NCBI RefSeq assembly: GCF_988242995.1 | Contig: NZ_OZ547043.1 | Direction: 5' to 3' (one strand) | Length of the DNA: 64,000 nt | Shown: positions 1 to 64,000 of the stretch, piece by piece | Layout of the letters: each line of letters starts with the position of its first letter | How positions within the stretch are numbered: position 1 is the first letter of the stretch | The notes under the pieces: model-generated | What the model was told of the DNA's origin: nothing | What the model saw: the letters and a program-made list of their open reading frames with translations, nothing else | Databases searched by the model: none | Program-made: the position numbers and the translations under genes

Positions 1-230
1 AAGATCCGGTCGGTTCCACCATTGAGGCGATCAAAGAGGCGAAAGCGATCGCCGCTGCCGAAGGACGTGAGTTGATCATTCTCGCCTATGTGCTGGGTAC
101 CGATCTTGATACGCCATCATTAGAACAACAAAGCCAGATGTTGCTTGATGCCGGAGTGATTCTGGCCAGCAGCAGCACCAATACCGGATTGCTGGCGCGT
201 GAATTTATCTGCAAAGGGGAGGAAGCCTGA
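1..230 (+). CDS. yahF: C-terminal fragment of FdrA-like (acyl-CoA synthetase / succinyl-CoA ligase alpha-like) protein; 5' end lies outside the window
   Basis: Open frame from the window edge (codons in phase from nt 3) ending at TGA 228-230, overlapping the ATG of the next gene; lies upstream of yahG as in K-12 gene order. Confidence 0.55.
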   Translation, partial: DPVGSTIEAIKEAKAIAAAEGRELIILAYVLGTDLDTPSLEQQSQMLLDAGVILASSSTNTGLLAREFICKGEEA

Positions 231-1648
231 TGAGCCCGTCACTGTTTAGCCAACCGTTGAACGTTATTAACGTCGGTATCGCCATGTTTAGCGATGATCT
301 GAAAAAGCAGCATGTAGAAGTGACCCAACTCGACTGGACGCCGCCGGGGCAGGGCAATATGCAGGTGGTGCAGGCGCTGGATAACATTGCCGATTCGCCG
401 CTGGCAGACAAAATCGCCGCCGCTAACCAGCAGGCGCTGGAGCGCATTATCCAGTCGCATCCGGTGCTGATTGGTTTTGATCAGGCGATAAACGTGGTGC
501 CGGGCATGACGCCGAAAACCATTCTTCACGCCGGGCCGCCGATCACCTGGGAAAAAATGTGCGGCGCGATGAAAGGCGCGGTCACCGGGGCGCTGGTGTT
601 CGAAGGGCTGGCGAAAGATCTCGACGAGGCGGCTGAACTGGCGGCCTCCGGGGAGATCTCCTTCTCGCCGTGCCACGAACATGACTGCGTGGGATCGATG
701 GCGGGTGTTACCTCGGCCTCGATGTTTATGCACATCGTAAAAAACAAAACCTACGGCAACATCGCTTACACCAATATGAGTGAGCAGATGGCGAAGATTT
801 TGCGTATGGGCGCTAACGACCAGAGCGTGATTGACCGCCTCAACTGGATGCGCGATGTGCAGGGGCCAATGCTGCGCGACGCGATGAAAATTATCGGCGA
901 AATCGATCTGCGCTTAATGCTGGCGCAAGCGCTGCATATGGGCGATGAATGCCATAACCGCAATAACGCCGGGACGACGCTGCTGATTCAGGCGCTGACG
1001 CCGGGGATTATTCAGGCGGGTTATTCCGTCGAGCAACAGCGCGAAGTGTTTGAGTTTGTCGCCAGCAGCGACTACTTCTCCGGCCCGACGTGGATGGCGA
1101 TGTGTAAAGCGGCGATGGATGCGGCGCACGGCATCGAATACAGCACCGTGGTCACCACCATGGCGCGTAACGGCGTCGAGTTCGGCCTGCGGGTCAGCGG
1201 CCTGCCGGGGCAATGGTTTACCGGCCCGGCGCAGCAGGTGATCGGCCCGATGTTTGCCGGTTATAAGCCGGAAGATTCGGGGCTGGATATCGGCGACAGC
1301 GCCATCACTGAAACCTACGGCATTGGCGGATTTGCCATGGCGACCGCGCCTGCTATCGTCGCGCTGGTGGGCGGTACGGTGGAAGAGGCTATCGATTTCT
1401 CCCGCCAGATGCGTGAAATCACTCTCGGTGAAAACCCCAACGTCACCATTCCGCTGCTCGGTTTTATGGGCGTGCCGTCGGCAATCGACATCACCCGCGT
1501 GGGCAGCAGCGGCATTCTGCCGGTGATCAACACCGCCATCGCCCATAAAGATGCGGGCGTCGGCATGATTGGTGCGGGCATTGTGCATCCACCATTCGCC
1601 TGCTTCGAGAAAGCCATTCTCGGCTGGTGCGAACGTTACGGCGTCTGA
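230..1648 (+). CDS. yahG: DUF1116-family protein
   Basis: 472-aa ORF; length and sequence recognised as E. coli YahG; coupled to upstream gene. Confidence 0.85.
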   Translation: MSPSLFSQPLNVINVGIAMFSDDLKKQHVEVTQLDWTPPGQGNMQVVQALDNIADSPLADKIAAANQQALERIIQSHPVLIGFDQAINVVPGMTPKTILHAGPPITWEKMCGAMKGAVTGALVFEGLAKDLDEAAELAASGEISFSPCHEHDCVGSMAGVTSASMFMHIVKNKTYGNIAYTNMSEQMAKILRMGANDQSVIDRLNWMRDVQGPMLRDAMKIIGEIDLRLMLAQALHMGDECHNRNNAGTTLLIQALTPGIIQAGYSVEQQREVFEFVASSDYFSGPTWMAMCKAAMDAAHGIEYSTVVTTMARNGVEFGLRVSGLPGQWFTGPAQQVIGPMFAGYKPEDSGLDIGDSAITETYGIGGFAMATAPAIVALVGGTVEEAIDFSRQMREITLGENPNVTIPLLGFMGVPSAIDITRVGSSGILPVINTAIAHKDAGVGMIGAGIVHPPFACFEKAILGWCERYGV

Positions 1649-1742
1649 CCTGCAAACGCACCTTACGATCCCTTCTCCCTTCTGGGGAGAGGGGCAACCT
1701 CACTCTCATAACCCCATCACCCACTGTAGCGGACATAACAAC

Positions 1743-2693
1743 ATGAAAGAACTTGTGGTCGTTGCCATTGGTGGCAACAGCATTATCAAAGATAACGCCA
1801 GCCAGTCGATTGAGCATCAGGCGGAGGCGGTGAAAGCCGTCGCCGATACGGTGCTGGAAATGCTGGCTTCCGATTACGACATTGTGCTGACCCACGGCAA
1901 CGGACCGCAGGTCGGTTTGGATTTACGCCGCGCGGAGATTGCCCACGAGCGCGAAGGGCTGCCCTTAACGCCGCTGGCGAACTGTGTGGCGGATACGCAA
2001 GGCGGCATTGGCTACTTGATCCAACAGGCGCTGAATAACCGACTGGCGCGTCACGGTGAGAAAAAAGCCGTCACCGTGGTGACTCAGGTGGAAGTGGATA
2101 AAAACGATCCGGGTTTTGCTCATCCCACCAAGCCCATCGGCGCATTCTTCAGTGAAAGCCAGCGTGACGAATTACAAAAGGCAAACCCTGACTGGCGTTT
2201 TGTTGAAGATGCCGGACGGGGCTATCGCCGCGTGGTCGCCTCGCCGGAACCGAAACGTATTGTCGAAGCACCTGCCATTAAGGCGCTGATCCAACAAGGT
2301 TTTGTGGTGATTGGCGCGGGCGGCGGTGGAATTCCGGTGGTGTGCAGTGAAGCGGGGGATTACCAAAGCGTGGACGCGGTTATCGACAAAGATCTCTCTA
2401 CCGCGCTATTGGCCCGTGAAATTCACGCCGACATTCTGGTGATCACCACCGGCGTCGAAAAAGTGTGTATTCACTTTGGCAAGCCGCAGCAGCAGGCGCT
2501 GGATCGGGTGGATATTGCCACCATGACCCGCTATATGCAGGAAGGGCATTTCCCGCCTGGCAGCATGTTGCCAAAAATCATCGCCAGCCTGACGTTCCTG
2601 GAGCAGGGCGGCAAAGAAGTGATTATCACCACGCCGGAATGCCTGCCTGCGGCGCTGCGCGGTGAAACAGGCACACATATTATTAAAACGTAA
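1743..2693 (+). CDS. yahI: carbamate kinase-like protein
   Basis: 316 aa from ATG 1743 (MKELVVVAIGGNS...), typical carbamate kinase N-terminus; the ORF-track start at 1569 is an upstream extension. Confidence 0.85.
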   Translation: MKELVVVAIGGNSIIKDNASQSIEHQAEAVKAVADTVLEMLASDYDIVLTHGNGPQVGLDLRRAEIAHEREGLPLTPLANCVADTQGGIGYLIQQALNNRLARHGEKKAVTVVTQVEVDKNDPGFAHPTKPIGAFFSESQRDELQKANPDWRFVEDAGRGYRRVVASPEPKRIVEAPAIKALIQQGFVVIGAGGGGIPVVCSEAGDYQSVDAVIDKDLSTALLAREIHADILVITTGVEKVCIHFGKPQQQALDRVDIATMTRYMQEGHFPPGSMLPKIIASLTFLEQGGKEVIITTPECLPAALRGETGTHIIKT

Positions 2694-2702
2694 GGACGTA
2701 AG

Positions 2703-4085
2703 ATGAAAAAAAACAATAGCCGCCGTGAGTTTCTGAGCCAGAGCTGTAAGATGGTCACCGCCGCCGCGCTGTTTGGTACCTCTGTGCCGCTCGCCCATGC
2801 GGCAGTCTCTGGCACCCTAAACTGCGACGCGAATAACACCATGAAAATCACTGACCCGCACTACTATCTCGACAACGTGCTGCTGGAAACCGGTTTTGAC
2901 TACGAAAACGGTGTGGCGGTACAGACCCGCACGGCGCACCAGACCGTAGAGATTCAGAACGGCAAAATTGTTGCCCTGCGCGAGAACAAGCAGCATCCGG
3001 ACGCCACGCTGCCGCACTATGACGCTGGCGGTAAGCTGATGCTGCCCACCACCCGCGACATGCATATTCATCTCGACAAAACCTTTTACGGCGGGCCGTG
3101 GCGCTCGCTCAATCGCCCGGCAGGCACCACCATCCAGGACATGATCAAACTCGAGCAGAAAATGCTGCCGGAGCTGCAACCGTACACTCAGGAACGAGCG
3201 GAAAAACTGATCGATTTATTGCAGTCGAAAGGCACTACCATTGCCCGCAGCCACTGCAATATCGAACCGGTTTCCGGCCTGAAAAATCTGCAAAATTTGC
3301 AGGCGGTGCTGGCGCGACGTCAGGCGGGCTTCGAGTGTGAAATTGTCGCCTTCCCGCAGCACGGTTTGCTGCTGTCGAAATCGGAACCCTTAATGCGTGA
3401 AGCGATGCAGGCGGGGGCGCATTACGTCGGCGGTCTGGATCCGACCAGTGTTGATGGCGCGATGGAAAAATCCCTCGATACCATGTTCCAGATTGCGCTG
3501 GACTACGACAAAGGCGTTGATATTCACCTGCACGAAACCACTCCGGCAGGCGTGGCAGCCATCAATTATATGGTTGAAACGGTGGAGAAAACGCCGCAAC
3601 TGAAGGGCAAGCTGACCATCAGCCACGCCTTTGCGCTGGCAACGCTCAATGAGCAACAGGTAGATGAACTGGCGCACCGGATGGCGGCGCAGCAAATTTC
3701 TATCGCCTCGACGGTGCCGATTGGCACGCTGCATATGCCGCTCAAACAGTTGCACGACAAAGGCGTAAAAGTGATGACCGGCACCGACAGCGTTATCGAC
3801 CACTGGTCGCCTTACGGCCTGGGCGACATGCTGGAAAAAGCCAATCTGTACGCGCAGCTCTATATTCGTCCTAACGAACAGAACCTCTCCCGCTCGCTGT
3901 TTTTAGCCACTGGCGATGTATTGCCGCTCAACGAAAAAGGCGAGCGCGTGTGGCCCAAAGCGCAGGATGATGCCAGCTTTGTGCTGGTGGACGCCTCCTG
4001 TTCCGCCGAGGCGGTGGCGCGTATCTCGCCGAGAACGGCGACGTTCCATAAAGGGCAACTGGTGTGGGGGAGTGTGGCAGGTTGA
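2703..4085 (+). CDS. yahJ: amidohydrolase-family deaminase with Tat signal peptide
   Basis: 460 aa; N-terminal SRREFLSQ twin-arginine motif; metal-dependent hydrolase His motifs (HIHLD). Confidence 0.85.
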   Translation: MKKNNSRREFLSQSCKMVTAAALFGTSVPLAHAAVSGTLNCDANNTMKITDPHYYLDNVLLETGFDYENGVAVQTRTAHQTVEIQNGKIVALRENKQHPDATLPHYDAGGKLMLPTTRDMHIHLDKTFYGGPWRSLNRPAGTTIQDMIKLEQKMLPELQPYTQERAEKLIDLLQSKGTTIARSHCNIEPVSGLKNLQNLQAVLARRQAGFECEIVAFPQHGLLLSKSEPLMREAMQAGAHYVGGLDPTSVDGAMEKSLDTMFQIALDYDKGVDIHLHETTPAGVAAINYMVETVEKTPQLKGKLTISHAFALATLNEQQVDELAHRMAAQQISIASTVPIGTLHMPLKQLHDKGVKVMTGTDSVIDHWSPYGLGDMLEKANLYAQLYIRPNEQNLSRSLFLATGDVLPLNEKGERVWPKAQDDASFVLVDASCSAEAVARISPRTATFHKGQLVWGSVAG

Positions 4086-4379
4086 TACGCATTTGAAACG
4101 CCTGCAATGGTGAATCGTAAGAGATTTAAAGCCCCAGGGAGTGGGGCGGGAATGGTTTGTTAATGAATGATCCTGAACTTTATAATCTCCCGGCATAATT
4201 TCCAGGGGATTATTTGAGAGAAATACACAAAAGTGAGTTTTAACAATATTTATCAAGCCATAAATGTGACCTGCTTCGGATAAAAAAGATTAAAAATAGA
4301 AAAACCAATGATACTCTTGCTGATGGTTATCAACAGTAATTAAGATGTGATTTTTTTCCGTAATCGCGAAAATATTCTC

Positions 4380-4790
4380 ATGACCATAAAAGAAAAAATC
4401 TCACAAAAATATCCCCATGCTTCCTTTTGTACTTTTGGCGATTCAGCAGCGTTGGCCGATCACCTCGCAACGTTGATTGCGACAGGTGTTAAAACAGCTT
4501 CCTGTGGTTCGCTGGCGGGATGTATTGAAGACAACGCATTTCCGATGATTGGTGAGTATAAGATTGTAGAAAATAGCCGTGGTGAGCCTGTCTGTGTTAT
4601 CAGAGTGATTGGCCTGCATTTACTGCGCTTTTCTGATGTCACCGCGGAGCTTGCCCGTAAGGAAGGTGAAGGTGACCTCAGTCTTGAATATTGGCGTAAT
4701 GAACACCGTCGTTTTTTCCAGGCAGAAGGATGCTATTCACCCGAAATGGACGTTATCTTTGAAGAATATGCCCTTATTGACGTTGTGTAG
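4380..4790 (+). CDS. ASCH-domain protein (YqfB-like fold); not present at this locus in K-12
   Basis: 136 aa from ATG 4380 (MTIKEK...); ASCH-like sequence; an alternative GTG start at 4347 is possible; flanked by AT-rich non-coding DNA. Confidence 0.55.
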   Translation: MTIKEKISQKYPHASFCTFGDSAALADHLATLIATGVKTASCGSLAGCIEDNAFPMIGEYKIVENSRGEPVCVIRVIGLHLLRFSDVTAELARKEGEGDLSLEYWRNEHRRFFQAEGCYSPEMDVIFEEYALIDVV

Positions 4791-5040
4791 ATAACTATTT
4801 TTCTACGCGAAATAAGCTCACAAACATAAAGTATCGCTAATTTTGTTTATTTTGCTGTTTTTTACGTGATGATTGTCACACTTATTGTTACTGCCCGTTT
4901 TGTCCATATTTATAACCAAATTTTTAATAGCTGCCTGAAATAGGGCTGTTTATTCTGCATAAAAATATTCGAAAATTCTTATTCTCTCCAGCGCGCTAAT
5001 TTGGGCGAACACTTCCTGACTACCCTGCAATGAGGCTGAA

Positions 5041-6027
5041 ATGATGAATAAACGTTTTGTTATCAATATGGTGTCTTCGCTGTTATTAGGCGCTGCGCTA
5101 ATTTCTGCGCCGCTCCAGGCAGCGGAAAAAGTCGTGGTGAATATCTCTAAAGTCGATGGTATGCCGTGGTTTAATCGCATGGGCGAAGGTGTGGTCGAGG
5201 CGGGTAAAGCCTTTGGTGTTAATGCGTCACAGGTGGGGCCTTCAAGTACTGATGCTCCGCAACAGGTTAAAATCATTGAGGATTTAATCGCCCGTAAGGT
5301 TAATGCAATTACAATTGTGCCAAACGATGCCAACGTGCTGGAACCGGTATTCAAAAAAGCGCGAGATGCCGGAATTGTGGTTCTGACCAACGAATCCCCC
5401 GGTCAGCCAAGTGCTAACTGGGATATCGAAATCATTGATAACGAAAAATTTGCCGCTGAATATGTTGAGCATATGGCGAAACGCATGGGTGGCAAGGGCG
5501 GCTATGTGATTTACGTGGGTAGTTTGACCGTGCCGCAGCATAACTTATGGGCTGACTTGCTGGTGAAATACCAGAAAGAGCATTACCCGGATATGCATGA
5601 AGTTACCCGCCGCATGCCGGTTGCCGAGAGTGTGGATGACTCACGTCGTACCACACTGGACCTCATGAAAACCTATCCTGACTTGAAAGCGGTTGTCTCC
5701 TTTGGTTCAAACGGTCCGATTGGCGCGGGACGTGCAGTGAAAGAGAAACGGGCGAAAAATAAAGTCGCAGTCTATGGCATGATGATCCCTTCACAGGCGG
5801 CATCACTGATTAAAAGTGGTGATATCACCGAAGGGATTACTTACGATCCGGCCTCTGCAGGTTACGCACTCGCGGCCGTCGCCAGCACGTTGCTGAAGGG
5901 TGAAGAGATCAAACCTGGATTAGAAATGGAGAATCTCGGTAAGGCCGACGTAGATATGGATAAGCGAATTATCCGTTTCCATAAGGTATTACTGGTCAAC
6001 AAAGACAATATCGACTCACTTTATTAA
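5041..6027 (+). CDS. periplasmic monosaccharide-binding protein of a CUT2 ABC transporter (LsrB/YtfQ-like)
   Basis: 328 aa; signal peptide (LLGAALISAPLQAAEK); C-terminal ...VNKDNIDSLY resembles the LsrB family; first gene of a PBP-ATPase-permease-permease block. Confidence 0.8.
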   Translation: MMNKRFVINMVSSLLLGAALISAPLQAAEKVVVNISKVDGMPWFNRMGEGVVEAGKAFGVNASQVGPSSTDAPQQVKIIEDLIARKVNAITIVPNDANVLEPVFKKARDAGIVVLTNESPGQPSANWDIEIIDNEKFAAEYVEHMAKRMGGKGGYVIYVGSLTVPQHNLWADLLVKYQKEHYPDMHEVTRRMPVAESVDDSRRTTLDLMKTYPDLKAVVSFGSNGPIGAGRAVKEKRAKNKVAVYGMMIPSQAASLIKSGDITEGITYDPASAGYALAAVASTLLKGEEIKPGLEMENLGKADVDMDKRIIRFHKVLLVNKDNIDSLY

Positions 6028-6075
6028 TCCATTTCTTCGGGGCGAAAGCCCCGATTCTTATTGCCAGGGGATGCT

Positions 6076-7560
6076 ATGGAAACCTTCCTTTCCCTTCGTC
6101 ATATCAACAAAACGTTTCATGCCACGCGAGCGCTGCGCGATGTTTCTCTCGACTTTATGTCGGGTGAGGTGCACTGCCTTGCCGGGCAAAACGGCTGTGG
6201 TAAATCGACGTTGATTAAAATTATGTCCGGTGTTTATCGCCCGGATGAGGGGGCGGAAATTACGCTTGGTGGGAAAAACTGGTCAAAGCTGACACCCGCC
6301 GCTTCGGTGGCGCAGGGGATTCAGGTGATTTATCAGGACCTCTCTTTATTTCCTAACCTGAGTGTCTGGGAGAATATCGCCGTGAATCACTATCACCACG
6401 GTCTGTTTGTTAACCGCCGTCGTCTGCGTGAGGTGGCGCAGGCGGCAATGACCAGTATTAACGTCACATTGCCACTGGATACGCTCGTTTCTGAGCTTTC
6501 AATTGCCCGCTGTCAGCTGGTGGCAATTTGCCGTGCACTGGCGCAGGACGCACGGTTGATCGTGATGGATGAACCAACCGCTTCGCTGACCCATCAGGAA
6601 GTGCAAGGGTTATTACAGGTGGTGCATCAATTGCGGGAACGCGGGATCTGCGTGGTCTTCGTCAGTCATCGTCTGGAAGAAGTGATGGAAGTTTCCGACC
6701 GTATTTCAGTGCTGAAAGATGGTGAGCTGGTCGGGACCTTTCCGGCCGCAGAGATGACCACAAAACAACTCAGTTTTCTGATGACCGGCCAGGAGTTCGA
6801 ATATCAGGTACGAGAGTTGTGGCAGGGAAAATCCAGCACCCCGGTGCTGGAGGTGCGTAATTTAAGTCGTCATGGGGAATATCAAAATATTAACTTGCGG
6901 GTGGAAGCGGGCGAAGTGGTGTCGATTGTTGGCCTGCTTGGTGCGGGGCGCACGGAATTATGTCTGAGTCTGTTTGGTATGACCCGACCGGATGCTGGTG
7001 AGATCCTCATCAACGGTCAGCCGGTTACACTGCATAGTAACCAGGACGCCATCCGCCACGGTATTGGTTATGTTTCGGAAGATCGCATGTCGCGCGGTTT
7101 GGTGATGGCGCAATCTATTGAAGACAACATCATTAGCACTGTTTTTCACAAGGTAAAAGATCGCTTCGGCTTTCTGAGTGAAGCTAAAGTGCGTGACCTG
7201 GTGGACAGGCTAATCAAGGCATTGACCATCAAAGTCTCTGACCCACATCTCCCGGTGAATACGCTTTCCGGGGGTAACGCGCAGCGAGTATCGATCGCCA
7301 AATGGCTGGCGATTGGGCCACGACTGTTGATTCTCGATAGCCCGACAGTCGGTGTTGATATCGCCAACAAAGCAGGAATATACGGCATTATCAGCGATCT
7401 GGCGGCTCATGGCATTGCGGTATTGATGATCTGCGATGAAATTGAAGAAGCGTGGTATCAAAGCCACCGGATTTTGGTAATGCAGAAAGGTCAGATCACC
7501 CATAGCTTCCTGCCTGACAGCAGTTCTCAGGCCAGGATTGCGGAGGTGGTAAATGGCTGA
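6076..7560 (+). CDS. sugar ABC transporter ATP-binding protein with two nucleotide-binding domains
   Basis: Walker A GQNGCGKST and a second NBD (GLLGAGRTEL), LSGG signature motifs; ATG 6076 preceded by GGGGA Shine-Dalgarno; the track start at 6061 is TTG. Confidence 0.85.
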   Translation: METFLSLRHINKTFHATRALRDVSLDFMSGEVHCLAGQNGCGKSTLIKIMSGVYRPDEGAEITLGGKNWSKLTPAASVAQGIQVIYQDLSLFPNLSVWENIAVNHYHHGLFVNRRRLREVAQAAMTSINVTLPLDTLVSELSIARCQLVAICRALAQDARLIVMDEPTASLTHQEVQGLLQVVHQLRERGICVVFVSHRLEEVMEVSDRISVLKDGELVGTFPAAEMTTKQLSFLMTGQEFEYQVRELWQGKSSTPVLEVRNLSRHGEYQNINLRVEAGEVVSIVGLLGAGRTELCLSLFGMTRPDAGEILINGQPVTLHSNQDAIRHGIGYVSEDRMSRGLVMAQSIEDNIISTVFHKVKDRFGFLSEAKVRDLVDRLIKALTIKVSDPHLPVNTLSGGNAQRVSIAKWLAIGPRLLILDSPTVGVDIANKAGIYGIISDLAAHGIAVLMICDEIEEAWYQSHRILVMQKGQITHSFLPDSSSQARIAEVVNG

Positions 7561-8524
7561 ACTGAAAAAACGTCATGAATTCTGGCTGGCATTACTGATT
7601 GTGGGGCTGTTTGTTGGCCTTGCCTGGCGCAGCGACGAGTTTCTGACATTCGGTAATTTGTACGATCTCGCCAATAACTATGCCATGTTGACTATTCTCG
7701 CCTGTGGTTTGTTTGTGGTGTTAATTTCCGGTGGGATTGATATTTCGTTTCCGGCAATGACCATCATTGCGCAATACGGCATGGTGCTGTTGCTGCAAAA
7801 AATTGGTGGCAACTTTGCTGTCGCGTTTGCACTGGCGGGCGGCATCGGCATTTTACTTGGCTTAATAAACGCCTTACTGGTTAATCGCCTACGGGTGCCG
7901 TCTATCATCATCACCATTTCGACGCTGAATATTTTCTATGGCCTGCTGTTATGGTTGAGTAAAGGTGTGTGGCTGTACGACTTTCCGCCGTGGTTTGAGC
8001 AGGGGGTAATGTTGTTCAAGTACACCGATGCTGACGGCTATGACTATGGCCTTGGTCTGCCGCTGATCGCCATGATTACGGTGGTGCTGCTAACAGCGTT
8101 TATCATGAATTTCACCAGTGTAGGGCGCAAAATTTATGCCCTTGGCGGGAACCGTGAATCAGCCAGTCGCATCGGCTTTAGCGTGCTGAAACTGCAACTT
8201 TTCGTTTACGGCTATATGGGATTGATGTCTGGTGCTGCGGGTGTAGTGCAGTCGTGGACGGTGATGACTGTCGCCCCCGATTCTCTTCTGGGTTATGAGC
8301 TGACAGTACTGGCTGCGGTGGTGCTTGGCGGCACTAGTTTGCTCGGCGGGCGCGGCACGTTAACCGGTACTTTGCTCGGCGTGGTGTTGTTGGCAGTGAT
8401 GCAAAACGGGCTAAATTTATTGGGAGTCTCGTCTTACTGGCAAACATTGATCACCGGCATCATCATCGTTGCCAGCATTAGTGCCACGGCGTGGAGTCAG
8501 CATCAGAACCGGAGTCTGCTATGA
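7553..8524 (+). CDS. sugar ABC transporter permease
   Basis: 323 aa, multi-pass hydrophobic; start overlaps the ATPase stop. Confidence 0.8.
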   Translation: MAELKKRHEFWLALLIVGLFVGLAWRSDEFLTFGNLYDLANNYAMLTILACGLFVVLISGGIDISFPAMTIIAQYGMVLLLQKIGGNFAVAFALAGGIGILLGLINALLVNRLRVPSIIITISTLNIFYGLLLWLSKGVWLYDFPPWFEQGVMLFKYTDADGYDYGLGLPLIAMITVVLLTAFIMNFTSVGRKIYALGGNRESASRIGFSVLKLQLFVYGYMGLMSGAAGVVQSWTVMTVAPDSLLGYELTVLAAVVLGGTSLLGGRGTLTGTLLGVVLLAVMQNGLNLLGVSSYWQTLITGIIIVASISATAWSQHQNRSLL

Positions 8525-9477
8525 AAAAATCGTGGCGTAACAACGTTGAGTTTTACTTGATCGGCCTGCTGGTGCTAACTGTTGCAGCCTTCAGCATTAC
8601 TATGCCGGAGATTTTCTGGTCGATAAGTAATTTCCAGTCCGTCGCTTCGCAAATGCCCGTGCTGGGCATTCTGGCGTTGGCTATGGCGGTGACCATGCTT
8701 TGCGGTGGCATTAACTTGTCAATTATTGCCACTGCTAACGCCTGTTCACTGGTAATGGCGTGGGTGGCGACTCAGTATCCACCGGGTATTGCTACGGTTG
8801 TCGCTACGCTGCTGGCGGGCGCTGGCGCGGCGGTGATAATCGGTTTATGTAACGGCGTATTGATTGCTGGTATTCGAGTGTCGCCAATTCTTGCAACGCT
8901 TGGGATGATGACGTTGCTCAAAGGGGTAAATATTCTGGTGACAGGCGGTAGCGCCATTGCCAATTATCCCTCATGGGTGCTGTGGTTGAATCATGCGCAA
9001 TGGTTCGGTATTCCGCTACCGATGTGGTTGTTTGCCGCAGTGGCACTGGGGCTGTGGATATTGCTGGAGAAAACGCCGCTCGGTAAAGCCATTTATCTGA
9101 TTGGTTCTAACGAACGAGCAACACTTTACTCCGGTATTAACACTCGTCGGGTGCTGATATGGGTGTATGTCATTTCCGCCTTACTTTGTGCGGTAGCGGC
9201 ATTTTTGATGATGTCGAAACTCAACTCGGCTAAGGCCTCTTATGGCGAATCGTACTTGCTGGTGTCAATCCTCGCGGCAGTACTCGGCGGGGTTAATCCG
9301 GACGGCGGCAGCGGGCGGATAATTGGTATGGTGCTGGCGCTGTTTCTTCTGCAAATTATTGAAAGCGGCTTCAATATTCTCGGTATAAGCCCCTACCTGA
9401 CGATGGCCTTATGGGGAACGTTGCTGCTCTGTTTCATTCAGGCTCGCGGCATGTTGGGGCTGGATCGGGTGGTTTAA
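8521..9477 (+). CDS. sugar ABC transporter permease (second subunit)
   Basis: ATG 8521 overlaps the upstream stop (ATGA); hydrophobic 318-aa product. Confidence 0.8.
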   Translation: MKKSWRNNVEFYLIGLLVLTVAAFSITMPEIFWSISNFQSVASQMPVLGILALAMAVTMLCGGINLSIIATANACSLVMAWVATQYPPGIATVVATLLAGAGAAVIIGLCNGVLIAGIRVSPILATLGMMTLLKGVNILVTGGSAIANYPSWVLWLNHAQWFGIPLPMWLFAAVALGLWILLEKTPLGKAIYLIGSNERATLYSGINTRRVLIWVYVISALLCAVAAFLMMSKLNSAKASYGESYLLVSILAAVLGGVNPDGGSGRIIGMVLALFLLQIIESGFNILGISPYLTMALWGTLLLCFIQARGMLGLDRVV

Positions 9478-9563
9478 ATATTGGCTATATTCAATGGACG
9501 CGTTTTGCCGCGATGACATATCAGGCATCGCCAAATACACATAGCTAATCAGGAGTAAACACA

Positions 9564-10613
9564 ATGAAGATCAAAGCTGTTGGTGCATATTCCGCTAAAC
9601 AACCGCTGGAACCGATGGATATTACCAGGCGTGAACCGGGACCGCATGATGTCAAAATTGAAATCGCTTACTGTGGCGTCTGCCATTCCGATCTCCACCA
9701 GGTCCGTTCCGAGTGGGCGGGGACGGTTTACCCCTGCGTGCCGGGTCATGAAATTGTGGGGCGTGTGGTAGCCGTTGGTGATCAGGTAGAAAAACATGCG
9801 CCGGGCGATCTGGTTGGTGTCGGCTGTATTGTCGACAGTTGTAAACATTGCGAAGAGTGTGAAGACGGGCTGGAAAACTACTGTGATCACATGACCGGCA
9901 CCTATAACTCGCCGACGCCGGACGAACCGGGCCATACTCTGGGCGGCTACTCACAACAGATCGTCGTTCATGAGCGATATGTTCTGCGTATTCGTCACCC
10001 GCAAGAGCAGCTGGCGGCGGTGGCACCTTTGTTGTGTGCAGGGATCACCACGTATTCGCCGCTACGTCACTGGCAGGTCGGTCCGGGTAAAAAAGTGGGC
10101 GTGGTCGGCATCGGCGGTCTGGGACATATGGGGATTAAGCTGGCCCACGCGATGGGGGCGCATGTGGTGGCATTTACCACTTCTGAGTCAAAACGCGAAG
10201 CGGCAAAAGCCCTGGGGGCCGATGAAGTTGTTAACTCACGCAATGCCGATGAGATGGCGGCTCATGTGAAGAGTTTCGATTTCATTTTGAATACAGTAGC
10301 TGCGCCACATAATCTCGACGATTTTACCACCTTGCTGAAGCGTGATGGCACCATGACGCTGGTTGGTGCGCCTGCGACACCGCATAAATCACCGGAAGTT
10401 TTCAACCTGATCATGAAACGCCGTGCGATAGCCGGTTCTATGATTGGCGGCATTCCAGAAACACAGGAGATGCTCGATTTTTGCGCCGAACATGGCATCG
10501 TGGCTGATATAGAGATGATTCGGGCCGATCAAATTAATGAAGCCTATGAGCGAATGCTGCGTGGTGATGTGAAATATCGTTTTGTTATCGATAATCGCAC
10601 ACTAACAGACTGA
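9564..10613 (+). CDS. yahK: zinc-dependent NADPH aldehyde reductase
   Basis: 349 aa; GVCHSDLH zinc-ADH motif and GxGxxG fold; SD AGGAG upstream. Confidence 0.9.
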   Translation: MKIKAVGAYSAKQPLEPMDITRREPGPHDVKIEIAYCGVCHSDLHQVRSEWAGTVYPCVPGHEIVGRVVAVGDQVEKHAPGDLVGVGCIVDSCKHCEECEDGLENYCDHMTGTYNSPTPDEPGHTLGGYSQQIVVHERYVLRIRHPQEQLAAVAPLLCAGITTYSPLRHWQVGPGKKVGVVGIGGLGHMGIKLAHAMGAHVVAFTTSESKREAAKALGADEVVNSRNADEMAAHVKSFDFILNTVAAPHNLDDFTTLLKRDGTMTLVGAPATPHKSPEVFNLIMKRRAIAGSMIGGIPETQEMLDFCAEHGIVADIEMIRADQINEAYERMLRGDVKYRFVIDNRTLTD

Positions 10614-10650
10614 AAAAATTAATAAATATCCTGTGGTTTAACATATTAAT

Positions 10651-10688
10651 TTCGCTCTCCACTTAACTTTTTAGTTAAGGAGAGCGAA
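10651..10688. terminator. long hairpin downstream of yahK (putative terminator)
   Basis: 10-bp stem TTCGCTCTCC/GGAGAGCGAA enclosing a second 6-bp stem TTAACT/AGTTAA; weak U-tract. Confidence 0.4.
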
Positions 10689-10855
10689 ATAATATCAAAG
10701 TAGCAGTAAAACCTATAACGTAAATTCAAATTGTTAAATTAACTCCCTCCAGGACACAATACTTCACACGTTAGTTATGAGCGATTTCTGATAGTGCATG
10801 GTTTAATCAGGGCTTTATTATCTGCGACGTTTATTTTTATTTAAGAGAGATCGCG

Positions 10856-11671
10856 ATGATATCATTAAAAGCTCCGCACAATAATTTGATGCCATATACG
10901 CAACAAAGCATACTTAATACAGTAAAAAACAATCAGTTACCAGAGGATATCAAAAGCTCCCTGGTTTCCTGTGTCGATATATTCAAGGTTTTGATTAAAC
11001 AATATTATGATTATCCTTATGATTGTCGTGATGATTTAGTCGATGACGACAAACTCATTCATCTCATGGCTGCCGTACGAGACTGTGAGTGGTCAGACGA
11101 TAACGCACTCACCATAAATGTGCAGTTTAATGATTTCCCAGGATTTTATGACTGGATGGATTACCCTGATCACCCGGTTAAGTTTGTTTTTCGCATACTT
11201 GAAAATCAAAAAGGGACAGTTTGGGTATATGACCAGGATGATGCGTTTCTTGATATTAAAGCAAATGTGCAGGCTGGACGCTTTACCGGGCTTAAGAAAT
11301 TAGTGCAGTTTATCGATTCAGTGCGAACAGATTGCAAATGTATTCTTCTTGAACACCATATGCCTTTGCTGAGACTTTTCCCTAAAGGGAAAGAGTGTAT
11401 GCATGTGGAAAAATGGCTTCGCGAAATGTCGTCTATTCCGGAGACCGACGCACCCATTAAGCAGGCGCTTGCGCATGGATTATTATTACACTTAAAAAAT
11501 ATCTACCCTGTTTTTCCTGAATCACTGGTGATGTTATTGCTCTCTGTTCTGGACGTAAAAACATACAGAGATGATGCGCGATTAAATCAATGGATATCTA
11601 ATAGAGTGCAGGAATTAGGTGACAGATATTATCCTGTAAATAAGCACGTTAAAATCCGCTACACTCTTTAG
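10856..11671 (+). CDS. yahL: protein of unknown function, AT-rich gene
   Basis: 271-aa ORF matching YahL in length and position; low-GC coding sequence. Confidence 0.7.
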   Translation: MISLKAPHNNLMPYTQQSILNTVKNNQLPEDIKSSLVSCVDIFKVLIKQYYDYPYDCRDDLVDDDKLIHLMAAVRDCEWSDDNALTINVQFNDFPGFYDWMDYPDHPVKFVFRILENQKGTVWVYDQDDAFLDIKANVQAGRFTGLKKLVQFIDSVRTDCKCILLEHHMPLLRLFPKGKECMHVEKWLREMSSIPETDAPIKQALAHGLLLHLKNIYPVFPESLVMLLLSVLDVKTYRDDARLNQWISNRVQELGDRYYPVNKHVKIRYTL

Positions 11672-12083
11672 TTCAGAAAGGGTTCCACCTGCGAGTTGTT
11701 ATTCCACCAGAGAGTGAATCGCAAAGCAGGTGATCATTTCATCTGTATATCCGTATGCCAAATGGCATTCCACCGCCTTTTTCGCCGATATTTTGTTGTG
11801 ATCGGCGACACTTCGCTTAAAAAAGCATCAGCAGTGGTTTCGCAGCTATACGGTGTATAAAAAATGATCTCATGCAGATGTTTTGTGAATGTGTGGGTTG
11901 ACATTCATATGAAAAAAATCATAATTCCATCATGTTTGTGTGGGGTCTTTTCTGTATCTTACGCATCGCACTCAAGCCTGACAGAAAATATGCTGTAAGG
12001 CTCATATCAAAAACCGCCATTAGCTCATCAGGAAGAGCAGACGACAACCAGGATTGTTGTATGGTACGGGGTTCGAGGCCTCG

Positions 12084-12329
12084 ATGGCGGTCCAACTTTT
12101 CATAACTCTTCTGAATCAGATCCCCTTATTATCATCCCTGCAAAGTGGAACATTGCCATTGTTTGGCTATTCAGGACGGGTCAGAGCAATGAAAAAAGCC
12201 CACACAGGGGAGAGTGGGCTGAAATGGGAAGCTAAAGACTCAAGTAAACTTATCGGAAATAAGGACCACGCATTACGGGGGCTATCATCGCCGATGGTCG
12301 GGATTCGGCAAATCAGGTTGATTACGTAG
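12084..12329 (+). CDS. yahM: small protein of unknown function
   Basis: 81 aa from ATG 12084; position between yahL and yahN as in K-12. Confidence 0.45.
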   Translation: MAVQLFITLLNQIPLLSSLQSGTLPLFGYSGRVRAMKKAHTGESGLKWEAKDSSKLIGNKDHALRGLSSPMVGIRQIRLIT

Positions 12330-12336
12330 AGAGTAA

Positions 12337-13017
12337 ATTATCTGCTCACCGCTGTGTCACCCCTTCGTAAATCAGGCGTAGCGCGAATACACCAATAATT
12401 GCACCAATAACCCGACTGGCAACGCGTTGCATACGCCCATAAGCACGACGCACAGCGGGCAAAGAAAACGCCTGACTAAGAAAAACGCGCCAGATAATTG
12501 ATGCGAGCACAATCCCCGCTCAGGCCATTAAACGTGCCCATGTTGGTGTTTCGGCATTTAATGTTACTGAGAAAATACTGATAAAAAATAAAACGGTTTG
12601 CGGGTTAGAGAGATCGGTAATTAATCCACGGCGAAAAAAGACATACCAGGGGGCGTTAATCGGTTGTTGTAGTGTGCTCATTTGCGGTGTTGACTGGCGG
12701 CGCATGCTGCACCACGCAAACCATAAGAGATAAGCGCCGCCGACGATTCTGATAAGCGAAAAAATCTCCTCACACTGCGTAATTAGCGTTGCAAGACCAA
12801 ACAAACCCAACCCGGAATAAAATGCATCGCCCAGCGCCACGCCCAGCCCGGTCAGCACCCCTGCGCGTCGACCGGAAGCCAGGCTGGTTTGTACTACCAC
12901 AAAGAGATTGGCTCCCGGATTAAAAAAAGTAATCACGAACAGTCCTACGGTCAGATAAACGGCGTGCAAAGGATCCATAGTGATTTCATCCATAAATAAG
13001 TGAAGTAACTTCATCAT
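12337..13017 (-). pseudogene. yahN: LysE/RhtB-family amino-acid exporter interrupted by an in-frame TGA
   Basis: ORF stops after 165 aa at TGA (12520..12522); the same frame continues past the stop with LysE-like hydrophobic sequence (AGIVLASIIWRVF...RLIYEG); LysE-family proteins are usually about 200-225 aa. Confidence 0.55.
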
Positions 13018-13163
13018 ATTTCTACCAAAAATAATCGGGTGCGAGAGAGATCACAAAGTGTCTTATTTCCGGTTACTGGCGTTTATGCCCTGACTGAACT
13101 AATTATTAATCAACCCAATAATGTGGGTGGGTGATAGTGTGATAACAACTCTGGAGCCGTAAT

Positions 13164-13439
13164 ATGAAAATAATCTCTAAAATGTTAGTCGGTGCGTTAG
13201 CGTTTGCCGTTACCAATGTCTATGCCGCAGAATTAATGACCAAAGCGGAATTTGAAAAGGTTGAATCGCAATATGAAAAAATAGGTGATATTTCAACCAG
13301 TAATGAAATGTCGACTGCAGATGCAAAAGAAGATTTAATCAAAAAAGCCGATGAAAAAGGGGCTGATGTGTTGGTACTGACCTCCGGTCAAACTGACAAT
13401 AAGATCCACGGCACGGCAAATATTTATAAGAAGAAGTAA
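13164..13439 (+). CDS. yahO: periplasmic DUF1471 (YhcN-family) protein
   Basis: 91 aa with signal peptide; recognised YahO sequence. Confidence 0.85.
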
Positions 13440-13506
13440 TTCTGAATCCTATGTAAACATCCCCGATGCGTAAGTTTATCGGTGATCATCATCTATTGAA
13501 ATTTAT

Positions 13507-13537
13507 GCCGGATAAAGCGTTCGCGCTGCATTCGGCA
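13507..13537. repeat. REP element
   Basis: GCCGGATAAAGCGTTCGCGCTGCATTCGGC palindromic unit between yahO and prpR. Confidence 0.7.
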
Positions 13538-13539
13538 GT

Positions 13540-15126
13540 TCAGTTTTTCAGCCGCCGCCAGAACGTCGTCCGGCTTATGCCTAAATAATTCGCCGCTGCT
13601 GTTTTATCGCCTTTAAATTTCTCCAGTGCCTGTTGTGGTGTCAGTAAGCGTGGAGCGGGAATTTTCGCCGACTCGCGCGCCAGTTCCGGCAGTAGCAGCT
13701 GCAAAAATTGCGGCGTTAAATCCGGCGTCGGTTCCACACTTAAAAACAGCGCCAGTCGCTCCATCATATTGCGCAGTTCACGAATATTGCCCGGCCAGTC
13801 GTAGTGCACCAGCACGGTTTCGCTTGCCTGTAACCCCTGGCGTAATGCGGCAGAAAACGGGGCGGAGAGCGCCGCCAGAGACACTTTCAAAAAGCTTTCC
13901 GCCAGCGGCAGAATATCCGCCACCCGCTCGCGCAGTGGTGGCAATTGCAGACGCAAAATACTCAGCCGATAAAACAGATCACGGCGAAAACGTCCTTGCT
14001 GCATATCTTCTTCCAGATTGCAGTGAGTGGCGCTAATGACCCGCACATCTAACGGAACAGGCTGATGCCCGCCGACGCGGGTGACCTCTTTTTCTTCCAG
14101 CACCCGTAACAGGCGAGTCTGCAAAGGTAGCGGCATTTCGCCAATCTCATCCAGAAACAGCGTACCGCCGTGGGCAATTTCGAACAGCCCGGCGCGACCT
14201 CCACGTCGCGAGCCGGTGAACGCCCCTTCCTCATAGCCAAACAGCTCTGCTTCCAGCAGCGATTCGGCAATCGCCCCGCAGTTGACGGCAACAAACGGAT
14301 GCGACTTTTTGCCCTGTCGCGCATCGTGGCGGGCAAAATATTCCCGATGAATCGCCTGGGCCGCCAGCTCTTTGCCCGTCCCCGTTTCCCCTTCAATCAA
14401 CACCGCTGCACTGGAGCGGGCATACAGCAAAATAGTCTGCCGTACCTGTTCCATCTGTGGTGATTGACCGAGCATATCGCCCAGCACGTAACGAGTACGC
14501 AGGGCGTTGCGGGTGGCATCGTGAGTGTTATGGCGTAACGACATGCGCGTCATATCCAGCGCATCGCTGAATGCCTGGCGCACGGTGGCGGCGGAATAGA
14601 TAAAAATTCCGGTCATTCCGGCTTCTTCTGCCAAATCGGTAATCAGCCCCGCGCCGACCACCGCTTCGGTGCCGTTAGCTTTCAGCTCGTTAATCTGCCC
14701 GCGCGCGTCTTCTTCGGTAATGTAGCTACGTTGGTCGAGGCGCAAATTAAAGGTTTTTTGAAACGCCACCAGCGCTGGAATGGTTTCCTGATAAGTGACA
14801 ACGCCGATAGAAGAGGTGAGTTTTCCGGCTTTTGCCAGTGCCTGTAACACATCGTAGCCGCTCGGTTTAATCAAAATAACTGGCACTGACAGGCGGCTTT
14901 TCAGGTACGCGCCGTTAGAGCCAGCAGCGATGATGGCGTCACAGCGTTCGCTTGCCAGTTTCTTGCGGATGTAGGTCACCGCTTTTTCAAAGCCAAGCTG
15001 GATAGGGGTAATGTTCGCCAGATGATCAAACTCGAGGCTGATATCGCGAAACAGCTCGAACAGGCGCGTCACCGATACCGTCCAGATAACCGGTTTGTCG
15101 TCATTCAGCCGTGGTGGATGTGCCAT
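13540..15126 (-). CDS. prpR: sigma-54-dependent propionate catabolism activator
   Basis: 528 aa from MAHPP...; AAA+ Walker A GETGTGKE and GAFTGS sigma-54 contact motif; C-terminal HTH. Confidence 0.9.
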
Positions 15127-15302
15127 AGCGCACCGCAAAATTAAGAAACCGAATATTGGGTTTAGCCTTGTTTCATAATTGTTGCAATGAAACGCGGTGA
15201 AACATTGCCTGAAACGTTAACTGAAACGCATATTTGCGGATTACTTCATGACTTTATTTATAACAAATTGAAATTAAACATTTAATTTTATTCAGTCAAT
15301 TG

Positions 15303-15318
15303 TGGCACACCCCTTGCT
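15303..15318 (+). promoter_or_regulatory. sigma-54 promoter of prpBCDE
   Basis: TGGCAC-N5-TTGCT (-24/-12 consensus) about 45 bp upstream of the prpB ATG. Confidence 0.8.
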
Positions 15319-15364
15319 TTGTCTTTATTAACGCAAATAACAAGTTGATAACAAAGGATGGGCT

Positions 15365-16255
15365 ATGTCTCTACACTCTCCAGGTAAAGCGTTTCGCGCT
15401 GCACTGTCTAAAGAAAATCCATTGCAGATTGTCGGCACCATCAACGCTAACCATGCGCTGCTGGCGCAGCGTGCCGGATATCAGGCAATTTATCTCTCCG
15501 GCGGTGGCGTGGCGGCAGGGTCGCTGGGGCTGCCCGATCTCGGTATTTCTACTCTTGATGACGTGCTGACAGATATTCGCCGTATCACCGACGTTTGTTC
15601 GCTGCCGCTGCTGGTGGATGCGGATATCGGTTTTGGTTCTTCTGCTTTTAACGTGGCGCGCACCGTGAAATCGATGATTAAAGCCGGTGCGGCAGGATTG
15701 CATATTGAAGATCAGGTTGGTGCGAAACGCTGCGGTCATCGTCCGAATAAAGCGATCGTCTCGAAAGAGGAGATGGTGGATCGGATCCGCGCGGCGGTGG
15801 ATGCGAAAACCGATCCTGATTTTGTGATCATGGCGCGCACCGATGCGCTGGCGGTTGAAGGGCTGGACGCCGCGATCGAGCGTGCGCAGGCCTACGTTGA
15901 AGCGGGTGCCGAGATGTTGTTCCCGGAGGCGATTACCGAACTCGCCATGTACCGCCAGTTTGCCGATGCGGTGCAGGTGCCGATCCTCGCCAACATCACC
16001 GAATTTGGCGCAACACCGCTGTTTACCACCGACGAATTACGCAGCGCCCATGTTGCAATGGCGCTGTACCCGCTTTCAGCGTTTCGCGCCATGAACCGCG
16101 CCGCCGAACATGTCTACAACGTCCTGCGTCAGGAAGGCACGCAGAAAAGCGTCATCGACACCATGCAAACCCGCAACGAGCTGTACGAAAGCATCAATTA
16201 CTACCAGTACGAAGAGAAGCTCGACGACCTGTTTGCCCGTAGCCAGGTGAAATAA
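15365..16255 (+). CDS. prpB: 2-methylisocitrate lyase
   Basis: 296 aa, recognised PrpB sequence. Confidence 0.95.
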
Positions 16256-16299
16256 AACACAACGAAAAATATCTCGACCCTACAAATGACGAGGACAAT

Positions 16300-17469
16300 A
16301 TGAGCGACACAACGATCCTGCAAAACAGTACCCATGTCATTAAACCGAAAAAATCGGTGGCACTTTCTGGCGTTCCGGCGGGCAATACGGCGCTCTGCAC
16401 CGTGGGTAAAAGTGGCAATGATTTGCATTACCGAGGCTACGACATTCTTGATCTGGCGGAACATTGCGAATTTGAAGAAGTGGCGCATCTGCTGATCCAC
16501 GGCAAACTGCCGACCCGTGACGAACTCGCCGCCTACAAAACGAAACTGAAAGCCCTGCGCGGTTTACCGGCTAACGTGCGTACCGTGCTGGAAGCCTTAC
16601 CGGCGGCGTCACACCCGATGGATGTTATGCGCACCGGCGTTTCCGCGCTCGGCTGCACGCTGCCAGAAAAAGAGGGGCATACCGTCTCTGGCGCGCGGGA
16701 TATTGCCGACAAACTGCTGGCGTCACTTAGCTCGATTCTTCTCTACTGGTATCACTACAGCCACAACGGCGAACGCATTCAGCCGGAAACCGATGACGAC
16801 TCCATCGGCGGTCACTTCCTGCATCTGCTGCATGGCGAAAAGCCGTCGCAAAGCTGGGAAAAGGCGATGCATATTTCGCTGGTGCTGTACGCCGAACACG
16901 AGTTTAACGCCTCCACCTTTACCAGCCGGGTGATTGCGGGCACCGGCTCTGATATGTATTCCGCGATTATTGGCGCGATTGGTGCACTGCGCGGGCCGAA
17001 GCACGGCGGGGCGAATGAAGTGTCGCTGGAGATCCAGCAACGCTACGAAACGCCGGACGAAGCCGAAGCCGATATCCGCAAGCGGGTGGAAAACAAAGAA
17101 GTGGTCATTGGTTTTGGTCATCCGGTTTATACCATCGCCGACCCGCGTCATCAGGTGATCAAACGCGTGGCGAAGCAGCTCTCGCAGGAAGGCGGTTCGC
17201 TGAAGATGTATAACATCGCCGATCGCCTGGAAACAGTGATGTGGGAGAGCAAAAAGATGTTCCCCAATCTCGACTGGTTCTCCGCTGTTTCCTACAACAT
17301 GATGGGCGTTCCCACCGAGATGTTCACCCCACTGTTTGTTATCGCCCGCGTCACCGGCTGGGCGGCGCACATTATCGAACAACGTCAGGACAACAAAATT
17401 ATCCGTCCTTCCGCCAATTATGTTGGACCGGAAGACCGCCAGTTTGTCGCGCTGGATAAGCGCCAGTAA
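16300..17469 (+). CDS. prpC: 2-methylcitrate synthase
   Basis: 389 aa, citrate synthase family. Confidence 0.95.
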
Positions 17470-17502
17470 ACCTCTACGAATAACAATAAGGAAACGTACC
17501 CA

Positions 17503-18954
17503 ATGTCAGCTCAAATCAACAACATCCGCCCGGAATTTGATCGTGAAATCGTTGATATCGTCGATTACGTGATGAACTACGAAATCAGCTCCAGAGTGGC
17601 CTACGAGACCGCACATTACTGCCTGCTCGACACGCTCGGCTGCGGTCTGGAAGCTCTCGAATACCCGGCCTGTAAAAAACTGCTGGGGCCAATTGTCCCT
17701 GGCACCGTCGTACCCAACGGCGTGCGCGTCCCCGGAACTCAGTTCCAGCTCGACCCCGTCCAGGCGGCATTTAACATCGGCGCGATGATCCGTTGGCTCG
17801 ATTTCAACGATACCTGGCTGGCGGCGGAGTGGGGCCATCCTTCCGACAACCTCGGCGGCATTCTGGCAACGGCGGACTGGCTTTCGCGCAACGCGGTCGC
17901 TAGCGGCAAAGCGCCGTTGACCATGAAGCAGGTGCTGACCGGAATGATCAAAGCCCATGAAATTCAGGGCTGCATCGCGCTGGAAAACTCCTTTAACCGC
18001 GTCGGCCTCGACCACGTTCTGTTAGTGAAAGTGGCTTCCACCGCCGTGGTCGCCGAAATGCTCGGCCTGACCCGCGAGGAAATTCTCAACGCCGTTTCGC
18101 TGGCGTGGGTGGACGGTCAGTCGCTGCGCACCTATCGCCATGCGCCGAACACCGGCACGCGTAAATCCTGGGCGGCGGGCGATGCCACTTCCCGCGCGGT
18201 ACGTCTGGCACTGATGGCGAAAACGGGCGAAATGGGTTACCCGTCAGCCCTGACTGCGCCGGTATGGGGCTTCTACGACGTCTCCTTCAAAGGTGAATCG
18301 TTCCGCTTCCAGCGCCCGTACGGTTCTTACGTCATGGAAAATGTGCTGTTCAAAATCTCCTTCCCGGCGGAGTTCCACTCCCAGACGGCAGTTGAAGCAG
18401 CGATGACGCTCTATGAACAGATGCAGGCAGCAGGCAAAACGGCGGCAGATATCGAAAAAGTGACCATTCGCACCCACGAAGCCTGTATTCGCATCATCGA
18501 CAAAAAAGGACCGCTCAATAACCCGGCAGACCGCGACCACTGCATTCAGTACATGGTGGCGATCCCGCTGCTGTTCGGACGCTTAACGGCGGCAGATTAC
18601 GAGGACAACGTTGCGCAAGATAAACGCATCGACGCCCTGCGCGAGAAGATCAATTGCTTTGAAGATCCGGCATTTACCGCTGACTACCACGACCCGGAAA
18701 AACGTGCCATCGCCAATGCCATAACCCTTGAGTTCACCGACGGTACGCGATTTGAAGAAGTGGTGGTGGAGTACCCAATTGGTCATGCTCGCCGCCGTCA
18801 GGATGGCATTCCGAAGCTGGTCGATAAATTCAAAATCAATCTCGCGCGCCAGTTCCCGACTCGCCAACAGCAGCGCATTCTGGAGGTTTCTCTCGACAGA
18901 GCTCGCCTGGAACAGATGCCGGTTAATGAGTATCTCGACCTGTACGTCATTTAA
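17503..18954 (+). CDS. prpD: 2-methylcitrate dehydratase
   Basis: 483 aa, MmgE/PrpD family. Confidence 0.95.
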
Positions 18955-18993
18955 GCAAACAGCGGTAAGGCGTAAGTTCAACAGGAGAGCATT

Positions 18994-20880
18994 ATGTCTT
19001 TTAGCGAATTTTATCAGCGTTCGATTAACGAACCGGAGCAGTTCTGGGCCGAGCAGGCCCGGCGTATTGACTGGCAGACGCCCTTTACGCAAACGCTCGA
19101 TCACAGCAATCCGCCGTTTGTCCGTTGGTTTTGTGAAGGCCGAACCAACTTGTGTCACAACGCTATCGACCGCTGGCTGGAGAAACAGCCAGAGGCGCTG
19201 GCGCTGATTGCCGTCTCTTCGGAAACAGAAGAAGAGTGCACCTTTACCTTCCGCCAGTTACATGACGAAGTGAATGCGGTGGCCTCAATGCTGCGCTCGC
19301 TGGGTGTGCAGCGCGGCGATCGGGTGCTGGTGTATATGCCGATGATTGCCGAAGCGCATATTACTCTGCTGGCTTGCGCGCGCATTGGCGCTATTCACTC
19401 GGTGGTGTTTGGGGGATTTGCCTCGCACAGCGTGGCGGCGCGAATTGATGATGCTAAACCGGTGCTGATTGTCTCGGCTGATGCCGGAGCGCGCGGTGGC
19501 AAAATCATTCCCTATAAAAAATTGCTCGACGATGCGATAAGTCAGGCGCAGCACCAGCCACGCCATGTTTTGCTGGTGGATCGCGGGCTGGCGAAAATGG
19601 CACGCGTCAGCGGGCGGGATGTCGATTTCGCGTCGTTGCGCCATCAACACATCGGCGCACGGGTACCGGTGGCGTGGCTGGAATCCAACGAAACCTCCTG
19701 CATTCTCTACACCTCCGGCACGACCGGCAAACCTAAAGGCGTGCAGCGTGACGTTGGCGGATATGCGGTGGCGCTGGCGACCTCGATGGACACCATTTTT
19801 GGCGGCAAAGCGGGCGGTGTGTTCTTTTGTGCTTCGGATATCGGCTGGGTGGTGGGGCATTCGTATATCGTCTACGCGCCGCTGCTGGCGGGGATGGCGA
19901 CTATCGTTTACGAAGGATTACCGACCTGGCCGGACTGCGGCGTGTGGTGGAAAATCGTCGAGAAATATCAGGTTAGCCGCATGTTCTCAGCGCCGACCGC
20001 CATTCGCGTGCTGAAAAAATTCCCTACCGCTGAAATTCGCAAACACGATCTCTCGTCGCTGGAAGTGCTCTATCTGGCTGGAGAACCGCTGGACGAGCCG
20101 ACCGCCAGTTGGGTGAGCAATACGCTGGATGTGCCGGTCATCGACAACTACTGGCAGACCGAATCCGGCTGGCCGATTATGGCGATTGCTCGCGGTCTGG
20201 ACGACAGGCCGACGCGTCTGGGAAGCCCCGGCGTGCCGATGTATGGCTATAACGTGCAGTTGCTTAATGAAGTCACCGGCGAACCGTGTGGCGTCAACGA
20301 GAAAGGGATGCTGGTGGTGGAAGGGCCATTGCCGCCGGGGTGTATTCAGACCATTTGGGGCGACGACGACCGCTTTGTGAAGACGTACTGGTCGCTGTTT
20401 TCCCGCCCGGTGTACGCCACCTTTGACTGGGGCATCCGTGACGCTGACGGTTATCACTTTATTCTCGGGCGCACTGACGATGTAATTAACGTTGCCGGGC
20501 ATCGGCTGGGGACGCGCGAGATTGAAGAGAGTATCTCCAGTCATCCGGGCGTTGCCGAAGTGGCGGTGGTTGGGGTGAAAGATGCGCTGAAAGGGCAGGT
20601 GGCGGTGGCGTTTGTTATTCCGAAAGAGAGCGACAGTCTGGAAGATCGTGATGTGGCGCATTCGCAAGAGAAGGCGATTATGGCGCTGGTGGACAGCCAG
20701 ATTGGCAACTTTGGCCGCCCGGCGCACGTCTGGTTTGTCTCGCAATTGCCAAAAACGCGATCCGGAAAAATGCTGCGCCGCACGATCCAGGCGATTTGCG
20801 AAGGACGCGATCCTGGGGATCTGACGACCATTGATGATCCTGCGTCGTTGGATCAGATCCGCCAGGCGATGGAAGAGTAG
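18994..20880 (+). CDS. prpE: propionyl-CoA synthetase
   Basis: 628 aa, AMP-forming acyl-CoA synthetase motifs (YTSGTTGKPKG). Confidence 0.95.
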   Translation: MSFSEFYQRSINEPEQFWAEQARRIDWQTPFTQTLDHSNPPFVRWFCEGRTNLCHNAIDRWLEKQPEALALIAVSSETEEECTFTFRQLHDEVNAVASMLRSLGVQRGDRVLVYMPMIAEAHITLLACARIGAIHSVVFGGFASHSVAARIDDAKPVLIVSADAGARGGKIIPYKKLLDDAISQAQHQPRHVLLVDRGLAKMARVSGRDVDFASLRHQHIGARVPVAWLESNETSCILYTSGTTGKPKGVQRDVGGYAVALATSMDTIFGGKAGGVFFCASDIGWVVGHSYIVYAPLLAGMATIVYEGLPTWPDCGVWWKIVEKYQVSRMFSAPTAIRVLKKFPTAEIRKHDLSSLEVLYLAGEPLDEPTASWVSNTLDVPVIDNYWQTESGWPIMAIARGLDDRPTRLGSPGVPMYGYNVQLLNEVTGEPCGVNEKGMLVVEGPLPPGCIQTIWGDDDRFVKTYWSLFSRPVYATFDWGIRDADGYHFILGRTDDVINVAGHRLGTREIEESISSHPGVAEVAVVGVKDALKGQVAVAFVIPKESDSLEDRDVAHSQEKAIMALVDSQIGNFGRPAHVWFVSQLPKTRSGKMLRRTIQAICEGRDPGDLTTIDDPASLDQIRQAMEE

Positions 20881-20885
20881 GTTAT

Positions 20886-20964
20886 TGTCGGATGCGTCGC
20901 CTGGCGTATCCGACACCATGCGCCGATGCCTGATGCGACGCTTACCGCGTCTTATTATGGCTAC
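20886..20964. repeat. BIME: two REP units
   Basis: TGTCGGATGCGTCGCCTGGCGTATCCGACA followed by GATGCCTGATGCGACGCTTACCGCGTCTTATTATGGCTAC. Confidence 0.7.
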
Positions 20965-21116
20965 CCACTGTTTTTACACCGATAATTTTTCCCCCACCTT
21001 TTTGCACTCATTCATATAAAAAATATATTTCCCCACGAAAACGATTGCTTTTTATCTTCAGATGAATAGAATGCGGCGGATTTTTTGGGTTTCAAACAGC
21101 AAAAAGGGGGAATTTC

Positions 21117-22376
21117 GTGTCGCAAGATAACAACTTTAGCCAGGGGCCAGTCCCGCAGTCGGCGCGGAAAGGGGTATTGGCATTGACGTTCGTCATGCTG
21201 GGATTAACCTTCTTTTCCGCCAGTATGTGGACCGGCGGCACTCTCGGAACCGGTCTTAGCTATCATGATTTCTTCCTCGCAGTTCTCATCGGTAATCTTC
21301 TCCTCGGTATTTACACTTCATTTCTCGGTTACATTGGCGCAAAAACCGGCCTGACCACTCATCTTCTTGCTCGCTTCTCGTTTGGTGTTAAAGGCTCATG
21401 GCTGCCTTCACTGCTACTGGGCGGCACCCAGGTTGGCTGGTTTGGCGTTGGCGTGGCGATGTTTGCCATTCCGGTGGGCAAGGCAACTGGGCTGGATATT
21501 AATTTGCTGATTGCCGTCTCCGGTGTACTGATGACCGTCACCGTCTTCTTTGGTATTTCGGCGCTGACGGTTCTTTCGGTGATTGCAGTTCCGGCTATCG
21601 CCTGCCTGGGCGGTTATTCCGTGTGGTTGGCCGTTAACGGCATGGGCGGCCTGGACGCATTAAAAGCGGTCGTTCCCGCACAACCGTTAGATTTCAATGT
21701 CGCGCTGGCGCTGGTTGTGGGGTCATTTATCAGTGCGGGCACGCTCACCGCTGACTTTGTCCGGTTTGGTCGTAATGCCAAACTGGCGGTGCTGGTGGCG
21801 ATGGTGGCCTTTTTCCTCGGCAACTCGTTGATGTTTATTTTCGGTGCAGCGGGCGCGGCGGCACTGGGGATGGCGGATATCTCTGATGTGATGATTGCTC
21901 AGGGTCTGCTGCTGCCTGCGATTGTGGTGCTGGGGCTGAATATCTGGACCACCAACGATAACGCGCTCTATGCGTCGGGCTTAGGTTTCGCCAACATTAC
22001 CGGGATGTCGAGCAAAACCCTTTCGGTAATCAACGGTATTATCGGTACGGTCTGCGCACTATGGCTGTATAACAATTTTGTCGGCTGGCTGACCTTCCTT
22101 TCGGCAGCTATTCCTCCGGTAGGGGGCGTGATCATCGCTGACTATCTGATGAACCGTCGCCGCTATGAGCACTTTGCGTCCACGCGTATGATGAGTGTCA
22201 ATTGGGTGGCGATTCTGGCGGTCGCCTTGGGGATTGCCGCAGGCCACTGGTTACCGGGAATTGTTCCGGTCAACGCGGTATTAGGTGGCGCGCTGAGCTA
22301 TCTGATCCTTAACCCGATTTTGAATCGTAAAACGACAGCAGCAATGACGCATGTGGAGGCTAACAGTGTCGAATAA
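21117..22376 (+). CDS. codB: cytosine permease (GTG start)
   Basis: 419 aa, NCS1 transporter, recognised CodB. Confidence 0.9.
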
Positions 22377-23649
22377 CGCTTTACAGACAATTATTAACGC
22401 CCGGTTACCCGGCAAAGAGGGGCTGTGGCAGATTCATCTGCTGGACGGAAAAATCAGCGCCATTGATGCGCAATCCGGGGTGATGCCCGTAACTGAAAAC
22501 AGCCTGGATGCCGAACAAGGTTTAGTTATACCGCCGTTTGTGGAGCCACATATTCACCTGGACACCACGCAAACCGCCGGACAACCGAACTGGAATCAGT
22601 CTGGCACGCTGTTTGAAGGCATTGAACGCTGGGCCGAGCGCAAAGCGTTATTAACCCATGACGATGTGAAACAACGCGCCTGGCAAACGCTGAAATGGCA
22701 GATTGCCAACGGCATTCAGCATGTGCGTACCCATGTCGATGTTTCGGATGCAACGCTGACCGCGCTGAAAGCAATGCTGGAAGTGAAGCAGGAAGTCGCG
22801 CCGTGGATTGATCTGCAAATCGTCGCCTTCCCGCAGGAAGGGATTTTGTCGTATCCCAACGGTGAAGCGTTGCTGGAAGAGGCGTTACGCTTAGGGGCAG
22901 ACGTAGTGGGGGCGATTCCGCATTTTGAATTTACCCGTGAATATGGCGTGGAGTCGCTGCATAAAACCTTCGCCCTGGCGCAAAAATACGACCGTCTCAT
23001 CGATGTTCACTGTGATGAGATTGATGACGAACAGTCGCGCTTTGTTGAAACCGTTGCTGCCCTGGCGCACCGTGAAGGCATGGGCGCGCGAGTCACCGCC
23101 AGCCACACTACGGCAATGCACTCCTATAACGGGGCGTATACCTCGCGCCTGTTCCGCTTGCTGAAAATGTCCGGTATTAACTTTGTCGCCAACCCGCTGG
23201 TCAATATTCATCTGCAAGGACGTTTCGATACGTATCCAAAACGTCGCGGCATCACGCGCGTTAAAGAGATGCTGGAGTCCGGCATTAACGTCTGCTTTGG
23301 TCACGATGATGTCTTCGATCCGTGGTATCCACTGGGAACGGCGAATATGCTGCAAGTGCTGCATATGGGGCTGCATGTTTGTCAGTTGATGGGCTACGGG
23401 CAGATTAACGACGGCCTGAATTTAATCACCCACCATAGCGCCAGGACGTTGAATTTGCAGGATTACGGCATTGCCGCCGGAAACAGCGCCAACCTGATTA
23501 TCCTGCCTGCAGAAAATGGGTTTGATGCGCTGCGCCGTCAGGTTCCTGTACGTTATTCGGTACGTGGCGGTAAGGTGATTGCCAGCACACAACCGGCACA
23601 AACCACCGTATATCTGGATCAGCCAGAAGCCATCGATTACAAACGGTAA
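22366..23649 (+). CDS. codA: cytosine deaminase (GTG start)
   Basis: 427 aa from GTG 22366 ([16 protein letters not shown]...); overlaps the codB 3' end; the track start at 22351 is an upstream extension. Confidence 0.9.
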
Positions 23650-23667
23650 TTTCCTCTGTGTTGAAGA

Positions 23668-23689
23668 GCCACTGACCTGTGTCAGTGGC
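23668..23689. terminator. bidirectional hairpin between convergent codA and cynR
   Basis: GCCACTGAC-CTGT-GTCAGTGGC, 9-bp perfect stem. Confidence 0.6.
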
Positions 23690-24588
23690 TACCGTGATTC
23701 ATTCCCGCCAACAACCGCGCATTCCTCCAACGCCATGTGCAAAAATGCCTTCGCGGCGGCTGTCTGCCAGCTATTTTTCCGCCGCAATAAAACCGCCGTT
23801 CTCTCCAGTAACGGTGGGGCAAGGGATATAGCTTTAAGCCCGTCATGTTGTGTGGCAATCGCTGCTGGCAACAATGTGGAAAGGGAAGTGCGGCGAATCA
23901 GCTCCAGAACCGCGCTAATTGAGTTCGCCTCAATGACCACCTGTGGATGTAGCCCCGCTTTCTCGCAGTAGTGGTCAATTTGCTCTCTGGTGGCAAATTC
24001 CGCGCTGAGCAGGACCAGTTTTTCATCATGCAAGCGACTCAACGCCACCTGTTCACAGGCAGCCAGCGGATGATGTTGCGCCACGACTAACGCTAAACTT
24101 TCTGTCAGTAAAGGAATTGCCTCCAGCTCCGGCGAATGCACAGGCGCGAAGGCAATCCCAACGTCCAACTCGTCGCGACAAAGCAGATCTTCGATTTTCT
24201 CCTGCGACATTTCCTGTAGCTGGAGCGTGATGCCGGGGTAGCGCGCATAGAAATCCGCCATTAAAGGGCCGATAAAGTAGCTTGTAAAGGTGGGAGTGAC
24301 GGCGATACGCAGCGATCCTCGCGTCAGATCGGCAACATCATGAATCGCCCGTTTACCCGCCCCCAGTTCCTGTAACGCCCGGCTGGCGTACTGTCGCCAG
24401 ACTTCTCCTGCATCAGTGAGACGAATCGTTCGCCCGCTACGGTCAAACAGCGGCACGCCTAAACTCTCCTCTAACTGGCGAATCTGCTGGGAAAGCGCAG
24501 GCTGGGAGACGTGCAACGCACTGGCGGCACGGGTAAAGCTGCCATGTTCAGCCACGGCAAGAAAATAATTGATATGTCGAGAGAGCAT
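23689..24588 (-). CDS. cynR: LysR-family regulator of the cyn operon
   Basis: 299 aa from [18 protein letters not shown]... (LysR HTH). Confidence 0.9.
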
Positions 24589-24697
24589 TCGCCAACCTAT
24601 AAGTAAATCCAATAGAACTCATCATAAATGAGACTTTTACCTTATGACAATCGGCGAGTAGTCTGCCTCTCATTCCAGAGACAGACAGAGGTTAACG

Positions 24698-25357
24698 GTG
24701 AAAGAGATTATTGATGGATTCCTTAAATTCCAGCGCGAGGCATTTCCGAAGCGGGAAGCCTTGTTTAAACAGCTGGCGACACAGCAAAGCCCGCGCACAC
24801 TTTTTATCTCCTGCTCCGACAGCCGTCTGGTCCCTGAGCTGGTGACGCAACGTGAGCCTGGCGATCTGTTCGTTATTCGCAACGCGGGCAATATTGTCCC
24901 TTCCTACGGGCCGGAACCCGGTGGCGTTTCTGCTTCGGTGGAGTATGCCGTCGCTGCGCTTCGGGTATCTGACATTGTGATTTGCGGTCATTCCAACTGT
25001 GGCGCGATGACCGCCATTGCCAGCTGTCAGTGCATGGACCATATGCCTGCCGTCTCCCACTGGCTGCGTTATGCCGATTCAGCCCGCGTCGTTAATGAGG
25101 CGCGCCCGCATCCCGATTTACCGTCAAAAGCTGCGGCGATGGTACGTGAAAACGTCATTGCTCAGTTGGCTAATTTGCAAACTCATCCATCGGTGCGCCT
25201 GGCGCTCGAAGAGGGGCGGATCGCCCTGCACGGCTGGGTCTACGACATTGAAAGCGGCAGCATCGCAGCTTTTGACGGCGCAACCCGCCAGTTTGTGCCA
25301 CTGGCAGCTAATCCTCGCGTTTGTGCCATACCGCTACGCCAACCGACCGCAGCGTAA
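24698..25357 (+). CDS. cynT: beta-carbonic anhydrase
   Basis: 219 aa; CSDSR and HxxCG zinc-ligand motifs. Confidence 0.9.
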
Positions 25358-25369
25358 CCTTATTTTTAA

Positions 25370-25858
<489 letters not shown>

Positions 25859-26181
25859 CAGCCATGCGCAACCATCAAAAGACGTTCACGATGCTGCTGG
25901 TTCTGGTGCTGATTGGTCTTAATATGCGACCACTGCTCACCTCCGTCGGGCCACTGCTACCGCAATTGCGCCAGGCAAGCGGAATGAGCTTTAGCGTGGC
26001 TGCCCTGTTGACCGCTCTGCCGGTGGTTACCATGGGCGGGCTGGCGCTGGCCGGAAGCTGGCTTCATCAGCATGTCAGCGAACGTCGCAGCGTCGCCATC
26101 AGTTTGTTACTGATTGCCGTCGGTGCATTGATGCGTGAGCTTTACCCCCAAAGTGCGCTGCTGCTTAGCAGCGCACTGCTT

Positions 26182-26893
26182 GTGCACAGAAAACCCCCAG
26201 CTAGGCTGGGGGTTCCGGAAAGCTTTCAGCTTTGAGCCAGTTATTAAAACCCCTTTTGATTTGTTAAAACACCTTGCGGTCTGGCAACTGCAAGTGTCAA
26301 ACAAGAAATCAAAAGGGGGTCCCAATGGGGAACGAAAAGAGCTTAGCGCACACCCGATGGAACTGTAAATATCACATAGTTTTTGCGCCAAAATACCGAA
26401 GACAGGTGTTCTACAGAGAGAAGCGTAGAGCAATAGGCAGTATTTTGAGAAAGCTGTGTGAGTGGAAAAGCGTACGGATTCTGGAAGCTGAATGCTGTGC
26501 AGATCATATCCATATGCTTGTGGAGATCCCGCCCAAAATGAGCGTATCCGGGTTTATGGGATATCTGAAAGGGAAAAGCAGTCTGATGCTTTACGAGCAG
26601 TTTGGTGATTTGAAATTCAAATACAGGAACAGGGAGTTCTGGTGCAGAGGGTACTACGTCGATACAGTGGGTAAGAACACGGCGAAGATACAGGATTACA
26701 TAAAGCACCAGCTTGAAGAGGATAAAATGGGAGAGCAGTTATCGATTCCCTATCCGGGCAGCCCGTTTACGGGCCGTAAGTAACGAAGTTGGATGCAAAT
26801 GTCAGATCGTGTGCGCCTGTTAGGGCGCGGCTGGTAAGAGAGCCTTATAGGCGCATTTGAAAAACCTCCGGCTATGCCGGAGGATATTTATTT
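26182..26893 (+). mobile_element. IS200 (IS200/IS605 family) insertion, about 712 bp
   Basis: Interrupts the cynX reading frame; 5' terminal hairpin CCCCCAGC-TAG-GCTGGGGG (26194..26212); Y1 transposase gene; 3' hairpin CCTCCGGC-TAT-GCCGGAGG (26865..26883) followed by a T-rich tract; boundaries accurate to a few bp. Confidence 0.85.
26325..26783 (+). CDS. tnpA: IS200 TnpA (HUH / Y1 transposase)
   Basis: 152 aa from MGNEKSLAHTRWNCKYHIVFAPKYRR...; HUH motif (DHIHMLVEI) and catalytic Tyr region (RGYYVDTVG). Confidence 0.9.
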   Translation: MGNEKSLAHTRWNCKYHIVFAPKYRRQVFYREKRRAIGSILRKLCEWKSVRILEAECCADHIHMLVEIPPKMSVSGFMGYLKGKSSLMLYEQFGDLKFKYRNREFWCRGYYVDTVGKNTAKIQDYIKHQLEEDKMGEQLSIPYPGSPFTGRK

Positions 26894-27796
26894 GGTGGAG
26901 TGGGGATCGGCATCATTCAGGCAGTGATGCCTTCGGTAATTAAGCGGCGGTTTCAGCACCGTACGCCACTGGTGATGGGGCTGTGGTCCGCGGCTCTGAT
27001 GGGCGGCGGTGGACTTGGTGCCGCCATTACGCCCTGGTTAGTTCAACATAGCGAAACCTGGTATCAAACACTCGCCTGGTGGGCGCTGCCTGCCGTTGTT
27101 GCGCTCTTTGCCTGGTGGTGGCAAAGCGCCCGCGAGGTCGCCTCTTCTCACAAGACAACAACCACTCCGGTTCGCGTGGTATTTACTCCCCGCGCGTGGA
27201 CGCTGGGTGTTTACTTCGGTCTGATTAACGGTGGTTACGCCAGCCTGATTGCCTGGTTACCCGCTTTCTATATTGAGATTGGTGCCAGCGCGCAGTACAG
27301 CGGTTCCTTGCTGGCATTGATGACGCTTGGGCAAGCAGCAGGGGCATTGCTGATGCCTGCTATGGCTCGCCATCAGGATCGGCGCAAACTTTTGATGCTG
27401 GCGCTGGCGTTACAACTGGTGGGGTTCTGCGGCTTTATCTGGCTGCCGCTGCAATTGCCGGTATTGTGGGCAATGGTGTGTGGGTTAGGTCTGGGCGGCG
27501 CATTTCCGCTCTGTTTGCTGCTGGCGCTCGATCACTCTGCGCAACCCGCTATTGCTGGCAAACTGGTGGCGTTTATGCAGGGGATCGGTTTTATCATCGC
27601 CGGGCTTGCCCCGTGGTTTTCTGGTGTGCTGCGTAGTATCAGTGGCAATTACTTGATGGACTGGGCGTTTCATGCGCTGTGCGTCGTTGGGCTGATGATC
27701 ATAACCCTGCGTTTTGCACCAGCACGTTTTCCGCAGCTGTGGGTCAAAGAGGCATGATGCGACGCTTGTTTCGCCAGATAATGGAAGAGTGAATTA

Positions 27797-27827
27797 TTGT
27801 CGGATGTGCCCAATGGCGCATCCGACA
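27797..27827. repeat. REP element
   Basis: TGTCGGATGTGCCCAATGGCGCATCCGACA palindrome between cynX and lacA. Confidence 0.6.
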
Positions 27828-27844
27828 TTTATTTCAGTGCTTAT

Positions 27845-28456
27845 TTAAACTGAAGGTTCAACTTTATAATCTTTGTAATAATAGTGCTTATCCCGGTCGT
27901 TTATTTCGCGAATAACCCGGCAAGGAACGCCAGCAGCCACGACGTTTGGTGGAATGTCTTTTATGACGACACTACCCGCGCCAATAACAGAATTATCCCC
28001 GATGGTGACGCCTGGATTAATGACCACATGACTTCCGATCCAGACGTTATTGCCAATCGTTATCGGAAAAGAGTACATCTCACCGTTTTTTCTCAATTCA
28101 TGGTGTACAGGGTGTCCCGTAACGGAAAGAGTAACATTGGGAGCAATCAGTACGTTATCACCGATTGTTACCGTGTAGTCATCGACAATGGTTAAATTAA
28201 AATTTGCATAAAAATTGCGGCCTATATGGATGTTGGAACCGTAAGAGAAATAGACGGGTGGTTCTACCCAGGCGTTTTCCCCTACCGTGGCAAACATTTC
28301 TTTAATCAGGCTTTCTCTTTTTTCAACTTCTGATGGATGCGAGTGATTAAACTCATACATTAACGTTTTCCCACGAAGTCTTTTTTCCGGTAAGCCTTCG
28401 CACATATCGGTAAATAGCTTGCCTGCTTTTATTCTTTCGGTCATCGACATGTTCAT
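27845..28456 (-). CDS. lacA: galactoside O-acetyltransferase
   Basis: 203 aa from MNMSMTERI...; hexapeptide-repeat acetyltransferase. Confidence 0.95.
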   Translation of the reverse strand: MNMSMTERIKAGKLFTDMCEGLPEKRLRGKTLMYEFNHSHPSEVEKRESLIKEMFATVGENAWVEPPVYFSYGSNIHIGRNFYANFNLTIVDDYTVTIGDNVLIAPNVTLSVTGHPVHHELRKNGEMYSFPITIGNNVWIGSHVVINPGVTIGDNSVIGAGSVVIKDIPPNVVAAGVPCRVIREINDRDKHYYYKDYKVEPSV

Positions 28457-28480
28457 TGCGATCATTCCGTCCTGATATGT

Positions 28481-28516
28481 TGGTCGGATAAGGCGCTCGC
28501 GCCGCATCCGACATTG
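28481..28516. repeat. REP element between lacY and lacA
   Basis: TGGTCGGATAAGGCGCTCGCGCCGCATCCGACATTG. Confidence 0.7.
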
Positions 28517-28521
28517 ATTGC

Positions 28522-29820
<1,299 letters not shown>

Positions 29821-29826
29821 TTATTA

Positions 29827-32939
<3,113 letters not shown>

Positions 32940-32945
32940 CCACAC

Positions 32946-33011
32946 AACATACGAGCCGGACGCATAAAGTGTAAAGCCAGGGGTGCCTAATGAGTGAGCT
33001 GACTCACATTA
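32946..33011 (-). promoter_or_regulatory. lac promoter (-10 TATGTT, -35 TTTACA) with CAP site
   Basis: -10 at 32946..32951 and -35 at 32970..32975 on the minus strand; CAP site TAATGTGAGTCAGCTCACTCATTA at 32988..33011; two spacer substitutions relative to the K-12 sequence as I remember it. Confidence 0.85.
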
Positions 33012-33031
33012 ATTGCGTTGCGCTCACTGCC
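33011..33031. promoter_or_regulatory. lac operator O3
   Basis: AATTGCGTTGCGCTCACTGCC (reverse complement of GGCAGTGAGCGCAACGCAATT) at the lacI 3' end. Confidence 0.85.
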
Positions 33032-34106
33032 CGCTTTCGAGTCGGGAAATTTGTCGCGCCAGCTGCATTAAAGAATCTGCCAACGCCTGGGGAGAAGCGG
33101 TTTGCGTATTGGGCGGAAGGGTGGTTTTTCTTTTCACCAGTGAGACGGGCAACAGCTGATTGCCCTTCACCGCCTGGCCTTGAGAGAGTTGCAACAAGCG
33201 GTCCACGCTGGTTTGCCCCAGCAGGCGAAAATCCTGTTTGATGGTGGTTAACGGCGGGATATAACACGAGCTGTCTTCGGTATCGTCGTATCCCACTACC
33301 GAGATATCCGCACCAACGCGCAGCCCGGACTCGGTAATGGCGCGCATTGCGCCCAGCGCCATCTGATCGTTGGCAACCAGCATCGCAGTGGGAACGATGC
33401 CCTCATTCAGCATTTGCATGGTTTGTTGAAAACCGGACATGGCACTCCAGTCGCCTTCCCGTTCCGCTATCGGCTGAATTTGATTGCGAGTGAGATATTT
33501 ATGCCAGCCCGCCAGGCGCAGACGTGCCGAGACAGAACTTAATGGACCTGCTAACAGCGCGATTTGCTGGTGACCCAATGCGACCAGATGCTCCACGCCC
33601 AGTCGCGTACCGTCTTCATGGGAGAAAATAATACTGTTGATGGGTGTCTGGTCAGAGACATCAAGAAATAACGCCGGAACATTAGCGCAGGCAGCTTCCA
33701 CAGCAATGGCATCCTGGTCATCCAGCGGATAGTTAATGATCAGCCCACTGACGCGTTGCGCGAGAAGATTGTGCACCGCCGCTTTACAGGCTTCGACGCC
33801 GCTTCGTTCTACCATCGACACCACCACGCTGGCACCCAGTTGATCGGCGCGAGATTTAATCGCCGCGACAATTTGCGACGGCGCGTGCAGGGCCAGACTG
33901 GAGGTGGCAACGCCAATCAGCAACGACTGTTTGCCCGCCAGTTGTTGTGCCACGCGGTTGGGAATGTAATTCAGCTCCGCCATCGCCGCTTCCACTTTTT
34001 CCCGCGTTTTCGCAGAAACGTGGCTGGCCTGGTTCACCACGCGGGAAACGGTCTGATAAGAGACACCGGCATACTCTGCGACATCGTATAGCGTTACTGG
34101 TTTCAC
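33024..34106 (-). CDS. lacI: lactose repressor (GTG start)
   Basis: 360 aa from GTG 34106 (VKPVTLYDVAEYAGVSYQTVSRVVN...). Confidence 0.97.
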   Translation of the reverse strand: MKPVTLYDVAEYAGVSYQTVSRVVNQASHVSAKTREKVEAAMAELNYIPNRVAQQLAGKQSLLIGVATSSLALHAPSQIVAAIKSRADQLGASVVVSMVERSGVEACKAAVHNLLAQRVSGLIINYPLDDQDAIAVEAACANVPALFLDVSDQTPINSIIFSHEDGTRLGVEHLVALGHQQIALLAGPLSSVSARLRLAGWHKYLTRNQIQPIAEREGDWSAMSGFQQTMQMLNEGIVPTAMLVANDQMALGAMRAITESGLRVGADISVVGYDDTEDSSCYIPPLTTIKQDFRLLGQTSVDRLLQLSQGQAVKGNQLLPVSLVKRKTTLPPNTQTASPQALADSLMQLARQISRLESGQ

Positions 34107-34182
34107 ATTCACCACCCTGAATTGACTTTCTTCCGGGCGCTATCATGCCATACCACGAAAGGTTTTGCGCCATTCGATGGTG

Positions 34183-35016
34183 TCAACGTAAATGCACGCC
34201 GCTTCGCCGTCCGGCCACCAGAATAGCCTGCGATTCAACCCCTTCTTCGATCTGTTTTGCCACCCGTTGCAGCGCCGGAAGATGCTTTTCCGCTGCCTGT
34301 TCAATGGTCATTGCGCTCGCCATATACACCAGATTCAGACAGCCAATCACCCGTTGTTCACTGCGCAGCGGTACGGCAATGGAGGCGATCTTTTCTTCTT
34401 GATCCCAGCCGCGGTAGTTCTGTCCGTACCCCTCTTTGCGCGCCCGCGCCAGAATGGCTTCCAGTTTTAACGGTTCCCGTGCCAGTTGATAGTCATCACC
34501 GGGACGGGTGGCTAACATTTCGATTAATTCCTTGCGTTCTTGTTCCGGGCAAAAGGCCAGCCAGGTCAGGCCCGAGGCGGTTTTCAGGAGCGGTAAACGT
34601 CGCCCGACCATTGCCCGGTGAAAGGATAAGCGGCTGAAACGGTGAGTGGTTTCGCGTACCACCATTGCATCAACATCCAGCGTGGACACATCTGTCGGCC
34701 ATACCACTTCGCGCAACAGATCGCCCAGCAGTGGGGCCGCCAGTGCAGAAATCCACTGTTCGTCACGAAATCCTTCGCTTAATTGCCGCACTTTGATGGT
34801 CAGACGAAAACTGTCATCGGAGGGACTACGCCGGACATATCCCTCTTCCTGCAGCGTCTCCAGCAGTCGCCGCACAGTGGTGCGATGCAGGCCGCTGAGT
34901 TCCGCCAGCAGCCCGACGCTGGCACCGCCGTCAAGTTTATTTAACATATTTAATAACATTAGACCGCGGGTTAAGCCGCGTACGGTTTTGTATTCCGTCT
35001 GCTCATTGTTTTGCAT
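34183..35016 (-). CDS. mhpR: IclR-family activator of the mhp operon
   Basis: 277 aa from MQNNEQTEYKTVRGLTRGL...; the track start at 35130 is an upstream extension. Confidence 0.9.
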   Translation of the reverse strand: MQNNEQTEYKTVRGLTRGLMLLNMLNKLDGGASVGLLAELSGLHRTTVRRLLETLQEEGYVRRSPSDDSFRLTIKVRQLSEGFRDEQWISALAAPLLGDLLREVVWPTDVSTLDVDAMVVRETTHRFSRLSFHRAMVGRRLPLLKTASGLTWLAFCPEQERKELIEMLATRPGDDYQLAREPLKLEAILARARKEGYGQNYRGWDQEEKIASIAVPLRSEQRVIGCLNLVYMASAMTIEQAAEKHLPALQRVAKQIEEGVESQAILVAGRRSGVHLR

Positions 35017-35049
35017 ATTAATTGACATTTCTATAGTTAAAACAACGTT

Positions 35050-35064
35050 GTGCACCTGGTGCAC
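35050..35064. promoter_or_regulatory. palindromic operator in the mhpR-mhpA intergenic region (probable MhpR site)
   Basis: GTGCACC-T-GGTGCAC perfect inverted repeat. Confidence 0.6.
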
Positions 35065-35206
35065 ATTCGGGCATGTTTTGATTGTAGCCGAAAACACCCT
35101 TCCTATACTGAGCGCACAATAAAAAATCATTTACATGTTTTTAACAAAATAAGTTGCGCTGTACTGTGCGCGCAACGGCATTTTGTCCGAGTCGTGAGGT
35201 ACTGAA

Positions 35207-36871
35207 ATGGCAATACAACACCCTGACATCCAGCCTGCTGTTAACCATAGCGTTCAGGTGGCGATCGCTGGTGCCGGTCCGGTCGGGCTGATGATGGCGA
35301 ACTATCTCGGCCAGATGGGCATTGACGTGCTGGTGGTGGAGAAACTCGATAAGTTGATCGACTACCCGCGTGCGATTGGTATTGATGACGAGGCGCTGCG
35401 CACCATGCAGTCGGTTGGCCTGGTCGATAATGTTCTGCCGCACACTACGCCGTGGCACGCGATGCGTTTTCTCACCCCAAAAGGTCGCTGTTTTGCTGAT
35501 ATTCAGCCAATGACCGATGAATTTGGCTGGCCGCGCCGTAACGCCTTTATTCAGCCGCAGGTCGATGCGGTGATGCTGGAAGGATTGTCGCGTTTTCCGA
35601 ATGTGCGCTGCTTGTTTTCCCGCGAGCTGGAGGCCTTCAGCCAGCAAGATGACGAAGTGACCGTGCACCTGAAAACGGCAGAAGGGCAGCGGGAAACGGT
35701 CAAAGCCCAGTGGCTGGTGGCCTGTGATGGTGGGGCAAGTTTTGTCCGTCGCACTCTGAATGTGCCGTTTGAAGGTAAAACTGCGCCAAATCAGTGGATT
35801 GTGGTAGATATCGCCAACGATCCGTTAAGTACGCCGCATATCTATTTGTGTTGTGATCCGGTGCGCCCGTATGTTTCTGCCGCGCTGCCTCATGCGGTAC
35901 GTCGCTTTGAATTTATGGTGATGCCGGGAGAAACCGAAGAACAGCTGCGTGAGCCGCAAAATATGCGCAAGCTGTTAAGCAAAGTGCTGCCTAATCCGGA
36001 CAATGTTGAATTGATTCGCCAGCGTGTCTACACCCATAACGCGCGACTGGCGCAACGTTTCCGTATTGATCGCGTACTGCTGGCGGGCGATGCCGCGCAC
36101 ATCATGCCGGTATGGCAGGGGCAGGGCTATAACAGTGGCATGCGCGACGCCTTTAACCTTGCCTGGAAACTGGCGTTGGTTATCCAGGGGAAAGCCCGTG
36201 ATGCGCTACTCGATACCTATCAACAAGAACGTCGCGATCACGCCAAAGCGATGATTGACCTGTCCGTGACGGCGGGCAACGTGCTGGCTCCGCCGAAACG
36301 CTGGCAGGGTACGTTACGTGACGGCGTTTCCTGGCTGTTGAATTATCTGCCGCCAGTAAAACGCTACTTCCTCGAAATGCGCTTCAAGCCGATGCCGCAA
36401 TATTACGGCGGTGCGCTGGTGCGTGAGGGCGAAGCGAAGCACTCTCCGGTCGGCAAGATGTTTATTCAGCCGAAAGTCACGCTGGAAAACGGCGACGTGA
36501 CGCTGCTCGATAACGCGATCGGCGCGAACTTCGCGGTAATTGGCTGGGGATGCAATCCACTGTGGGGGATGAGCGACGAGCAAATCCAGCAGTGGCGCGC
36601 GTTGGGCACACGCTTCATTCAGGTGGTGCCGGAAGTGCAAATTCATACCGCACAGGATAACCACGACGGCGTACTACGCGTGGGCGATACGCAAGGTTGC
36701 CTGCGTAGCTGGTTCGCGCAACACAATGCTTCGCTGGTGGTGATGCGCCCGGATCGCTTTGTTGCCGCCACCGCCATTCCGCAAACCCTGGGCAAGACCC
36801 TGAATAAACTGGCGTCGGTGATGACGCTGATCCGCCCTGATGCCGACGTTTCTGTCGAAAAGGTAGCCTGA
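35207..36871 (+). CDS. mhpA: 3-(3-hydroxyphenyl)propionate hydroxylase (FAD monooxygenase)
   Basis: 554 aa; FAD-binding GAGPVG motif. Confidence 0.95.
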
Positions 36872-36872
36872 T

Positions 36873-37817
36873 ATGCACGCTTATCTTCACTGTCTTTCCC
36901 ACTCGCCGCTGGTGGGGTATGTCGACCCGGCACAAGAGGTACTCGATGAGGTCAATGGCGTGATTGCCAGCGCCCGCGAGCGTATTGCGGCTTTCTCCCC
37001 TGAACTGGTGGTGCTGTTTGCGCCAGATCATTACAACGGCTTTTTCTATGACGTGATGCCACCGTTCTGTTTAGGCGTTGGAGCGACGGCAATTGGTGAT
37101 TTCGGCAGTGCGGCAGGTGAGCTGCCCGTGCCTGTGGAGCTGGCGGAGGCCTGTGCGCATGCCGTCATGAAGAGCGGAATCGATCTTGCCGTTTCTTACT
37201 GTATGCAGGTGGACCACGGGTTCGCCCAGCCGCTGGAGTTCCTGCTCGGCGGGCTGGATAAGGTGCCAGTACTGCCGGTGTTCATCAACGGTGTCGCCAC
37301 GCCGCTGCCCGGTTTCCAGCGTACCCGCATGTTGGGGGAAGCCATTGGACGTTTCACCAGCACTCTCAATAAACGCGTGCTGTTCCTTGGGTCCGGTGGG
37401 CTTTCCCATCAGCCGCCGGTGCCAGAACTGGCGAAAGCCGATGCCCATATGCGCGACCGTCTATTGGGGAGCGGGAAAGATTTACCCGCCAGTGAGCGCG
37501 AATTACGTCAGCAACGGGTGATTAGCGCCGCTGAGAAGTTTGTTGAGGATCAGAGAACGCTGCATCCGCTCAACCCGATTTGGGATAACCAGTTCATGAC
37601 TTTGCTGGAGCAGGGACGCATACAGGAACTGGATGCCGTCAGTAACGAAGAGCTTTCCGCCATTGCCGGAAAGTCGACACATGAAATCAAAACCTGGGTC
37701 GCCGCTTTTGCCGCTATTTCTGCGTTTGGCAACTGGCGTAGCGAAGGGCGTTATTACCGACCAATCCCGGAGTGGATTGCCGGATTTGGCTCGTTAAGCG
37801 CCAGAACAGAGAACTGA
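36873..37817 (+). CDS. mhpB: extradiol dioxygenase
   Basis: 314 aa. Confidence 0.95.
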
Positions 37818-37834
37818 ATATGCAGGAGAAGATG

Positions 37835-38701
37835 ATGAGTTATCAGCCACAAACCGAAGCCGCCACCAGCCGTTTTCTGAATGTAGAAGAAGCGGGTAAA
37901 ACGCTGCGCATCCATTTTAATGACTGCGGACAAGGCGACGAAACTGTTGTCCTGCTGCATGGTTCCGGCCCGGGTGCTACTGGCTGGGCGAACTTCAGCC
38001 GCAATATCGATCCGCTGGTAGAGGCGGGCTATCGGGTGATCCTGCTGGATTGCCCGGGTTGGGGTAAGAGCGATTCGATCGTTAATAGTGGTTCGCGATC
38101 GGATCTTAATGCGCGAATCCTGAAAAGCGTGGTGGATCAACTGGATATCGCCAAAATCCACCTGCTGGGCAACTCGATGGGCGGCCACAGTTCTGTGGCG
38201 TTCACTCTTAACTGGCCGGAGCGCGTCGGCAAACTGGTGCTGATGGGCGGCGGTACGGGCGGCATGAGTTTGTTTACGCCGATGCCAACCGAAGGTATTA
38301 AGCGACTGAATCAGCTTTATCGTCAGCCGACTATCGAAAACCTGAAGCTGATGATGGATATCTTCGTTTTTGATACCAGCGATTTGACCGACGCCCTGTT
38401 TGAAGCGCGCCTGAATAATATGCTGTCGCGCCGCGTTCACCTGGAAAACTTCGTTAAGAGCCTGGAAGCCAATCCGAAACAGTTCCCGGATTTTGGCCCA
38501 CGTCTGGCGGAAATCAAAGCGCAAACCCTGATTGTCTGGGGGCGCAACGACCGCTTTGTGCCGATGGATGCGGGTCTGCGTCTGCTGTCCGGCATTGCCG
38601 GTTCTGAACTGCATATCTTCCGCGACTGTGGTCACTGGGCGCAGTGGGAACATGCCGACGCTTTCAATCAACTGGTGCTGAATTTCCTCGCACGCCCTTA
38701 A
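37835..38701 (+). CDS. mhpC: 2-hydroxy-6-ketonona-2,4-dienedioate hydrolase (alpha/beta hydrolase)
   Basis: 288 aa from [10 protein letters not shown]...; GNSMGG nucleophile elbow. Confidence 0.93.
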
Positions 38702-40463
<1,762 letters not shown>

Positions 40464-40467
<4 letters not shown>

Positions 40468-41477
40468 ACGATAAAAAACTTTATATCTCGGACGTCACGT
40501 TGCGTGATGGTATGCACGCCATTCGTCATCAGTATTCATTGGAAAACGTTCGCCAGGTTGCCAAAGCACTGGACGATGCCCGCGTGGATTCGATTGAAGT
40601 GGCCCACGGCGACGGTTTGCAAGGTTCCAGCTTTAACTATGGTTTCGGCGCACATAGCGACCTTGAATGGATTGAAGCGGCGGCGGATGTGGTGAAGCAC
40701 GCCAAAATCGCGACGTTGTTGCTGCCTGGAATCGGCACTATTCACGATCTGAAAAATGCCTGGCAGGCTGGCGCGCGGGTGGTTCGTGTGGCAACGCACT
40801 GTACCGAAGCTGATGTTTCCGCCCAGCATATTCAGTATGCCCGCGAGCTCGGAATGGACACCGTTGGTTTTCTGATGATGAGCCATATGACCACGCCGGA
40901 GAATCTCGCAAAGCAGGCAAAGCTGATGGAAGGCTACGGTGCGACCTGTATTTATGTGGTGGATTCTGGCGGTGCGATGAACATGAGCGATATCCGTGAC
41001 CGTTTCCGCGCCCTGAAAGCAGTGCTGAAACCAGAAACGCAAACCGGCATGCACGCTCACCATAACCTGAGTCTTGGCGTGGCGAACTCTATCGCGGCGG
41101 TGGAAGAGGGCTGCGACCGAATCGACGCCAGCCTCGCGGGAATGGGCGCGGGCGCAGGTAACGCGCCGCTGGAAGTTTTTATTGCCGCCGCGGATAAACT
41201 GGGTTGGCAGCATGGGACCGATCTCTATGCGTTAATGGATGCCGCTGACGACCTGGTGCGTCCGTTGCAGGATCGACCGGTACGAGTCGATCGCGAAACG
41301 TTGGCGCTGGGATACGCTGGTGTTTACTCCAGCTTCCTGCGTCACTGTGAAACGGCGGCGGCGCGTTATGGCTTAAGCGCGGTGGATATTCTCGTTGAGC
41401 TGGGCAAACGCCGGATGGTTGGCGGCCAGGAGGATATGATCGTCGACGTGGCGCTGGATCTGCGCAACAACAAATAA
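40464..41477 (+). CDS. mhpE: 4-hydroxy-2-oxovalerate aldolase
   Basis: 337 aa. Confidence 0.95.
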
Positions 41478-41525
41478 TGATGACTGCCGAGAACGTGCAT
41501 TTTGTATGCCCATCCCAGCACGACT

Positions 41526-41559
41526 GCCGGATGCGGCGTAAACGCCTTGTTCGGCCTAC
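41526..41559. repeat. REP element
   Basis: GCCGGATGCGGCGTAAACGCCTTGTTCGGCCTAC. Confidence 0.7.
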
Positions 41560-41656
41560 ATTTTCTTCGCCCGTAGGCAGTCATTAAATGGTTCTGATTA
41601 CGCGGCTGGCAATGTATCAGCCGCGATTCACCTGCACTCGCAACGAGGTTCATCTT

Positions 41657-42868
41657 ATGTCGGCTCGTATCCCTTCATCATCTTCATCCCGCCTGATGCT
41701 GACCATCGGGCTTTGTTTTTTGGTCGCTCTGATGGAAGGACTGGATCTTCAGGCGGCTGGCATTGCGGCGGGTGGCATCGCCCAGGCTTTCGCACTCGAT
41801 AAAATGCAAATGGGCTGGATATTCAGCGCCGGAATACTCGGTTTGCTACCCGGCGCGCTGGTTGGCGGAATGCTGGCGGACCGTTATGGTCGTAAGCGTA
41901 TTTTAATTAGCTCAGTTGCGCTGTTTGGTTTGTTCTCACTGGCAACGGCGATTGCCTGGGATTTCCCCTCACTGGTCTTTGCGCGGCTGATGACCGGTGT
42001 CGGGCTGGGGGCGGCGTTGCCGAATCTTATCGCCCTGACGTCTGAAGCCGCGGGTCCACGTTTTCGTGGGACGGCAGTGAGCCTGATGTATTGCGGTGTT
42101 CCTATTGGCGCGGCGCTGGCGGCGACACTGGGTTTCGCGGGGGCAAACTTAGCATGGCAAACGGTGTTTTGGGTCGGTGGTGTGGTGCCGTTGATTCTGG
42201 TGCCGCTATTAATGCGCTGGCTGCCGGAGTCGGCGGTATTCGCTGGCGAAAAACAGGCCGCGCCTCCACTGCGTGCGTTATTTGCGCCAGAAACGGCAAC
42301 CGCGACGCTGCTGCTGTGGTTGTGTTATTTCTTCACTCTGCTGGTGGTCTACATGTTGATCAACTGGCTGCCGCTGCTTTTGGTGGAGCAAGGATTCCAG
42401 CCATCGCAGGCGGCAGGGGTGATGTTTGCACTGCAAATGGGGGCGGCAAGCGGGACGTTAATGTTGGGCGCATTGATGGATAAGCTGCGTCCAGTAACCA
42501 TGTCGCTACTGATTTATAGCGGCATGTTAGCTTCGCTGCTGGCGCTGGGAACAGTGTCGTCATTTAACGGTATGCTGCTGGCGGGATTCGTCGCGGGGTT
42601 GTTTGCGACAGGTGGGCAAAGCGTTTTGTATGCCCTGGCACCGTTGTTTTACAGTTCGCAGATCCGCGCAACAGGTGTGGGAACAGCCGTGGCGGTAGGG
42701 CGTCTGGGGGCTATGAGCGGTCCGTTACTGGCCGGGAAAATGCTGGCATTAGGTACTGGTACAGTTGGCGTAATGGCCGCTTCTGCGCCGGGTATTCTTG
42801 TTGCGGGGTTGGCGGTGTTTATTTTGATGAGCCGGAGATCACGAATACAGCCGTGCGCCGATGCCTGA
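41657..42868 (+). CDS. mhpT: 3-hydroxyphenylpropionate MFS transporter
   Basis: 403 aa from ATG 41657 (MSARIPSSSSSRLMLTIG...). Confidence 0.9.
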   Translation: MSARIPSSSSSRLMLTIGLCFLVALMEGLDLQAAGIAAGGIAQAFALDKMQMGWIFSAGILGLLPGALVGGMLADRYGRKRILISSVALFGLFSLATAIAWDFPSLVFARLMTGVGLGAALPNLIALTSEAAGPRFRGTAVSLMYCGVPIGAALAATLGFAGANLAWQTVFWVGGVVPLILVPLLMRWLPESAVFAGEKQAAPPLRALFAPETATATLLLWLCYFFTLLVVYMLINWLPLLLVEQGFQPSQAAGVMFALQMGAASGTLMLGALMDKLRPVTMSLLIYSGMLASLLALGTVSSFNGMLLAGFVAGLFATGGQSVLYALAPLFYSSQIRATGVGTAVAVGRLGAMSGPLLAGKMLALGTGTVGVMAASAPGILVAGLAVFILMSRRSRIQPCADA

Positions 42869-42969
42869 CGCGCCTTATTAAGTAGGGGCGAAAGGGACTT
42901 GCCCCCAATACACCTACGGCGTTTACAGGTATACTCGCTAAAAATTATTCAGCGGGTTTGGAAACAAAG

Positions 42970-43509
42970 ATGGCAAAACTTACCTTACAAGAGCAGTTGC
43001 TCAAAGCAGGATTAGTCACCAGCAAAAAAGCGGCGAAGGTGGAGAGAACGGCGAAAAAATCGCGCGTTCAGGCGCGTGAAGCTCGGGCGGCGGTAGAAGA
43101 AAATAAAAAGGCACAGCTTGAACGTGATAAACAGCTTAGCGAGCAGCAAAAACAAGCGGCGTTGGCGAAAGAATATAAAGCTCAGGTGAAGCAGCTTATC
43201 GAAATGAACCGAATCACCATTGCCAATGGCGATATTGGTTTTAACTTCACTGACGGTAATCTGATTAAGAAAATCTTTGTCGATAAGCTCACGCAAGCGC
43301 AGTTGATTAATGGTCGTCTGGCGATTGCCCGCTTGTTGCTCGATAACAATAGCGAAGGTGAATACGCCATTATTCCCGCCAGCGTTGCCGATAAAATTGC
43401 TCAGCGTGATGCCAGCAGTATTGTGTTGCACAGCGCGCTCAGTGCCGAAGAGCAGGATGAAGACGATCCGTATGCCGACTTCAAAGTGCCTGATGATTTG
43501 ATGTGGTAA
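42970..43509 (+). CDS. yaiL: DUF2058 protein
   Basis: 179 aa from MAKLTLQEQLLKAGL... Confidence 0.85.
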   Translation: MAKLTLQEQLLKAGLVTSKKAAKVERTAKKSRVQAREARAAVEENKKAQLERDKQLSEQQKQAALAKEYKAQVKQLIEMNRITIANGDIGFNFTDGNLIKKIFVDKLTQAQLINGRLAIARLLLDNNSEGEYAIIPASVADKIAQRDASSIVLHSALSAEEQDEDDPYADFKVPDDLMW

Positions 43510-43530
43510 ACATAGATAAGTCGTGCGCAG

Positions 43531-44740
<1,210 letters not shown>

Positions 44741-44810
44741 AAATCGCGGAAGGGATGAAACAACAGCGCCTGACGGCGCTGTGTCTGGCATGCCTGCAAT
44801 CCGGGAGACT

Positions 44811-44848
<38 letters not shown>

Positions 44849-44864
44849 GGCCTGCGGGCGAAAT

Positions 44865-44898
44865 GTAGGCGGATAAGGCGTTCACGCCGCATCCGGCA
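44865..44898. repeat. REP element
   Basis: GTAGGCGGATAAGGCGTTCACGCCGCATCCGGCA. Confidence 0.7.
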
Positions 44899-44912
44899 GT
44901 CGTGCACTATTA

Positions 44913-45746
44913 TTAACGCATATTCAGTTTATTGGCGTGGTAGGCAATATGCTCGCCAATAAAACTGGAGACAAAATAATAGCTGTGATCATAACCCTCG
45001 TGATAACGGATTAACGTTTTGATATTCATCTCCTGGCAGATCTTTTCAAGATTTGGAGTCCGCAGCTGTTCTGCGTAAAAATCATCACTCAACCCCTGAT
45101 CAACCATTATTTCCGCAATGCGTTGACCTTGTGAAATAAGACTCACCGGATCGTAATCCAACCAGGCTTCTTTATTTTCACCAAGATATGCGGTAAAGGC
45201 TTGCTGTCCCCACGGTACTTGCGATGGGGAGACAATGGGCGAAAACGCCGAGACGCTGACATATTCATCTGGATTACGTAACGCCAGCACCAGTGCGCCC
45301 AGCCCGCCCATAGAATGACCTGAGATAGACTTTCTGGCCGTTGCCGGAAAATGTTGCATCACTAAATCCGGCAGTTCGTTGCGGATATAGTCATACATTT
45401 TGTAATGTTCATTCCACGGCGCTTGCGTTGCGTTCAGGTAAAACCCGGCACCTTGCCCGAGATCGTAACGGTCGGCATCTGCGACATGACTGCCTCGCGG
45501 ACTGGTGTCTGGCGCAACAACAATAATGTTGTGCTCCGCCGCGTAACGTTGCATCCCTGATTTAGTAATGAAATTCTGCTCGTTGCAGGTCAGGCCCGAA
45601 AGCCAGTACAACACCGGCAATTTTTCACTTGCGGCTTTTGGTGGGAGATAGACGCCGACATTCATTTCACATTTCAGTGATTGGGAATAATGCCGATACA
45701 CATTTTGCCAGCCGCCAAAGCTGGCATGTTTTTCAATGAGTTCCAT
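44913..45746 (-). CDS. frmB: S-formylglutathione hydrolase
   Basis: 277 aa; esterase GHSMGG motif. Confidence 0.95.
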   Translation of the reverse strand: MELIEKHASFGGWQNVYRHYSQSLKCEMNVGVYLPPKAASEKLPVLYWLSGLTCNEQNFITKSGMQRYAAEHNIIVVAPDTSPRGSHVADADRYDLGQGAGFYLNATQAPWNEHYKMYDYIRNELPDLVMQHFPATARKSISGHSMGGLGALVLALRNPDEYVSVSAFSPIVSPSQVPWGQQAFTAYLGENKEAWLDYDPVSLISQGQRIAEIMVDQGLSDDFYAEQLRTPNLEKICQEMNIKTLIRYHEGYDHSYYFVSSFIGEHIAYHANKLNMR

Positions 45747-45839
45747 CAGTCATTATCTCACGGTTAATCCCCCGGACGGCTGCCCGGGGAGAGTATTAAG
45801 AACCCCGCCTGAACTGGACGGGGTAAAACCTGCGGGAAA

Positions 45840-46979
<1,140 letters not shown>

Positions 46980-46983
46980 TCAG

Positions 46984-47259
46984 CTATTTAAGATAGGCAC
47001 GAACCAGTTCAATAGTGTCGTCAACGGATTGGCTGACTTCGCGGCTGTAGCAGTCATTTCGGTCAAACGTTTCCCGGATATGGCTTTCAAGCACTTCTGC
47101 CATCAGCCCGTTAGCCGCGCCCCGAACGGCAGCGATCTGTTGGAGTATGGCACGGCATTCGGCATCACCCTCCAGCGACCGTTCCAGAGCATCAATCTGC
47201 CCCCGAATACGACGAACTCGAGTAAGGACCTTTTTCTTCTCTTCCGGAGTACTGGGCAT
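46984..47259 (-). CDS. frmR: formaldehyde-responsive repressor (CsoR/RcnR family)
   Basis: 91 aa from [21 protein letters not shown]... Confidence 0.9.
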
Positions 47260-47285
47260 TTCGCACCTCATCATCTGCACGCAAT

Positions 47286-47334
47286 ATACTATAGGGGGGT
47301 ATGCTATATGTCAATGCATACCCCCCTATAGTAT
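47286..47334. promoter_or_regulatory. frmRAB operator: 19-bp perfect inverted repeat with G6/C6 tracts
   Basis: ATACTATAGGGGGGTATGC ... GCATACCCCCCTATAGTAT just upstream of the frmR start. Confidence 0.8.
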
Positions 47335-47443
47335 ATAACACTGGAGAATAAAATTTATCCGGTGAATGTAGTCGGATAACAAAAAGTAAAGAGGGGCCTA
47401 ATCGACAGGGAAGGCCGCCCCGGATAGCGGGCGGCAGAAGCAA

Positions 47444-48217
47444 TCAGAATTTCCAGGTCAGATGGGCTGCAAATTGCAGACCGTTATAATCATCAGTTGG
47501 GGTGTCGTACCACACTTTACCTGCCGTCAGCCCGAGATTAAGTTGCTCAGTCAGCGGTTGAATACGTTGCAAACTGACGCTCTTCATGCTGCCGTAGCGT
47601 GTTTCTGGCGTCCAGTCATAGGTGTAAGCGCCTGTTCCGCGGCTTAGCCATAGTTGCGTATAACCAGTGCCGCGCGGGTCATTCAGACGCACGGAAATCA
47701 TATTGCTGTAACTACCACCTGCATCGCTGGAGTCATAATGGGTATAGCGGTAGCTGGAGATCACCGGGCCAGTATAGAGTGATACGCCGCCTTGCCAGGC
47801 ATCGACTTCGACATCATCGTAATATTTCGTGTAGCGATAACCGGTCGTGAAAAGCGTTTTTGGCAACAGTGCCAGGTTAATATCCTGACGAAAATCCTGG
47901 CGGGCAAAGACCGGCGTATTATCCGCAAAGGCAATACCCGTTCGGGTTGTCAGCCAGTTATTCCATTTATACCAGACCGCACCCTGACCGCGAGTGGCAT
48001 TGAAATGTTCAGTTTCATAATCACGACGCCCCTGGGAAAGATTAAAAAGCAGCGTTGCGTTTTCAACTTTCGCCACCAGTTCAGCATACGCTAAATTACG
48101 GTTGCCATGATCGCCAGAATAATCGGTAAAATCGTAGCCCGCGGTAATGGAAGTTAACCCGGCATAAGCGGGCAATGCGCTAAAAATTGCTGCCGCTAAT
48201 AACGTCCGTTTTATCAT
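47444..48217 (-). CDS. yaiO: outer-membrane beta-barrel protein
   Basis: 257 aa with signal peptide; ends in ...HLTWKF aromatic terminus. Confidence 0.9.
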   Translation of the reverse strand: MIKRTLLAAAIFSALPAYAGLTSITAGYDFTDYSGDHGNRNLAYAELVAKVENATLLFNLSQGRRDYETEHFNATRGQGAVWYKWNNWLTTRTGIAFADNTPVFARQDFRQDINLALLPKTLFTTGYRYTKYYDDVEVDAWQGGVSLYTGPVISSYRYTHYDSSDAGGSYSNMISVRLNDPRGTGYTQLWLSRGTGAYTYDWTPETRYGSMKSVSLQRIQPLTEQLNLGLTAGKVWYDTPTDDYNGLQFAAHLTWKF

Positions 48218-48218
48218 T

Positions 48219-48929
48219 TTAATCTCCTGTACGGATAAGTTCTTGTCGGAGTGAATAAGTTCCGGTAGGTAAATTACGTTCTACAATCACGCGCGGGCCA
48301 AGTTGCGTGTTCGGGGAAATAATTCGCCCAGGCAAAATAATAACTTGTACGCCAAGGCGTGAACGCTGCCCGATATAACAACCTAATTTATCGCATTCGG
48401 TAGCGATAATTCCCTCTGGAGTTCGAACAGACACGGGCTGTTGATCCAGACGATGATTACTGGTACGTACTTGTGCGCCCAAATATGCCTGGTTTGCAAC
48501 TACCGAGTCGGCGATAAAGCATTGCGGACCAATCGTTGCTTCCGCTTCAATAACCGCATTTTTAATTTCGGTGGCAAAACCAATTTTTACGCCATTGCTG
48601 ATTATTGTGCCAGGACGAATAAACGCATAATTACCTATCAGGCAGTTTGCGCCAATCACTACCGGACCCTGAATAACGGCACCGTGACAAATACGGGTAT
48701 TCGCGCCGATAACAACTTCACCTGCAGTTTCATCAATAATTACCTGGTCTGCAATCTGAATATTTTTCTCTTTAACATTAAGCTTCAGAAAGTTTTTCAG
48801 TTCCTGTGACAGAAGGTTGGGAATAAGCGGTTGACGCTTCCACCAGTGCGGAATAGCGGGTGGGTTTGTCGCGCTGAGGTTCGCGTCCAGTAAAAAAGGC
48901 AATAAGTCCATAAATAATCCAGATGGCAT
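48219..48929 (-). CDS. yaiX: hexapeptide-repeat acyl/acetyltransferase; intact here (interrupted by IS2 in K-12)
   Basis: 236-aa ORF with left-handed beta-helix repeats; start uncertain (ATG 48929 or 48911); overlaps the yaiP 3' end by about 150 nt. Confidence 0.65.
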   Translation of the reverse strand: MPSGLFMDLLPFLLDANLSATNPPAIPHWWKRQPLIPNLLSQELKNFLKLNVKEKNIQIADQVIIDETAGEVVIGANTRICHGAVIQGPVVIGANCLIGNYAFIRPGTIISNGVKIGFATEIKNAVIEAEATIGPQCFIADSVVANQAYLGAQVRTSNHRLDQQPVSVRTPEGIIATECDKLGCYIGQRSRLGVQVIILPGRIISPNTQLGPRVIVERNLPTGTYSLRQELIRTGD

Positions 48930-49974
48930 AAGCTAATAATACATACACAACGGAAAGCGGCGCTAAAGGCACCAACAACCAGCAACGATGAAACCAGGCG
49001 CTAAAAGCACCAATAACACAAACTACGCCGACCCAGATAAGCGGAAACATTGCCAACACCACACCATGCGGCCCGGTGGTGATGAATTCATTAAACCAGG
49101 TAGTGAGATAAATCCCAACGCCATAAAGCACAACCAACAGCATAGGAAATATACTGAAGATACCGAAGCGGCTAAATAAAAGCCTTTTATGCAGGCGCAT
49201 ACAGACCGCGTAGCCCACAATCCAACGCCGCCAGCGACGCCATTCCTCACGCGGGCTGTTGCATTCCTGTGGGTATACGATGCAGCGATTCGCCTGCCGA
49301 ATACGATAGCCGTTTGCCACCAATGTCCAGGTGAGATCAAGGTCTTCGACTTTAGTACGATCAGAGAAACCGAACTTACGCAATACATCAGTACGGAACA
49401 TCCCGCAGGCACCGCTGATAATAAACGGTGCGCCGCCCAGGAGCTGCTGTAGCGTGCGCTTCATAACAATCATCGGCAACTTTACGGTCGCGCGGATGTG
49501 CGGTAACAGACCCGCGCCTTTCAACGCAGTAGAGGGAATGCCGCCTACGGCATCAGCACCGCGCTCTATTTCTGCAAGCATATAGCCCATTCCGTCTTGA
49601 TCGGGCGGAACATAGGTGTCGGCATCACTTAAAAAAACCTGGTCGCAGGTGGCGTAATTGAGGCCATTCATCAGCGCACCACCTTTACCGGTATTTTTTT
49701 GCGTGACGGCAACAAAGCGGTCGCCCCATTTGCGTTTGACTTCCGCCATGACCGCTTCGGTATTGTCCGTGGAGCCGTCGTTTACGCAAATTACCCGGCA
49801 AAAATAAGGATTACGCAGCAGATTATCCAGTGACTGTGCCAGACACGGGCCTTCGTTATAAGCAGGTATAATGGCGTCAATACAGCCTTTCTTTTGACTG
49901 GGTTTACGTTTTAGCGTACTTAAAAACCATAGCAACATTGCTATGGACATACAGATAAATATCCAGGTTTTCAT
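48778..49974 (-). CDS. yaiP: family-2 glycosyltransferase with C-terminal membrane domain
   Basis: 398 aa; GT2 motifs (VNDGSTDNT, SDADT). Confidence 0.9.
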   Translation of the reverse strand: MKTWIFICMSIAMLLWFLSTLKRKPSQKKGCIDAIIPAYNEGPCLAQSLDNLLRNPYFCRVICVNDGSTDNTEAVMAEVKRKWGDRFVAVTQKNTGKGGALMNGLNYATCDQVFLSDADTYVPPDQDGMGYMLAEIERGADAVGGIPSTALKGAGLLPHIRATVKLPMIVMKRTLQQLLGGAPFIISGACGMFRTDVLRKFGFSDRTKVEDLDLTWTLVANGYRIRQANRCIVYPQECNSPREEWRRWRRWIVGYAVCMRLHKRLLFSRFGIFSIFPMLLVVLYGVGIYLTTWFNEFITTGPHGVVLAMFPLIWVGVVCVIGAFSAWFHRCWLLVPLAPLSVVYVLLAYAIWIIYGLIAFFTGREPQRDKPTRYSALVEASTAYSQPSVTGTEKLSEA

Positions 49975-49983
49975 GCAATTTGC

Positions 49984-50655
49984 TCAAAGAATCATTTTAT
50001 GAATTACAAAGCCTTCACCCAGATCGCTATTGACCTGTTGCCCGCGAAATTGTGCAACTGCACGCAGGCGATCATGACGCATATAATCGCGTCGTTCCTG
50101 GCTTTTATGTTTTTTTAATGCAGCAAGTTTGACTGTGAAATATTCTTCTTTAACGGATTCAAAAACCTGAGGCATAAATGAAAGCCAGGTGCTTGGGGTT
50201 TCGTAGCCGAGAATTTGTGGAATAGTTCGGCAGGCAACCATTGAAGCTTGATAAACAGCAAGATGATCCTGATGGCGGTCGGCATCATGCATGGTATATA
50301 CCCGCATGATTTCAACATCAGAAGGAATTTGATTTTTAATGATGTCTTCCAGGGCGGAAATCATATCATTGAGCTGCAAATGCGCGCGGGTGTCAGCAAA
50401 ATTAAGATGAATAGTTTGGTGGCACCCTAATATCTTTAGGGCGTTGCGCGATTCTTCATGGCGATCGATTATTCCATCTGTGCCAGAGTTGCCGGTAGTC
50501 ATCACCACGGCTGCGATATAAATTCCTTTTTGCGCAAGACGAGCAAGCGACGCGCCACAGCCCAATTCTATATCATCAGGATGTGCGCCAATAGCAAGGA
50601 TACCCTTTCTTTTATTTGCCGAAGAAAGGATGGCTGAATCTAAAACCTTATCCAC
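49984..50655 (-). CDS. yaiS: PIG-L/LmbE-family deacetylase
   Basis: 223-aa ORF with AIGAHPDDIELGCG motif; the K-12 annotation may use a shorter start. Confidence 0.8.
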   Translation of the reverse strand: MDKVLDSAILSSANKRKGILAIGAHPDDIELGCGASLARLAQKGIYIAAVVMTTGNSGTDGIIDRHEESRNALKILGCHQTIHLNFADTRAHLQLNDMISALEDIIKNQIPSDVEIMRVYTMHDADRHQDHLAVYQASMVACRTIPQILGYETPSTWLSFMPQVFESVKEEYFTVKLAALKKHKSQERRDYMRHDRLRAVAQFRGQQVNSDLGEGFVIHKMIL

Positions 50656-51263
50656 TTAATGACACTCCATTTTATTTATTATACTACAAGCACAACGATG
50701 CCCGCAGAGACGTAATCTCTGGCACAGACAGATGCTAATTTTTAAGTGTTAAAAATTACTGATAGCTGAAAAATAAGGGGCTTTCAGGTACGGGGATACG
50801 GCTGCGTAATCTTTTATGTAGTTCATATGTTAAGTGTTTGTGTGTTTGGTTTGTATAGTTATTTTGTTTTATATATTGTATTTAGATGTGATTTAGTTTG
50901 TCAATTAATTACATATTAAAAATATGTTCTAGGCACAAATATGGATTATATACATTATGTGAATGTATTATGTGGTTGATTGAGAATGATACAGTTATAT
51001 ATGCAATGTGAATATAATGATTTCATTATATGTATTGCTGTTAATAAAATAAAAGACATTATGTTCTGCTTGTTTATGCATTAATAAAAATGAAGTGCAG
51101 TAACTTACTGAATTGTCAGAGTGGGTGTAATTGCATATTTAATCTTTCCTTTGCCGCTTTTTTGCTAAGAATAAAATCATCTGTGCGATAACGACTAATT
51201 CTTTTAATGAATGTTTTTATTCCTGAATACTGCTCCTATAACAAGACAGGGGAGCAGACAATC

Positions 51264-52226
51264 ATGGCAATTTCATCGCGTAACACACTTCTTGCCGCAC
51301 TGGCATTCATCGCTTTTCAGGCACAGGCGGTGAACGTCACCGTGGCCTATCAAACCTCCGCTGAACCGGCGAAAGTGGCTCAGGCTGATAACACCTTTGC
51401 TAAAGAGAGCGGGGCGACGGTGGACTGGCGTAAGTTTGACAGCGGAGCCAGCATCGTGCGGGCGCTGGCTTCAGGCGATGTCCAAATCGGTAACCTCGGT
51501 TCCAGCCCATTAGCGGTGGCAGCCAGCCAACAGGTGCCGATTGAAGTCTTCTTACTGGCGTCAAAACTGGGTAACTCCGAAGCGCTGGTGGTAAAGAAAA
51601 CTATCAGCAAACCGGAAGATCTCATTGGCAAACGCATCGCCGTACCGTTTATCTCCACCACCCACTACAGCCTGCTGGCGGCGCTGAAACACTGGGGTAT
51701 AAAACCCGGACAAGTGGAGATAGTGAACCTGCAGCCACCCGCGATTATCGCCGCATGGCAACGGGGAGACATTGATGGTGCTTATGTCTGGGCACCGGCG
51801 GTTAACGCCCTGGAAAAAGACGGCAAGGTGCTGACCGATTCTGAACAGGTCGGGCAGTGGGGCGCGCCGACGCTGGATGTCTGGGTAGTGCGCAAAGATT
51901 TTGCCGAGAAACATCCTGAGGTCGTGAAAGCGTTCGCTAAAAGCGCCATCGATGCTCAGCAACCGTACATTGCTAACCCAGACGCGTGGCTGAAACAGCC
52001 TGAAAACATCAGCAAACTGGCGCGGTTAAGCGGCGTGCCTGAAGGTGACGTTCCGGGGCTGGTGAAGGGGAATACCTATCTGACGCCGCAGCAGCAAACG
52101 GCAGAACTGACCGGATCGGTGAACAAAGCGATCATCGACACCGCGCAGTTTTTGAAAGAGCAGGGCAAAGTCCCGGCTGTAGCGAACGATTACAGCCAGT
52201 ACGTGACCTCGCGCTTCGTGCAATAA
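51264..52226 (+). CDS. tauA: taurine ABC transporter periplasmic binding protein
   Basis: 320 aa from MAISSRNTLLAALAFIAFQAQA... Confidence 0.93.
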   Translation: MAISSRNTLLAALAFIAFQAQAVNVTVAYQTSAEPAKVAQADNTFAKESGATVDWRKFDSGASIVRALASGDVQIGNLGSSPLAVAASQQVPIEVFLLASKLGNSEALVVKKTISKPEDLIGKRIAVPFISTTHYSLLAALKHWGIKPGQVEIVNLQPPAIIAAWQRGDIDGAYVWAPAVNALEKDGKVLTDSEQVGQWGAPTLDVWVVRKDFAEKHPEVVKAFAKSAIDAQQPYIANPDAWLKQPENISKLARLSGVPEGDVPGLVKGNTYLTPQQQTAELTGSVNKAIIDTAQFLKEQGKVPAVANDYSQYVTSRFVQ

Positions 52227-52238
52227 AAGGAGGCGCAG

Positions 52239-53006
52239 ATGCTGCAAATCTCTCATCTTTACGCCGATTATGGCGGCAAACCGGCGTTGGAAGATATCAA
52301 CCTGACGCTGGAAAGCGGCGAGCTTCTGGTGGTTCTGGGACCGTCTGGCTGCGGCAAAACCACCTTGCTGAATCTGATTGCCGGTTTTGTGCCTTATCAG
52401 CATGGCAGCATTCAACTGGCGGGTAAGTGCATTGAGGGACCGGGCGCAGAGCGGGGCGTGGTTTTTCAGAATGAAGGGCTGTTGCCGTGGCGTAATGTGG
52501 TAGACAACGTGGCGTTCGGCCTGCAACTGGCAGGTGTAGAGAAAGTACAGCGCCTGGAAATCGCGCACCAGATGCTGAAAAAAGTGGGGCTGGAAGGCGC
52601 AGAAAAACGCTATATCTGGCAGCTTTCCGGCGGTCAACGTCAGCGGGTAGGGATTGCCCGCGCGCTGGCGGCGAATCCCCAGCTGTTATTACTCGACGAA
52701 CCGTTTGGCGCGCTGGACGCCTTCACCCGCGATCAGATGCAAACTCTACTGCTGAAACTCTGGCAGGAGACGGGCAAGCAGGTGCTGTTGATTACCCACG
52801 ATATAGAAGAAGCGGTGTTTATGGCGACTGAACTGGTTCTGCTTTCACCCGGCCCTGGCCGCGTGCTGGAGCGGCTGCCGCTCAACTTTGCTCGCCGCTT
52901 TGTTGCGGGAGAGTCGAGCCGCAGCATCAAGTCCGATCCACAATTCATCGCTATGCGCGAATATGTTTTAAGCCGCGTATTTGAGCAACGGGAGGCGTTC
53001 TCATGA
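52239..53006 (+). CDS. tauB: taurine ABC transporter ATPase
   Basis: 255 aa; Walker [10 protein letters not shown]. Confidence 0.95.
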
Positions 53007-53830
53007 GTGTGCTCATTAATGAAAAACTGCATTCGCATCGGCTGAAATGGCGCTGGCCGCTCTCGCGTCAGGTGACCTTAAGCATTGGCACGTTAGCGAT
53101 TTTACTCACTGTATGGTGGGCAGTGGCGGCGCTGCACCTGATTAGCCCGCTGTTTTTGCCGCCACCGCAACAGGTACTGGCAAAACTGCTCACCATTGCC
53201 GGGCCGCAGGGATTTATGGACGCCACCCTGTGGCAGCATCTTGCAGCCAGCCTGACGCGCATTGTGCTGGCGCTACTTGCGGCGGTGTTGATCGGCATTC
53301 CGGTCGGGATCGCCATGGGACTAAGCCCGACGGTGCGCGGCATTCTGGATCCGGTAATCGAGCTTTATCGTCCGGTGCCGCCGCTGGCGTATTTGCCGCT
53401 GATGGTGATCTGGTTTGGTATTGGTGAAACCTCGAAGATCTTACTGATCTATTTAGCGATTTTTGCACCGGTGGCGATGTCGGCGCTGGCGGGGGTGAAA
53501 AGCGCGCAGCAGGTTCGCATTCGTGCCGCCCAGTCGCTGGGTGCCAGTCGTGCGCAGGTGCTGTGGTTTGTCATTTTGCCCGGCGCGCTGCCGGAAATCC
53601 TCACCGGATTACGCATTGGTCTGGGTGTGGGCTGGTCTACGCTGGTAGCGGCGGAGCTGATTGCCGCGACGCGCGGTTTAGGATTTATGGTTCAGTCAGC
53701 GGGTGAATTTCTCGCGACTGACGTGGTGCTGGCGGGGATCGCGGTGATTGCGATTATCGCTTTTCTTTTAGAACTGGGTTTGCGCGCGTTACAGCGCCGC
53801 CTGACGCCCTGGCATGGAGAAGTACAATGA
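53003..53830 (+). CDS. tauC: taurine ABC transporter permease
   Basis: 275 aa; overlaps the tauB stop. Confidence 0.95.
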
Positions 53831-54678
53831 GTGAACGTCTGAGCATTACCCCGCTGGGGCCGTATATTGGCGCACAAATTTCGGGTGCCGACCTGACGCG
53901 CCCGTTAAGCGATAATCAGTTTGAACAGCTTTACCATGCGGTGCTGCGCCATCAGGTGGTGTTTCTGCGCGATCAAGCTATTACGCCGCAGCAGCAACGC
54001 GCGCTGGCCCAGCGTTTTGGCGAACTGCATATTCACCCTGTTTACCCTCATGCCGAAGGGGTTGACGAGATCATCGTGCTGGATACTCATAACGATAATC
54101 CGCCGGATAACGACAACTGGCATACCGATGTGACATTTATTGAAACGCCACCCGCAGGGGCGATTCTGGCGGCAAAAGAGTTACCCTCGACCGGCGGCGA
54201 TACGCTCTGGAGCAGCGGTATTGCGGCCTATGAGGCGCTCTCTGTTCCCTTCCGCCAACTGCTGAGCGGGCTGCGTGCGGAGCATGATTTCCGTAAATCG
54301 TTCCCGGAATACAAATACCGCAAAACCGAGGAGGAGCATCAACGCTGGCGCGAGGCGGTCGCGAAAAACCCGCCGTTGCTACATCCGGTGGTGCGAACGC
54401 ATCCGGTGAGCGGTAAACAGGCGCTGTTTGTGAATGAAGGCTTTACTACGCGAATTGTTGATGTCAGCGAGAAAGAGAGCGAAGCCTTGTTAAGTTTTTT
54501 GTTTGCCCATATCACCAAACCGGAGTTTCAGGTGCGCTGGCGCTGGCAACCGAATGATATTGCGATTTGGGATAATCGCGTGACTCAGCACTATGCCAAT
54601 GCGGATTACCTGCCACAGCGGCGGATTATGCATCGGGCGACGATCCTTGGGGATAAACCGTTTTATCGGGCGGGGTAA
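53827..54678 (+). CDS. tauD: taurine dioxygenase (Fe/2-oxoglutarate-dependent)
   Basis: 283 aa; HxD...H motif (WHTDVTF). Confidence 0.95.
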
Positions 54679-54685
54679 GGGGGAA

Positions 54686-54709
54686 ATGCCGGGTTGGATA
54701 ACCCGGCAT
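54686..54709. terminator. bidirectional terminator hairpin between tauD and hemB
   Basis: ATGCCGGGTT-GGAT-AACCCGGCAT, 10-bp perfect stem. Confidence 0.65.
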
Positions 54710-54717
54710 AATGAACA

Positions 54718-55692
54718 TTAACGCAGAATCTTCTTCTCAGCCAAATCCAGTGCAAAGTAGCTGAAAATCAGATCCGCACCCGCACGCTTAATCGAACCTA
54801 AGCTTTCGAGCACGACTTTCTCTTCATCTATAGCACCCGCCAGCGCGGCGAACTTAATCATCGCGTACTCACCGCTCACCTGATACGCGCCAATCGGCAA
54901 TTCAGTACGTTCACGCAGCTCACGCACGATGTCGAGGTACGCTCCAGCAGGTTTAACCATCAGGCAGTCTGCGCCCTGGGCTTCATCCAGCAGTGACTCA
55001 CGAATCGCCTCACGACGGTTCATTGGGTTCATCTGATAGCTTTTGCGGTCGCCTTTTAATGCGCTGCCGGCAGCTTCACGGAACGGGCCATAAAAGGAGG
55101 AGGCGAACTTGGTCGAATACGACATAATCGCCGTGTCTTTAAAGCCCGCAGCGTCCAGCGCCTGGCGAATTGCCTGTACCTGGCCGTCCATCGCGGCGGA
55201 AGGGGCGATGAAGTCTGCACCTGCAGCAGCTGCAACCACGGCTTGCTTGCCTAAATTTTCCAGAGTCGCGTCGTTGTCGACGCCATGCTCGCACAGCACA
55301 CCGCAGTGACCGTGAGAAGTGTATTCACAGAAACAAGTGTCTGACATGACGATCATTTCTGGCACAGTCTGCTTGCAGATGCGCGACATACGCGCCACCA
55401 GTCCATCTTCCCGCCAGGCGTCGCTGCCGGTTTCATCGGTATGGTGAGAGATGCCGAAAGTCATCACGGAACGAATACCGGCGTTGGCGATGCGTTCAAT
55501 TTCGCGTGCCAGATGTTTCTCTGGAATGCGCATCACGCCTGGCATGGCTTCAACGGCTTTGTAGTCGTCAATTTCTTCTTCAACAAAGATCGGCAACACC
55601 AGGTCGTTAAGGCTAAGTGTTGTCTCTTCAAACATAGCGCGCAGCGCAGGAGATTTGCGCAGGCGACGAGGGCGTTGGATTAAGTCTGTCAT
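54718..55692 (-). CDS. hemB: porphobilinogen synthase
   Basis: 324 aa from [20 protein letters not shown]... Confidence 0.95.
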
Positions 55693-56215
55693 GGTCTGCC
55701 TGATGTTTGTGGAATCGAGGGGCATAGTATACCTGAAGCAGGGTAGGGATGTTTTACGAAAGTTGTCGCGATGTTGACAAGAAGAGAATGGAAGAGAGGC
55801 CAGGACATCTTTGTAATAGAAATAGCAATAATTTCATATTCACTGAAAATATTTTTAATCTTTATTTATAGTTATTGGTTATTATTTTTTGGAGTTTGGT
55901 TGCGCTGCTACAAATTGAATAATTAAAACTTTGTTGTATATTCATAGGATATTTATCTGGTTTGTGTTTGTGATATTTATGATGCATATGTTTCAAAAAT
56001 AACATTATCTGCAACATATTGAAATATGGTGTTTTTATCAATTCGATGCGTGTTTTTCTCCATAAATTACATATGTCCACATTCGGACTTAGGGGAAAGA
56101 ATAATTGAACCATTCCTCTATAACGCCGCATAATCGTCAACGCGAAACATAATATGTTTTCTATGCATTGATAATTGATGGATCAACTTATTACGTCCCT
56201 GAGGAGGGATGACAA

Positions 56216-59176
<2,961 letters not shown>

Positions 59177-59190
59177 TGAAGAAATAGGTT

Positions 59191-59873
<683 letters not shown>

Positions 59874-61031
59874 TCAGGACGCGGGGATGACCAACGGTTT
59901 ATTCCCGCTCAGTTCGGTCACCAGGTCATTGATGCCATCGCTCATATTTTTAAAGCGCGTCAATGGCGAACGAGTGACCACCACAAATGCGCCAATGTTC
60001 TTCTGCGGGATCATCGCCATATAGGTAATGAAACCGCCACCACCACCTGTCTTCTGAATAATCCCTGGACGACCCTCTTTCGGGGCCATATATACCCAGC
60101 CTAAACCAAGCGCATCCGCTTTGCCGGGGACATCCATGCCAATCACTTTTGTAAACTGCGCTCGCTGATAAATCAACGTCTGCATGCGATCAGCCTGGTT
60201 ACTGCGCTGATAAAAATCAGATGACAAATACTGCTGCATCCAGCGCATCATATCGCCAGGCGTGGAATAGACGCCGCCGCTGCCAATTGCCGCCAGCGTG
60301 TTATTGCATGGACTGGCACCGCGCTCTGCAACCATTAAACGGCGGCACTGGTCCGGCGAGGGGGTGTAGGTGGTGTCTTTCATCCCCAATGGACGGGTAA
60401 TCTGCTCTTCAAACAACTGGGTATAAGGCTTGCCGGACGCATTCGCCAGTGCATCTGCCAGCAGATCGAATGCGAGGTTGGAGTACGCGGCCTGGCTGCC
60501 CGGCGCGGCTTTTAGTTTGGCAGTGGAAAGGTATTTCCAGCGTTGCTCGCGCGTTGGCCAGACAAATACCGGACGATGTGCCGCGCCACCGGGCTGTTCA
60601 CGGGGCAGGGCGCTGGTATGGGTTGCCAGATTCACCAGCGTAATGGGCGTCCCATTGTAGGTTGGCACGCGTGCGCCTGGCGGAGCATATTTACTTAGCG
60701 GATCGTTTAACTTCACGGTCCCCTGGTCGAGCAATTTCACCAGCATCTCACTGGTCATTAGCTTGGTGAGGGAAGCAATACGTATGACCGAATCCAGCTG
60801 CGGGCGAACGTTATTACCAGGTCGCGTTTCGCCATAACTGCGAAAGACGCGCTGGTTACCGTCGATAACAACCAGCGCCATCCCCGTGGCACCGCTGCCG
60901 TAAAAAATATGATCGGCATAACGATCGACAATATCAGAGGCGAACTCCGGTTCAGTGATCGGCTGCGCCGCATGGACGGAGGTCAATGACGCCGCACACA
61001 GCACGGCAGAAAAAAGCAGACTACGTTTCAA
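59874..61031 (-). CDS. ampH: D-alanyl-D-alanine carboxypeptidase/endopeptidase (class C PBP)
   Basis: 385 aa; SLTK active-site motif. Confidence 0.93.
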   Translation of the reverse strand: MKRSLLFSAVLCAASLTSVHAAQPITEPEFASDIVDRYADHIFYGSGATGMALVVIDGNQRVFRSYGETRPGNNVRPQLDSVIRIASLTKLMTSEMLVKLLDQGTVKLNDPLSKYAPPGARVPTYNGTPITLVNLATHTSALPREQPGGAAHRPVFVWPTREQRWKYLSTAKLKAAPGSQAAYSNLAFDLLADALANASGKPYTQLFEEQITRPLGMKDTTYTPSPDQCRRLMVAERGASPCNNTLAAIGSGGVYSTPGDMMRWMQQYLSSDFYQRSNQADRMQTLIYQRAQFTKVIGMDVPGKADALGLGWVYMAPKEGRPGIIQKTGGGGGFITYMAMIPQKNIGAFVVVTRSPLTRFKNMSDGINDLVTELSGNKPLVIPAS

Positions 61032-61382
61032 CGGTGGTGTCCATAGATTGAATGAAGGTAACTGAGCGTATTTATACTACTCATTGATGGATTGCAAAGG
61101 GCGAATTAGTGCAATAATAGTGTTAAAAACGTAACGGCGCGTAAACACGATCTTTTTCCTGCTCACTAATGCCTGCATTTGTGATCCTGCGCGTGTTAAT
61201 CCGCTTATGTAAACAATCTTTGGTTTGTGAAATCCGTCGAAACAATTCTTATGGTCAGGCTGGCGAACTAAGCGCCTTGCTATGGGTCACAATGGGCGGT
61301 TTCATTTGGCTGACTCTTTGTAGCGGTCATGCGGTTAATACACAGCAGTTGTTAAAACGATAAGAAGTTAGCAGGAGTGCAT

Positions 61383-62603
61383 ATGTTTAAGTCTTTTTTC
61401 CCAAAGCCGGGAACGTTTTTTCTCTCGGCCTTTGTTTGGGCATTGATTGCCGTTATCTTCTGGCAAGCAGGTGGGGGTGACTGGGTGGCGCGTATCACCG
61501 GAGCTTCCGGGCAGATCCCGATTAGCGCCGCGCGTTTCTGGTCGTTGGATTTTCTGATTTTTTACGCTTACTACATTGTTTGTGTAGGACTTTTTGCATT
61601 GTTCTGGTTTATCTACAGCCCGCATCGTTGGCAATACTGGTCAATACTCGGTACTGCACTGATCATCTTCGTCACCTGGTTTTTGGTGGAAGTCGGGGTC
61701 GCCGTCAACGCCTGGTATGCGCCGTTCTATGATCTGATTCAAACTGCGCTAAGTTCGCCGCATAAAGTCACCATCGAACAATTTTACCGCGAAGTGGGCG
61801 TCTTTCTGGGGATTGCGCTGATCGCGGTGGTGATCAGTGTGCTGAACAACTTCTTTGTCAGTCACTACGTGTTCCGCTGGCGTACAGCGATGAACGAATA
61901 TTACATGGCGAACTGGCAACAACTTCGTCATATCGAAGGTGCCGCCCAGCGTGTGCAGGAAGACACCATGCGTTTTGCTTCAACGCTGGAGAATATGGGC
62001 GTCAGTTTTATCAACGCCATCATGACGTTGATCGCCTTCCTGCCGGTGCTGGTCACGCTCTCCGCGCATGTGCCGGAGCTGCCGATTGTCGGGCACATTC
62101 CGTATGGTCTGGTGATTGCCGCTATCGTCTGGTCGCTGATGGGGACCGGATTACTGGCAGTGGTAGGGATCAAACTGCCGGGGCTGGAGTTTAAAAACCA
62201 GCGTGTAGAGGCTGCCTACCGTAAAGAGCTGGTTTATGGTGAAGACGATGCCACGCGCGCGACGCCGCCTACGGTACGCGAGCTGTTTAGCGCCGTACGG
62301 AAAAACTATTTCCGCCTCTATTTTCACTATATGTATTTCAACATCGCCCGCATTCTCTATTTGCAGGTCGATAACGTTTTCGGTTTGTTCTTGCTGTTTC
62401 CGTCAATTGTTGCCGGTACGATTACGCTCGGCCTGATGACGCAGATTACCAACGTTTTTGGTCAGGTTCGCGGAGCTTTCCAGTACCTGATTAACTCATG
62501 GACCACACTGGTTGAGTTGATGTCTATCTACAAACGTCTGCGCAGCTTTGAACATGAACTGGATGGTGACAAAATTCAGGAAGTAACCCATACCTTGAGC
62601 TAA
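61383..62603 (+). CDS. sbmA: peptide antibiotic / microcin uptake transporter
   Basis: 406 aa from [19 protein letters not shown]... Confidence 0.93.
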
Positions 62604-62615
62604 AAAGGAGAAGTA

Positions 62616-63710
62616 ATGTCGCGCGTCAATCATCTATCTTCGCTGTCATTGTTGGCGGTTCTGGTTTTAGCGGGGTGTAGTAGTCAGGCTCCGCAACCGT
62701 TGAAAAAGGGCGAAAAAGCGATAGATGTGGCGAGCGTCGTGCGGCAGAAGATGCCTGCGAGCGTGAAAGACCGCGATGCCTGGGCGAAAGATCTCGCCAC
62801 CACGTTTGAAAGTCAAGGGCTGGCACCGACGCTGGAAAACGTCTGCTCGGTGCTGGCGGTGGCGCAGCAGGAGTCAAATTATCAGGCAGATCCAGCTGTT
62901 CCGAGCTTAAGCAAGATCGCCTGGCAAGAGATTGACCGTCGTGCTGAACGGATGCACATTCCTGCTTTTCTGGTGCATACCGCGCTAAAAATCAAATCGC
63001 CAAACGGCAAAAGCTATAGCGAACGGTTAGATTCGGTGCGTACAGAAAAGCAATTGAGCGCGATTTTTGACGATCTGATCAGCATGGTGCCAATGGGGCA
63101 GACGTTGTTTGGTTCGCTTAATCCGGTGCGCACCGGTGGGCCGATGCAGGTCAGCATTGCCTTTGCCGAACAGCATACCAAAGGGTATCCGTGGAAAATG
63201 GACGGTACAGTCCGTCAGGAAGTCTTCAGTCGTCGCGGCGGGTTGTGGTTTGGTACTTACCATTTACTGAATTATCCCGCCAGCTATAGTGCGCCGATAT
63301 ACCGTTTTGCTGATTTTAACGCTGGCTGGTACGCCAGCCGTAATGCCGCGTTTCAGAACGCGGTCAGTAAGGCCAGCGGCGTGAAGCTGGCACTGGACGG
63401 TGATTTAATTCGTTACGACAGTAAAGAGCCCGGGAAAACCGAACTGGCAACGCGCAAACTGGCGGGAAAACTGGGGATGAGTGACAGTGAAATTCGCCGC
63501 CAGTTAGAGAAAGGGGACGGCTTCTCTTTTGAGGAGACGGCGCTGTACAAGAAAGTTTATCAACTTGCCGAAGCGAAAACGGGTAAATCACTACCCCGCG
63601 AAATGTTGCCTGGCATTCAACTGGAAAGCCCGAAAATCACCCGCAACCTGACTACGGCCTGGTTTGCGAAGCGCGTAGACGAACGGCGGGCGCGTTGTAT
63701 GAAACAGTGA
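62616..63710 (+). CDS. yaiW: surface-exposed outer-membrane lipoprotein
   Basis: 364 aa; lipobox LAGC. Confidence 0.9.
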   Translation: MSRVNHLSSLSLLAVLVLAGCSSQAPQPLKKGEKAIDVASVVRQKMPASVKDRDAWAKDLATTFESQGLAPTLENVCSVLAVAQQESNYQADPAVPSLSKIAWQEIDRRAERMHIPAFLVHTALKIKSPNGKSYSERLDSVRTEKQLSAIFDDLISMVPMGQTLFGSLNPVRTGGPMQVSIAFAEQHTKGYPWKMDGTVRQEVFSRRGGLWFGTYHLLNYPASYSAPIYRFADFNAGWYASRNAAFQNAVSKASGVKLALDGDLIRYDSKEPGKTELATRKLAGKLGMSDSEIRRQLEKGDGFSFEETALYKKVYQLAEAKTGKSLPREMLPGIQLESPKITRNLTTAWFAKRVDERRARCMKQ

Positions 63711-63767
63711 TCAAACAGGAATGTCATGCCAGATAAAGCGTTTTAGGTCCTATCTGGCAAGTAAATC

Positions 63768-64000
63768 TTACTGGCGGCGATGTCGCCAGTGCAGCCATAG
63801 CGCCACTACTGCAAAAATGAGGCAGCCAACTAAAAACGGGATCAGCCCGAAAATGGTGCCGACACCTAAACCAATTTCCACCCGTGGGCGACCTGTTTCC
63901 TGGACCTGCATTAAACGCTCATAGACGCCGGGCGCATGCACTAGCAGGTTCAGCAATTGCGCCCCAGCCCAAAAGCAAAACAGCACAAACAACGCATAGG
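63768..64000 (-). CDS. yaiY: inner-membrane protein; 5' end probably beyond the window edge
   Basis: Open frame reaching the window end (track ORF 63768..63992); YaiY-like hydrophobic sequence. Confidence 0.6.

Follow-up and report, generated by a model that had tools for sequence, protein, structure and literature searches.

A BoxC-type hairpin is a minority allele of the polymorphic yahG-yahI spacer of Escherichia coli

The yahG-yahI junction and its hairpin

The hairpin described here lies in the intergenic spacer between yahG and yahI, near the start of a 64-kb stretch of DNA that was analysed as a whole (the window). The window is E. coli DNA, its first 20 kb being 98.4-99.0% identical to the best-matching complete E. 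coli genomes listed. The gene names given in the original prediction agree with the annotation of near-identical E. coli genomes. Its placement of the hairpin between yahG and yahI inside an operon is also correct, and a yahDEFGIJ operon has been suggested (PMC4765031). The two genes are separated by 94 nt in the window, with the yahI ATG at 1743, and the junction is made up of the following features.

230-1648, + strand: yahG coding sequence, 472 aa, with its TGA stop at 1646-1648 (ORF list; E. coli annotation, DUF1116/YlbE family)
1649-1663, + strand: left part of the spacer, with substitutions and a 1-nt indel among the hairpin alleles (8-allele alignment)
1664-1669, + strand: TACGAT, the counterpart of the type-A BoxC 5' flank (A/T)CGGTC in seven flanked BoxC copies (K-12 and other E. 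coli); start of the profile alignment
1670-1680, + strand: 5' arm, pyrimidine block CCCTTCTCCC(T), corresponding to BoxC block 1 (CCCTCNCCC) with one mismatch
1681-1683, + strand: loop, TCT in the RNA fold and TTCTG (1680-1684) in the 10-bp reading; 1682 and 1683 vary among alleles
1684-1694, + strand: 3' arm, purine block (G)GGGAGAGGGG, with an exact BoxC block 2 (GGGAGAGGG) at 1685-1693
1695-1707, + strand: CAACCTCACTCTC, in place of the TTAGGGTGAGGGG of a full BoxC; no third G block, and the profile match ends at 1693
1705-1742, + strand: yahI leader, C-rich and G-poor, conserved throughout the E. coli alleles and still discernible in other genera
1743-2693, + strand: yahI coding sequence, 316 aa, carbamate kinase family (ORF list; annotation)

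On the + strand the hairpin reads CCCTTCTCCC / TTCTG / GGGAGAGGGG at 1670-1694. It starts 21 nt past the yahG stop and ends 48 nt ahead of the yahI ATG, so that neither codon is masked. The location just after the yahG stop and the 10-bp stem with one G·U pair and a 5-nt loop had both been predicted, and the sequence bears them out: C1670-C1679 pairs with G1685-G1694 with a single wobble (T1673·G1691). A DNA fold returned the identical 10 bp and 5-nt loop (-8.8 kcal/mol, z = -3.0), and in the minimum-energy RNA fold of the + strand U1680·G1684 was added as an 11th pair, leaving a loop of 3 nt. RNA folding, which had been proposed as a check, yielded a stable stem-loop of -19.5 kcal/mol (z = -3.25 in a 36-nt context, with 0 of 200 dinucleotide shuffles equally stable), and this structure dominated the RNA fold of the whole 94-nt spacer. 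The minus-strand RNA hairpin is less stable (-15.5 kcal/mol, z = -1.6) because the wobble pair turns into an A·C mismatch.

To place this stability in context, the + strand of the 64-kb window contains 12 sites at or below -19.5 kcal/mol versus about 4.3 in dinucleotide shuffles, and one hairpin of this strength within 64 kb is therefore unremarkable; the chance expectation for such a hairpin inside a given 94-nt spacer is about 0.006. An Rfam 15 covariance-model scan of positions 1-6000 (E up to 10) gave 0 matches, and we found no further copies of the hairpin in the 64-kb window when allowing up to 3 mismatches. With -24.4 kcal/mol, a perfect 21-bp inverted repeat at 47284-47336 (ATATACTATAGGGGGGTATGC / GCATACCCCCCTATAGTATAT, with an 11-nt spacer) is the window's most stable local structure; it is located just upstream of the minus-strand start codon of a 369-aa ORF and resembles the frmRAB operator region. 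REP-like palindromes of the GTCGGATGCG...CGCATCCGAC and GCCGGATAA...TTCGGC types, near 13505, 20881, 27793, 28481 and 41521, also rank among the strongest hairpins of the window.

The C-rich, G-poor leader at 1705-1742 may serve as a regulatory or translation-initiation leader for yahI. Position 1733 is an A private to the window, with a T in all seven complete E. coli genomes and all nine metagenome contigs compared (CACCCTCTGTAGCGG). The hairpin allele has no stop in the yahI frame between a TTG within yahG and the end of the gene (1569-2693, 374 aa). One NCBI protein record (P0001) gives yahI in this 374-aa form, and the 58 extra N-terminal codons probably stem from a misannotated start site. 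Some caution is needed with annotations of this junction, as the hairpin allele invites a false extension of yahI and the BIME allele yields a spurious 'yahH' ORF.

Relation of the hairpin to BoxC

BoxC, also named PIT or TMECO, is an intrastrand-triplex repeat found in E. coli as well as in other Proteobacteria (Bergler 1992; Bachellier; Hoyne and Maher 2000/2002; Holder et al. 2015, PMC4666352). The TMECO consensus is CCCTCNCCC-N3-6-GGGNGAGGG-N3-GGGNGAGGG, with 23 copies in K-12, and the published definition tolerates one mismatched pair per stem (PMC4666352). According to PMC4666352, variability is unusually high at TMECO loci and partial deletion common, and no function of the repeat is known. 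The full BoxC/PIT was reported to have neither promoter nor terminator activity (Hoyne and Maher, as cited in PMC4666352), and the earlier tests cited there gave no in vivo phenotype either.

An unprompted blastn search with the hairpin returned BoxC copies as the only second loci, which were weak matches present in many genomes and located upstream of fabI in K-12 and at wzc-wcaA in another strain. BoxC was first noticed beside envM, which is the old name of fabI. Compared by eye, ACGATCCCTTCTCCCTTCTGGGGAGAGGG and the ACGGTCCCCTCTCCCCTCTGGGGAGAGGG of the wzc-wcaA BoxC copy agree in 26 of 29 bases. When the 23 published K-12 TMECO copies were made into a profile, its sole match in the 64-kb window was to + strand positions 1671-1693, which align with model positions 1-23 of 37 (E = 1.2e-3). 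We built a second profile from seven type-A BoxC copies with their flanks, including five additional K-12 copies fetched for this use, and it matched 1664-1693 on the + strand (model positions 10-39 of 57, 19.4 bits, E = 4.3e-5), with only 7.2 bits on the minus strand. None of the window's other strong hairpins matched the BoxC profile, and the 64-kb window contains neither another BoxC nor any instance of the strict TMECO pattern.

The likeness extends over the 5' flank and the first two blocks. Type-A copies carry (A/T)C(G/A)GTC immediately 5' of block 1, a rule contained in the profile alignment, and the window has ACGATC at 1665-1670 where the seven copies have ACGGTC, ACAGTC or TCGGTC; this flank likeness should be read with the caveat that CTTAC...CCC is partly present in the unrelated-looking spacer of another enterobacterium (L136) too. 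In block 1 the window has CCTTCTCCC at 1671-1679, an 8/9 match to CCCTCNCCC, and because of this one mismatch the strict TMECO regular expression fails, a near miss under a published definition that allows one mismatched pair. Block 2 is intact, with the loop TTCT(G) followed by GGGAGAGGG at 1685-1693, and the stem forms.

Past the first purine block the similarity to BoxC stops abruptly, and GCAACCTCACTCT in the window takes the place of the BoxC TTAGGGTGAGGGG. Next to the stem come GCA and ACCTCACTC, and not a third block (GGGNGAGGG after a 3-nt second loop). With the third G-rich block missing the BoxC triplex cannot form, and the element is thus a hairpin-only fragment. The sequence at 1695-1707 looks like native spacer, judging from its resemblance to CAACACACAC of the orthologous L136 spacer. 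Two further candidates in the downstream region were rejected. A triplex with the downstream pyrimidine stretch was set aside on strand polarity, as the order pyrimidine-purine-pyrimidine on the + strand and purine-pyrimidine-purine on the - strand would be wrong for either triplex motif. The downstream 'TAACCCC', considered as a BoxC remnant, is part of the yahI leader and is conserved in genera whose spacers have no BoxC profile hit.

A full three-block BoxC at yahG-yahI was not found among the 5,426 complete genomes of E. coli, in which even the best matches end at block 2, or in metagenomes with a block2-block3-leader pattern. When flank-anchored gaps of 15-45 nt were allowed in the metagenomes, nine of nine hits were exactly 25 nt, with no third block. 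Since a full BoxC was not found at the locus, truncation from a full copy is something that we infer rather than observe. For the BoxC family the median number of places is 9 per E. coli genome. The hairpin variant itself is intergenic and occurs only at yahG-yahI; E. coli genomes show no more than 2 places each, and the second of these is a true BoxC.

A polymorphic repeat slot

The yahG-yahI spacer is a polymorphic repeat slot in E. coli, and the hairpin is a minority allele. A 601-nt junction query matched 5,048 of the 5,426 complete E. coli genomes, although the match was usually split in two by 50-420 additional bases, and a hairpin-specific 60-nt query detected the hairpin allele in 654 of the 5,426 (~12%). 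In the same genome set, 120 of the 5,252 places matched by the junction query were on plasmid-typed records. We extracted the spacers from eight genomes. The 94-nt hairpin version occurs in the window and in strain AR_0077, and a 95-nt variant in strain CUVET20; the remaining spacers measure 142, 152, 246, 329, 421 and 514 nt and contain 1-5 BIME units (REP pairs GCCGGATGCGGCGTGAACGCCTTATCCGGCCTAC / GTAGGCCTGATAAGCGTAGCGCATCAGGC). The extracted alleles all have the same outer flanks, namely the yahG stop to the left and TCATAACCCCATCACCC...ATG to the right. The REP consensus palindrome (GCCGGATGCGGCG...CGCCTTATCCGGCCTAC, Y/Z pairs) is absent from the window spacer and present in the BIME alleles (L002-L007). 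The yahG-yahI array of K-12 and EHEC is known as REP23 and was formerly annotated as the gene 'yahH' (PMC4765031, PMC11551758).

The original prediction overlooked the BoxC/PIT/TMECO truncation, the status of the hairpin as a ~12% allele of a polymorphic slot, and the negative reporter tests of full BoxC. The hairpin is not a locus-specific regulatory invention. What had appeared to be one is part of an interspersed repeat already described, in a slot whose hypervariability is likewise known (REP23/'yahH'), and taken alone it carries little weight.

Four hairpin haplotypes, all with the stem kept (97% paired cells across the four), were distinguished among eight genomes and nine metagenome contigs that carry this allele. 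Two of the changes are in the loop, at 1682 and 1683. In the stem, U·G becomes U-A through G1691 to A, C-G becomes U·G through C1677 to T, and the terminal pair is broken by C1670 to A, so that two of these three substitutions preserve pairing. There is a hint of strand preference in two events, in that the wobble states pair on the + (mRNA) strand only. A covariation test on eight alleles found no compensatory double substitution, the shuffles were uninformative, and the covariation statistics therefore carry no information. The 25-nt hairpin has five variable positions versus two in the 48-nt yahI leader.

Orthologous yahI loci were recovered via protein homologs. Across genera, the 3' ~40 nt of the spacer (ATAAC..CATCAC.CTCTGTA.CGGA...ATG) is conserved and the stop-proximal part is different in each. 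The leader ATAACCCCATCACCC.CTGTAGCGGACATAACAAC (~40 nt before the ATG) is present in every E. coli allele and also in the Kluyvera-like contig, K. aerogenes, Salmonella and L136; upstream of the leader, the spacer sequence is entirely replaced between taxa. L136 has a CCCCGGC-GCTTTCTGA-GCCGGGG hairpin followed by TTTCTTTCT, the Kluyvera-like contig (L141) a REP-like palindrome, K. aerogenes (L139) a Klebsiella-type REP and Atlantibacter (L146) a GC hairpin. In Yokenella regensburgei (L138), a three-block BoxC-like element, CCCTCTCCCCCGGGAGAGGGTTGTGGCGAGGGG, lies directly upstream of yahI at 2439-2470, and among the spacer hairpins of other taxa it was the only one to match the BoxC profile. 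Salmonella (L143) has only a weak AT-rich hairpin (-4.5 kcal/mol). Overall, a slot hairpin of -16 kcal/mol or stronger is found in nine of ten spacer versions (E. coli, Kluyvera-like, K. aerogenes, Yokenella, Atlantibacter and L136), with unrelated sequences. The junction itself also varies: the gene upstream of yahI is different in Yokenella (a 515-aa ORF after an AllG-family gene), and in Citrobacter sp. Res13-Lact-LER2-35-b (L137) yahG is absent upstream of yahI, which is shortened to 305 aa and has an IS1 (InsA/InsB ORFs) directly at its 5' end, another type of disruption at this junction.

A scan of representative genomes with CCTTCTCCC-N3-6-GGGAGARGGG listed matches in Alpha-, Beta- and Deltaproteobacterial assemblies, with no enterobacterium and no ortholog of the yahG-yahI hairpin among the matches listed. 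In these (L012-L131), hairpins of the form CCTTCTCCC-loop-GGGAGAAGGG recur between genes in high copy number in Hyphomicrobiales, Bradyrhizobium, Desulfuromusa, Sideroxyarcus and others, indicating that the pyrimidine/purine hairpin is a very common repeat core, consistent with PMC4666352. In the matches listed, such repeats are usually preceded by CCCTCATCCGG and a second small hairpin or have CCGGGGATGAGGG downstream, and many form inverted pairs ~110 nt apart. No copy with the window's flanks was found beyond the yahG-yahI locus.

Possible role in the transcript and comparison with known elements

With moderate confidence, we propose that the hairpin is a truncated BoxC copy in a repeat-capturing slot, which would act as a passive exonuclease-blocking stem-loop in the yahG-yahI transcript. 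BoxC identity and allelic context are read directly from the alignments and genome counts above, whereas the effect on the RNA is what such a stem would be expected to have. The copy would have retained 1664-1693/4, from the 5' flank through the pyrimidine block and the loop to the first purine block, and lost the third G-rich block, leaving it able to adopt a stem-loop fold only and no three-stranded fold. The slot just 3' of the yahG stop would tend to capture repeats, with BIME in the other sampled alleles and other palindromes in other genera. Upon yahG-yahI transcription the + strand RNA would fold (-19.5 kcal/mol), and the stem would hinder 3'-to-5' exonucleases (PNPase, RNase II) and protect the upstream yahG segment as REP stem-loops do; transcription would not be terminated and the yahI start would not be occluded. 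REP stem-loops are established mRNA stabilisers against PNPase and RNase II. As summarised in PMC4765031, they impede 3' exonucleases and stabilise upstream mRNA. The mRNA-stabilising or attenuating role that had been suggested for the hairpin is plausible, and it gains indirect support from the presence in most strains of REP/BIME, reported stabilisers and attenuators, in the same slot, and from the stable palindromes of nine of the ten spacer versions. The RNA-level effect may be unselected and close to neutral, and repeat accumulation at permissive sites could explain a filled slot without selection.

It is possible, if less probable than the proposal above, that the hairpin is a functionless relic, either a decayed repeat copy or a scar of repeat turnover, which drifts at a permissive site and has no selected effect on expression. 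The slot tolerates 52 to 514 bp of unrelated sequence, its hairpin in Salmonella reaches merely -4.5 kcal/mol, and the hairpin is conserved no better than its surroundings; TMECO loci, too, are reported to vary unusually and to be often partly deleted, and they have no known function (PMC4666352). However, the stem is kept in four of four haplotypes, two of three stem substitutions preserve pairing, and nine of ten spacer versions contain a strong hairpin. Furthermore, from what is known of REP stabilisers, a stem of -19.5 kcal/mol is expected to impede exonucleases; as this is expected of any such stem, some biochemical effect is likely even if unselected.

Selection on the slot itself seems unlikely to us. 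Here any strong stem-loop would be favoured, and unrelated palindromic repeats (BIME, BoxC-type, REP-like and plain GC hairpins) would have been captured or retained independently by different lineages of E. coli and by different genera. If true, repeat families would be interchangeable at the RNA level, and the BoxC hairpin, derived from a repeat without known function, would have a REP-like mRNA-stabilising or attenuating role.

Slightly more doubtful is a native origin, with a lineage-specific intercistronic hairpin that is a diverged ortholog of the terminator-like hairpin of other genera and resembles BoxC by convergence. L136 does have a hairpin and TTTCTTTCT at the same position, with the TTCTG loop motif and flanks that can be aligned (CTTAC... 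and ...CAAC.CAC..ATAAC), and CTGAGCCGGG is also present in Salmonella. Yet the match to the BoxC profile is specific to one strand and extends into the non-palindromic 5' flank (E = 4.3e-5), agreement with a BoxC copy in 26 of 29 bases goes far beyond the shared CCC/GGG ends, and the hairpins of L136, the Kluyvera-like contig, K. aerogenes and Atlantibacter are without any BoxC hit.

We consider it improbable that the spacer is a Rho-dependent attenuator, in which C-rich, G-poor RNA would form a rut-like loading site and the hairpin would modulate Rho access and polarity on yahI. The composition would suit such a site (16 C and 1 G in the 34 nt of 1695-1728, and a pyrimidine-rich 5' arm), and untranslated BIMEs are reported, in work cited in PMC4765031, to give Rho-dependent attenuation; but the untranslated stretch is just 94 nt, about a quarter of it locked in the stem, and the C-rich leader is present in all alleles regardless of the hairpin. 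An intrinsic (Rho-independent) terminator ending the yahG transcript, suggested by a GC-rich stem-loop soon past a stop codon, is very improbable and was rejected: what comes after the stem is CAACCTCACTC (+ strand) or ATCGTAAGG (- strand), with no T-run on either, in keeping with the predicted lack of a U-tract, a terminator and promoter scan found nothing at 1670-1694, and full BoxC/PIT had no terminator activity in the reporter tests cited in PMC4666352.

The truncated BoxC hairpin is of interest mainly for the natural swap experiment that the slot provides, in which a single operon junction has a 25-nt BoxC-type hairpin in some E. coli lineages and 1-5 BIME units in others. Expression of yahG and yahI across these alleles would show whether BoxC hairpins and REPs do the same mRNA job.

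Among known elements, intrinsic terminators share with the hairpin a GC-rich stem-loop past a stop codon and differ from it in the U-tract, which the hairpin lacks, and in that the hairpin is sited within an operon. The CCTTCTCCC-loop-GGGAGAAGGG repeats belong to the broader triplex-motif class (PMC4666352) and have a near-identical stem with the same pyrimidine-then-purine order, but in the matches listed they are high-copy, carry extra blocks (CCCTCATCC upstream or GGGGATGAGGG downstream) and reside in unrelated genomes. Compared with BoxC, the hairpin is a single-copy variant without the third block N3-GGGNGAGGG and with CCTTCTCCC instead of CCCTCNCCC as block 1. The two are alike in the pyrimidine block, the 4-5 nt loop (TTCT versus CTCT/TTT), the exact GGGAGAGGG and the strand polarity, as well as in an intergenic location a few tens of nt past a stop codon at a locus that is hypervariable between strains, as reported for TMECO. 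In contrast to the REP/BIME elements of REP23, the hairpin has no similarity to the REP consensus, consists of a single 25-nt unit rather than an array of 140-510 bp, and lacks sequence recognised by the known partners RAYT transposase, gyrase and IHF. It nevertheless occupies the same slot with the same flanks in the same putative operon, at a stability close to that of individual REPs (-19 to -21 kcal/mol), and the RNA roles reported for REP/BIME, as an exonuclease barrier and in Rho-dependent attenuation, are those proposed for the hairpin.

Follow-up and report, generated by a model that had tools for sequence, protein, structure and literature searches.

The aauABCD transporter locus and its neighbouring ASCH gene between yahJ and yahK: a putative AraC/CRP operator, and probable ancestral presence followed by deletion in K-12-type Escherichia coli

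Aau (accessory L-arabinose uptake), an ABC transporter found in EHEC, was described by Cottam et al. in Nature Communications in 2024 and 2025 (PMC11127945, PMC12307932). Its operon has neither a regulator nor a kinase of its own, and its induction in EHEC strictly requires AraC and L-arabinose (PMC11127945, PMC12307932). The binding protein AauA has a Kd of 1.98 µM for D-ribulose against 598 µM for L-arabinose (PMC11127945, PMC12307932), and its crystal structure contains bound D-ribulose, in the alpha-D-ribulofuranose form (PDB 9I1M). Imported D-ribulose is a substrate of the L-ribulokinase AraB, which phosphorylates it in trans, the product, D-ribulose-5-phosphate, feeds the pentose phosphate pathway, and in the mouse gut the locus confers a competitive advantage (PMC11127945, PMC12307932). 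The Rbl system of Citrobacter rodentium (rblABCD-rblK-rblI) shares CUT2 architecture, gene order and the D-ribulose substrate with Aau, and Rbl-clade binding proteins are 58–64% identical to AauA; however, Rbl has its own FGGY pentulose kinase (rblK) and KpsF-like isomerase (rblI) directly downstream, which Aau lacks, and is induced by D-ribulose, not arabinose. LsrACDB (AI-2), RhaSTPQ (rhamnose) and YtfQRT-YjfF (galactofuranose) belong to the same ABC subfamily, the second of these also sharing the Aau gene order (binding protein, fused ATPase, two permeases), but they take other ligands. Dependence of induction on AraC and L-arabinose is common to aau, as published, and to araBAD and araFGH, whose promoters combine an AraC I1-I2 direct repeat with a CRP site; the aau promoter likewise has two predicted 17-bp half-sites, 21 bp apart and ending next to the promoter, with a CRP-like site just upstream.

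In the window (the whole 64-kb stretch of DNA analysed), the list of open reading frames placed five genes, all on the + strand, between yahJ and yahK (4086–9563; Table 1). This agrees with the original prediction, which had also put the AT-rich flanks of the ASCH gene at ~290 and ~250 bp, close to the measured lengths, and had reported no kinase, regulator or catabolic gene alongside, none of which was found inside the block. GC content is 38–41% over 4001–5200, against 54–58% in yahJ and 48–54% in the transporter genes. O157:H7 strain 9234 has identical gene order and names in RefSeq, DNA identity to O157:H7 is ~97.6% over 2700–10700, and the block matches EHEC Aau in its flanks, gene order and operon structure, although EHEC EDL933/TUV93-0 carries a premature stop in the ATPase gene whereas aauB is intact here. 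A scan of the 86-bp spacer downstream of aauD gave no terminator-like or promoter-like match. The spacer 5′ of the ASCH gene contains a single sigma-70-like match (TTGTTA-18-TATAAT, 4157–4186), which is not significant, since one site was seen against 2.4 expected.

Table 1. Positions of genes, spacers, predicted regulatory sites and deleted segments in the window
Feature	Position	Strand	Basis or remark
yahJ (amidohydrolase), left flank	2703–4085	+	ORF; tblastn, 98% identity to K-12 and O157:H7 yahJ; RefSeq names
AT-rich spacer 5′ of ASCH gene, 294 bp	4086–4379		GC 38–41%
Deletion 1 (K-12-type allele): 5′ part of ASCH gene and upstream spacer	4148–4742		K-12 alignment breakpoints
ASCH-domain protein, 136 aa, YhfF/COG4405	4380–4790	+	Pfam PF04266
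AT-rich spacer between ASCH gene and aauA, 250 bp	4791–5040		GC 38–41% across 4001–5200
CRP-like site CGTGATGATTGTCACA	4865–4880	+	form NRTGA-N6-TCNCR; function inferred
Deletion 2 (K-12-type, Escherichia sp. E2593): AraC operator, promoter, aauABC, most of aauD	4886–9403		endpoints approximate, to ~15 nt
araI1-like AraC half-site TGCCCGTTTTGTCCATA	4892–4908	+	position and orientation conserved 5′ of aauA orthologues
araI2-like AraC half-site TAACCAAATTTTTAATA	4913–4929	+	21 bp downstream of I1
Candidate –10 hexamer TATTCT	4951–4956		inferred from TGTTTAYTCT conservation in E. coli, Klebsiella, Franconibacter
aauA, periplasmic D-ribulose-binding protein, Z0415 orthologue	5041–6027	+	match to PDB 9I1M
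aauB, fused double-NBD ATPase, Z0416-7 orthologue, 494 aa, intact	6076–7560	+	CUT2 ATPase matches
aauC, permease	7553–8524	+	start overlaps aauB stop by 8 nt
aauD, permease	8521–9477	+	start overlaps aauC stop by 4 nt
Spacer between aauD and yahK, 86 bp	9478–9563		
yahK (NADPH-dependent aldehyde reductase), right flank	9564–10613	+	ORF, RefSeq names, tblastn

Judged by sequence, the block is the already published Aau transporter locus, aauABCD (Z0415–Z0419, EHEC O-island 17). Its binding protein is identical to that of the crystal structure PDB 9I1M at 326/328 residues (99.4%, E 1e-213) and keeps 6/6 of the residues that contact D-ribulose (K37, W43, E118, H167, E196, S223), while AauB, AauC and AauD are 99% identical to their O157:H7 counterparts; as in Aau, the genes for a binding protein, a fused ATPase and two permeases lie between yahJ/ASCH and yahK. 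PGAP places the start of aauA at 5044. The original label of CUT2 sugar ABC transporter was correct by architecture (TC 3.A.1.2: a two-NBD polypeptide of ~500 aa, two BPD_transp_2-type permeases of ~320 aa, a Peripla_BP_4 binding protein) and by full-length NCBIfam matches, of aauB to the CUT2 ATPases AraG, YtfR, XylG, RbsA and LsrA, each below the equivalog cutoff, and of the permeases to AraH, RbsC and LsrC/D. Pfam PF13407, PF00005 and PF02653 were recorded for the orthologous genes of one frameshift-rich assembly (L089), which contributed nothing further. The view that substrate and control are unknown, by contrast, has been outdated since 2024–2025, D-ribulose, L-arabinose/AraC and AraB all having been published (PMC11127945, PMC12307932); since two papers show the role of the transporter in EHEC pentose competition, no new system is added here. 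A literature search on a yahJ-yahK ABC transporter, 3D02, Z0413, Z0414, ECs0372 and ECs0373 found nothing relevant. Assignment to an Rbl locus was rejected, yahK rather than rblK/rblI lying 3′ of aauD and RblK/RblI being confined to the clade with 58–64% identity. Taken as a whole, an explanation that combines the Aau locus, an independent ASCH gene, direct AraC control, and ancestral presence followed by deletion is very likely to be right.

Under the product name that RefSeq/PGAP gives the binding protein in every annotated genome seen, ‘autoinducer 2 ABC transporter substrate-binding protein’, the block would instead be an Lsr-type uptake system. LsrB is indeed a detectable relative (80–88 bits for PDB LsrB chains), but the binding protein scored only 111 bits against the NF011937 cutoff of 384, and RhaS scored higher (TIGR02637, 137 bits, cutoff 342), itself well short of assignment; a YtfQRT-YjfF identity fared no better (YtfR 416 bits against 850, YtfT 64–97 against 535, the YtfQ model absent among the binding-protein matches). 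None of the five block proteins reached an equivalog cutoff in the NCBIfam scan, the transporter missing those of all three systems widely, so that ‘LsrB/YtfQ-like’, the label originally given, holds at superfamily level and no further. With lsrK, lsrR, lsrF and lsrG neither in the block nor adjoining it, and D-ribulose established as the ligand by crystal structure and ITC, autoinducer-2 uptake is almost certainly wrong, and the product name is misleading for thousands of genomes. Unlikely, though less so, is the 2024 proposal that the main physiological substrate is L-arabinose, or else a different ara-pathway sugar, with D-ribulose as a side activity. L-arabinose is the sole known inducer, D-ribulose being non-inducing, and aau orthologues adjoin araC, araB and araA in Providencia, Budviciaceae and Pasteurellaceae; by genus, they lie in or beside araC-araB-araA clusters in Providencia, Limnobaculum, Budvicia and Leminorella. 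The neighbour in Providencia and Actinobacillus is an AraC equivalog (372–419 bits, NCBIfam cutoff 208), followed in Providencia by genes for ribulokinase, at 801 bits, and for L-arabinose isomerase, at 797 bits. Since other genera have the orthologues beside araBA, the original substrate could have been L-arabinose, or a different ara-related sugar, rather than D-ribulose. Against it as the present one, the affinity of AauA is >200-fold higher for D-ribulose, a delta-aau strain grows without defect on L-arabinose, and the growth benefit is seen only with added D-ribulose.

Control of the operon may be read from the spacer upstream of aauA. A motif spanning the junction of the two AraC half-sites, TC[CT]AT[AG]N4[TAC]A[GA]C, was present on the + strand 5′ of aauA in 48/58 Aau-clade loci, compared with 0/21 Rbl-clade loci. 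Its density was 1.5 per kb upstream of aauA against 0.025 per kb elsewhere in those loci, an enrichment that is somewhat inflated because the motif was refined partly on sequences later counted. Singly, an AraC site is uninformative: the single-site consensus gave 38 matches in the window against 42 expected, and it becomes convincing only through cross-genus comparison. The CRP-like form NRTGA-N6-TCNCR occurred at a fixed offset of 38–39 nt from the AraC motif in 39/49 Aau-clade promoters, against a background rate of 0.058 per kb. In E. coli, I1 and I2 are each 2–3 positions off TAGC-N7-TCCATA, degenerate half-sites unlike those of araBAD, and both AraC and CRP sites are predictions. The Klebsiella version of the operator, TAGTATTATTATCCATA-TTTA-TAGCTGAATATTACCTG, is nearly the E. 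coli araI sequence. AraC would then act directly on aau through the araI1-I2-like direct repeat, with a putative CRP site 11 bp upstream of I1, much as in the araBAD promoter although the spacing differs (~13 nt in araBAD). This geometry is conserved across Enterobacterales and Pasteurellaceae, is absent from the Rbl clade, and was probably ancestral to the Aau clade.

The ASCH gene is independent of aau and is unlinked to it outside Escherichia. Among ASCH proteins, the YqfB type has acyl-cytidine amidohydrolase activity and differs from the protein encoded here. That protein matched Pfam PF04266 almost from end to end (78.3 bits, E 8e-22, model positions 5–102 of 103) and has PDB relatives in 1T62 (6e-19) and 3S9X (3e-16); like EF3133 (PDB 1T62), 3S9X and YhfF/COG4405, it consists of a single ASCH domain, of ~136–166 aa in this group, with an EGEGD...W motif region. 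It matched no family in either NCBIfam or PHROG, both of which were scanned, and in the libraries searched no function is assigned to the subfamily. Its annotation names include ‘uncharacterized protein YhfF’.

Could the ASCH protein nevertheless work together with the transporter, perhaps as its regulator or as an enzyme that acts on the substrate it imports? The two are neighbours that share a strand, and within E. coli they co-occur almost perfectly, but outside Escherichia no ASCH gene was found within 8 kb at any of 78 loci with aau or rbl orthologues, and homologues in Yersinia and Kosakonia stand in unrelated contexts with no conserved neighbour. Moreover, ASCH is intact but aau missing in Escherichia sp. 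E2593, at another locus (L031) aau is kept while ASCH is reduced to a fragment, and the 250 bp between the genes hold the putative aau promoter. Partnership is therefore highly improbable. Somewhat less remote, but still very unlikely, is that the whole block came in horizontally, as an island (OI-17) inserted in the EHEC, B1 and E lineages, K-12 representing the original empty site. Horizontal acquisition is the origin given in the papers, K-12 and about half of E. coli are without the block, the stretch around ASCH is AT-rich, megaplasmids of Klebsiella quasipneumoniae carry the aau operon at 82% nucleotide identity, and no aau orthologue was found in representative genomes of the other named Escherichia species. 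Yet the aau genes have a GC content typical of E. coli, and the usual marks of a genomic island did not appear: neither the open reading frames nor the RefSeq annotation gave an integrase or IS element in the block, Rfam at gathering thresholds detected no RNA gene inside it, tRNA included, and a repeat search recovered only short chance pairs, with no direct repeats at the borders.

In K-12 MG1655, yahJ and yahK are neighbours, 376 bp apart, and the five genes are absent from between them, in line with the original prediction, which their presence there would have refuted. An insertion, which that prediction implies, is not supported, because block-less genomes carry deletion scars, which argues that the block was lost. 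K-12 is no clean empty site: it retains 4086–4147, the only part of the spacer 5′ of the ASCH gene to survive, 70 bp from the 3′ end of ASCH (window 4743–4812), and the last ~75 bp of aauD (from ~9404), which RefSeq annotates as a partial pseudogene. In K-12-type genomes these remnants of ASCH and aauD are in the correct order and orientation. Among 5,426 complete genomes, 2,205–2,213 have the full block, the deletion-1 and deletion-2 segments each being present in 2,213, while the scar (ASCH 3′ end joined to aauD 3′ end) occurs as one piece in 2,803. An intermediate state is seen in Escherichia sp. E2593, where an intact ASCH gene is followed by the aauD remnant. The probable course of events is that the block stood at the yahJ-yahK site in ancestral Escherichia and that about half of E. 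coli, K-12 included, underwent a deletion of ~4.5 kb and then one of ~0.6 kb. The deletion endpoints in K-12 and E2593 lie a few bases apart, so that two independent deletions, or transfer of the allele by recombination, are possible. Likewise, since representatives of other named Escherichia species lack an orthologue, acquisition by an early Escherichia or by the E. coli ancestor is possible.

These observations make it reasonably probable that Aau has long belonged to the arabinose regulon, with its CRP and araI1-I2 promoter conserved from Pasteurellaceae to Enterobacteriaceae and with frequent linkage to araC-araBA, rather than being an acquired, EHEC-specific island that hijacked AraC, and that in ancestral Escherichia it lay between ASCH and yahK and has since been deleted in about half of E. 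coli. The importance of Aau for EHEC pentose competition in the gut is already published; what goes beyond the Aau papers is the ara-linked synteny of the orthologues, the evidence of deletion scars, and a candidate AraC/CRP operator, which is testable. ‘O-island 17’ would on this account reflect a loss by K-12 rather than a gain by EHEC, and this would alter how the association of the locus with LEE-positive lineages is read.

The five genes placed between yahJ and yahK by the original prediction, an ASCH-domain gene and four genes of a sugar ABC transporter, are correctly described: the order of open reading frames, a yahJ–yahK gap of only 376 bp in K-12 MG1655 (RefSeq annotation), where the five-gene block is missing, and AT-rich spacers of 294 bp and 250 bp on either side of the ASCH gene (GC 38–41%) all agree with it. 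RefSeq annotates the same arrangement (yahJ–ASCH–transporter–yahK) in O157:H7 strain 9234. Within the 86 bp from aauD to yahK (9478–9563) neither a terminator-like structure nor a promoter-like match was found, so arabinose-induced read-through from aauD into yahK is possible. The only Rfam match within the window was the Hfq-binding sRNA STnc490 at 26192–26315 (full length, 146 bits).

Features of the yahJ–yahK region and of the putative operator upstream of aauA (window positions)
Feature	Position	Strand	Remark
yahJ	2703–4085	+	
ASCH ORF	4380–4790	+	136 aa
CRP-like site	4865–4880		CGTGATGATTGTCACA
araI1-like half-site	4892–4908		TGCCCGTTTTGTCCATA
araI2-like half-site	4913–4929		TAACCAAATTTTTAATA
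Candidate -10	4951–4956		within conserved TGTTTATTCT downstream of the half-sites
aauA, periplasmic binding protein	5041–6027	+	
aauB, fused double-NBD ATPase	6076–7560	+	
aauC, permease	7553–8524	+	start overlaps aauB stop by 8 nt
aauD, permease	8521–9477	+	start overlaps aauC stop by 4 nt
yahK	9564–10613	+	

The transporter is the already known Aau system, and the core of the earlier interpretation is superseded by the literature. Its binding protein matched PDB 9I1M at 326/328 residues (E 1e-213), the structure of AauA, which serves the EHEC ‘accessory L-arabinose uptake’ transporter as its binding protein (PMC12307932), and kept 6/6 of the residues that reportedly contact D-ribulose (K37, W43, E118, H167, E196 and S223). 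The aau locus corresponds to Z0415–Z0419 in O-island 17. L-arabinose is the only inducer of the promoter Paau, which requires AraC, and D-ribulose is used only with L-arabinose present, AraB being the kinase that phosphorylates it (PMC11127945, PMC12307932). AauA binds D-ribulose with a Kd of 1.98 µM, against 598 µM for L-arabinose, and an aau mutant loses competition in the mouse gut. These published experiments therefore supply the substrate and control that had been called unknown (D-ribulose; L-arabinose/AraC); no kinase or regulator lies adjacent, as had been noted, but the ara regulon provides both in trans.

NCBIfam placed the transporter proteins in the CUT2 group, all below every equivalog cutoff (for the binding protein, 137 bits with RhaS, cutoff 342, and 111 bits with LsrB, cutoff 384). 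In thousands of genomes AauA bears the RefSeq/PGAP name ‘autoinducer 2 ABC transporter substrate-binding protein’; given these scores the name is misleading, and an autoinducer 2-binding role is very unlikely in view of the LsrB score and the published ligand.

The K-12 yahJ–yahK interval is not an empty site. This spacer, 2887–3262 of the extracted MG1655 locus (L001), contains remnants of the ASCH and aauD 3′ ends: the yahJ flank runs to the equivalent of window 4147, and then come 24 filler nucleotides, the terminal 70 bp of ASCH (4743–4812), approximately 60 nt of diverged ASCH–aauA spacer, and the aauD 3′ end from about 9404, annotated in RefSeq as a partial pseudogene. The deletion breakpoint falls between the CRP-like site, which is retained, and the AraC I1 site, which is lost. 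At least 80% of window 2700–10700 was found in 2,205 of the 5,426 complete E. coli genomes; 2,213 carried the 5′ segment of ASCH and 2,213 the aau segment, and the scar was recovered as one piece at 96–100% identity in 2,803.

The simplest history is an ancestral block followed by two deletions. From an order yahJ–ASCH–aauABCD–yahK, a deletion of ~4.5 kb (about 4886–9403) would have come first and one of ~0.6 kb (4148–4742) second. The aau deletion appears older than the ASCH truncation of K-12, because Escherichia sp. E2593 (L087, 8001–8660) has an intermediate allele: yahD–yahJ, intact ASCH (90% identical), 57 nt, the same aauD remnant as in K-12, and yahK. The repeat search found none bracketing the block, no mobility genes were seen among its ORFs or in the O157:H7 RefSeq annotation, and the GC of the aau genes is 48–54%. 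The Aau papers describe horizontal acquisition of the locus and say nothing of the scars. Earlier acquisition of the block by an Escherichia ancestor may have occurred, since the other named Escherichia species, each represented in the scan by a single genome, yielded no orthologue.

A third state was seen in E. coli SCPM-O-B-8794 (L031, 6468–8000), in which ~100 nt separate pdeL (yahA) from the 3′ fragment of an ASCH gene, and an intact aau promoter and operon follow; yahB–yahJ and most of ASCH are missing, and YahL is just 80% identical to that of the window. Co-occurrence of ASCH and aau is tight in E. coli because the locus has a two-haplotype structure, and is broken by E2593 and SCPM-O-B-8794. 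The ASCH protein (Pfam ASCH, 78 bits; named YhfF in some sources) matches the uncharacterised PDB proteins 1T62 and 3S9X, and Enterobacterales commonly carry homologues of 50–65% identity in unrelated settings. No ASCH gene lay near any aau or rbl locus examined outside Escherichia, and we treat the gene as independent of aau.

The window comes from an uncommon lineage or carries a divergent allele of the 2700–10700 region, since just 2/5,111 matching E. coli records reached at least 99% identity (closest strain MEI003, 99.2%; most 96–98%). The E. coli plasmid record NZ_AP023209.1 (68.5 kb) has an aau-like operon at 98.3%, and several aau-bearing ‘plasmid’ records of 1.2–4.9 Mb look like mislabelled chromosomes. 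A 4.7-kb contig labelled ‘MAG: Bacteroidales bacterium’ (SFEK01000152.1, L003; AauA 100%, AauB–D 99–100% identical to the window) is almost certainly a misbinned E. coli contig.

The sequence upstream of aauA appears to hold a putative CRP/AraC operator conserved across genera. Upstream of aauA orthologues in many genera, a CRP-like site is followed after 11–12 nt by two 17-bp half-sites 21 bp apart; the Klebsiella version of the pair, TAGTATTATTATCCATA-TTTA-TAGCTGAATATTACCTG, is close to the E. coli araI1–I2 sequence. The junction motif of the half-sites was tuned on part of the very data used for counting; upstream of aauA it stood on the + strand in 48/58 Aau-clade loci versus 0/21 loci of the Rbl clade (1.5 per kb upstream of aauA versus 0.025 per kb elsewhere), and the CRP-like site stood at a fixed offset in 39/49 promoters (background 0.058 per kb). 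Taken alone, the single-site AraC match in the window was not significant. Several Yersinia loci (L024, L026, L027, L029, L033, L035–L037) have two araI-like junction motifs ~113 bp apart ahead of their aauA orthologue.

The nearest orthologues outside E. coli (Klebsiella, Franconibacter and Mangrovibacter, 90–92% identical) are likewise ‘orphan’ operons, and megaplasmids of Klebsiella quasipneumoniae (412–447 kb) have an aau-like operon with 82% nucleotide identity. In Providencia, araC (419 bits, cutoff 208), araB (801 bits) and araA (797 bits) come after the operon. In Limnobaculum, Budvicia and Leminorella, araC stands immediately upstream of it, with araB no more than 8 kb away. The Pasteurellaceae operon has an araC equivalog (372 bits) as its immediate upstream neighbour and an FGGY kinase as its immediate downstream one, and in Actinobacillus seminis araA comes after the kinase. 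This kinase (~530 aa; L041 12346–13941, L046–L060, L079) shares about 22% identity with AraB and with RblK and matched none of the NCBIfam ribulokinase models, so that it may be a ribulokinase that is not orthologous to them. The Rbl clade, whose binding proteins are 58–64% identical to AauA, has RblK and RblI, as described for the D-ribulose locus of Citrobacter rodentium. Given these ara neighbours, AraC control looks like an ancestral trait of the Aau clade, not a recent co-option, and the original Aau substrate may be a member of the arabinose pathway. What this analysis adds to a known system is modest: the deletion scars, the conserved putative CRP/AraC operator and the synteny with ara loci.

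Follow-up and report, generated by a model that had tools for sequence, protein, structure and literature searches.

The nearest characterised structure to the protein described here is that of E. coli YqfB, an N4-acylcytosine/N4-acetylcytidine amidohydrolase (9KYF, 9KYH), in which Lys21, Thr24 and Glu74 are needed for activity, a T24S variant is as active as the wild type, and Arg26 forms the oxyanion hole, such that R26A is inactive (PMC6972931). YqfB yields cytosine or cytidine, which is then converted by deaminases (PMC6972931). An action on RNA has also been described in the superfamily: in a 2026 preprint, 19 out of 19 ASCH proteins freed E. coli tRNA of N4-acetylcytidine (ac4C) in vitro, in a survey that explicitly left out bacterial proteins substituted at the last position of the octapeptide, and ZmASCH of Z. 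mobilis cleaves single-stranded RNA but has no hydrolytic activity on ac4C. For the YhfF/DUF984 (COG4405) branch, which includes E. faecalis EF3133 (1T62), a Lactobacillus crispatus protein (3S9X) and B. subtilis YhfF, our literature search under YhfF, DUF984, EF3133 and COG4405 found no published function; the sole mention was of 1T62 as a template for modelling YqfB.

The gene considered here lies beside a system that is far better described. Aau (Z0415-Z0419, O-island 17) is a published L-arabinose-induced, AraC-dependent uptake system, and a reporter carrying about 300 bp upstream of Z0415 is induced by L-arabinose only and is silent in a delta-araC background (PMC11127945). The text of that paper does not mention the ASCH gene (PMC11127945). 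We analysed the locus in a window of 64,000 nt (RefSeq assembly GCF_988242995.1, contig NZ_OZ547043.1); all coordinates refer to this window and to its plus strand unless stated otherwise. The gene proves to be genuine but unremarkable, one of the small genes of E. coli, and its product already carries an ASCH-domain annotation.

The ASCH gene and its family

The open reading frame begins at GTG 4347 or ATG 4380 and ends with a stop at 4790. From the ATG, 4380..4790 is a 411-nt CDS for a product of 136 aa plus stop, annotated by RefSeq as 'ASCH domain-containing protein' WP_000152768.1; the O157 Sakai counterpart is ECs_5377, and the first Sakai annotation lacked the gene. The original prediction of a stand-alone ASCH-domain gene is borne out by Pfam, with a PF04266 match of 78.2 bits (E 8.7e-22) that lies far above the gathering score of 21.2 and covers residues 38-144 of the 147-aa GTG form, as well as by RefSeq, the AF2 model and Foldseek. 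The long AT-rich leader and trailer that had been noted are equally real: the yahJ-ASCH spacer (4086..4379) measures 294 nt with a GC content of 0.357, and the downstream spacer (4791..5040) 250 nt with 0.348, compared with 0.453 for the ASCH CDS, 0.567 for yahJ and 0.521 for the whole window. A stand-alone layout is typical of the family, with median intergenic gaps of 186 nt upstream and 167 nt downstream.

Both candidate starts had been described as weak in Shine-Dalgarno character and the choice between them as ambiguous. The first part stands: calculated anti-Shine-Dalgarno duplex energies are +0.1 kcal/mol for ATG 4380 and -1.4 for GTG 4347, against -5.6 to -10.8 kcal/mol for the neighbouring genes, and by this measure neither start has a Shine-Dalgarno sequence. 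The ambiguity, however, is settled by comparison with relatives, which places the start at ATG 4380 because a 2-nt indel between the GTG and the ATG throws GTG 4347 out of frame in both O157 Sakai and Escherichia sp. E2593. There the GTG frame runs into a stop, a TGA overlapping the ATG in Sakai and a TAA in E2593, which rules out GTG 4347. Enterobacterales orthologs are likewise 136 aa long, and their alignment starts at M1.

The AF2 model (pLDDT 95.2) predicts a PUA-like beta-barrel with flanking helices, and the top 16 Foldseek matches in the PDB are all ASCH structures. Among them are 3S9X and 1T62, with query-normalised TM scores of 0.83-0.85, the YqfB structures 9KYH and 9KYF (E 6e-5 to 2e-4, rmsd 2.0-2.1 Å, target-normalised TM 0.79-0.81), and those of ZmASCH (E about 2e-3). 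Sequence searches recover the YhfF/DUF984 proteins as clear relatives, with E values of 6e-19 (1T62) and 2.6e-16 (3S9X) for the single sequence and of 9.4e-34 and 2.8e-26 for the family profile; the same sequence-only profile search did not reach YqfB. These matches place the protein in the YhfF branch (COG4405, formerly Pfam DUF984), in keeping with the JGI name for its orthologs, 'uncharacterized protein YhfF'. It shares with the members of this branch the fold, a similar size of about 135-165 aa and the motifs GxK[T/R]A[T/S]x[S/G] and A-x-x-EGEGD-x-[S/T]-L-x-Y-W-x-x-x-H, but is only 26-30% identical to them and has a serine at position 41 where most have threonine.

The canonical ASCH octapeptide, GxKxxExR, is altered here. 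In G36-V-K38-T-A-S41-C-G43 the glycine and the lysine are kept, while glutamate is replaced by serine and arginine by glycine, a type of variation already known within the superfamily (2026 preprint). With the GKER-type proteins (T. thermophilus TthASCH, Z. mobilis ZmASCH, human TRIP4 and EOLA1) the protein thus has the superfamily, the fold and the octapeptide lysine in common; it differs from them in the serine that stands in place of their glutamate, in the terminal arginine that they keep, and in the weaker structural match. From 105 representatives at most 50% identical to each other we derived a subfamily signature, which is our own and not a published definition: F-G near the N terminus, GxKTA[T/S], EGEGD, W and H. 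All of its residues are present (F19, G20, G36, K38, S41, E95, G96, E97, G98, D99, W105, H109), each at least 90% conserved in the family when T and S are pooled at position 41 (T 93, S 11 of 106). In the 106 rows formed by the representatives and the query, K38 is lysine in 104, position 41 is T or S in 104, and E95 is glutamate in 105/105. Position 43 is serine in 63/106 and glycine in 23/106, and never a conserved arginine. The family is large, with about 1500 clusters at 50% identity; the protein matches no NCBIfam model, and a defence or phage origin was rejected for lack of any PADLOC or PHROGs match.

Active site and candidate chemistry

The original prediction drew a sensible parallel to YqfB: among characterised structures none is closer (Foldseek E 6e-5, target-normalised TM 0.8), the ASCH beta-barrel is shared, and a lysine, a threonine/serine and a glutamate of YqfB align with positions invariant across the YhfF/DUF984 family. 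The distance is nevertheless considerable, with 14% identity and 103 aa in YqfB against 136 aa here. In the hhalign alignment, a weak match (E 0.016, probability 2.8%), K38 pairs with K21, S41 with T24 and E95 with E74. Read in this way, the Lys-Thr/Ser-Glu triad of YqfB would have equivalents in the protein, whereas its oxyanion arginine would have none: the essential Arg26 pairs with G43, and His70 of YqfB with Leu91. The protein has in addition the invariant residues E97, D99, W105 and H109.

If YqfB is taken as the model, the base would be Lys38, the nucleophile Ser41 and the acid Glu95, a triad that would hydrolyse an amide (N-acyl) bond of a nucleobase- or nucleoside-like substrate or of RNA. 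The protein has no oxyanion arginine but instead an invariant, family-specific EGEGD...W...H motif. To judge from sequence, the protein is most likely a small amidohydrolase; we infer its chemistry, as we do the promoter and the expression level of its gene. As the pocket is unlike that of YqfB, the substrate is not necessarily N4-acetylcytidine, and since YqfB R26A is inactive and position 43 is a glycine here (serine or glycine across the family), the chemistry may differ as well. On balance, we lean towards a gene that is flanked by non-coding DNA of its own and codes for a small cytoplasmic ASCH enzyme of the YhfF/DUF984 type, which would use YqfB-like chemistry and be independent of aau.

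A bolder version of this, which we put forward tentatively and hold to be possible rather than probable, is that the YhfF/DUF984-type ASCH proteins make up a distinct class of small hydrolases, whose substrate would be another N-acylated or modified base, nucleoside or metabolite and not ac4C. With G43, the protein is substituted at the last octapeptide position and falls into the class outside the 19 surveyed proteins. The partners in 20 fused relatives (GATase, aminotransferase, HD, GT2, cupin, NTP transferase, PALP, rhodanese, histidine phosphatase and DUFs) form too mixed a set to serve as a clue to the substrate, and some of the fusions may be gene-calling artefacts.

That the protein acts on RNA, whether by erasing N4-acetylcytidine from tRNA or, in the manner of ZmASCH, by binding or cutting RNA, seems to us rather unlikely. 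The activity of all 19 surveyed proteins on tRNA would favour such a role, but the octapeptide class found here is absent from that set. ZmASCH structures do appear among the Foldseek matches, and one fusion partner weakly resembles a 3'-5' exoribonuclease; the fusion partners are, however, mostly small-molecule enzymes (GATase, aminotransferase, HD, histidine phosphatase, cupin, NTP transferase). Moreover, E. coli already has YqfB, the deletion of which leaves tRNA ac4C levels unchanged.

Distribution, neighbours and flanking DNA

The ASCH gene is accessory and ancestral in Escherichia. It is found in 2215 of 5426 complete E. coli genomes (41%) and is absent from 59%, with K-12 and BL21 among the strains in which it has been deleted. 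K-12 MG1655 preserves traces of it: the last 48 nt of the ORF and the next 22 nt (4743..4812) match nt 86-155 of the MG1655 yahJ-yahK spacer with 94% identity, and a second relic corresponds to the end of the second permease gene of aau (9406-9563, 98.7%). These relics show that O-island 17, ASCH gene and aau together, is ancestral and was lost by deletion, and is not an acquisition of EHEC.

Does the gene still matter to its carriers? It has no Shine-Dalgarno sequence, which is present in 70/83 orthologs elsewhere, its dN/dS relative to E2593 is 0.21 (4 to 25 times the 0.008-0.05 of its neighbours), and it is missing from more than half of the complete genomes, all of which suggests that its contribution may be small. 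Still, we consider it quite unlikely that this is a barely expressed, decaying accessory gene without a current role. Nearly all 2215 carriers have an unbroken ORF with an identity of 95% or more, dN/dS is well under 1, and every family-invariant residue is kept. A transcript probably exists, too: Z0414, which by its numbering is probably the ASCH ORF, appears in EHEC RNA-seq data.

The upstream yahD-yahJ cluster encodes AllF/G/H-like proteins, a carbamate kinase and the cytosine-deaminase-like YahJ, and one could imagine a joint pathway in which the ASCH protein de-acylates an N-heterocycle that YahJ then deaminates. We regard this as very unlikely. YahJ does score against cytosine-deaminase subfamily models, and the products of YqfB do feed deaminases (PMC6972931), but YahJ has what looks by eye like a twin-arginine-type signal sequence and the ASCH protein has none. 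The adjacency of yahJ and the ASCH gene is retained in E2593 after the loss of aau; in other genera, however, a yahJ homolog occurs at 0/83 orthologous loci, and K-12 has an intact yahD-J without the ASCH gene. The terminator scan called no terminator between the two genes, although 294 nt of AT-rich DNA separate them.

This spacer probably carries the ASCH promoter. A consensus scan (10/12 matches) found a single sigma-70-like candidate in it, TTGTTA - 18 nt - TATAAT at 4157..4186, which is not above chance (1 found versus 2.6 expected in shuffled sequence); its -10 hexamer TATAAT is the same in Sakai and E2593, and if it is used, the ASCH 5' UTR would be about 190 nt long. Just upstream, 46 nt past the yahJ stop, a hairpin (GCCCCA-GGGAG-TGGGGC, 4131..4147) is present in both MFE and centroid folds and kept in K-12, Sakai and E2593; it is the final sequence shared with K-12 before the first deletion. 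As a terminator it lacks a following T-run and was not called by the terminator scan. At the other end of the spacer, a weak stem (inverted repeat I6, UGUGA + U-run / A-run + UCUCA, 4346..4403) encloses the ASCH start codon and forms in the window, in Sakai and in E2593 alike, with energies between -8.4 and -9.5 kcal/mol. Despite its presence in three Escherichia sequences we make no functional claim for it, as its z-score of about -1.3 is not significant.

The long leader had also been proposed to be regulatory, with a riboswitch conceivable in either spacer. This did not hold up. In an Rfam 15 scan of 3900-5300, with E values up to 10, no RNA family, riboswitches included, exceeded its gathering score; the lone match, to Atu_C9 on the minus strand, is at chance level (E 2.6, 11.4 bits where the gathering score is 40). 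Folding z-scores relative to shuffled sequence are unremarkable, at -0.97 and +0.63 for the leader and +1.51 for the trailer. Within Escherichia, the leader is 90% identical to that of E2593, compared with a synonymous divergence (dS) of 0.24 for the ASCH ORF, and shows indels of 2, 3 and 20 nt. Running both spacers through blastn against 90 loci turned up nothing, and the regions upstream of the 83 orthologs outside the genus show no similarity to the leader. On Rfam, folding and blastn together we reject a riboswitch or leader RNA in 4086-4379 or 4791-5040. Nor did we find a leader peptide: the plus strand of 4086-4346 contains no upstream ORF of at least 20 aa, and the only listed plus-strand ORFs that reach into the leader do so at its ends: 3916..4113, the greater part of which falls within yahJ, and the ASCH ORF as read from GTG 4347.

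The trailer, in turn, doubles as the promoter and regulatory region of the next transcription unit, as the published reporter attests (PMC11127945), and is 98% identical to the Sakai sequence. The aau operon (Z0415-Z0419, 5044..9477), delimited by Pfam, NCBIfam, RefSeq coordinates, the Sakai annotation and the published description (PMC11127945), comprises genes for a binding protein (5044-6027), an ATPase (6076-7560) and two permeases (7553-8524 and 8521-9477). Its upstream spacer is a promoter region of the AraC/CRP type. A CRP-like site, CGTGAtgattgTCACA (4865..4880), deviates from TGTGA-N6-TCACA at one position (3 such sites in the window versus 1.8 expected), and its location upstream of an AraC-like site suggests that CRP may bind there. 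The latter, an I1-like half-site TGCCCGTTTTGTCCATA (4892-4908), has 2 mismatches to TAGC-N7-TCCATA and taken alone is at chance level (38 found versus 42 expected). A candidate I2 half-site, TAACCAAATTTTTAATA (4913-4929, 3 mismatches), was found by eye 21 bp downstream of it. The order of CRP, I1 and I2 and the 21-bp spacing are presumably those of araBAD.

What, then, ties the ASCH gene to the transporter? The two are same-strand neighbours, the terminator scan picked up no intrinsic terminator in the DNA that separates them, and they are inherited together within E. coli almost perfectly (2215 and 2218 of 5426 complete genomes), but such co-inheritance is expected because nested deletions remove neighbours together. 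In EHEC RNA-seq, L-arabinose raises Z0414 3.7-fold, as against 26- to 43-fold for the Aau genes, and many unrelated genes likewise rise 3- to 4-fold. Outside E. coli the association dissolves: homologs of the Aau binding protein or permeases occur within 5 kb of the ASCH ortholog at 0/83 loci in other genera, and one Escherichia clade, represented by E2593, has yahJ-ASCH-yahK without the transporter. Clustering of the ORFs within 3 kb of the 83 orthologs revealed no conserved partner beyond within-genus synteny; the recurrent neighbours reflect synteny in Proteus or belong to generic families (LysR, SDR, Zn-ADH), and a conserved operon partner was rejected on this ground. We take the ASCH gene not to belong to the operon of the adjacent transporter, and outside E. 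coli it is independent of Aau; its position beside this separate AraC-dependent unit with a sugar substrate is largely accidental.

Least likely of all is the salvage of an imported modified nucleoside or sugar by the ASCH protein and the ABC transporter under a ligand-sensing leader RNA, along the lines of the original prediction: whatever adjacency, co-inheritance and the 3.7-fold rise might lend to it, the inducer is L-arabinose, the regulator AraC and the promoter downstream of the ASCH stop (PMC11127945), the leader has no Rfam match, excess structure or cross-genus conservation, and with Aau a published arabinose transporter, the salvage and riboswitch ideas can be set aside.

Significance for E. 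coli and the family

The practical value of finding this ASCH gene is small. It does, however, direct attention to a large subfamily, YhfF/DUF984, that is represented by two crystal structures, appears to carry the triad without the essential arginine, and belongs to the one octapeptide class outside the recent survey. As the gene is missing from K-12, from BL21 and from the first Sakai annotation, it has been invisible to work on standard strains. That O-island 17 is ancestral also matters for the interpretation of the link between Aau and pathogenic lineages. If the YhfF/DUF984-type proteins do form a distinct hydrolase class, natural E. coli, including EHEC, would carry a second ASCH enzyme activity, and its loss by deletion from K-12 and BL21 would explain why that activity has never been studied.

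The ASCH gene and its start

The gene at 4380-4790 (+ strand) is real, stand-alone and accessory, and its 136-aa product is an ASCH protein of the YhfF/DUF984 type. As originally predicted, the product matches Pfam ASCH (E 8.7e-22; 78.2 bits, where the cut-off is 21.2), and RefSeq calls the same interval 'ASCH domain-containing protein' (WP_000152768.1). The long AT-rich flanks were also correctly described, with a GC content of 0.357 in the leader (4086-4379) and 0.348 in the trailer (4791-5040) versus 0.453 in the coding sequence; that of yahJ is 0.567. The start had been left ambiguous between GTG 4347 and ATG 4380, neither with a strong Shine-Dalgarno sequence. Neither in fact has one: the anti-Shine-Dalgarno duplex energy is +0.1 kcal/mol at the ATG and -1.4 at the GTG, versus -5.6 to -10.8 for neighbouring genes. 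AAGG or AGGA lies upstream of 70 of 83 orthologs elsewhere, and its absence is confined to the Escherichia branch. The ambiguity itself can be lifted: in O157 Sakai and in E2593, an Escherichia sp. with an ASCH-only haplotype, the GTG-to-ATG interval is 2 nt longer than in the window, and because of this insertion the GTG frame stops before or at the ATG, so that GTG 4347 was rejected. In 15 other taxa the orthologs, of about 136 aa, align from Met1, and these comparisons place the start at ATG 4380. Selection on the gene is purifying, if weaker than on its neighbours (dN/dS between the window and E2593 of 0.21, compared with 0.008 for yahI, 0.049 for yahJ and 0.020 for yahK).

The window is E. 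coli chromosome, strain 118UI being the best match among complete genomes (99.3% over 4000-5100). The ASCH gene is preceded by yahG, by yahI, which encodes carbamate kinase, and by the amidohydrolase gene yahJ (2703-4085); on its other side are the four genes of a sugar ABC transporter (5044-9477), followed by yahK (9564-10613) and yahL. The order in Sakai is the same: yahJ (ECs_0373), ECs_5377, which is the ASCH gene, and ECs_0374-0378. ECs_5377 (L091:14398-14808 in the Sakai locus; product 'hypothetical protein') is numbered out of order, indicating a late addition missing from the original Sakai annotation; the gene would have escaped O157 studies that rely on ECs numbers. YahJ itself is cytosine-deaminase-like (NCBIfam PRK06846, 716 bits), and its N terminus (2703-2800), starting MKKNNSRREFLSQSCKMVTAAALFGTSVPLAHA, looks like a twin-arginine export signal; a periplasmic deaminase clustered with carbamate kinase and AllF/G/H-like genes would be unusual. 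A second low-GC patch (0.34-0.42; 10650-12000), comprising the yahK-yahL spacer and yahL, resembles the ASCH flanks in composition.

Leader and trailer

Both flanks are ordinary spacers of the promoter-carrying kind, and the suggestion that they hold a riboswitch or other regulatory RNA did not hold up: an Rfam E-value scan of 3900-5300 returned a single chance-level match and nothing else, and no RNA element was found in the leader. Its folding z is -0.97 as a whole and +0.63 over 4190-4400; no small ORF on the + strand lies within it, nor does it resemble the regions upstream of orthologs in other genera. Within Escherichia it carries indels of 2, 3 and 20 nt and a variable patch, and at 90% identity to E2593 it varies less than the ORF does at synonymous sites (dS 0.24), a normal finding for spacers that contain promoters. 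A hairpin at 4131-4147 just follows yahJ, and a weak stem around the start codon (4346-4403) occurs in all three Escherichia sequences at a z of only about -1.3. A sigma-70-like match, TTGTTA-18-TATAAT (4157-4186), whose -10 element is identical in Sakai and E2593, is a candidate promoter, albeit tentative, since such sites were fewer in the scan than in shuffles.

The trailer, whose predicted fold is less stable than that of shuffled sequence (z +1.51), is the published AraC-dependent promoter region of the next operon. Z0415-Z0419 on O-island 17 encode 'Aau', an accessory L-arabinose uptake system, and a lux reporter with about 300 bp upstream of Z0415 was induced by L-arabinose only, was off in a delta-araC strain and was rescued by araC in trans (Nat Commun 2024, PMC11127945). 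This fragment corresponds to the trailer plus roughly the last 50 nt of the ASCH ORF, making the trailer a protein-regulated promoter region. A CRP-like site, CGTGAtgattgTCACA (4865-4880; one mismatch), lies 12 nt upstream of an I1-like half-site for AraC, TGCCCGTTTTGTCCATA (4892-4908; two mismatches, chance-level alone), and a weaker AraC half-site was seen by eye 21 bp downstream of the latter (4913-4929). Their order and spacing are, we presume, those of araBAD. The AraC operator of the aau promoter was left unmapped in PMC11127945, and the segment 4865-4929 is a concrete candidate for it.

The neighbouring transporter and the history of the locus

What, then, of the transporter next door, with which the gene had been suggested to salvage a modified nucleoside or sugar? 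Among 5426 complete E. coli genomes, 2215 carry the ASCH gene and 2218 the gene for the Aau binding protein, but this apparent tie fails outside E. coli. Scanning a single genome from each species gave 80 orthologous loci (46-64% identity) in Pseudenterobacter, Kosakonia, Proteus, Providencia, Morganella, Erwinia, Pantoea, Serratia, Rahnella, Klebsiella, Enterobacter, Pseudomonas and others; together with three further loci, none of the 83 encodes a homolog of either the Aau binding protein or the Aau permeases within 5 kb, and none has yahJ. Clustering of flanking ORFs gave recurrent LysR, SDR and Zn-ADH families and no neighbour common beyond within-genus synteny; orthologs typically stand alone (median gap 186 nt on the upstream side and 167 nt on the downstream side). 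E2593 reads yahJ-ASCH-yahK, with the transporter absent. Together with an inducer that is L-arabinose acting through AraC, these observations argue against the salvage link: the ASCH gene is not part of the adjoining arabinose transporter system.

Expression data touch the same question. In EHEC RNA-seq on L-arabinose, 'Z0414, hypothetical protein' rose 3.7-fold (FDR 1.5e-8), Z0415 26.5-fold and Z0417 43-fold (PMC11127945). Z0414 is probably the ASCH gene, as it is numbered between yahJ and Z0415 in a table otherwise using PGAP-style tags; if so, a transcript exists. Many unrelated genes rose by a comparable factor in the same experiment (PMC11127945 table), so this modest rise is no proof of AraC control. 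The rut operon, nac, glnA and glnK were also up (Supplementary Data 1, PMC11127945), suggesting a nitrogen-limitation response superimposed on that to arabinose. The Aau ATPase gene is complete in the window (6076-7560, 499-aa ORF), and functional Aau is therefore predicted for this strain; the shorter Sakai CDS (ECs_0375, L091:16400-17578) agrees with the premature stop reported for the EDL933 derivative TUV93-0 (PMC11127945).

The 376-nt yahJ-yahK spacer of K-12 MG1655 (L092:2209-2584) is a mosaic of relics. Its nt 3-61 correspond to window 4088-4147, nt 86-155 to 4743-4812 (94%; the final 48 nt of the ASCH ORF and 22 nt beyond it) and nt 219-376 to 9406-9563 (98.7%; the final 72 nt of the gene for the second permease, with the spacer), the last being a pseudogene fragment in RefSeq. 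The spacer aligns end to end with the E2593 haplotype, and the two share a 20-nt segment absent from the window. BL21(DE3) has the K-12 state. The simplest history would be an ancestral yahJ-ASCH-aau-yahK order from which aau was lost first, followed by the ASCH gene on that background. The relics and the alignment suggest that 'O-island 17', described as horizontally acquired (PMC11127945), is ancestral and was dropped by K-12 and BL21 through two nested deletions. Co-inheritance within E. coli is expected from adjacency and nested deletion, and is thus not evidence of shared function.

Family and predicted chemistry of the ASCH protein

By sequence, the nearest proteins of solved structure are 1T62 (E. 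faecalis EF3133, entered as 'Pfam DUF984'; E 6e-19 with the single sequence, 9.4e-34 with a 16-sequence profile) and 3S9X (Lactobacillus crispatus ASCH domain; 2.6e-16 and 2.8e-26), both structural-genomics entries; our literature search found no function for either, or for 'YhfF', the JGI name for the orthologs. Foldseek with a confident AF2 model (pLDDT 95.2) ranked these two first, then the E. coli N4-acylcytidine amidohydrolase YqfB (9KYH with ac4C bound, 9KYF without it; E 6e-5 to 2e-4, rmsd 2.0-2.1 A, target-normalised TM 0.79-0.81), then PH0355 and ZmASCH.

Profile-sequence alignment pairs K38, S41, G43 and E95 with YqfB K21, T24, R26 and E74. In YqfB, K21A, T24A and R26A have no activity, E74A is slowed 100- to 1000-fold and T24S equals wild type (PMC6972931). 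A search of 1.84 billion representatives gave 1511 clusters at E up to 1e-10; in an alignment of 105 single-domain representatives plus the query (106 rows), K38 is kept in 104/106, position 41 is T or S in 104/106, E95 is kept in 105/105, and E97, D99, W105 and H109 each occur in at least 100/106. At position 43 the family has S or G, with no conserved Arg. It thus shares the Lys-Thr/Ser-Glu triad with YqfB but lacks the Arg, and adds an invariant motif of its own. On these grounds we lean modestly towards a small amidohydrolase that would use YqfB-like chemistry, on a substrate that may not be ac4C. In a 2026 preprint, 19 ASCH proteins removed ac4C from tRNA; bacterial proteins substituted at the terminal octapeptide position were excluded, so the YhfF/DUF984-type octapeptide class falls outside those assayed. 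With this protein a known superfamily gains a new member, as yet uncharacterised.

Follow-up and report, generated by a model that had tools for sequence, protein, structure and literature searches.

Two differently evolving modules in the AT-rich interval around yahL of Escherichia coli

The AT-rich interval around yahL, at positions 10614–12083 of the 64,000-nucleotide stretch of DNA that we analysed (the window), is a composite of two differently evolving modules and not one islet. The best overall explanation, which we consider probable, is that an old xenogeneic gene, yahL, with its two AT-rich spacers (10614–11897), lies next to an xtpA locus (11898–12105) whose tRNA-like element derives from argN. 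Both modules are probably of foreign origin and were probably taken up before the split between E. coli and its closest sister Escherichia lineage. We found no new kind of element here: yahL is an ordinary, anciently acquired lineage-specific gene, the neighbouring xtpA module has already been described in K-12, and both genes are already annotated.

The first-pass annotation had described yahL and its flanks as a single AT-rich islet of unknown function. The AT-richness is real, but the variable part is limited to the yahL ORF (10850–11685), and the AT-rich flanks persist in genomes that lack it. The label of unknown function does not apply to the 3′ flank, which carries the annotated xtpA, a leaderless mRNA with a tRNA-like sequence. 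The presence of a fast-evolving module beside an ultra-conserved one advises caution against reading a compositional dip as a single unit.

Composition and parts of the interval

Sliding-window calculation gave a G+C content of 39.0% for the interval as compared to a window mean of 52.1%, which is about 2.9 SD under the mean and is equalled by 0.6% of 1470-bp windows. The flanks share in this deviation, with 31.8% in the yahK–yahL spacer, 39.0% in yahL and 43.4% in the yahL–yahM spacer, as compared to 53.0% in yahK and 55.6% in prpR. Codon usage was compared for the 51 window ORFs with a length of 150 aa or more, and yahL has the minimum of this set for GC (0.390), for GC3 (0.378; mean 0.574, sd 0.080) and for codon typicality (0.557; mean 0.676, sd 0.054). 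The contrast with neighbouring genes drawn by the earlier reading is thus borne out for both composition and codon usage, and the gene name is correct as well, since RefSeq places yahK, yahL, yahM and yahN at matching positions in near-identical E. coli genomes. Other dips to 38–43% G+C are found in the window near 4.0–5.5, 49.5–51.8 and 55.2–57.5 kb. The G+C content of yahO is 37.7%, and AT-richness by itself is therefore no diagnosis of foreign DNA.

The features of the interval and its right margin are listed below by window position and strand.

10614–10855, no strand: yahK–yahL spacer, the most AT-rich part and presumed yahL promoter region
10649–10690, plus: perfect 12-bp inverted repeat with an 18-nt loop, directly 3′ of the yahK stop; probable yahK terminator hairpin
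10856–11671, plus: yahL CDS, an ORF of 271 aa (RefSeq "protein YahL")
10850–11685, no strand: 836-bp yahL indel segment, comprising the yahL ORF with 6 bp upstream and 14 bp downstream
11672–11897, no strand: fast-evolving spacer on the downstream side of yahL, recognised by its identity to loci L017 and L006
11898–11925, plus: predicted near-consensus sigma-70 promoter (TTGACA, 16-nt spacer, CATAAT)
11932–12105, plus: xtpA ORF of 57 codons (60 in K-12), with K-12 RefSeq xtpA (b4845) at the matching position
12014–12094, plus: tRNA-like element homologous to argN, with 3′ CCA encoded (ARAGORN; phage identity)
12084–12329, plus: annotated yahM ORF of 81 aa, whose coding status is doubtful
12191–12219, minus: GC-rich hairpin followed by a T-run, probable yahN terminator (sequence; weak Rfam match)

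The right end of the interval, 12083, falls within the tRNA-like element.

The yahK–yahL spacer has 116 TpA steps per kb against 44 per kb in the window, and its identity to the sister lineage is 80.9%, as compared to 88.5% for yahK. Genomes without yahL keep this spacer up to position 10849. The hairpin at 10649–10690 is a probable yahK terminator, a role assigned from its position; no T-run follows the repeat, and the terminator scan did not call a terminator there. On the other side of yahL, 11672–11897 is 89.4% identical to L017, where yahK reaches 96.4%, and 11672–11931 is 75.1% identical to L006 with 129 gap columns, most of which come from some 120 bp of additional sequence in L006.

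The xtpA locus and its tRNA-like element

The best promoter-like site in 10400–12500 lies at 11898–11925, with 11 of 12 positions matched. It ends 6 nt upstream of the xtpA ATG, and the predicted transcription start is the A of this ATG (11932), so that the predicted transcript is leaderless. The sequence from 11898 to 11931 is 100% identical in L017, and neither promoter hexamer varies among the loci examined, which include that of the sister lineage. The xtpA ORF is situated between yahL and yahM, begins at the predicted 5′ end of the transcript and runs through the tRNA-like sequence; its peptide is identical to that of K-12 over 57 aa and stops 3 codons earlier than the 60 of K-12. In K-12, xtpA is a leaderless mRNA with a tRNA-like sequence, and its small peptide has been reported as a regulator of GcvB (Muto et al. 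2022, J Biochem 171:459); the predicted leaderless start fits the title of that report. The near-consensus promoter would be expected to drive a leaderless xtpA transcript, carrying a tRNA-like element that would derive from argN of lambdoid-phage tRNA arrays.

ARAGORN called 12014–12094 "tRNA-Ser(gga)", RefSeq has no tRNA annotated at this element, and an Rfam scan that included the tRNA model gave no tRNA match for it at E ≤ 1. The element is predicted to fold as a cloverleaf with a 7-bp stem and a 6-nt loop in the anticodon arm, where a canonical tRNA has a 5-bp stem and a 7-nt loop. It is not a canonical tRNA, as the aberrant anticodon arm and the failed Rfam tRNA model indicate. Its identity is 85% to the element in the argN slot of phiP27 and 74% to argN of Stx2 phages, and it is phage-derived rather than a host tRNA that served as an insertion target. 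ARAGORN found no other tRNA in 10000–13500, and ileZ and argO are absent.

Conservation of this module is high. The tRNA-like element is identical in K-12, in B2, in the sister lineage at about 89% overall identity and in all Escherichia loci examined; it is at least 99% identical in 4821 of the 5170 matching E. coli records, and some 95% of complete E. coli genomes carry the module (11898–12105). The reading frames that overlap it have fared differently. In the sister lineage a stop interrupts xtpA at codon 4 and multiple stops interrupt yahM, while in E2348/69 yahM is a frameshifted pseudogene; the yahM ORF begins inside the tRNA-like element, in its 3′ acceptor strand. Neither XtpA nor YahM, nor the YahL relative P0027 discussed below, gave anything above noise in scans of Pfam, PHROGs, NCBIfam and PADLOC. 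Because the 81-nt element and the promoter hexamers are unchanged at about 11% divergence and the xtpA and yahM frames are broken, we tentatively raise the possibility, which falls short of being probable, that the functional unit is a domesticated argN-derived tRNA-like RNA, with the two frames as lineage-specific by-products. Since the tRNA-like core is invariant where the peptide ORF is broken, RNA-level and peptide-level function can be directly tested against each other.

Beyond the module, a minus-strand hairpin at 12191–12219 follows the yahN stop at a distance of about 130 nt, inside the yahM ORF. It probably acts as the yahN terminator, judging by its sequence, and it forms the terminator part of a weak Rfam match; the Rfam scan returned only weak REP-like and terminator-driven matches, both far under the gathering score. 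The pair yahM–yahN appears as a convergent excludon in the list of PMC12288877, and a preprint (10.1101/2025.05.13.653802) states that IHF represses the "yahM" promoter.

The phage affinity of the tRNA-like element could suggest that the whole interval is a relic of the late or "moron" region of a lambdoid prophage, with yahL as cargo that arrived together with the argN-like tRNA before the rest was lost. Its homologue, the argN slot, is indeed flanked in phages by the DNA methylase on one side and the stx/moron genes on the other. The late/moron regions of Stx phages carry AT-rich cargo genes. However, in a blastn search of the whole interval against 50,697 phage records only 81–89 nt of the tRNA-like element matched, and yahL, the spacers and yahM matched none of them (0 of 50,697). 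The absence of ileZ and argO also argues against a common prophage origin, as do the strong difference in rate between the modules and the ability of yahL to be lost alone. We therefore regard a single prophage relic as unlikely and keep two separate modules as the preferred explanation.

Distribution, age and loss of yahL

YahL was searched against 5.8 billion and 1.84 billion proteins, and 100,044 species genomes were scanned with short peptide patterns, by which a relative may be missed. All relatives found were labelled E. coli or belonged to one sister Escherichia lineage, apart from one protein of 24% identity (P0027). The distribution is therefore narrow, and a published BLASTp survey reports YahL in E. 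coli/Shigella only, with YahL, YdjO and YjfZ as markers (PMC11057252). The sister lineage is about 89% identical to E. coli and forms a separate species in GTDB; yahL is syntenic in both, in the order yahK–yahL–yahN. With respect to E. albertii, E. fergusonii and the named cryptic species, the gain of yahL is bracketed by absence from protein databases. The YahK homologues sampled in other genera lie in unrelated contexts with no yahL-like neighbour. Those of S. bongori and another genus were considered as outgroups for the insertion boundaries and rejected; they are not syntenic and therefore do not define these boundaries.

In comparison with the sister lineage, yahL and yahK have similar synonymous divergence (dS 0.65 and 0.67), while yahL is higher in dN (0.106 vs 0.014) and in dN/dS (0.164 vs 0.021). 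There are 71 synonymous and 64 non-synonymous changes in yahL, and the 271-aa ORF is intact at about 11% divergence. Identity in L017 is 90.2% for yahL, 96.4% for yahK and 94.3% for prpR. By these substitution patterns, yahL is under moderate purifying selection and diverges faster than its neighbours. Because of this selection and of a dS equal to that of yahK, we regard yahL as an old, vertically inherited acquisition that has been maintained since.

Horizontal acquisition, as proposed in the first-pass annotation, is supported by the atypical composition and codons, the narrow distribution and the adjoining tRNA-like sequence of phage type. As to vehicle and donor, no integrase or IS ORFs were found around yahL and no direct repeats at 10850/11685; YahL has no relatives among phages (no match in tblastn) or natural plasmids, and a tblastn search of plasmids with YahL and P0027 as queries recovered nothing but yahL, carried by large E. 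coli records of which some are chromosome-sized. P0027 matches YahL over its full length with 24% identity (E 1.7e-11), and the two have the motifs CKxILL, PLL and VQF in common. With 31.5% G+C, its gene is part of a rare AT-rich island that is present in 0 of 5426 complete genomes, and its neighbours are an inverse autotransporter, a TPR_3 chaperone and an SseC-type translocator. This distant relative may be a sign of a pre-existing foreign YahL family. One further candidate, P0010, resembled an orthologue of 48% identity; its source is a metagenome contig rich in indels with 96% identity to E. coli, and it was therefore discarded.

The same composition could in principle have a non-coding origin, if yahL was born de novo, or through runaway divergence of local sequence, within AT-rich intergenic DNA of the Escherichia ancestor. 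The lack of a donor and of a mobility signature, the extremely narrow distribution and the fast protein evolution (dN 0.106 vs 0.014 in yahK) would suit such a birth. On the other hand, a full-length 24%-identical homologue with motifs in common exists in an unrelated AT-rich island, a protein of 271 aa with two predicted ordered domains is unlikely as a recent de novo product, and a dN/dS of 0.16 indicates established coding constraint. We consider this origin unlikely, slightly more so than the prophage relic.

The gene is not universal in E. coli. Alignment with E2348/69 defined an 836-bp deletion (10850–11685) that removes only yahL and retains both AT-rich flanks, and 1073 of the 5426 complete genomes share the identical junction, ATCC 11775, NU14, O25b:H4 and JJ1887 among them. 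About 20% of complete genomes, among them the type strain and strains of the ST131/ST95 type, thus have no yahL, and the deletion is apparently mostly found in phylogroup B2. No flanking direct repeats or target-site duplication were seen at the indel, and yahL was probably lost by one illegitimate 836-bp deletion in a lineage that includes well-known B2 strains. It is worth mentioning that yahL has been put forward as a universal qPCR marker for E. coli/Shigella; as a clean deletion has removed the gene from about 20% of complete genomes, yahL assays would miss those. That yahL is non-functional, decaying DNA, with an ORF kept by chance or as a spacer or nucleoid-protein platform, is very unlikely: YahL expression below 1 ppm, dispensability in about 20% of genomes, the truncated forms in the protein database (P0006–P0008) and the lack of a known function point that way, but the 271-aa ORF is intact in lineages diverged by about 11% with a dN/dS of 0.16 and 71 synonymous against 64 non-synonymous changes, and the cluster of full-length sequences has 6040 members, as compared to a few hundred truncated sequences.

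YahL matched no Pfam, PHROG, NCBIfam or PADLOC family in profile scans. The AF2 model has a mean pLDDT of 71.6 and predicts a disordered N-terminus, an alpha/beta domain and a helical bundle, a reading of the fold that comes from one moderately confident model, the other 4 of 5 being poor. A Foldseek search with this model gave no significant match (best E-value 0.018), an EspG fold match was weak (probability 0.77, TM 0.20), and both were rejected as evidence of function. YahL is probably a soluble 271-aa protein and has no recognisable family, and because no catalytic signature is present we infer that it would most likely act by protein–protein contacts, so that a regulator or adaptor would be more likely than an enzyme. 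Membership in a small T3SS-associated effector or regulator family is speculative and very unlikely; the hints towards it are the neighbours of the P0027 gene, the weak EspG match and an N-terminus, disordered in the model, that has no acidic residue before position 30, and the yahL locus is not linked to a T3SS.

Putative silencing of yahL and comparison with known systems

AT content here is 61–68%, and TpA density is 76–116 per kb as compared to 44 per kb in the window; enrichment of AT and TpA is 2–3-fold, and 20-mers with at least 80% AT make up 7% vs 1.5%. The high-affinity H-NS motif TCGATAAATT, with up to 2 mismatches, occurs at 3 sites, as many as in 28% of equal-sized windows, so that motif density in the interval is not enriched relative to such windows. 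YahL makes up less than 1 ppm of protein, which amounts to roughly 6 copies per cell (PMC5053530). SELEX with the sigma-28, sigma-24 and sigma-32 holoenzymes gave strong peaks at yahL, "inside gene" (PMC5493296). A point that does not fit the overall explanation is the fitness effect that Price et al. flagged for insertions in yahL, in spite of near-zero expression. On the basis of AT/TpA richness and the expression below 1 ppm, the silencing of yahL by H-NS that the first-pass annotation put forward is plausible. The AT-rich DNA of yahL would be bound by nucleoid proteins (H-NS, with IHF nearby), and this binding would keep YahL at few copies per cell and suppress the promoter-like sites within the gene.

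As an AT-rich orphan-gene islet, yahL represents a routine case of old xenogeneic DNA in E. coli. Xenogeneic AT-rich genes of E. coli K-12 are reported to be bound and silenced by H-NS (Singh et al. 2014, PMC3923964, and the wider H-NS literature). Like these genes, yahL has a G+C content about 13 points under that of its host, atypical codons, a narrow distribution, near-zero expression and promiscuous RNA polymerase binding within the gene. Unlike them, the yahL segment is short (about 1.3 kb), ancient and vertically inherited, it carries no mobility genes, and H-NS binding is here presumed from composition and expression.

The lambdoid ileZ–argN–argO array consists of three tandem tRNAs located downstream of the phage DNA methylase/Q and upstream of the stx, moron and lysis genes. 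The tRNA-like element resembles this array in phiP27, Stx2a phages and mEp460 by nearly identical acceptor, D and T arms and 3′ CCA, with 75–85% identity overall. It differs from the array as a solitary chromosomal copy with no ileZ, argO or flanking phage genes, and from phage argN by its rebuilt anticodon arm, a 7-bp stem with a 6-nt loop, and by its failure in the Rfam tRNA model.

YahL is like conserved signature proteins (PMC11057252) in being limited to E. coli/Shigella-type genomes. Unlike a universal signature protein, it is missing from 1073 of 5426 complete genomes, and a sister lineage outside E. coli in the sense of GTDB also has it. The xtpA module agrees with that of K-12 (Muto et al. 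2022) in locus and sequence, in 57 identical residues and in a promoter whose predicted start is at the ATG. It differs from K-12 xtpA in an ORF that is 3 codons shorter, and in the sister lineage the ORF stops at codon 4 while the tRNA-like core is identical.

Base composition and anatomy of the yahL interval

A megablast comparison with 5426 complete E. coli genomes placed the window on the E. coli chromosome, with the annotated gene order yahK, yahL, yahM, yahN, yahO, and prpR. In a sliding-window profile, G+C falls from 0.51–0.56 in the upstream genes to 0.35–0.44 at about 10250–12250. The interval 10614–12083 has 39.0% G+C as compared to 52.1% for the window, and only 0.6% of windows of equal size are as low. 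Among all 51 window ORFs of at least 150 aa, yahL ranks lowest in GC (0.390), GC3 (0.378), and codon typicality (0.557), so the AT-richness relative to neighboring genes that the first-pass annotation had reported for this interval stands. The elements discussed here are as follows.

Features of the yahK–yahM region
Start of the yahK–yahL spacer, directly past yahK: perfect 12-bp hairpin
yahK–yahL spacer: 242 bp, 31.8% G+C
10856–11671: yahL
Spacer 3' of yahL: 226 bp
11898–11925: near-consensus promoter (TTGACA, 16 nt, CATAAT), the best promoter-like site of the region
11932–12105: xtpA (b4845), ORF from the ATG at 11932, K-12 RefSeq annotation
12014–12094: tRNA-like element, 81 nt, within xtpA
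12084: start codon of yahM, within the 3' acceptor strand of the tRNA-like element

The predicted start of the promoter at 11898–11925 coincides with the ATG at 11932. Since the tRNA-like element spans 12014–12094, the right edge first assigned to the islet, 12083, cuts through it. The islet had been suggested to be horizontally acquired, probably H-NS-silenced DNA of unknown function, a reading that is partly supported. The DNA is foreign-like, lineage-restricted, anciently acquired, and plausibly silenced. It does not form a single unit, as the interval is composite and only yahL is variable; the 3' part, moreover, has a described function (xtpA).

AT content (61–68%), TpA steps (76–116 per kb vs. 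44), and AT-rich 20-mers (7% vs. 1.5%) are all enriched in the islet, and a sequence scan found no enrichment of matches to the TCGATAAATT nucleation motif. Judging from composition, H-NS silencing of the interval is plausible. A preprint describes a “yahM” promoter repressed by IHF, which, we infer, may be the xtpA promoter at 11898–11925.

AT-rich DNA also occurs elsewhere in the window. yahO (13164–13439, 37.7% G+C) and the yahN–yahO spacer (13018–13163, 40.4% G+C) are AT-rich like yahL and are nevertheless 94–96% conserved between lineages, so local AT-richness is not limited to the variable gene. In two further segments, 49493–51800 and 55224–57500, G+C drops to 37.8% and 39.8%, respectively, over the lowest 1470 bp, which is as extreme as the yahL interval. 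A block of ~5 kb between yahJ and yahK (~4100–9480), with an AT-rich left end (4000–5250, 40–42% G+C), carries an ASCH-domain gene and a four-gene sugar/AI-2-type ABC transporter; it is present in the window strain and a sister Escherichia lineage and absent from K-12 and E2348/69. A weak Rfam match to naRNA4 between yahO and prpR (13506–13564, 27 bits vs. a gathering score of 59.5) is probably a REP-type hairpin.

Ancestry and loss of yahL

A word-indexed search of 5.8 billion proteins returned only E. coli-labelled YahL, with full-length forms at 98–99%, 88% (P0003), and 80% (P0004) identity to the query, and when 1.84 billion cluster representatives were searched in full with HMMER, the only additions were fragments and a single distant relative, P0027. 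In these searches, YahL is confined to E. coli-labelled proteins and the sister lineage, plus P0027. Across 100,044 species-representative genomes, a pattern scan detected yahL in two records only, a MAG contig (98% identical) and “E. coli SCPM-O-B-8794”, which represents a separate species in GTDB. The E. coli representative is missing from these matches, which would be explained if it is, as we take it to be, ATCC 11775, a carrier of the deletion described below. No yahL-like gene was found near the YahK homologs of S. bongori and a read-archive assembly, whose neighborhoods are unrelated; Salmonella presumably has yahN-yahO-prpR in synteny without yahKLM. In a published BLASTp survey, YahL was likewise limited to E. 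coli/Shigella (PMC11057252).

In the sister lineage (L006 and L011), whose sequence matches the window at ~89% identity over the region, yahL likewise sits between yahK and yahN. Its dS of 0.65 matches that of yahK (0.67), while dN/dS is 0.164, as compared to 0.021 for yahK and 0.053 for prpR. Synteny, matching dS, and constraint together indicate that yahL is a real coding gene, present in the common ancestor with the sister lineage and vertically inherited thereafter. In an intermediate lineage (L017), identity is 90.2% for yahL and 89–92% for its spacers, as against 94–96% for yahK, yahN, yahO, and prpR, which points to yahL as a local divergence hotspot. L006 also has an extra block of ~120 bp directly 3' of the yahL stop (6820–6965) relative to E. 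coli.

The whole 2-kb region is present in 4018 of the 5426 complete genomes, and most other matches are split in two and span 58% of the query. By alignment, E2348/69 lacks exactly 10850–11685, an 836-bp segment comprising the yahL ORF with 6 bp of 5' and 14 bp of 3' flanking sequence, and keeps both AT-rich flanks; within the interval, variability is limited to yahL. A 120-bp probe across the 10850/11685 junction matched over its full length in 1073 of the 5426 genomes, always as a single chromosomal copy, and no direct repeats were found flanking the breakpoints. With yahL in place before the split from the sister lineage, its absence from these genomes is a secondary loss. Junction carriers include ATCC 11775, NU14, O25b:H4, JJ1887, and E2348/69, which belong to phylogroup B2.

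yahL has been proposed as a qPCR marker for all E. coli/Shigella (PMC11057252). The primers lie inside the deleted segment, and the assay is therefore expected to miss the junction carriers, among them the type strain ATCC 11775 as well as ST131/ST95-type genomes; judging by the recognized strains, the genomes missed appear to be phylogroup B2.

The YahL protein and its distant relative

YahL matched no Pfam, PHROG, NCBIfam, or PADLOC family, and no relatives were found in phages or natural plasmids. Only one of five AlphaFold models, built on an alignment of four sequences, was confident (mean pLDDT 71.6, pTM 0.69); it has a disordered segment (residues 1–25), a helix packed on a five-stranded sheet (roughly residues 30–140), and a helical bundle (residues 146–258). 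P0027, the only distant relative, is 24% identical to YahL over its full length and shares the CKxILL...PLL and VQF motifs. Its gene (31.5% G+C) lies on a rare, AT-rich island in the yjiG–yjiH region of the draft E. coli genome GCA_009799345.1 (L009 7100–16828), next to genes for an inverse autotransporter (1350 aa), a TPR_3 class chaperone, and an SseC-type translocator. The part of the island probed, the P0027 gene region (L009 7100–9900), has no counterpart in the 5426 complete E. coli genomes; the island also carries an IS256-like remnant. That the YahL family existed elsewhere on AT-rich accessory DNA counts against a de novo origin of yahL, and the neighbors of P0027 hint, if only faintly, at a connection with type III secretion.

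YahL is present at <1 ppm, yet yahL insertions affected fitness (PMC5053530); a capsule screen lists a yahL transposon hit with “No” in its follow-up column. Strong sigma-28, sigma-24, and sigma-32 holoenzyme SELEX peaks are listed inside yahL (PMC5493296). YahL might be a low-copy, non-enzymatic protein-binding or regulatory factor, whose AT-rich gene would be held nearly silent by nucleoid proteins.

The tRNA-like element and the xtpA and yahM frames

ARAGORN called the element at 12014–12094 as tRNA-Ser(gga), while an Rfam scan at E ≤ 1 did not return tRNA. In its cloverleaf fold, the acceptor, D, and T arms are normal, the CCA is encoded, and the anticodon arm is aberrant (7-bp/6-nt). The element is 85% identical to an unannotated phiP27 element between ileZ and argO, 86% identical to the plasmid “tRNA-OTHER” of an Ile-OTHER-Arg array, and 74–77% identical to Stx2-phage argN, with the differences confined to the anticodon arm. 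No phage DNA similarity was found in the rest of the islet.

The element does not differ between K-12, E2348/69, the window, L017, and the sister lineage (L006 7282–7362, ~11% diverged), and it reaches at least 99% identity in 4821 of the 5170 E. coli records that matched; by our own arithmetic, 81 nt diverging at the yahK level (11.5%) would stay unchanged with a probability of ~5e-5. All loci examined have the same promoter hexamers. The reading frames, however, are broken: xtpA stops at codon 4 in the sister lineage, where yahM contains several stops, and yahM is a frameshifted pseudogene in E2348/69. With the RNA core frozen while both frames are broken, what is conserved seems to be the RNA and neither peptide, which suggests that selection acts on the tRNA-like RNA.

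XtpA has 60 aa in K-12 and E2348/69 and 57 aa in the window strain and L017, with a stop where K-12 has Lys58. The yahM ORF coincides with the minus-strand region 3' of yahN (12110–12330), where long stretches are nearly unchanged in the sister lineage although the yahM frame is broken there; a strong minus-strand hairpin with a T-run lies at 12191–12219, ~130 nt past the yahN stop. This region may represent a conserved 3'UTR of yahN or a small RNA derived from such a 3'UTR. yahM and yahN have been described as a convergent excludon (PMC12288877).

The locus as a whole is already known. Our results add the exact deletion that 1073 complete genomes share and that takes out only yahL, a distant member of the YahL family encoded on an island with type III secretion genes, the argN homology of the tRNA-like element, and the frozen RNA core set against decaying ORFs. 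RegulonDB v12 cites Muto et al. for xtpA, and the RNA reading would extend, and in part question, the published account of xtpA, which centers on the peptide.

Follow-up and report, generated by a model that had tools for sequence, protein, structure and literature searches.

A premature TGA at Trp166 of yahN: a probable loss-of-function allele of Escherichia coli on a recombinant haplotype

Results and discussion

The yahN gene of the window (the whole 64,000-nucleotide stretch of DNA analyzed here, from contig NZ_OZ547043.1) is, at a probability of roughly 0.87, a genuine nonsense loss-of-function allele that is inherited both vertically and by recombination, i.e., an ordinary pseudogene. 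The pseudogene extends over positions 12346-13017 on the minus strand, where a frame of the same length as that of K-12 (223 codons plus TAA) is recognized by its alignment to b0328, by its matches to Pfam and TIGR00949 and by synteny.

Reading frame and identity of yahN

The yahN frame begins with an ATG at 13017 on the minus strand and runs for 165 sense codons to a TGA read from 12522 to 12520 (the plus-strand triplet tca at 12520-12522) in the context GCC UGA GCG, as the initial annotation of this LysE-family frame had it. Beyond the TGA the frame remains open for 57 more sense codons, previously put at about 60, and ends with a TAA at 12348-12346. The premature stop divides the gene into a 5' fragment ORF of 165 codons (12520-13017, minus strand), which on the evidence of the ORF list, the structural model and the Pfam coverage codes for transmembrane (TM) helices TM1-TM4 plus the opening residues of TM5, and an in-frame 3' remnant of 57 codons (12349-12519, minus strand), which is equivalent to K-12 residues 167-223 and is predicted by the model to code for the remainder of TM5 (about 12469-12519) together with the whole of TM6 (about 12355-12459). 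The ORF list also contains a GTG-initiated ORF of 54 codons (12346-12510, minus strand), the first codon of which lies three codons past the TGA.

The product of yahN belongs to the LysE/RhtB family of amino acid exporters, with profile matches above the curated cut-offs: when codon 166 is restored, YahN scores 202.4 bits against PF01810 (Pfam LysE; cut-off 25.6 bits) over profile positions 2-193, and 238.2 bits against TIGR00949 (NCBIfam '2A76'; cut-off 183.95 bits). The gene order yahL-yahM-yahN-yahO-prpR is common to the window, K-12, 118UI, MEI003 and KE55, and the position of the gene between yahM and yahO/prpR together with its near-identity identifies it as the ortholog of b0328. The profile scores and the conserved synteny agree with the assignment of the frame to yahN and the LysE family that had been made from the sequence at first reading. 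Among the full-length-aligned genes (of approximately 50 mapped to the window from MEI003), yahN is the only one that contains an internal stop. A scan of the yahN locus for promoters and terminators found nothing beyond the expectation from shuffled sequences, and the literature searched for amino acid efflux by YahN, or for yahN in ST69, names the gene by annotation only.

Origin of the stop codon

The yahN of the window aligns without gaps to the yahN of K-12 MG1655 (b0328; 672 nt, 223 codons), at the same locus, with the same synteny and length, and with nine nucleotide differences (663 of 672 nt identical). The only disruptive difference of the nine is in codon 166, which is TGG (Trp166) in K-12 and TGA in the window; the window also differs from K-12 by S121N, Q3K and V5L, and the translation of the 57 codons past the stop is exactly the C-terminus of K-12 YahN. 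The changed base is the third position of the codon, at 12520, where the plus strand has T and K-12 has C. The alignment shows exactly the TGG-to-TGA change that the initial annotation had proposed, although the base that it gave for checking was the neighboring one, 12521. It had also allowed that K-12 might share the stop and have a shorter annotated protein; the TGG in K-12 disposes of that suggestion. The in-frame stop of the window stands where intact orthologs have a sense codon, namely the TGG found in K-12, MEI003, KE55 and 4,044 genomes of the collection described below. By this comparison, a single G-to-A transition on the coding strand (C to T on the plus strand at 12520) is shown to have made the TGG of Trp166 an opal TGA.

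The substitutions Q3K and V5L were considered as signs of decay following inactivation and rejected: the same residues are present in intact alleles, e.g., WP_000976967.1 of MEI003 and KE55, and both precede the codon at which translation of the gene probably begins. None of 111 full-length homologs aligns with residues 1-13 of YahN, and M14 is nearly invariant (at least 90% conserved among the aligned homologs), so that the homolog alignment points to the ATG of codon 14 (12976-12978, minus strand) as the probable start, in which case the full-length protein would have 210 amino acids, the premature stop would be codon 153, and Q3K and V5L would probably be outside the actual protein. Gene callers often choose M14, resulting in products of 152 or 210 amino acids. 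The annotated 223-codon yahN probably begins 13 codons too early (window 12976-13017), and the structural model has a short helix of lower confidence at residues 2-10.

Predicted effect on the protein

The AlphaFold2 model of restored YahN (pLDDT 91, pTM 0.83) contains six TM helices, at residues 16-30/36-48, 50-81, 83-106, 124-136/139-152, 159-183 (TM5) and 187-221 (TM6). In this model, the stop at codon 166 falls within the first turns of TM5 and leaves little of TM5 and nothing of TM6, and the coverage of the Pfam profile decreases from positions 2-193 for the restored protein to positions 2-138 of 193 for the truncated one. The six-helix core is not encoded in one uninterrupted frame in the window. 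The model and the drop in Pfam coverage are in keeping with the earlier expectation of a product without its last helices, and support a protein that lacks TM5 and TM6.

Homologs of YahN were sought among 1.84 billion representative proteins, which yielded 10,599 relatives; 111 full-length homologs were used for the alignment, on which the AlphaFold2 model was built. The column of Trp166 is variable in the family, being occupied by V, G, L, A, W or I; Trp176, which is in the lost part, is near-invariant and is kept in 104 of 112 homologs. The tryptic peptide that spans codon 166 in full-length YahN consists of residues 163-177, LMAWAGIVLASIIWR. A search for a solved structure of the family gave no match in PDB by sequence (E ≤ 1) or by Foldseek (E ≤ 0.001). 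With the loss of TM5, TM6 and Trp176, the truncated four-helix product is expected to be non-functional and is probably degraded.

Under the preferred reading of yahN as a loss-of-function allele, release factor 2 would terminate translation at codon 166 to yield a product of 165 residues, or 152 residues if translation starts at M14, which would retain TM1-TM4 but would be deprived of two of the three helices in the second half of the six-helix LysE fold. Loss of yahN is probably tolerated because the gene is dispensable and has paralogs, namely rhtB, rhtC, leuE, argO and eamB. Dispensability is supported by viable K-12 recovered with a Tn5 insertion in yahN (PMC11014345) and by the independently inactivated yahN of IMT5155, described below.

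Distribution of the allele in E. coli

The distribution of the allele was determined with a 31-mer centered on the variant, such that only T-carrying sequences can seed a match. The TGA 31-mer is present in 112 of 5,426 complete E. coli genomes (approximately 2%), always in the chromosome and in a single copy, and the TGG 31-mer is present in 4,044 of the same 5,426 genomes, the remainder of which differ elsewhere in the 31-mer. The TGA allele is also found in many draft and metagenome assemblies. In every carrier inspected, PGAP labels yahN a 'LysE family transporter' pseudogene with an 'internal stop'. To cover diverse carriers, six were picked from cattle (New Zealand and USA), human (Germany and Russia), swine (Korea) and chicken (South Africa), which represent four types of host on four continents. 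Over 10 kb around yahN, these six have no base substitutions and are identical except in one assembly, where four indel columns of a single base each resemble assembly noise. Because six such diverse carriers are identical over 10 kb, the 112 carrier genomes are, on this comparison, one recently expanded and globally spread clone. One carrier is named 'O15:H18 strain ST69', and this strain name is the whole of the tie between the clone and ST69.

About 899 contigs in public assemblies carry a called ORF identical to the 54-amino-acid ORF downstream of the stop. Ten of these sites were sampled, all of them directly downstream of a broken yahN: eight have the whole of yahN and the TGA of the window, the ninth is on a cut contig and also has the TGA, and the tenth is the avian pathogenic strain IMT5155, which is described below. 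In one TGA-carrying yahN (Logan contig ERR12723834_73947), there is in addition an in-frame insertion of 3 nt together with two substitutions at gene nt ~309-324, which could reflect either continuing decay or an artifact of assembly. The allele is already known, in that RefSeq annotates the same pseudogene in over a hundred genomes.

The frame downstream of the TGA would still be clean because the mutation is recent. The clean frame is not evidence that it is used, because the carriers have no base substitutions over 10 kb; it is also what continued use by way of readthrough predicts, and it has no power to discriminate between the two.

Mosaic haplotype of the window

The window and the TGA clone share a mismatch-free haplotype block of 1,814 bp (11141-12954) that contains the 3' end of yahL, yahM and most of yahN: there are mismatches to 118UI at 11140 and 12955 and none between them. 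Compared to the yahN pseudogene that RefSeq/PGAP annotates in the clone (strains 'ST69', 118UI, M12, CE0007a and others), the window has the same nonsense mutation within this identical block, but it differs at 12955, 13005 and 13011, all within the first 63 nt of yahN, and both of its flanks are approximately 1.5% divergent. The window also matches MEI003, which has an intact yahN, over 12848-14769 with one mismatch. From the match to 118UI over 11141-12954 and the match to MEI003 over 12848-14769, it follows that a recombination crossover is located in the interval 12848-12954, in the 5' part of yahN; on the side toward 13017 and yahO, the window follows intact-allele genomes like MEI003, and on the side toward 12346 it follows the TGA clone. 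On these matches, the window belongs to a lineage other than the TGA clone, and its yahN allele is a recombinant mosaic. The mutation would have arisen on one haplotype, now the marker of a globally spread clone, and the lineage of the window would hold the same 1.8-kb block either by recombination or by shared ancestry.

No complete genome has more than 99.7% identity to the yahN region of the window over 961 bp, the first 25 kb of the window are at most 98.9% identical to any complete E. coli genome of the collection, and a set of approximately 15 billion proteins does not contain the exact 165-amino-acid product. The eight genomes that encode exactly the PrpR of the window all have TGG and an intact yahN. 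The one new detail is that the window carries the known TGA allele as a recombinant mosaic, which is a minor example of the spread of loss-of-function alleles through homologous recombination.

The region around yahN is strongly mosaic, with the best-matching genome changing every 1-3 kb. Between prpB and prpC, the TGA clone has approximately 490 extra bases (positions 8751-9284 of the clone sequences L016-L021) that are annotated as a hypothetical protein of 179 amino acids on the opposite strand; this segment is missing from the window (16255-16300) and from MEI003.

Alternative explanations

A second inactivation of yahN is found in the avian pathogenic E. coli strain IMT5155 (NZ_CP005930.1), where the same Trp166 codon has been changed from TGG to TAG and a 1-nt deletion is present in a run of six T near gene nt 430 (equivalent to approximately 12588 in the window); PGAP flags this gene as a pseudogene, too ('frameshifted; internal stop'). 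The TAG 31-mer is present in four of the 5,426 complete genomes (IMT5155 and three others), all from poultry or poultry meat. The inactivation in IMT5155 is an independent event, because the TAG allele, with its frameshift, sits on a different haplotype from that of the window. The occurrence of both TGA and TAG at codon 166 was considered as a possible hotspot and rejected: there are 24 transition routes to a stop in yahN, two of which are at codon 166, so the chance expectation of approximately 8% is unremarkable.

The explanation that survives best after the preferred one is adaptive loss, whereby inactivation of yahN is beneficial in extra-intestinal or poultry-associated lineages, e.g., by stopping the leakage of amino acids, and has been selected rather than having drifted. 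The separate origins of the two inactivations (TGA in 112 genomes, TAG plus frameshift in four), the passage of the TGA block across lineage boundaries and the global success of the main carrier clone are consistent with selection, but approximately 2% of genomes within one clone is what hitch-hiking would be expected to produce, the recurrence at the same codon is no more than two of 24 transition routes allow, yahN is intact in more than 4,000 genomes, and the literature searched contains no phenotype data for yahN. Adaptive loss is judged to be unlikely.

The TGA could also make yahN a pseudo-pseudogene, in which tRNA-Trp reads UGA at a low or stress-dependent level to produce exactly the wild-type YahN, so that the gene is down-tuned or heterogeneously expressed rather than dead. 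UGA is the leakiest stop codon of E. coli and is decoded mostly or almost always as Trp (PMC11126739), and in a reporter library in K-12, readthrough was raised by G at position +4 and by G-rich, T-poor upstream sequence, and further by cold or starvation (PMC11126739). The local context UGGCC-UGA-G combines the G at +4 with an upstream pentamer that contains G and is poor in T, and the frame past the stop is intact, so basal decoding of UGA by tRNA-Trp is a biochemically plausible way in which wild-type YahN would be restored. Any full-length YahN would be owed solely to such unprogrammed, near-cognate decoding, which at its basal rate should give a few molecules. In Salmonella, pseudogenes with in-frame stops give low levels of protein (PMC9122581). 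The yahN allele resembles such bacterial pseudo-pseudogenes (Feng et al. 2022, PMC9122581; Belinky et al. 2021, PMC7918605) in that a single in-frame stop interrupts a gene that is otherwise intact and presumably transcribed, and decoding of its UGA as Trp would give the ancestral protein; it differs in being known from sequence alone and in that the stops read through in the Salmonella pseudogenes are mostly UAG (PMC9122581), whereas that of yahN is UGA. Other aspects of the context and of the distribution weigh against readthrough. The RF2 of K-12 is unusually weak and the RF2-B type terminates at UGA better (PMC5373646), and prfB lies outside the window; older work, as far as it is cited in PMC9122581, favors A rather than G at +4. 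A scan with Rfam (E ≤ 1) found no SECIS or other match at the stop, the sole match being a sub-threshold and unrelated one at 12190-12240 (20 bits compared to a gathering score of 50; E = 0.36). The predicted fold of an 80-nt segment, made up of the TGA with the 9 nt before it and the 68 nt after it, has a minimum free energy of -20.2 compared to a mean of -20.6 for shuffled sequences (z = 0.15), and is no better than the shuffles, so there is no stimulatory RNA structure to favor readthrough. The stop is not conserved across divergent lineages, as that of a programmed recoding site would be, but is limited to one clone (112 of 5,426 genomes) and the mosaic of the window; the carriers have no base substitutions and give no sign of selection on the frame, and the second lineage, that of IMT5155, has let yahN decay further. 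Nothing in the surrounding sequence marks readthrough at the TGA of yahN as programmed or selected, and maintenance of a functional gene by readthrough is quite improbable. A more elaborate version, in which Trp166 to UGA is a leaky switch that provides low-level amino acid export raised by stress or cold, or alternatively in which the loss has been selected in extra-intestinal lineages, is a long shot.

A split gene, in which translation restarts at the GTG 9 nt past the UGA (12510) and the 54-amino-acid piece with TM5 and TM6 joins the 165-amino-acid piece to form a two-piece transporter, is very improbable. An in-frame GTG three codons past the stop with GGGG before it, and the calling of the 54-amino-acid ORF on hundreds of contigs, are what such a gene would look like, but the ORF begins at residue 170, inside TM5 (159-183), which leaves neither piece with a complete TM5; the Shine-Dalgarno-like GGGG is only 3 nt from the GTG and is a poor match, reinitiation at 12510 is unlikely, the 54-amino-acid gene calls are mechanical, and no precedent was found in the LysE/RhtB family.

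The bare in-frame TGA would in itself suit a sequencing or assembly error at 12520 or recoding to selenocysteine, but both are scarcely credible: an error, which the initial annotation had named as a possible undoing of its reading, is excluded because the same base occurs in 112 complete assemblies and many drafts, with which the window is identical over 1.8 kb, and selenocysteine or a stimulatory RNA element is ruled out by the Rfam scan and the comparison to shuffled folds, with no SECIS match or hairpin downstream of a codon that was ancestrally Trp in a membrane helix.

Annotation and other features of the window

The reading of yahN as a loss-of-function allele implies that the gene should be annotated as a pseudogene and not as two small 'LysE' genes of 165 and 54 amino acids, the form in which mechanical gene callers present it; beyond annotation, the importance of the allele is small. 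It is a convenient single-base marker for one widespread E. coli clone, and, since UGA is mostly misread as Trp, a clean natural test case for readthrough of a premature stop in the chromosome of a non-K-12 background.

Elsewhere in the window, cynX, the cyanate transporter gene (25864-27757), is a second broken gene, because it is interrupted by an insertion of approximately 710 bp (at about 26183-26893) that encodes an IS200-like Y1 transposase of 152 amino acids (26325-26783; PF01797, 131 bits). An insertion of approximately 1.3 kb between yaiL and fghA (about 43510-44912), which is missing from MEI003, carries a 326-amino-acid transposase of the IS110 family (43760-44740; PF01548 and PF02371). 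Of the autotransporter gene ehaB, only the 3' 1,842 nt of the MEI003 gene align in one piece (57323-59164), and the 5' part (about 56150-57322) is divergent or rearranged compared to MEI003.

Follow-up and report, generated by a model that had tools for sequence, protein, structure and literature searches.

Salmonella IS200 measures about 707 bp; it has a terminator hairpin at nt 12-34 and, within the 5'UTR, a stem-loop at nt 69-138, together with one tnpA gene and the art200/STnc490 antisense region (PMC4513863). The stem-loop at nt 69-138 masks the Shine-Dalgarno sequence (PMC4513863, PMC5435999). In the wider family, a Y1 transposase cuts out the top strand in the form of a single-stranded circle and pastes it into single-stranded DNA, preferentially the lagging-strand template (PMC5027513). 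Here we describe a copy of the E. coli element IS200C that splits cynX, a gene whose product is characterized only as a "putative cyanate transporter" (PMC6627978). A literature search found no paper joining cynX with IS200. The cynX copy shares the architecture of Salmonella IS200 but is of the E. coli subtype, with a length of 712 bp. Like the founding polar insertion, Salmonella hisD984::IS200, it is intragenic; unlike that insertion, it is predicted to have no polar effect on other genes, because cynX is the final gene of the cynTSX cyanate operon and lacA is convergent with it. The closest known relatives are the IS200C copies of E. coli (e.g., tnpA product WP_000526135.1), which match it at all 712 bp, so that tnpA, the terminator hairpin of the left end, the stem-loop of the 5'UTR and the hairpins of the right end are all identical. 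These copies differ in location alone, and no other complete genome examined carried one in cynX.

We further compared the cynX copy with IS608 of Helicobacter pylori and with ISDra2. These elements share with IS200C the Y1 HUH fold family (E of about 4e-19 to PDB 2a6m), subterminal hairpins, the lack of terminal inverted repeats and of target duplication, and insertion 3' of a short specific sequence, and the orientation of IS200C is consistent with the lagging-strand template used by the family (PMC5027513). They differ in that IS200C is without tnpB, and in that the IS200C flank is a TT following a T-rich run and a hairpin, and not a fixed motif of four or five nucleotides (TTAC or TTGAT, for instance). 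In IS200C the right-end cleavage point follows the hairpin on its 3' side at a distance of 10 nt, and the spacing from right-end hairpin to cleavage in IS608 is also 10 nt. Among less related elements, group IIC introns insert after intrinsic terminators. ISPpu9 inserts into REP sequences (PMC8450116). Both resemble IS200C in preferring hairpin-forming, usually harmless intergenic sites, but their enzymes and mechanisms are unrelated to those of IS200C and the likeness is functional only.

The window (the whole stretch of DNA analysed, 64,000 nucleotides) comprises the E. coli codBA-cynR-cynTSX-lacAYZI-mhp region, with gene order and annotation that agree with K-12 and other genomes. The synteny cynR-cynT-cynS-cynX-lacA was conserved around the split cynX (Table 1), and cynT and cynS, described as intact in an earlier note made from the sequence, were indeed so when compared with K-12. 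Elsewhere in the window, positions 4086-9563 hold a four-gene segment for a sugar/autoinducer-2-type ABC transporter together with an ASCH-domain gene. Of the 5,426 complete E. coli genomes, only 2,211 covered at least 80% of this segment, which marks it as a variable accessory segment of the region. For the 23 kb from 26894 to 50000, the top complete-genome match (AF39) reached only 98.9% and most genomes about 97.7%. The RefSeq complete-genome set accordingly does not include the source strain, and either its lineage is sparsely sampled or the segment is recombinant.

Table 1. Coordinates of the cyn genes, the inserted element and the associated hairpins in the window
Feature	Coordinates	Strand	Description
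cynR	23689..24588	-	LysR-type regulator, intact; aligns full-length with the K-12 CynR translation; annotated orthologues
cynT	24698..25357	+	Carbonic anhydrase, intact; 219 aa, 1 substitution vs K-12
cynS	25388..25858	+	Cyanase, intact; 156 aa, 2 substitutions vs K-12
cynX 5' fragment	25864..26181	+	106 codons from ATG 25864; 97 from the K-12 start, 25891
cynX hairpin	26152..26177	+	Perfect 11 bp, 4-nt loop, coding; proposed target determinant
IS200C complete copy	26182..26893	+	712 bp, cynX orientation; single copy within the window
Left-end perfect hairpin	26192..26214	+	Fold -11.7 kcal/mol; equivalent to IS200 nt 12-34, a bidirectional transcription terminator (PMC4513863, PMC5435999)
5'UTR stem-loop	26250..26318	+	Fold -19.9 kcal/mol, z = -5.2; equivalent to nt 69-138 (PMC4513863)
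tnpA	26325..26783	+	152-aa Y1 HUH transposase; HUH = H61-I62-H63, Tyr125
Right end	26812..26893	+	Interior imperfect hairpin 26812-26855, subterminal hairpin 26865-26883, tail ATATTTATTT
cynX 3' fragment	26894..27757	+	Codons 107-393 plus stop
cynX-lacA terminator hairpin + TTTATT	27798..27833	+	Unoccupied site of the Ec-U4-19 IS200C insertion, 27833/27834

The earlier note had claimed that cynX was split by an IS200 copy, and had suggested alignment against K-12 cynX and an IS200 reference as a check. This alignment returned the empty site (...GCACTGCTT/GGTGG...) and delimited a clean insertion at 26182-26893, exactly the 712 bp that had been given, with cynX picking up again at 26894 on a codon boundary. 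The K-12 empty site (CTGCTT/GGTGG) was split exactly and there was no target duplication at the cynX site, as previously described, and the junction position can slide by microhomology TT/G (26180-26183). Two details of the earlier description required qualification. The 106 codons assigned to the 5' part hold when counted from the ATG at 25864, but not from the K-12 start. Similarly, the statement that cynX resumes in frame is right for the codon series, which continues, and wrong for the physical frame, which is shifted by +1 since 712 = 3x237+1. Past 26181 the cynX frame runs into IS sequence and ends at a TGA (26233-26235), giving a fusion ORF of 123 aa.

Deletion of 26182-26893 in silico restored an open cynX of 1182 nt and 393 codons. 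The reconstructed gene showed 96.9% nucleotide identity to that of K-12, with 5 amino-acid differences over 384 residues (379/384 identical), and its product is orthologous to E. coli K-12 CynX (b0341), an MFS protein assigned to the cyanate porter family. The reconstructed 393-aa CynX was an exact match to a common natural protein (2,293 index blocks list the identical sequence), and MFS_1 is on record for this identical protein. Moreover, the cynX flanks were colinear and gap-free, with 98.3-99.1% identity, against genomes in which cynX is intact. Both fragments of cynX are best annotated together as one pseudogene interrupted by IS200C, and the cynX::IS200C allele can be specified by junction k-mers such as GCGCACTGCTTGTGCACAGAAAACC and GGATATTTATTTGGTGGAGTGGGG.

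Across its full 712 bp the insert showed 100% identity to the copies of strains Ec-U4-19 and 15.03CC, which RefSeq labels "IS200/IS605-like element IS200C family transposase". It is thus IS200C, a member of the IS200 group of the IS200/IS605 family, and it carries all the group-defining features that can be tested by sequence. Its 152-aa product, read in the earlier note as a HUH/Y1 transposase, matched Pfam Y1_Tnp (PF01797; E = 4.4e-38, residues 11-129) and NCBIfam transpos_IS200 (NF033573; 147.7 bits, cut-off 55) and had PDB relatives 2ec2 and 2a6m (the latter IS608 TnpA; E = 4e-23 to 4e-19); its HUH motif and catalytic Tyr lined up with those of the solved homologue 2ec2. The tnpA gene was the sole long sense ORF of the element, and no tnpB was present.

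Hairpins at both ends had also been reported, and both were recovered (26192-26214 and 26865-26883). They are direct, not inverted, repeats of one another with 78% identity, and no terminal inverted repeats were found in the copy. The end hairpins, the interior hairpin of the right end (26812-26855) and the 5'UTR stem-loop folded far better than shuffled controls, and the right-end subterminal hairpin gave a terminator-like call on both strands. A scan of the whole window against Rfam returned RF01405 (STnc490) at 26192-26315, scoring 146 bits where the gathering score is 56, and no other match. This match lies on the + strand, i.e., the tnpA-sense strand, and takes in the left-end terminator hairpin. 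STnc490/art200 has been described as antisense to the tnpA 5'UTR (PMC4513863). The RF01405 match therefore marks the IS200 left end, and the strand of the sRNA is not to be inferred from it.

We then focused on the insertion site. The insertion point lies 4 nt past the 3' end of the hairpin at 26152-26177, which the earlier note had missed. K-12 cynX contains it as well, no other perfect hairpin of at least 8 bp occurs within the gene, and it folded as DNA at -14.8 kcal/mol (z = -5.9). With the IS removed, the window contained three perfect hairpins of at least 11 bp, including this one, and by a post hoc estimate 0.047% of its strand-positions lie within 10 nt 3' of such a hairpin.

For comparison, we collected 23 loci from species-representative genomes of seven enterobacterial genera by the exact 35-nt left end, in addition to E. 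coli copies; further E. coli sites were obtained with an IS-only query whose matches were sampled across the ranking. The left flank ended in TT at all 31 distinct IS200C sites (E. coli plus seven other genera). Among 25 distinct left flanks, T occupied -1 and -2 in every case and -4 to -6 in at least 22. The last 40 nt of these flanks had a mean folding energy of -18.1 kcal/mol, compared with -6.9 for 3,000 TT-preceded controls, and a perfect stem of at least 7 bp ended within 10 nt of the junction in 19/25 flanks, compared with 2.3% of TT controls and 6% of TTTT controls. The pattern at six additional E. coli sites was identical in kind (TT, hairpin). Nearly all of the 31 left flanks were composed of a GC-rich hairpin and a T-tract, that is, they were host intrinsic terminators. 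The cynX site was the only intragenic one (1/31; the other 30 were intergenic), and it reads GCTT where almost all others read TTTTTT, so that it is off-consensus for want of a T-tract.

Several observations were made alongside this pattern. At nearly all of the examined sites IS200C was co-oriented with the upstream gene, and a convergent gene's stop codon frequently formed the right flank. The right flank of the secF-yajD copy resembled that of the cynX copy. The Ec-U4-19 copy (4041-4752 of its locus) was compared with the empty site in the window and showed no target duplication. Two strains therefore carry independent IS200C insertions about 1.65 kb apart, both directly past a hairpin. We also considered the upstream hairpins as parts of the element; this was rejected, as their sequence differs at each site and they are already present in empty sites (K-12 cynX, the cynX-lacA terminator). 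A preprint has independently reported an excess of terminator-like sequences just upstream of ISs, which is strongest for IS200/IS605 (bioRxiv 10.1101/2025.07.22.666184). The general terminator association is thus already reported, and what the present data refine is the placement to the base and the exception within a coding sequence.

The split cynX is very probably the outcome of transposition, in which a complete, presumably active-type IS200C entered the gene in the orientation of the operon. By analogy with the "peel and paste" of IS608 and ISDra2, the top strand of the IS would leave as a single-stranded circle and enter the single-stranded lagging-strand template. The GC skew was positive on the + strand over the whole window, which places the IS top strand on the lagging-strand template, an orientation consistent with the family mechanism. 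Judging from the flanks compared above, IS200C would land immediately 3' of a hairpin and a T-rich tail ending in TT, normally an intrinsic terminator, and this target geometry resembles the right end of the element itself (a hairpin, then 10 nt ending TTTATTT). The cynX gene was probably hit because its coding sequence has a perfect 11-bp hairpin followed by GCTT.

How the hairpin would act could be explained in two ways: TnpA may bind it directly as a mimic of the right end, or the state of the single-stranded template, exposed or stalled at the hairpin, may favour a hairpin with a T-ending tail. We tentatively suggest, as a possibility held with somewhat less than even confidence, that IS200C targets are chosen by structure, a hairpin with a short T-ending tail being recognised by the transposase or in the single-stranded lagging-strand template, with terminators serving as safe harbours and strong coding hairpins as rare hotspots even where a T-tract is missing. 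For the cynX site, the hairpin explanation is based on one intragenic case and a post hoc probability.

The strongest competing explanation accepts the insertion as real but takes the site to be a chance TT-ending one, and attributes the terminator association to purifying selection and not to hairpin recognition. All 30 other examined sites are intergenic, where selection would spare insertions, and the proximity of intergenic copies to hairpins could in part be due to the survival of harmless insertions rather than targeting. Furthermore, IS608 uses a left-end guide to read a short tetranucleotide in single-stranded form as its target, with no hairpin required (PMC5934647, PMC3597680). Yet intergenic T-runs are plentiful away from hairpins, while the junction was almost always 1-9 nt from a stem, and even the TTTT-preceded controls were stem-adjacent in just 6%. 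The cynX insertion, which selection would not favour, nevertheless falls 4 nt past the only strong hairpin of the gene, for which the chance is about 5e-4. We therefore regard the explanation by chance and selection as unlikely.

We next assessed how widely the element and the allele are distributed. IS200C-like DNA was detected in 3,099 of 5,426 complete E. coli genomes, at up to 35 places per genome. A search of the same 5,426 genomes with a 912-bp query that included 100-bp flanks found the IS at cynX 26181/26182 in none (0/5,426). The single match with 100% coverage, in Ec-U4-19, was rejected as a same-site carrier, since it consisted of three joined pieces; cynX is intact in that strain and the IS lies in the cynX-lacA spacer. 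The gene was also intact in AF39, the nearest complete genome (98.9%), and exact look-ups of the 123-aa, 114-aa and 285-aa (V or M start) products in the protein index gave no match. Given its absence from the 5,426 complete genomes, the cynX::IS200C allele looks private or rare as judged from sequence. IS200 has been called nearly dormant (PMC4513863, PMC5435999), so identity among copies is no reliable clock for the age of the insertion. The exact 35-nt left end was also present in species-representative genomes from Brenneria, Citrobacter, Kluyvera, Entomohabitans, Yersinia pekkanenii, Kosakonia and Raoultella, which implies that a nearly unaltered element has recently spread horizontally across the Enterobacterales.

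The distribution bears on two further explanations. Loss of CynX may have been selected in this lineage, as opposed to being a neutral or mildly deleterious accident; inactivation of genes by ISs is at times adaptive in general, and there was no direct support for it here. We consider this improbable, as the allele is apparently private (0/5,426 genomes), the intact allele with the identical protein sequence is widespread, and no parallel cynX disruptions were seen, the nearby IS200C of Ec-U4-19 leaving cynX whole. An assembly artefact, in which the repeated IS200C was misplaced into cynX and the true genome has an intact gene, would fit an allele found in 0/5,426 genomes, truncated and fusion products not found in the exact-sequence protein index, and a multicopy repeat prone to mis-joining, but it is highly implausible, since both junctions are base-perfect with genuine hallmarks (no duplication, TT at -1/-2, an upstream hairpin and lagging-strand-template orientation) and a mis-join is unlikely to yield these hallmarks or the codon-exact empty site.

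Taking transposition into cynX as the preferred reading, we predicted its consequences. CynX would end after residue 106 of its 393, extended by 17 IS-encoded residues, and from this sequence the product should be non-functional, as an MFS protein without most of its helices. The IS200 left-end hairpin reportedly stops about 85% of incoming transcripts (PMC5435999), and most cynTS transcripts are accordingly predicted to end at the left-end terminator of the IS. A promoter scan of 25300-27950 found no sigma-70-like sites from which the cynX 3' fragment could be transcribed. The fusion ORF has its stop codon (26233-26235) 3' of the left-end terminator hairpin (26192-26214), and transcripts terminated there would lack a stop, making them non-stop mRNAs and, speculatively, candidates for tmRNA rescue. 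Production of cyanase and carbonic anhydrase should continue, and it is reasonable to predict that cyanate detoxification is kept while the putative permease is lost.

As an event the insertion is ordinary: a known IS, identical to annotated copies, in a new location. At the strain level, CynX is most likely abolished and the cyn enzymes are spared, which amounts to a small metabolic change with an uncertain phenotype. It nevertheless shows that an element often called dormant has transposed in nature, apparently in this strain alone. If the structure-guided reading is true, what is new is the base-level placement and the direct recognition of hairpins. The intragenic exception supports the idea that IS200C is steered to hairpin-plus-T sites, which are normally terminators, and this insertion beside a coding hairpin is a naturally occurring case on which the choice of targets by structure can be tested.

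Follow-up and report, generated by a model that had tools for sequence, protein, structure and literature searches.

End hairpins of an IS200C element inserted in cynX, and a hairpin context at IS200-group target sites

Two short perfect stems in the DNA analysed here (a stretch of 64 kb, hereafter the window, from contig NZ_OZ547043.1 of RefSeq assembly GCF_988242995.1) are very probably the left and right subterminal hairpins of an IS200C element, each of them serving both TnpA binding and transcription termination. As a pair, these hairpins are known IS200 anatomy that has already been described; finding them here confirms a textbook arrangement and marks the cynX gene in which the element lies as a null allele. 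At the sites where IS200-group elements have inserted, we found stable hairpins followed by T-rich tails, and we lean, with some reserve, towards the view that the transposases of this group choose such places, namely a TTNTT tail on the 3' side of a stable hairpin in the lagging-strand template, which is to say intrinsic terminators. The coordinates of all features are collected in Table 1.

Table 1. Features of the cynX::IS200C locus, in window coordinates, with the evidence for each.
Feature	Coordinates	Strand	Evidence
cynX 5' fragment, codons 1-106	25864..26181	+	ORF list; weak MFS_1 match
Host hairpin in cynX, perfect 11-bp stem, GCTT loop	26152..26177	+	Inverted-repeat scan, DNA fold
IS200C, 712 bp, intact	26182..26893	+	Comparison of copies, empty sites, RefSeq annotation
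Left-end subterminal hairpin, 10 bp, loop TAG	26192..26214		Folding, Rfam alignment, covariation
Small hairpin AAAGCT-TTC-AGCTTT, second Rfam helix	26219..26233	+	Rfam structure; 71% of cells paired
Long tnpA 5'UTR stem-loop	26250..26318	+	Rfam STnc490; covariation in helices 3 and 5
tnpA, 152 aa, Y1 HUH transposase	26325..26783	+	Pfam Y1_Tnp; H61-I62-H63 and Y125
Third stem, GCCCGTTTACGGGC, in last tnpA codons	26761..26774	+	Position; conserved in relatives
Right-end interior segment complementary to 26276-26292	26794..26810		Covariation across relatives
Right-end hairpin GCGCC-TGTTAG-GGCGC	26813..26828	+	87.7% of cells paired; 5/5 pairs double-changed
Right-end hairpin GCCT-TAT-AGGC	26842..26852	+	98.2% of cells paired; 3/4 pairs double-changed
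Right-end subterminal hairpin, 8 bp, loop TAT	26865..26883		Folding, terminator scan, covariation
cynX 3' fragment, codons 107-393 plus stop	26894..27757	+	ORF list; MFS_1 match 5e-19

In the ORF list of the window, cynR (minus strand), cynT, cynS, a split cynX and lacA (minus strand) follow one another. IS200C sits between codons 106 and 107 of cynX, and the 106 and 287 codons on its two sides add up to the 393-aa CynX annotated in strain Ec-U4-19 (locus L001), whose uninterrupted gene reads ...AGCAGCGCACTGCTT up to the insertion point and GGTGGAGTGGGG after it. The cynX found here is thus a null allele made by the IS200C insertion. The preliminary description had proposed that the hairpins attenuate expression of the downstream cynX fragment, a point made moot by the destruction of the gene: with the break in cynX falling behind codon 106, no gene start of its own on the 3' fragment and a convergent next gene, lacA, any such attenuation would be functionally meaningless. 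The exact cynX::IS200C junction (26140-26225) was present in 0 of 5,426 complete RefSeq E. coli genomes; in the sole full-coverage match to the junction query, the IS lies in the cynX-lacA spacer and not within cynX. The absence of the junction from these 5,426 genomes, together with an intact transposase and two intact ends, suggests a rare and probably recent transposition event, and the copy in the window is intact and probably recently active.

Judged by its sequence, the element is IS200C, a member of the IS200 group of the IS200/IS605 family. The IS200 identity given in the preliminary description was borne out by three matches: RefSeq labels identical copies 'IS200/IS605-like element IS200C family transposase', TnpA matches Pfam Y1_Tnp (PF01797) at 3.8e-38 over profile positions 2-121 of 121, and the left end matches Rfam STnc490 with 146 bits. 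The element encodes a single small Y1 transposase and no tnpB. Read from the translation, the HUH motif (H61-I62-H63) and Y125 of this transposase are intact (Y125F is listed as catalytically dead; PMC4513863), and the protein is 100% identical to those of the copies in L001 and L002. The 64-kb window contains no further IS copy, and IS200C occupies between 1 and 36 places per genome, which amounts to roughly 15,000 places in 5,186 E. coli genomes.

We set the ends of the element by comparing three copies, those in the window, in L001 (between cynX and lacA) and in L002 (after secF), which have GTGCACAG...ATATTTATT(T) in common and share nothing further out. There are no terminal inverted repeats, the two ends (GTGCACAG... 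and ...ATATTTATTT) not being inverted copies of each other. Nor is there a target duplication, as judged from the empty cynX site in L001 and from an empty dgcN site (L086 compared with L084) that reads CATTTTT before and GGCCTG after the insertion point. The element in dgcN measures 711 bp, and the copies in the window and in L001 (712 bp) carry one T more at an end. The ends are therefore uncertain by 1 nt, and the extra T reflects a cleavage slip of 1 nt or else a variant length of the IS. As for the spacer between cynX and lacA, its 13-bp terminator hairpin (27798-27827) is empty in the window and occupied by IS200C in Ec-U4-19, where the element was inserted after GACATTTATT.

Both stems lie exactly where they were first reported, stem 1 at 26194-26212 (CCCCCAGC-TAG-GCTGGGGG) and stem 2 at 26865-26883 (CCTCCGGC-TAT-GCCGGAGG), the latter followed by the T-rich tract ATATTTATTT. 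The preliminary description called them terminal; they are indeed the end hairpins of an IS200, but their position is subterminal, 10-12 nt inside the ends. Stem 1 extends from 8 to 10 bp (AACCCCCAGC/GCTGGGGGTT, 26192-26214), and the distance from the left end of the IS is 12 nt to the 8-bp core and 10 nt to the 10-bp stem. GAAAA stands directly 5' of the left hairpin; the right hairpin has GAAAAA on its 5' side (26859-26864), and the T-rich tract on its 3' side (26884-26893) reaches the IS end. The 19-mer of stem 1 has an expected 0.00 occurrences in shuffles, and the IS end hairpins make up two of just three perfect 8-bp stems with a loop of 3 nt that the 64 kb contains. As single-stranded DNA, the ends have folding energies of -11.7 kcal/mol on the left (z -4.35) and -10.0 kcal/mol on the right (z -5.97), with 0/200 shuffles as good in either case.

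We followed the hairpins into relatives of the element by scanning one genome per species, which gave 80 loci at 66-94% amino-acid identity from Enterobacterales, Vibrio and many Clostridia. The regions compared were cut by their distance from the start or stop codon, with no search for hairpins. Across 64 relatives, 97% of the cells of the left hairpin are paired, and double-sided changes occur in 6 of its 10 pairs (one pair, for example, is GC in 21, UA in 20 and CG in 18); the observed values are equalled by 0/500 shuffles, and in slid controls 30-42% of cells are paired. The right hairpin is equally regular, with 96.2% of cells paired across 70 relatives and double-sided changes in 7 of 8 pairs. 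Shuffles, the count of stems in the window, folding, and covariation at fixed places in 64-70 relatives together rule out chance palindromes. The stems do resemble host REP elements, which are likewise small GC-rich hairpins with a 5' guide tetranucleotide and a related Y1 enzyme, the RAYT or TnpA-REP protein (PMC3333891), but REPs are host repeats in scattered positions and do not border a mobile tnpA, whereas the stems of IS200C belong to a transposing IS. We give practically no weight to an origin of the stems as chance palindromes, or as REP elements independent of the IS, a reading favored by their small size only and opposed by the statistics above, by the Rfam match and by a conserved, covarying position from Enterobacterales to Clostridia.

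The left hairpin occupies nt 11-33 of the IS and matches, within 1 nt, nt 12-34 of Salmonella IS200 (26193-26215 in window coordinates), an inverted repeat that acts as a bidirectional rho-independent terminator and stops about 85% of impinging transcripts (PMC4513863, PMC5435999). The two elements also share the long stem-loop, a 152-aa tnpA product with Y125 and a left-end layout that agrees within 1 nt; they differ in length, Salmonella IS200 measuring 707 bp and the E. coli variant IS200C, known here from its sequence, 712 bp. A consensus scan did not call the left hairpin a terminator on either strand. Its tail is TTTTC on the minus strand and only TT (TTCCGG) on the plus strand, where it is no textbook terminator. 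In a consensus scan of the right hairpin, stem and tail were terminator-like on both strands. Termination of read-through, as the preliminary description had it, stands for the left hairpin by way of its Salmonella counterpart (PMC5435999) and is a prediction for the right one. On the minus strand, the right end also gave a match to Rfam Ysr202, which we rejected: at 26.3 bits against a gathering score of 315, it reflects only a shared terminator-like hairpin.

Recognition of the hairpins by TnpA as single-stranded DNA, a further claim of that description, is established for the family through IS608 and ISDra2, and we infer it for IS200. In IS608 of Helicobacter pylori and ISDra2 of Deinococcus radiodurans, TnpA cleavage has been shown to be guided by the subterminal hairpins of the top strand (PMC3333891, PMC6006769); among the accessible literature, we found no paper showing IS200 TnpA binding or cleaving the hairpins described here. 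IS200C shares with these two elements a Y1 HUH TnpA, subterminal hairpins, the lack of terminal inverted repeats and of a target duplication, and insertion 3' of a short specific sequence. It also shares a top strand that lies on the lagging-strand template, as indicated by a GC skew that is positive on the plus strand over the window, and (as we infer here) a right cleavage 10 nt 3' of the hairpin. Unlike IS608 and ISDra2, IS200C has no tnpB; its stems are perfect where theirs are imperfect palindromes, its target is the T-rich TTNTT where theirs is TTAC or TTGAT, and the pairing between guide and cleavage site that they use is only hinted at.

A double job for each end hairpin is the most likely arrangement. 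TnpA would bind the hairpins on single-stranded top-strand DNA, as in IS608 and ISDra2, and would cut at T-rich sites, each 10 nt outward of its stem: on the 5' side of the 10-bp left stem and on the 3' side of the right hairpin. At the level of transcription, the left hairpin would shield tnpA from cyn operon transcripts, as has been shown for its Salmonella IS200 counterpart, and the right hairpin with its T-rich tail is predicted to end tnpA transcripts and to block transcripts arriving from the right. The two ends are alike in their surroundings, each hairpin being preceded by an A-rich stretch and each cleavage point being T-rich: the right-end cleavage point reads TTATT(T) in relatives, and the left flank has the logo TTNTT just before the element.

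It is very improbable that the hairpins are terminators or insulators at the RNA level only, with no part in transposition. Termination is the sole function of the left hairpin that has been shown experimentally (PMC4513863, PMC5435999), and the terminator-like look of the right hairpin on both strands points the same way, but all family members studied need subterminal hairpins for TnpA binding (PMC3333891, PMC6006769, PMC7290912). Relatives, moreover, conserve the spacing from hairpin to end, the A-rich sequence on the 5' side and T-rich sites of cleavage, and the left hairpin is the best conserved structure of all, yet most relatives have no plus-strand T run after it (GGTTCAAAA). Non-Watson-Crick cells are rare in both end hairpins (G.T in 6-7 cells, A.C in 3-4), which fits a constraint acting on both strands or on the hairpins as DNA; the 5'UTR stem-loop, by contrast, tolerates many G.U pairs, which fits a structure constrained as RNA. 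Such nearly pure Watson-Crick pairing, like the family mechanism, is consistent with hairpins that are TnpA recognition sites on DNA alone and terminate transcription incidentally. We hold this very improbable in view of the roughly 85% termination reported for the Salmonella left hairpin (PMC5435999) and of the conserved T-rich tails that follow the right hairpin on both strands. A role in DNA and a role in RNA cannot be told apart by covariation, and on the balance of this evidence we retain the double function.

The site that IS200C entered in cynX has a structure of its own. The 11-bp host hairpin folds as DNA at -14.8 kcal/mol (z -5.5) and is separated from the IS by GCTT (26178-26181), so that the insertion lies 3' of TGCTT, 4 nt past the hairpin. 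Across 61 independent left flanks of IS200-group elements, the nucleotides before the insertion point follow the logo T(55/61) T(54) N T(56) T(53), with TTNTT and then GTATA across the junction as the full form, and the IS begins 0-9 nt past the end of perfect stems. The last 45 nt of these flanks fold at a mean of -19.4 kcal/mol, compared with -7.9 kcal/mol at random positions (p = 3e-30). A fold of -14 kcal/mol or lower was reached by 87% of the 61 flanks but by only 4-6% of control TTNTT sites, among which we included a set outside long ORFs. The T tract alone is therefore not a sufficient explanation of the upstream terminators, since control TTNTT sites reach only 4-6%, and neither is intergenic neutrality, since the controls outside long ORFs also reach 4-6%.

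Of the distinct E. coli IS200C sites that we examined, all 12 had both the hairpin and the T-rich context. Eight of these sites follow terminators (in the cynX/lacA spacer and after secF, plaP, luxS, carB and three hypothetical genes), and in each of them tnpA points the same way as the gene upstream; the other four insertions disrupt genes (cynX, gtdA, dgcN and an AtuA-family gene) and also lie behind hairpins. Upstream hairpins and terminators might instead reflect purifying selection that spares insertions at harmless sites, with no choice of target by the transposase. Positions just past the terminator of a co-oriented upstream gene, as in 8 of the 12, are plausibly neutral, and a preprint (10.1101/2025.07.22.666184) takes an excess of upstream terminators as a persistence trait. 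We nevertheless think selection alone unlikely, since neutrality leaves unexplained the four gene-disrupting insertions that also lie behind hairpins, and since the insertion point falls within 0-9 nt of the hairpin foot and the 87% of real sites contrast with the 4-6% of control TTNTT sites outside long ORFs. The hairpin context at real as against control sites, taken with the gene-disrupting insertions, argues for targeting rather than mere tolerance. Under targeting, the insertion in cynX hit a sequence within a gene that resembles a terminator.

A hairpin directly 5' of the target is nearly universal in the IS200 group and, to our knowledge, is not part of the IS608 model. The same group includes IS1541 of Yersinia, an IS200 orthologue that we compared through the literature, and one IS1541 copy lies between pheL and pheA, in the attenuator region (PMC3082878), a position that fits a terminator context. 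The literature covered here, which does not extend to the older IS200 papers or the family review, contained no explicit target rule, and one preprint in it gives a statistical excess. If the targeting reading is true, it would account for IS200 lying nearly always between genes, in the same orientation as the gene upstream and without doing harm, would provide a testable rule for where IS200 elements go, and would help explain a high copy number with little damage. IS200 would then represent a second class of mobile element that homes to terminators. The first is formed by the bacterial class C (IIC) group II introns, which settle just past intrinsic terminator stem-loops. These introns (mentioned in PMC7923331) are retroelements with an entirely different chemistry, and the likeness concerns the target only.

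The best-studied structure of the left end, absent from the preliminary description, is the long tnpA 5'UTR stem-loop together with the antisense RNA art200 encoded opposite it. The stem-loop spans nt 69-137 of the IS, coincides with a 16-nt inverted repeat and takes most of the Shine-Dalgarno sequence AAGGGGGT (26313-26320) into its pairing. In Salmonella IS200, nt 69-138 (26250-26319 in window coordinates) form a stem-loop in which the Shine-Dalgarno sequence is sequestered (PMC4513863). Rfam RF01405 (STnc490) aligns to 26192-26315 on the plus strand over its full length (model positions 1-124 of 124) at 146.4 bits (gathering score 56). The left hairpin is the first helix of the model; the second, the small AAAGCT/AGCTTT hairpin, shows double-sided changes in 4 of 6 pairs and lies around the point, about nt 40, at which tnpA transcription is reported to start. 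The STnc490 model fits the sense strand of tnpA (146 bits, compared with 19 on the opposite strand) and takes in the terminator hairpin lying upstream of where tnpA starts. STnc490/art200 has been described as antisense to the 5'UTR (PMC4513863), and the Rfam model may be oriented or delimited otherwise than the RNA.

At the other end of tnpA, the GCCCG/CGGGC stem had been placed just after the stop codon; its arms are in fact at 26761-65 and 26770-74, before the TAA (26781-26783), and the stem ends 7 nt short of this stop, within the coding sequence. Taken alone it folds no better than chance (-5.4 kcal/mol, z -0.81, with 34/200 shuffles as good). At the nucleotide level, CCCGTTTACGGG followed by nnCAAGTAA is conserved in nearly all relatives, with compensatory variants of the stem (CCCAT/ATGGG, CCCTT/AAGGG and CCCGC/GCGGG), and the motif is kept also where, in one subgroup, the ORF ends immediately ahead of it and it falls in another reading frame. 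From these alignments, the third stem is probably a real element.

Two further right-end hairpins, at 26813-26828 and 26842-26852, covary across relatives (Table 1), and we found no description of them in the accessible papers. Next to the outermost hairpin, position -3 of the 5' stretch covaries with position +5 of the tail (A/T, G/C and C/G), with a mutual information of 0.49 that comes from few independent lineages and with no register that fits all cases. Among relatives, GAAAAA goes with ATATTTATT, GAAGAA with GTTNCTTTT and TGACAA with ATGTGTTCA. We rejected both a simple lengthening of the right stem by its flanks and one fixed pairing register between 5' stretch and tail, since the variants cannot all be fitted by any one register. 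A pairing of guide with cleavage site, as in IS608, is a possible source of this covariation by analogy.

The apex of the 5'UTR stem-loop (26276-26292) forms one arm of a 17-nt internal inverted repeat whose partner lies at 26794-26810, the arms being nt 95-111 counted from the left end and nt 84-100 counted from the right. Pairing between the arms is higher within a locus (82.9%) than between loci (76.7%), and 0/5,000 permutations reach the observed value. Mismatches are equally common as G.T (101 cells) and A.C (93 cells), so that the repeat appears strand-symmetric and not evidently an RNA duplex; a plus-strand RNA duplex between left and right ends was therefore set aside as unsupported. 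The covarying repeat may be a further, so far unrecognised, functional element of IS200C.
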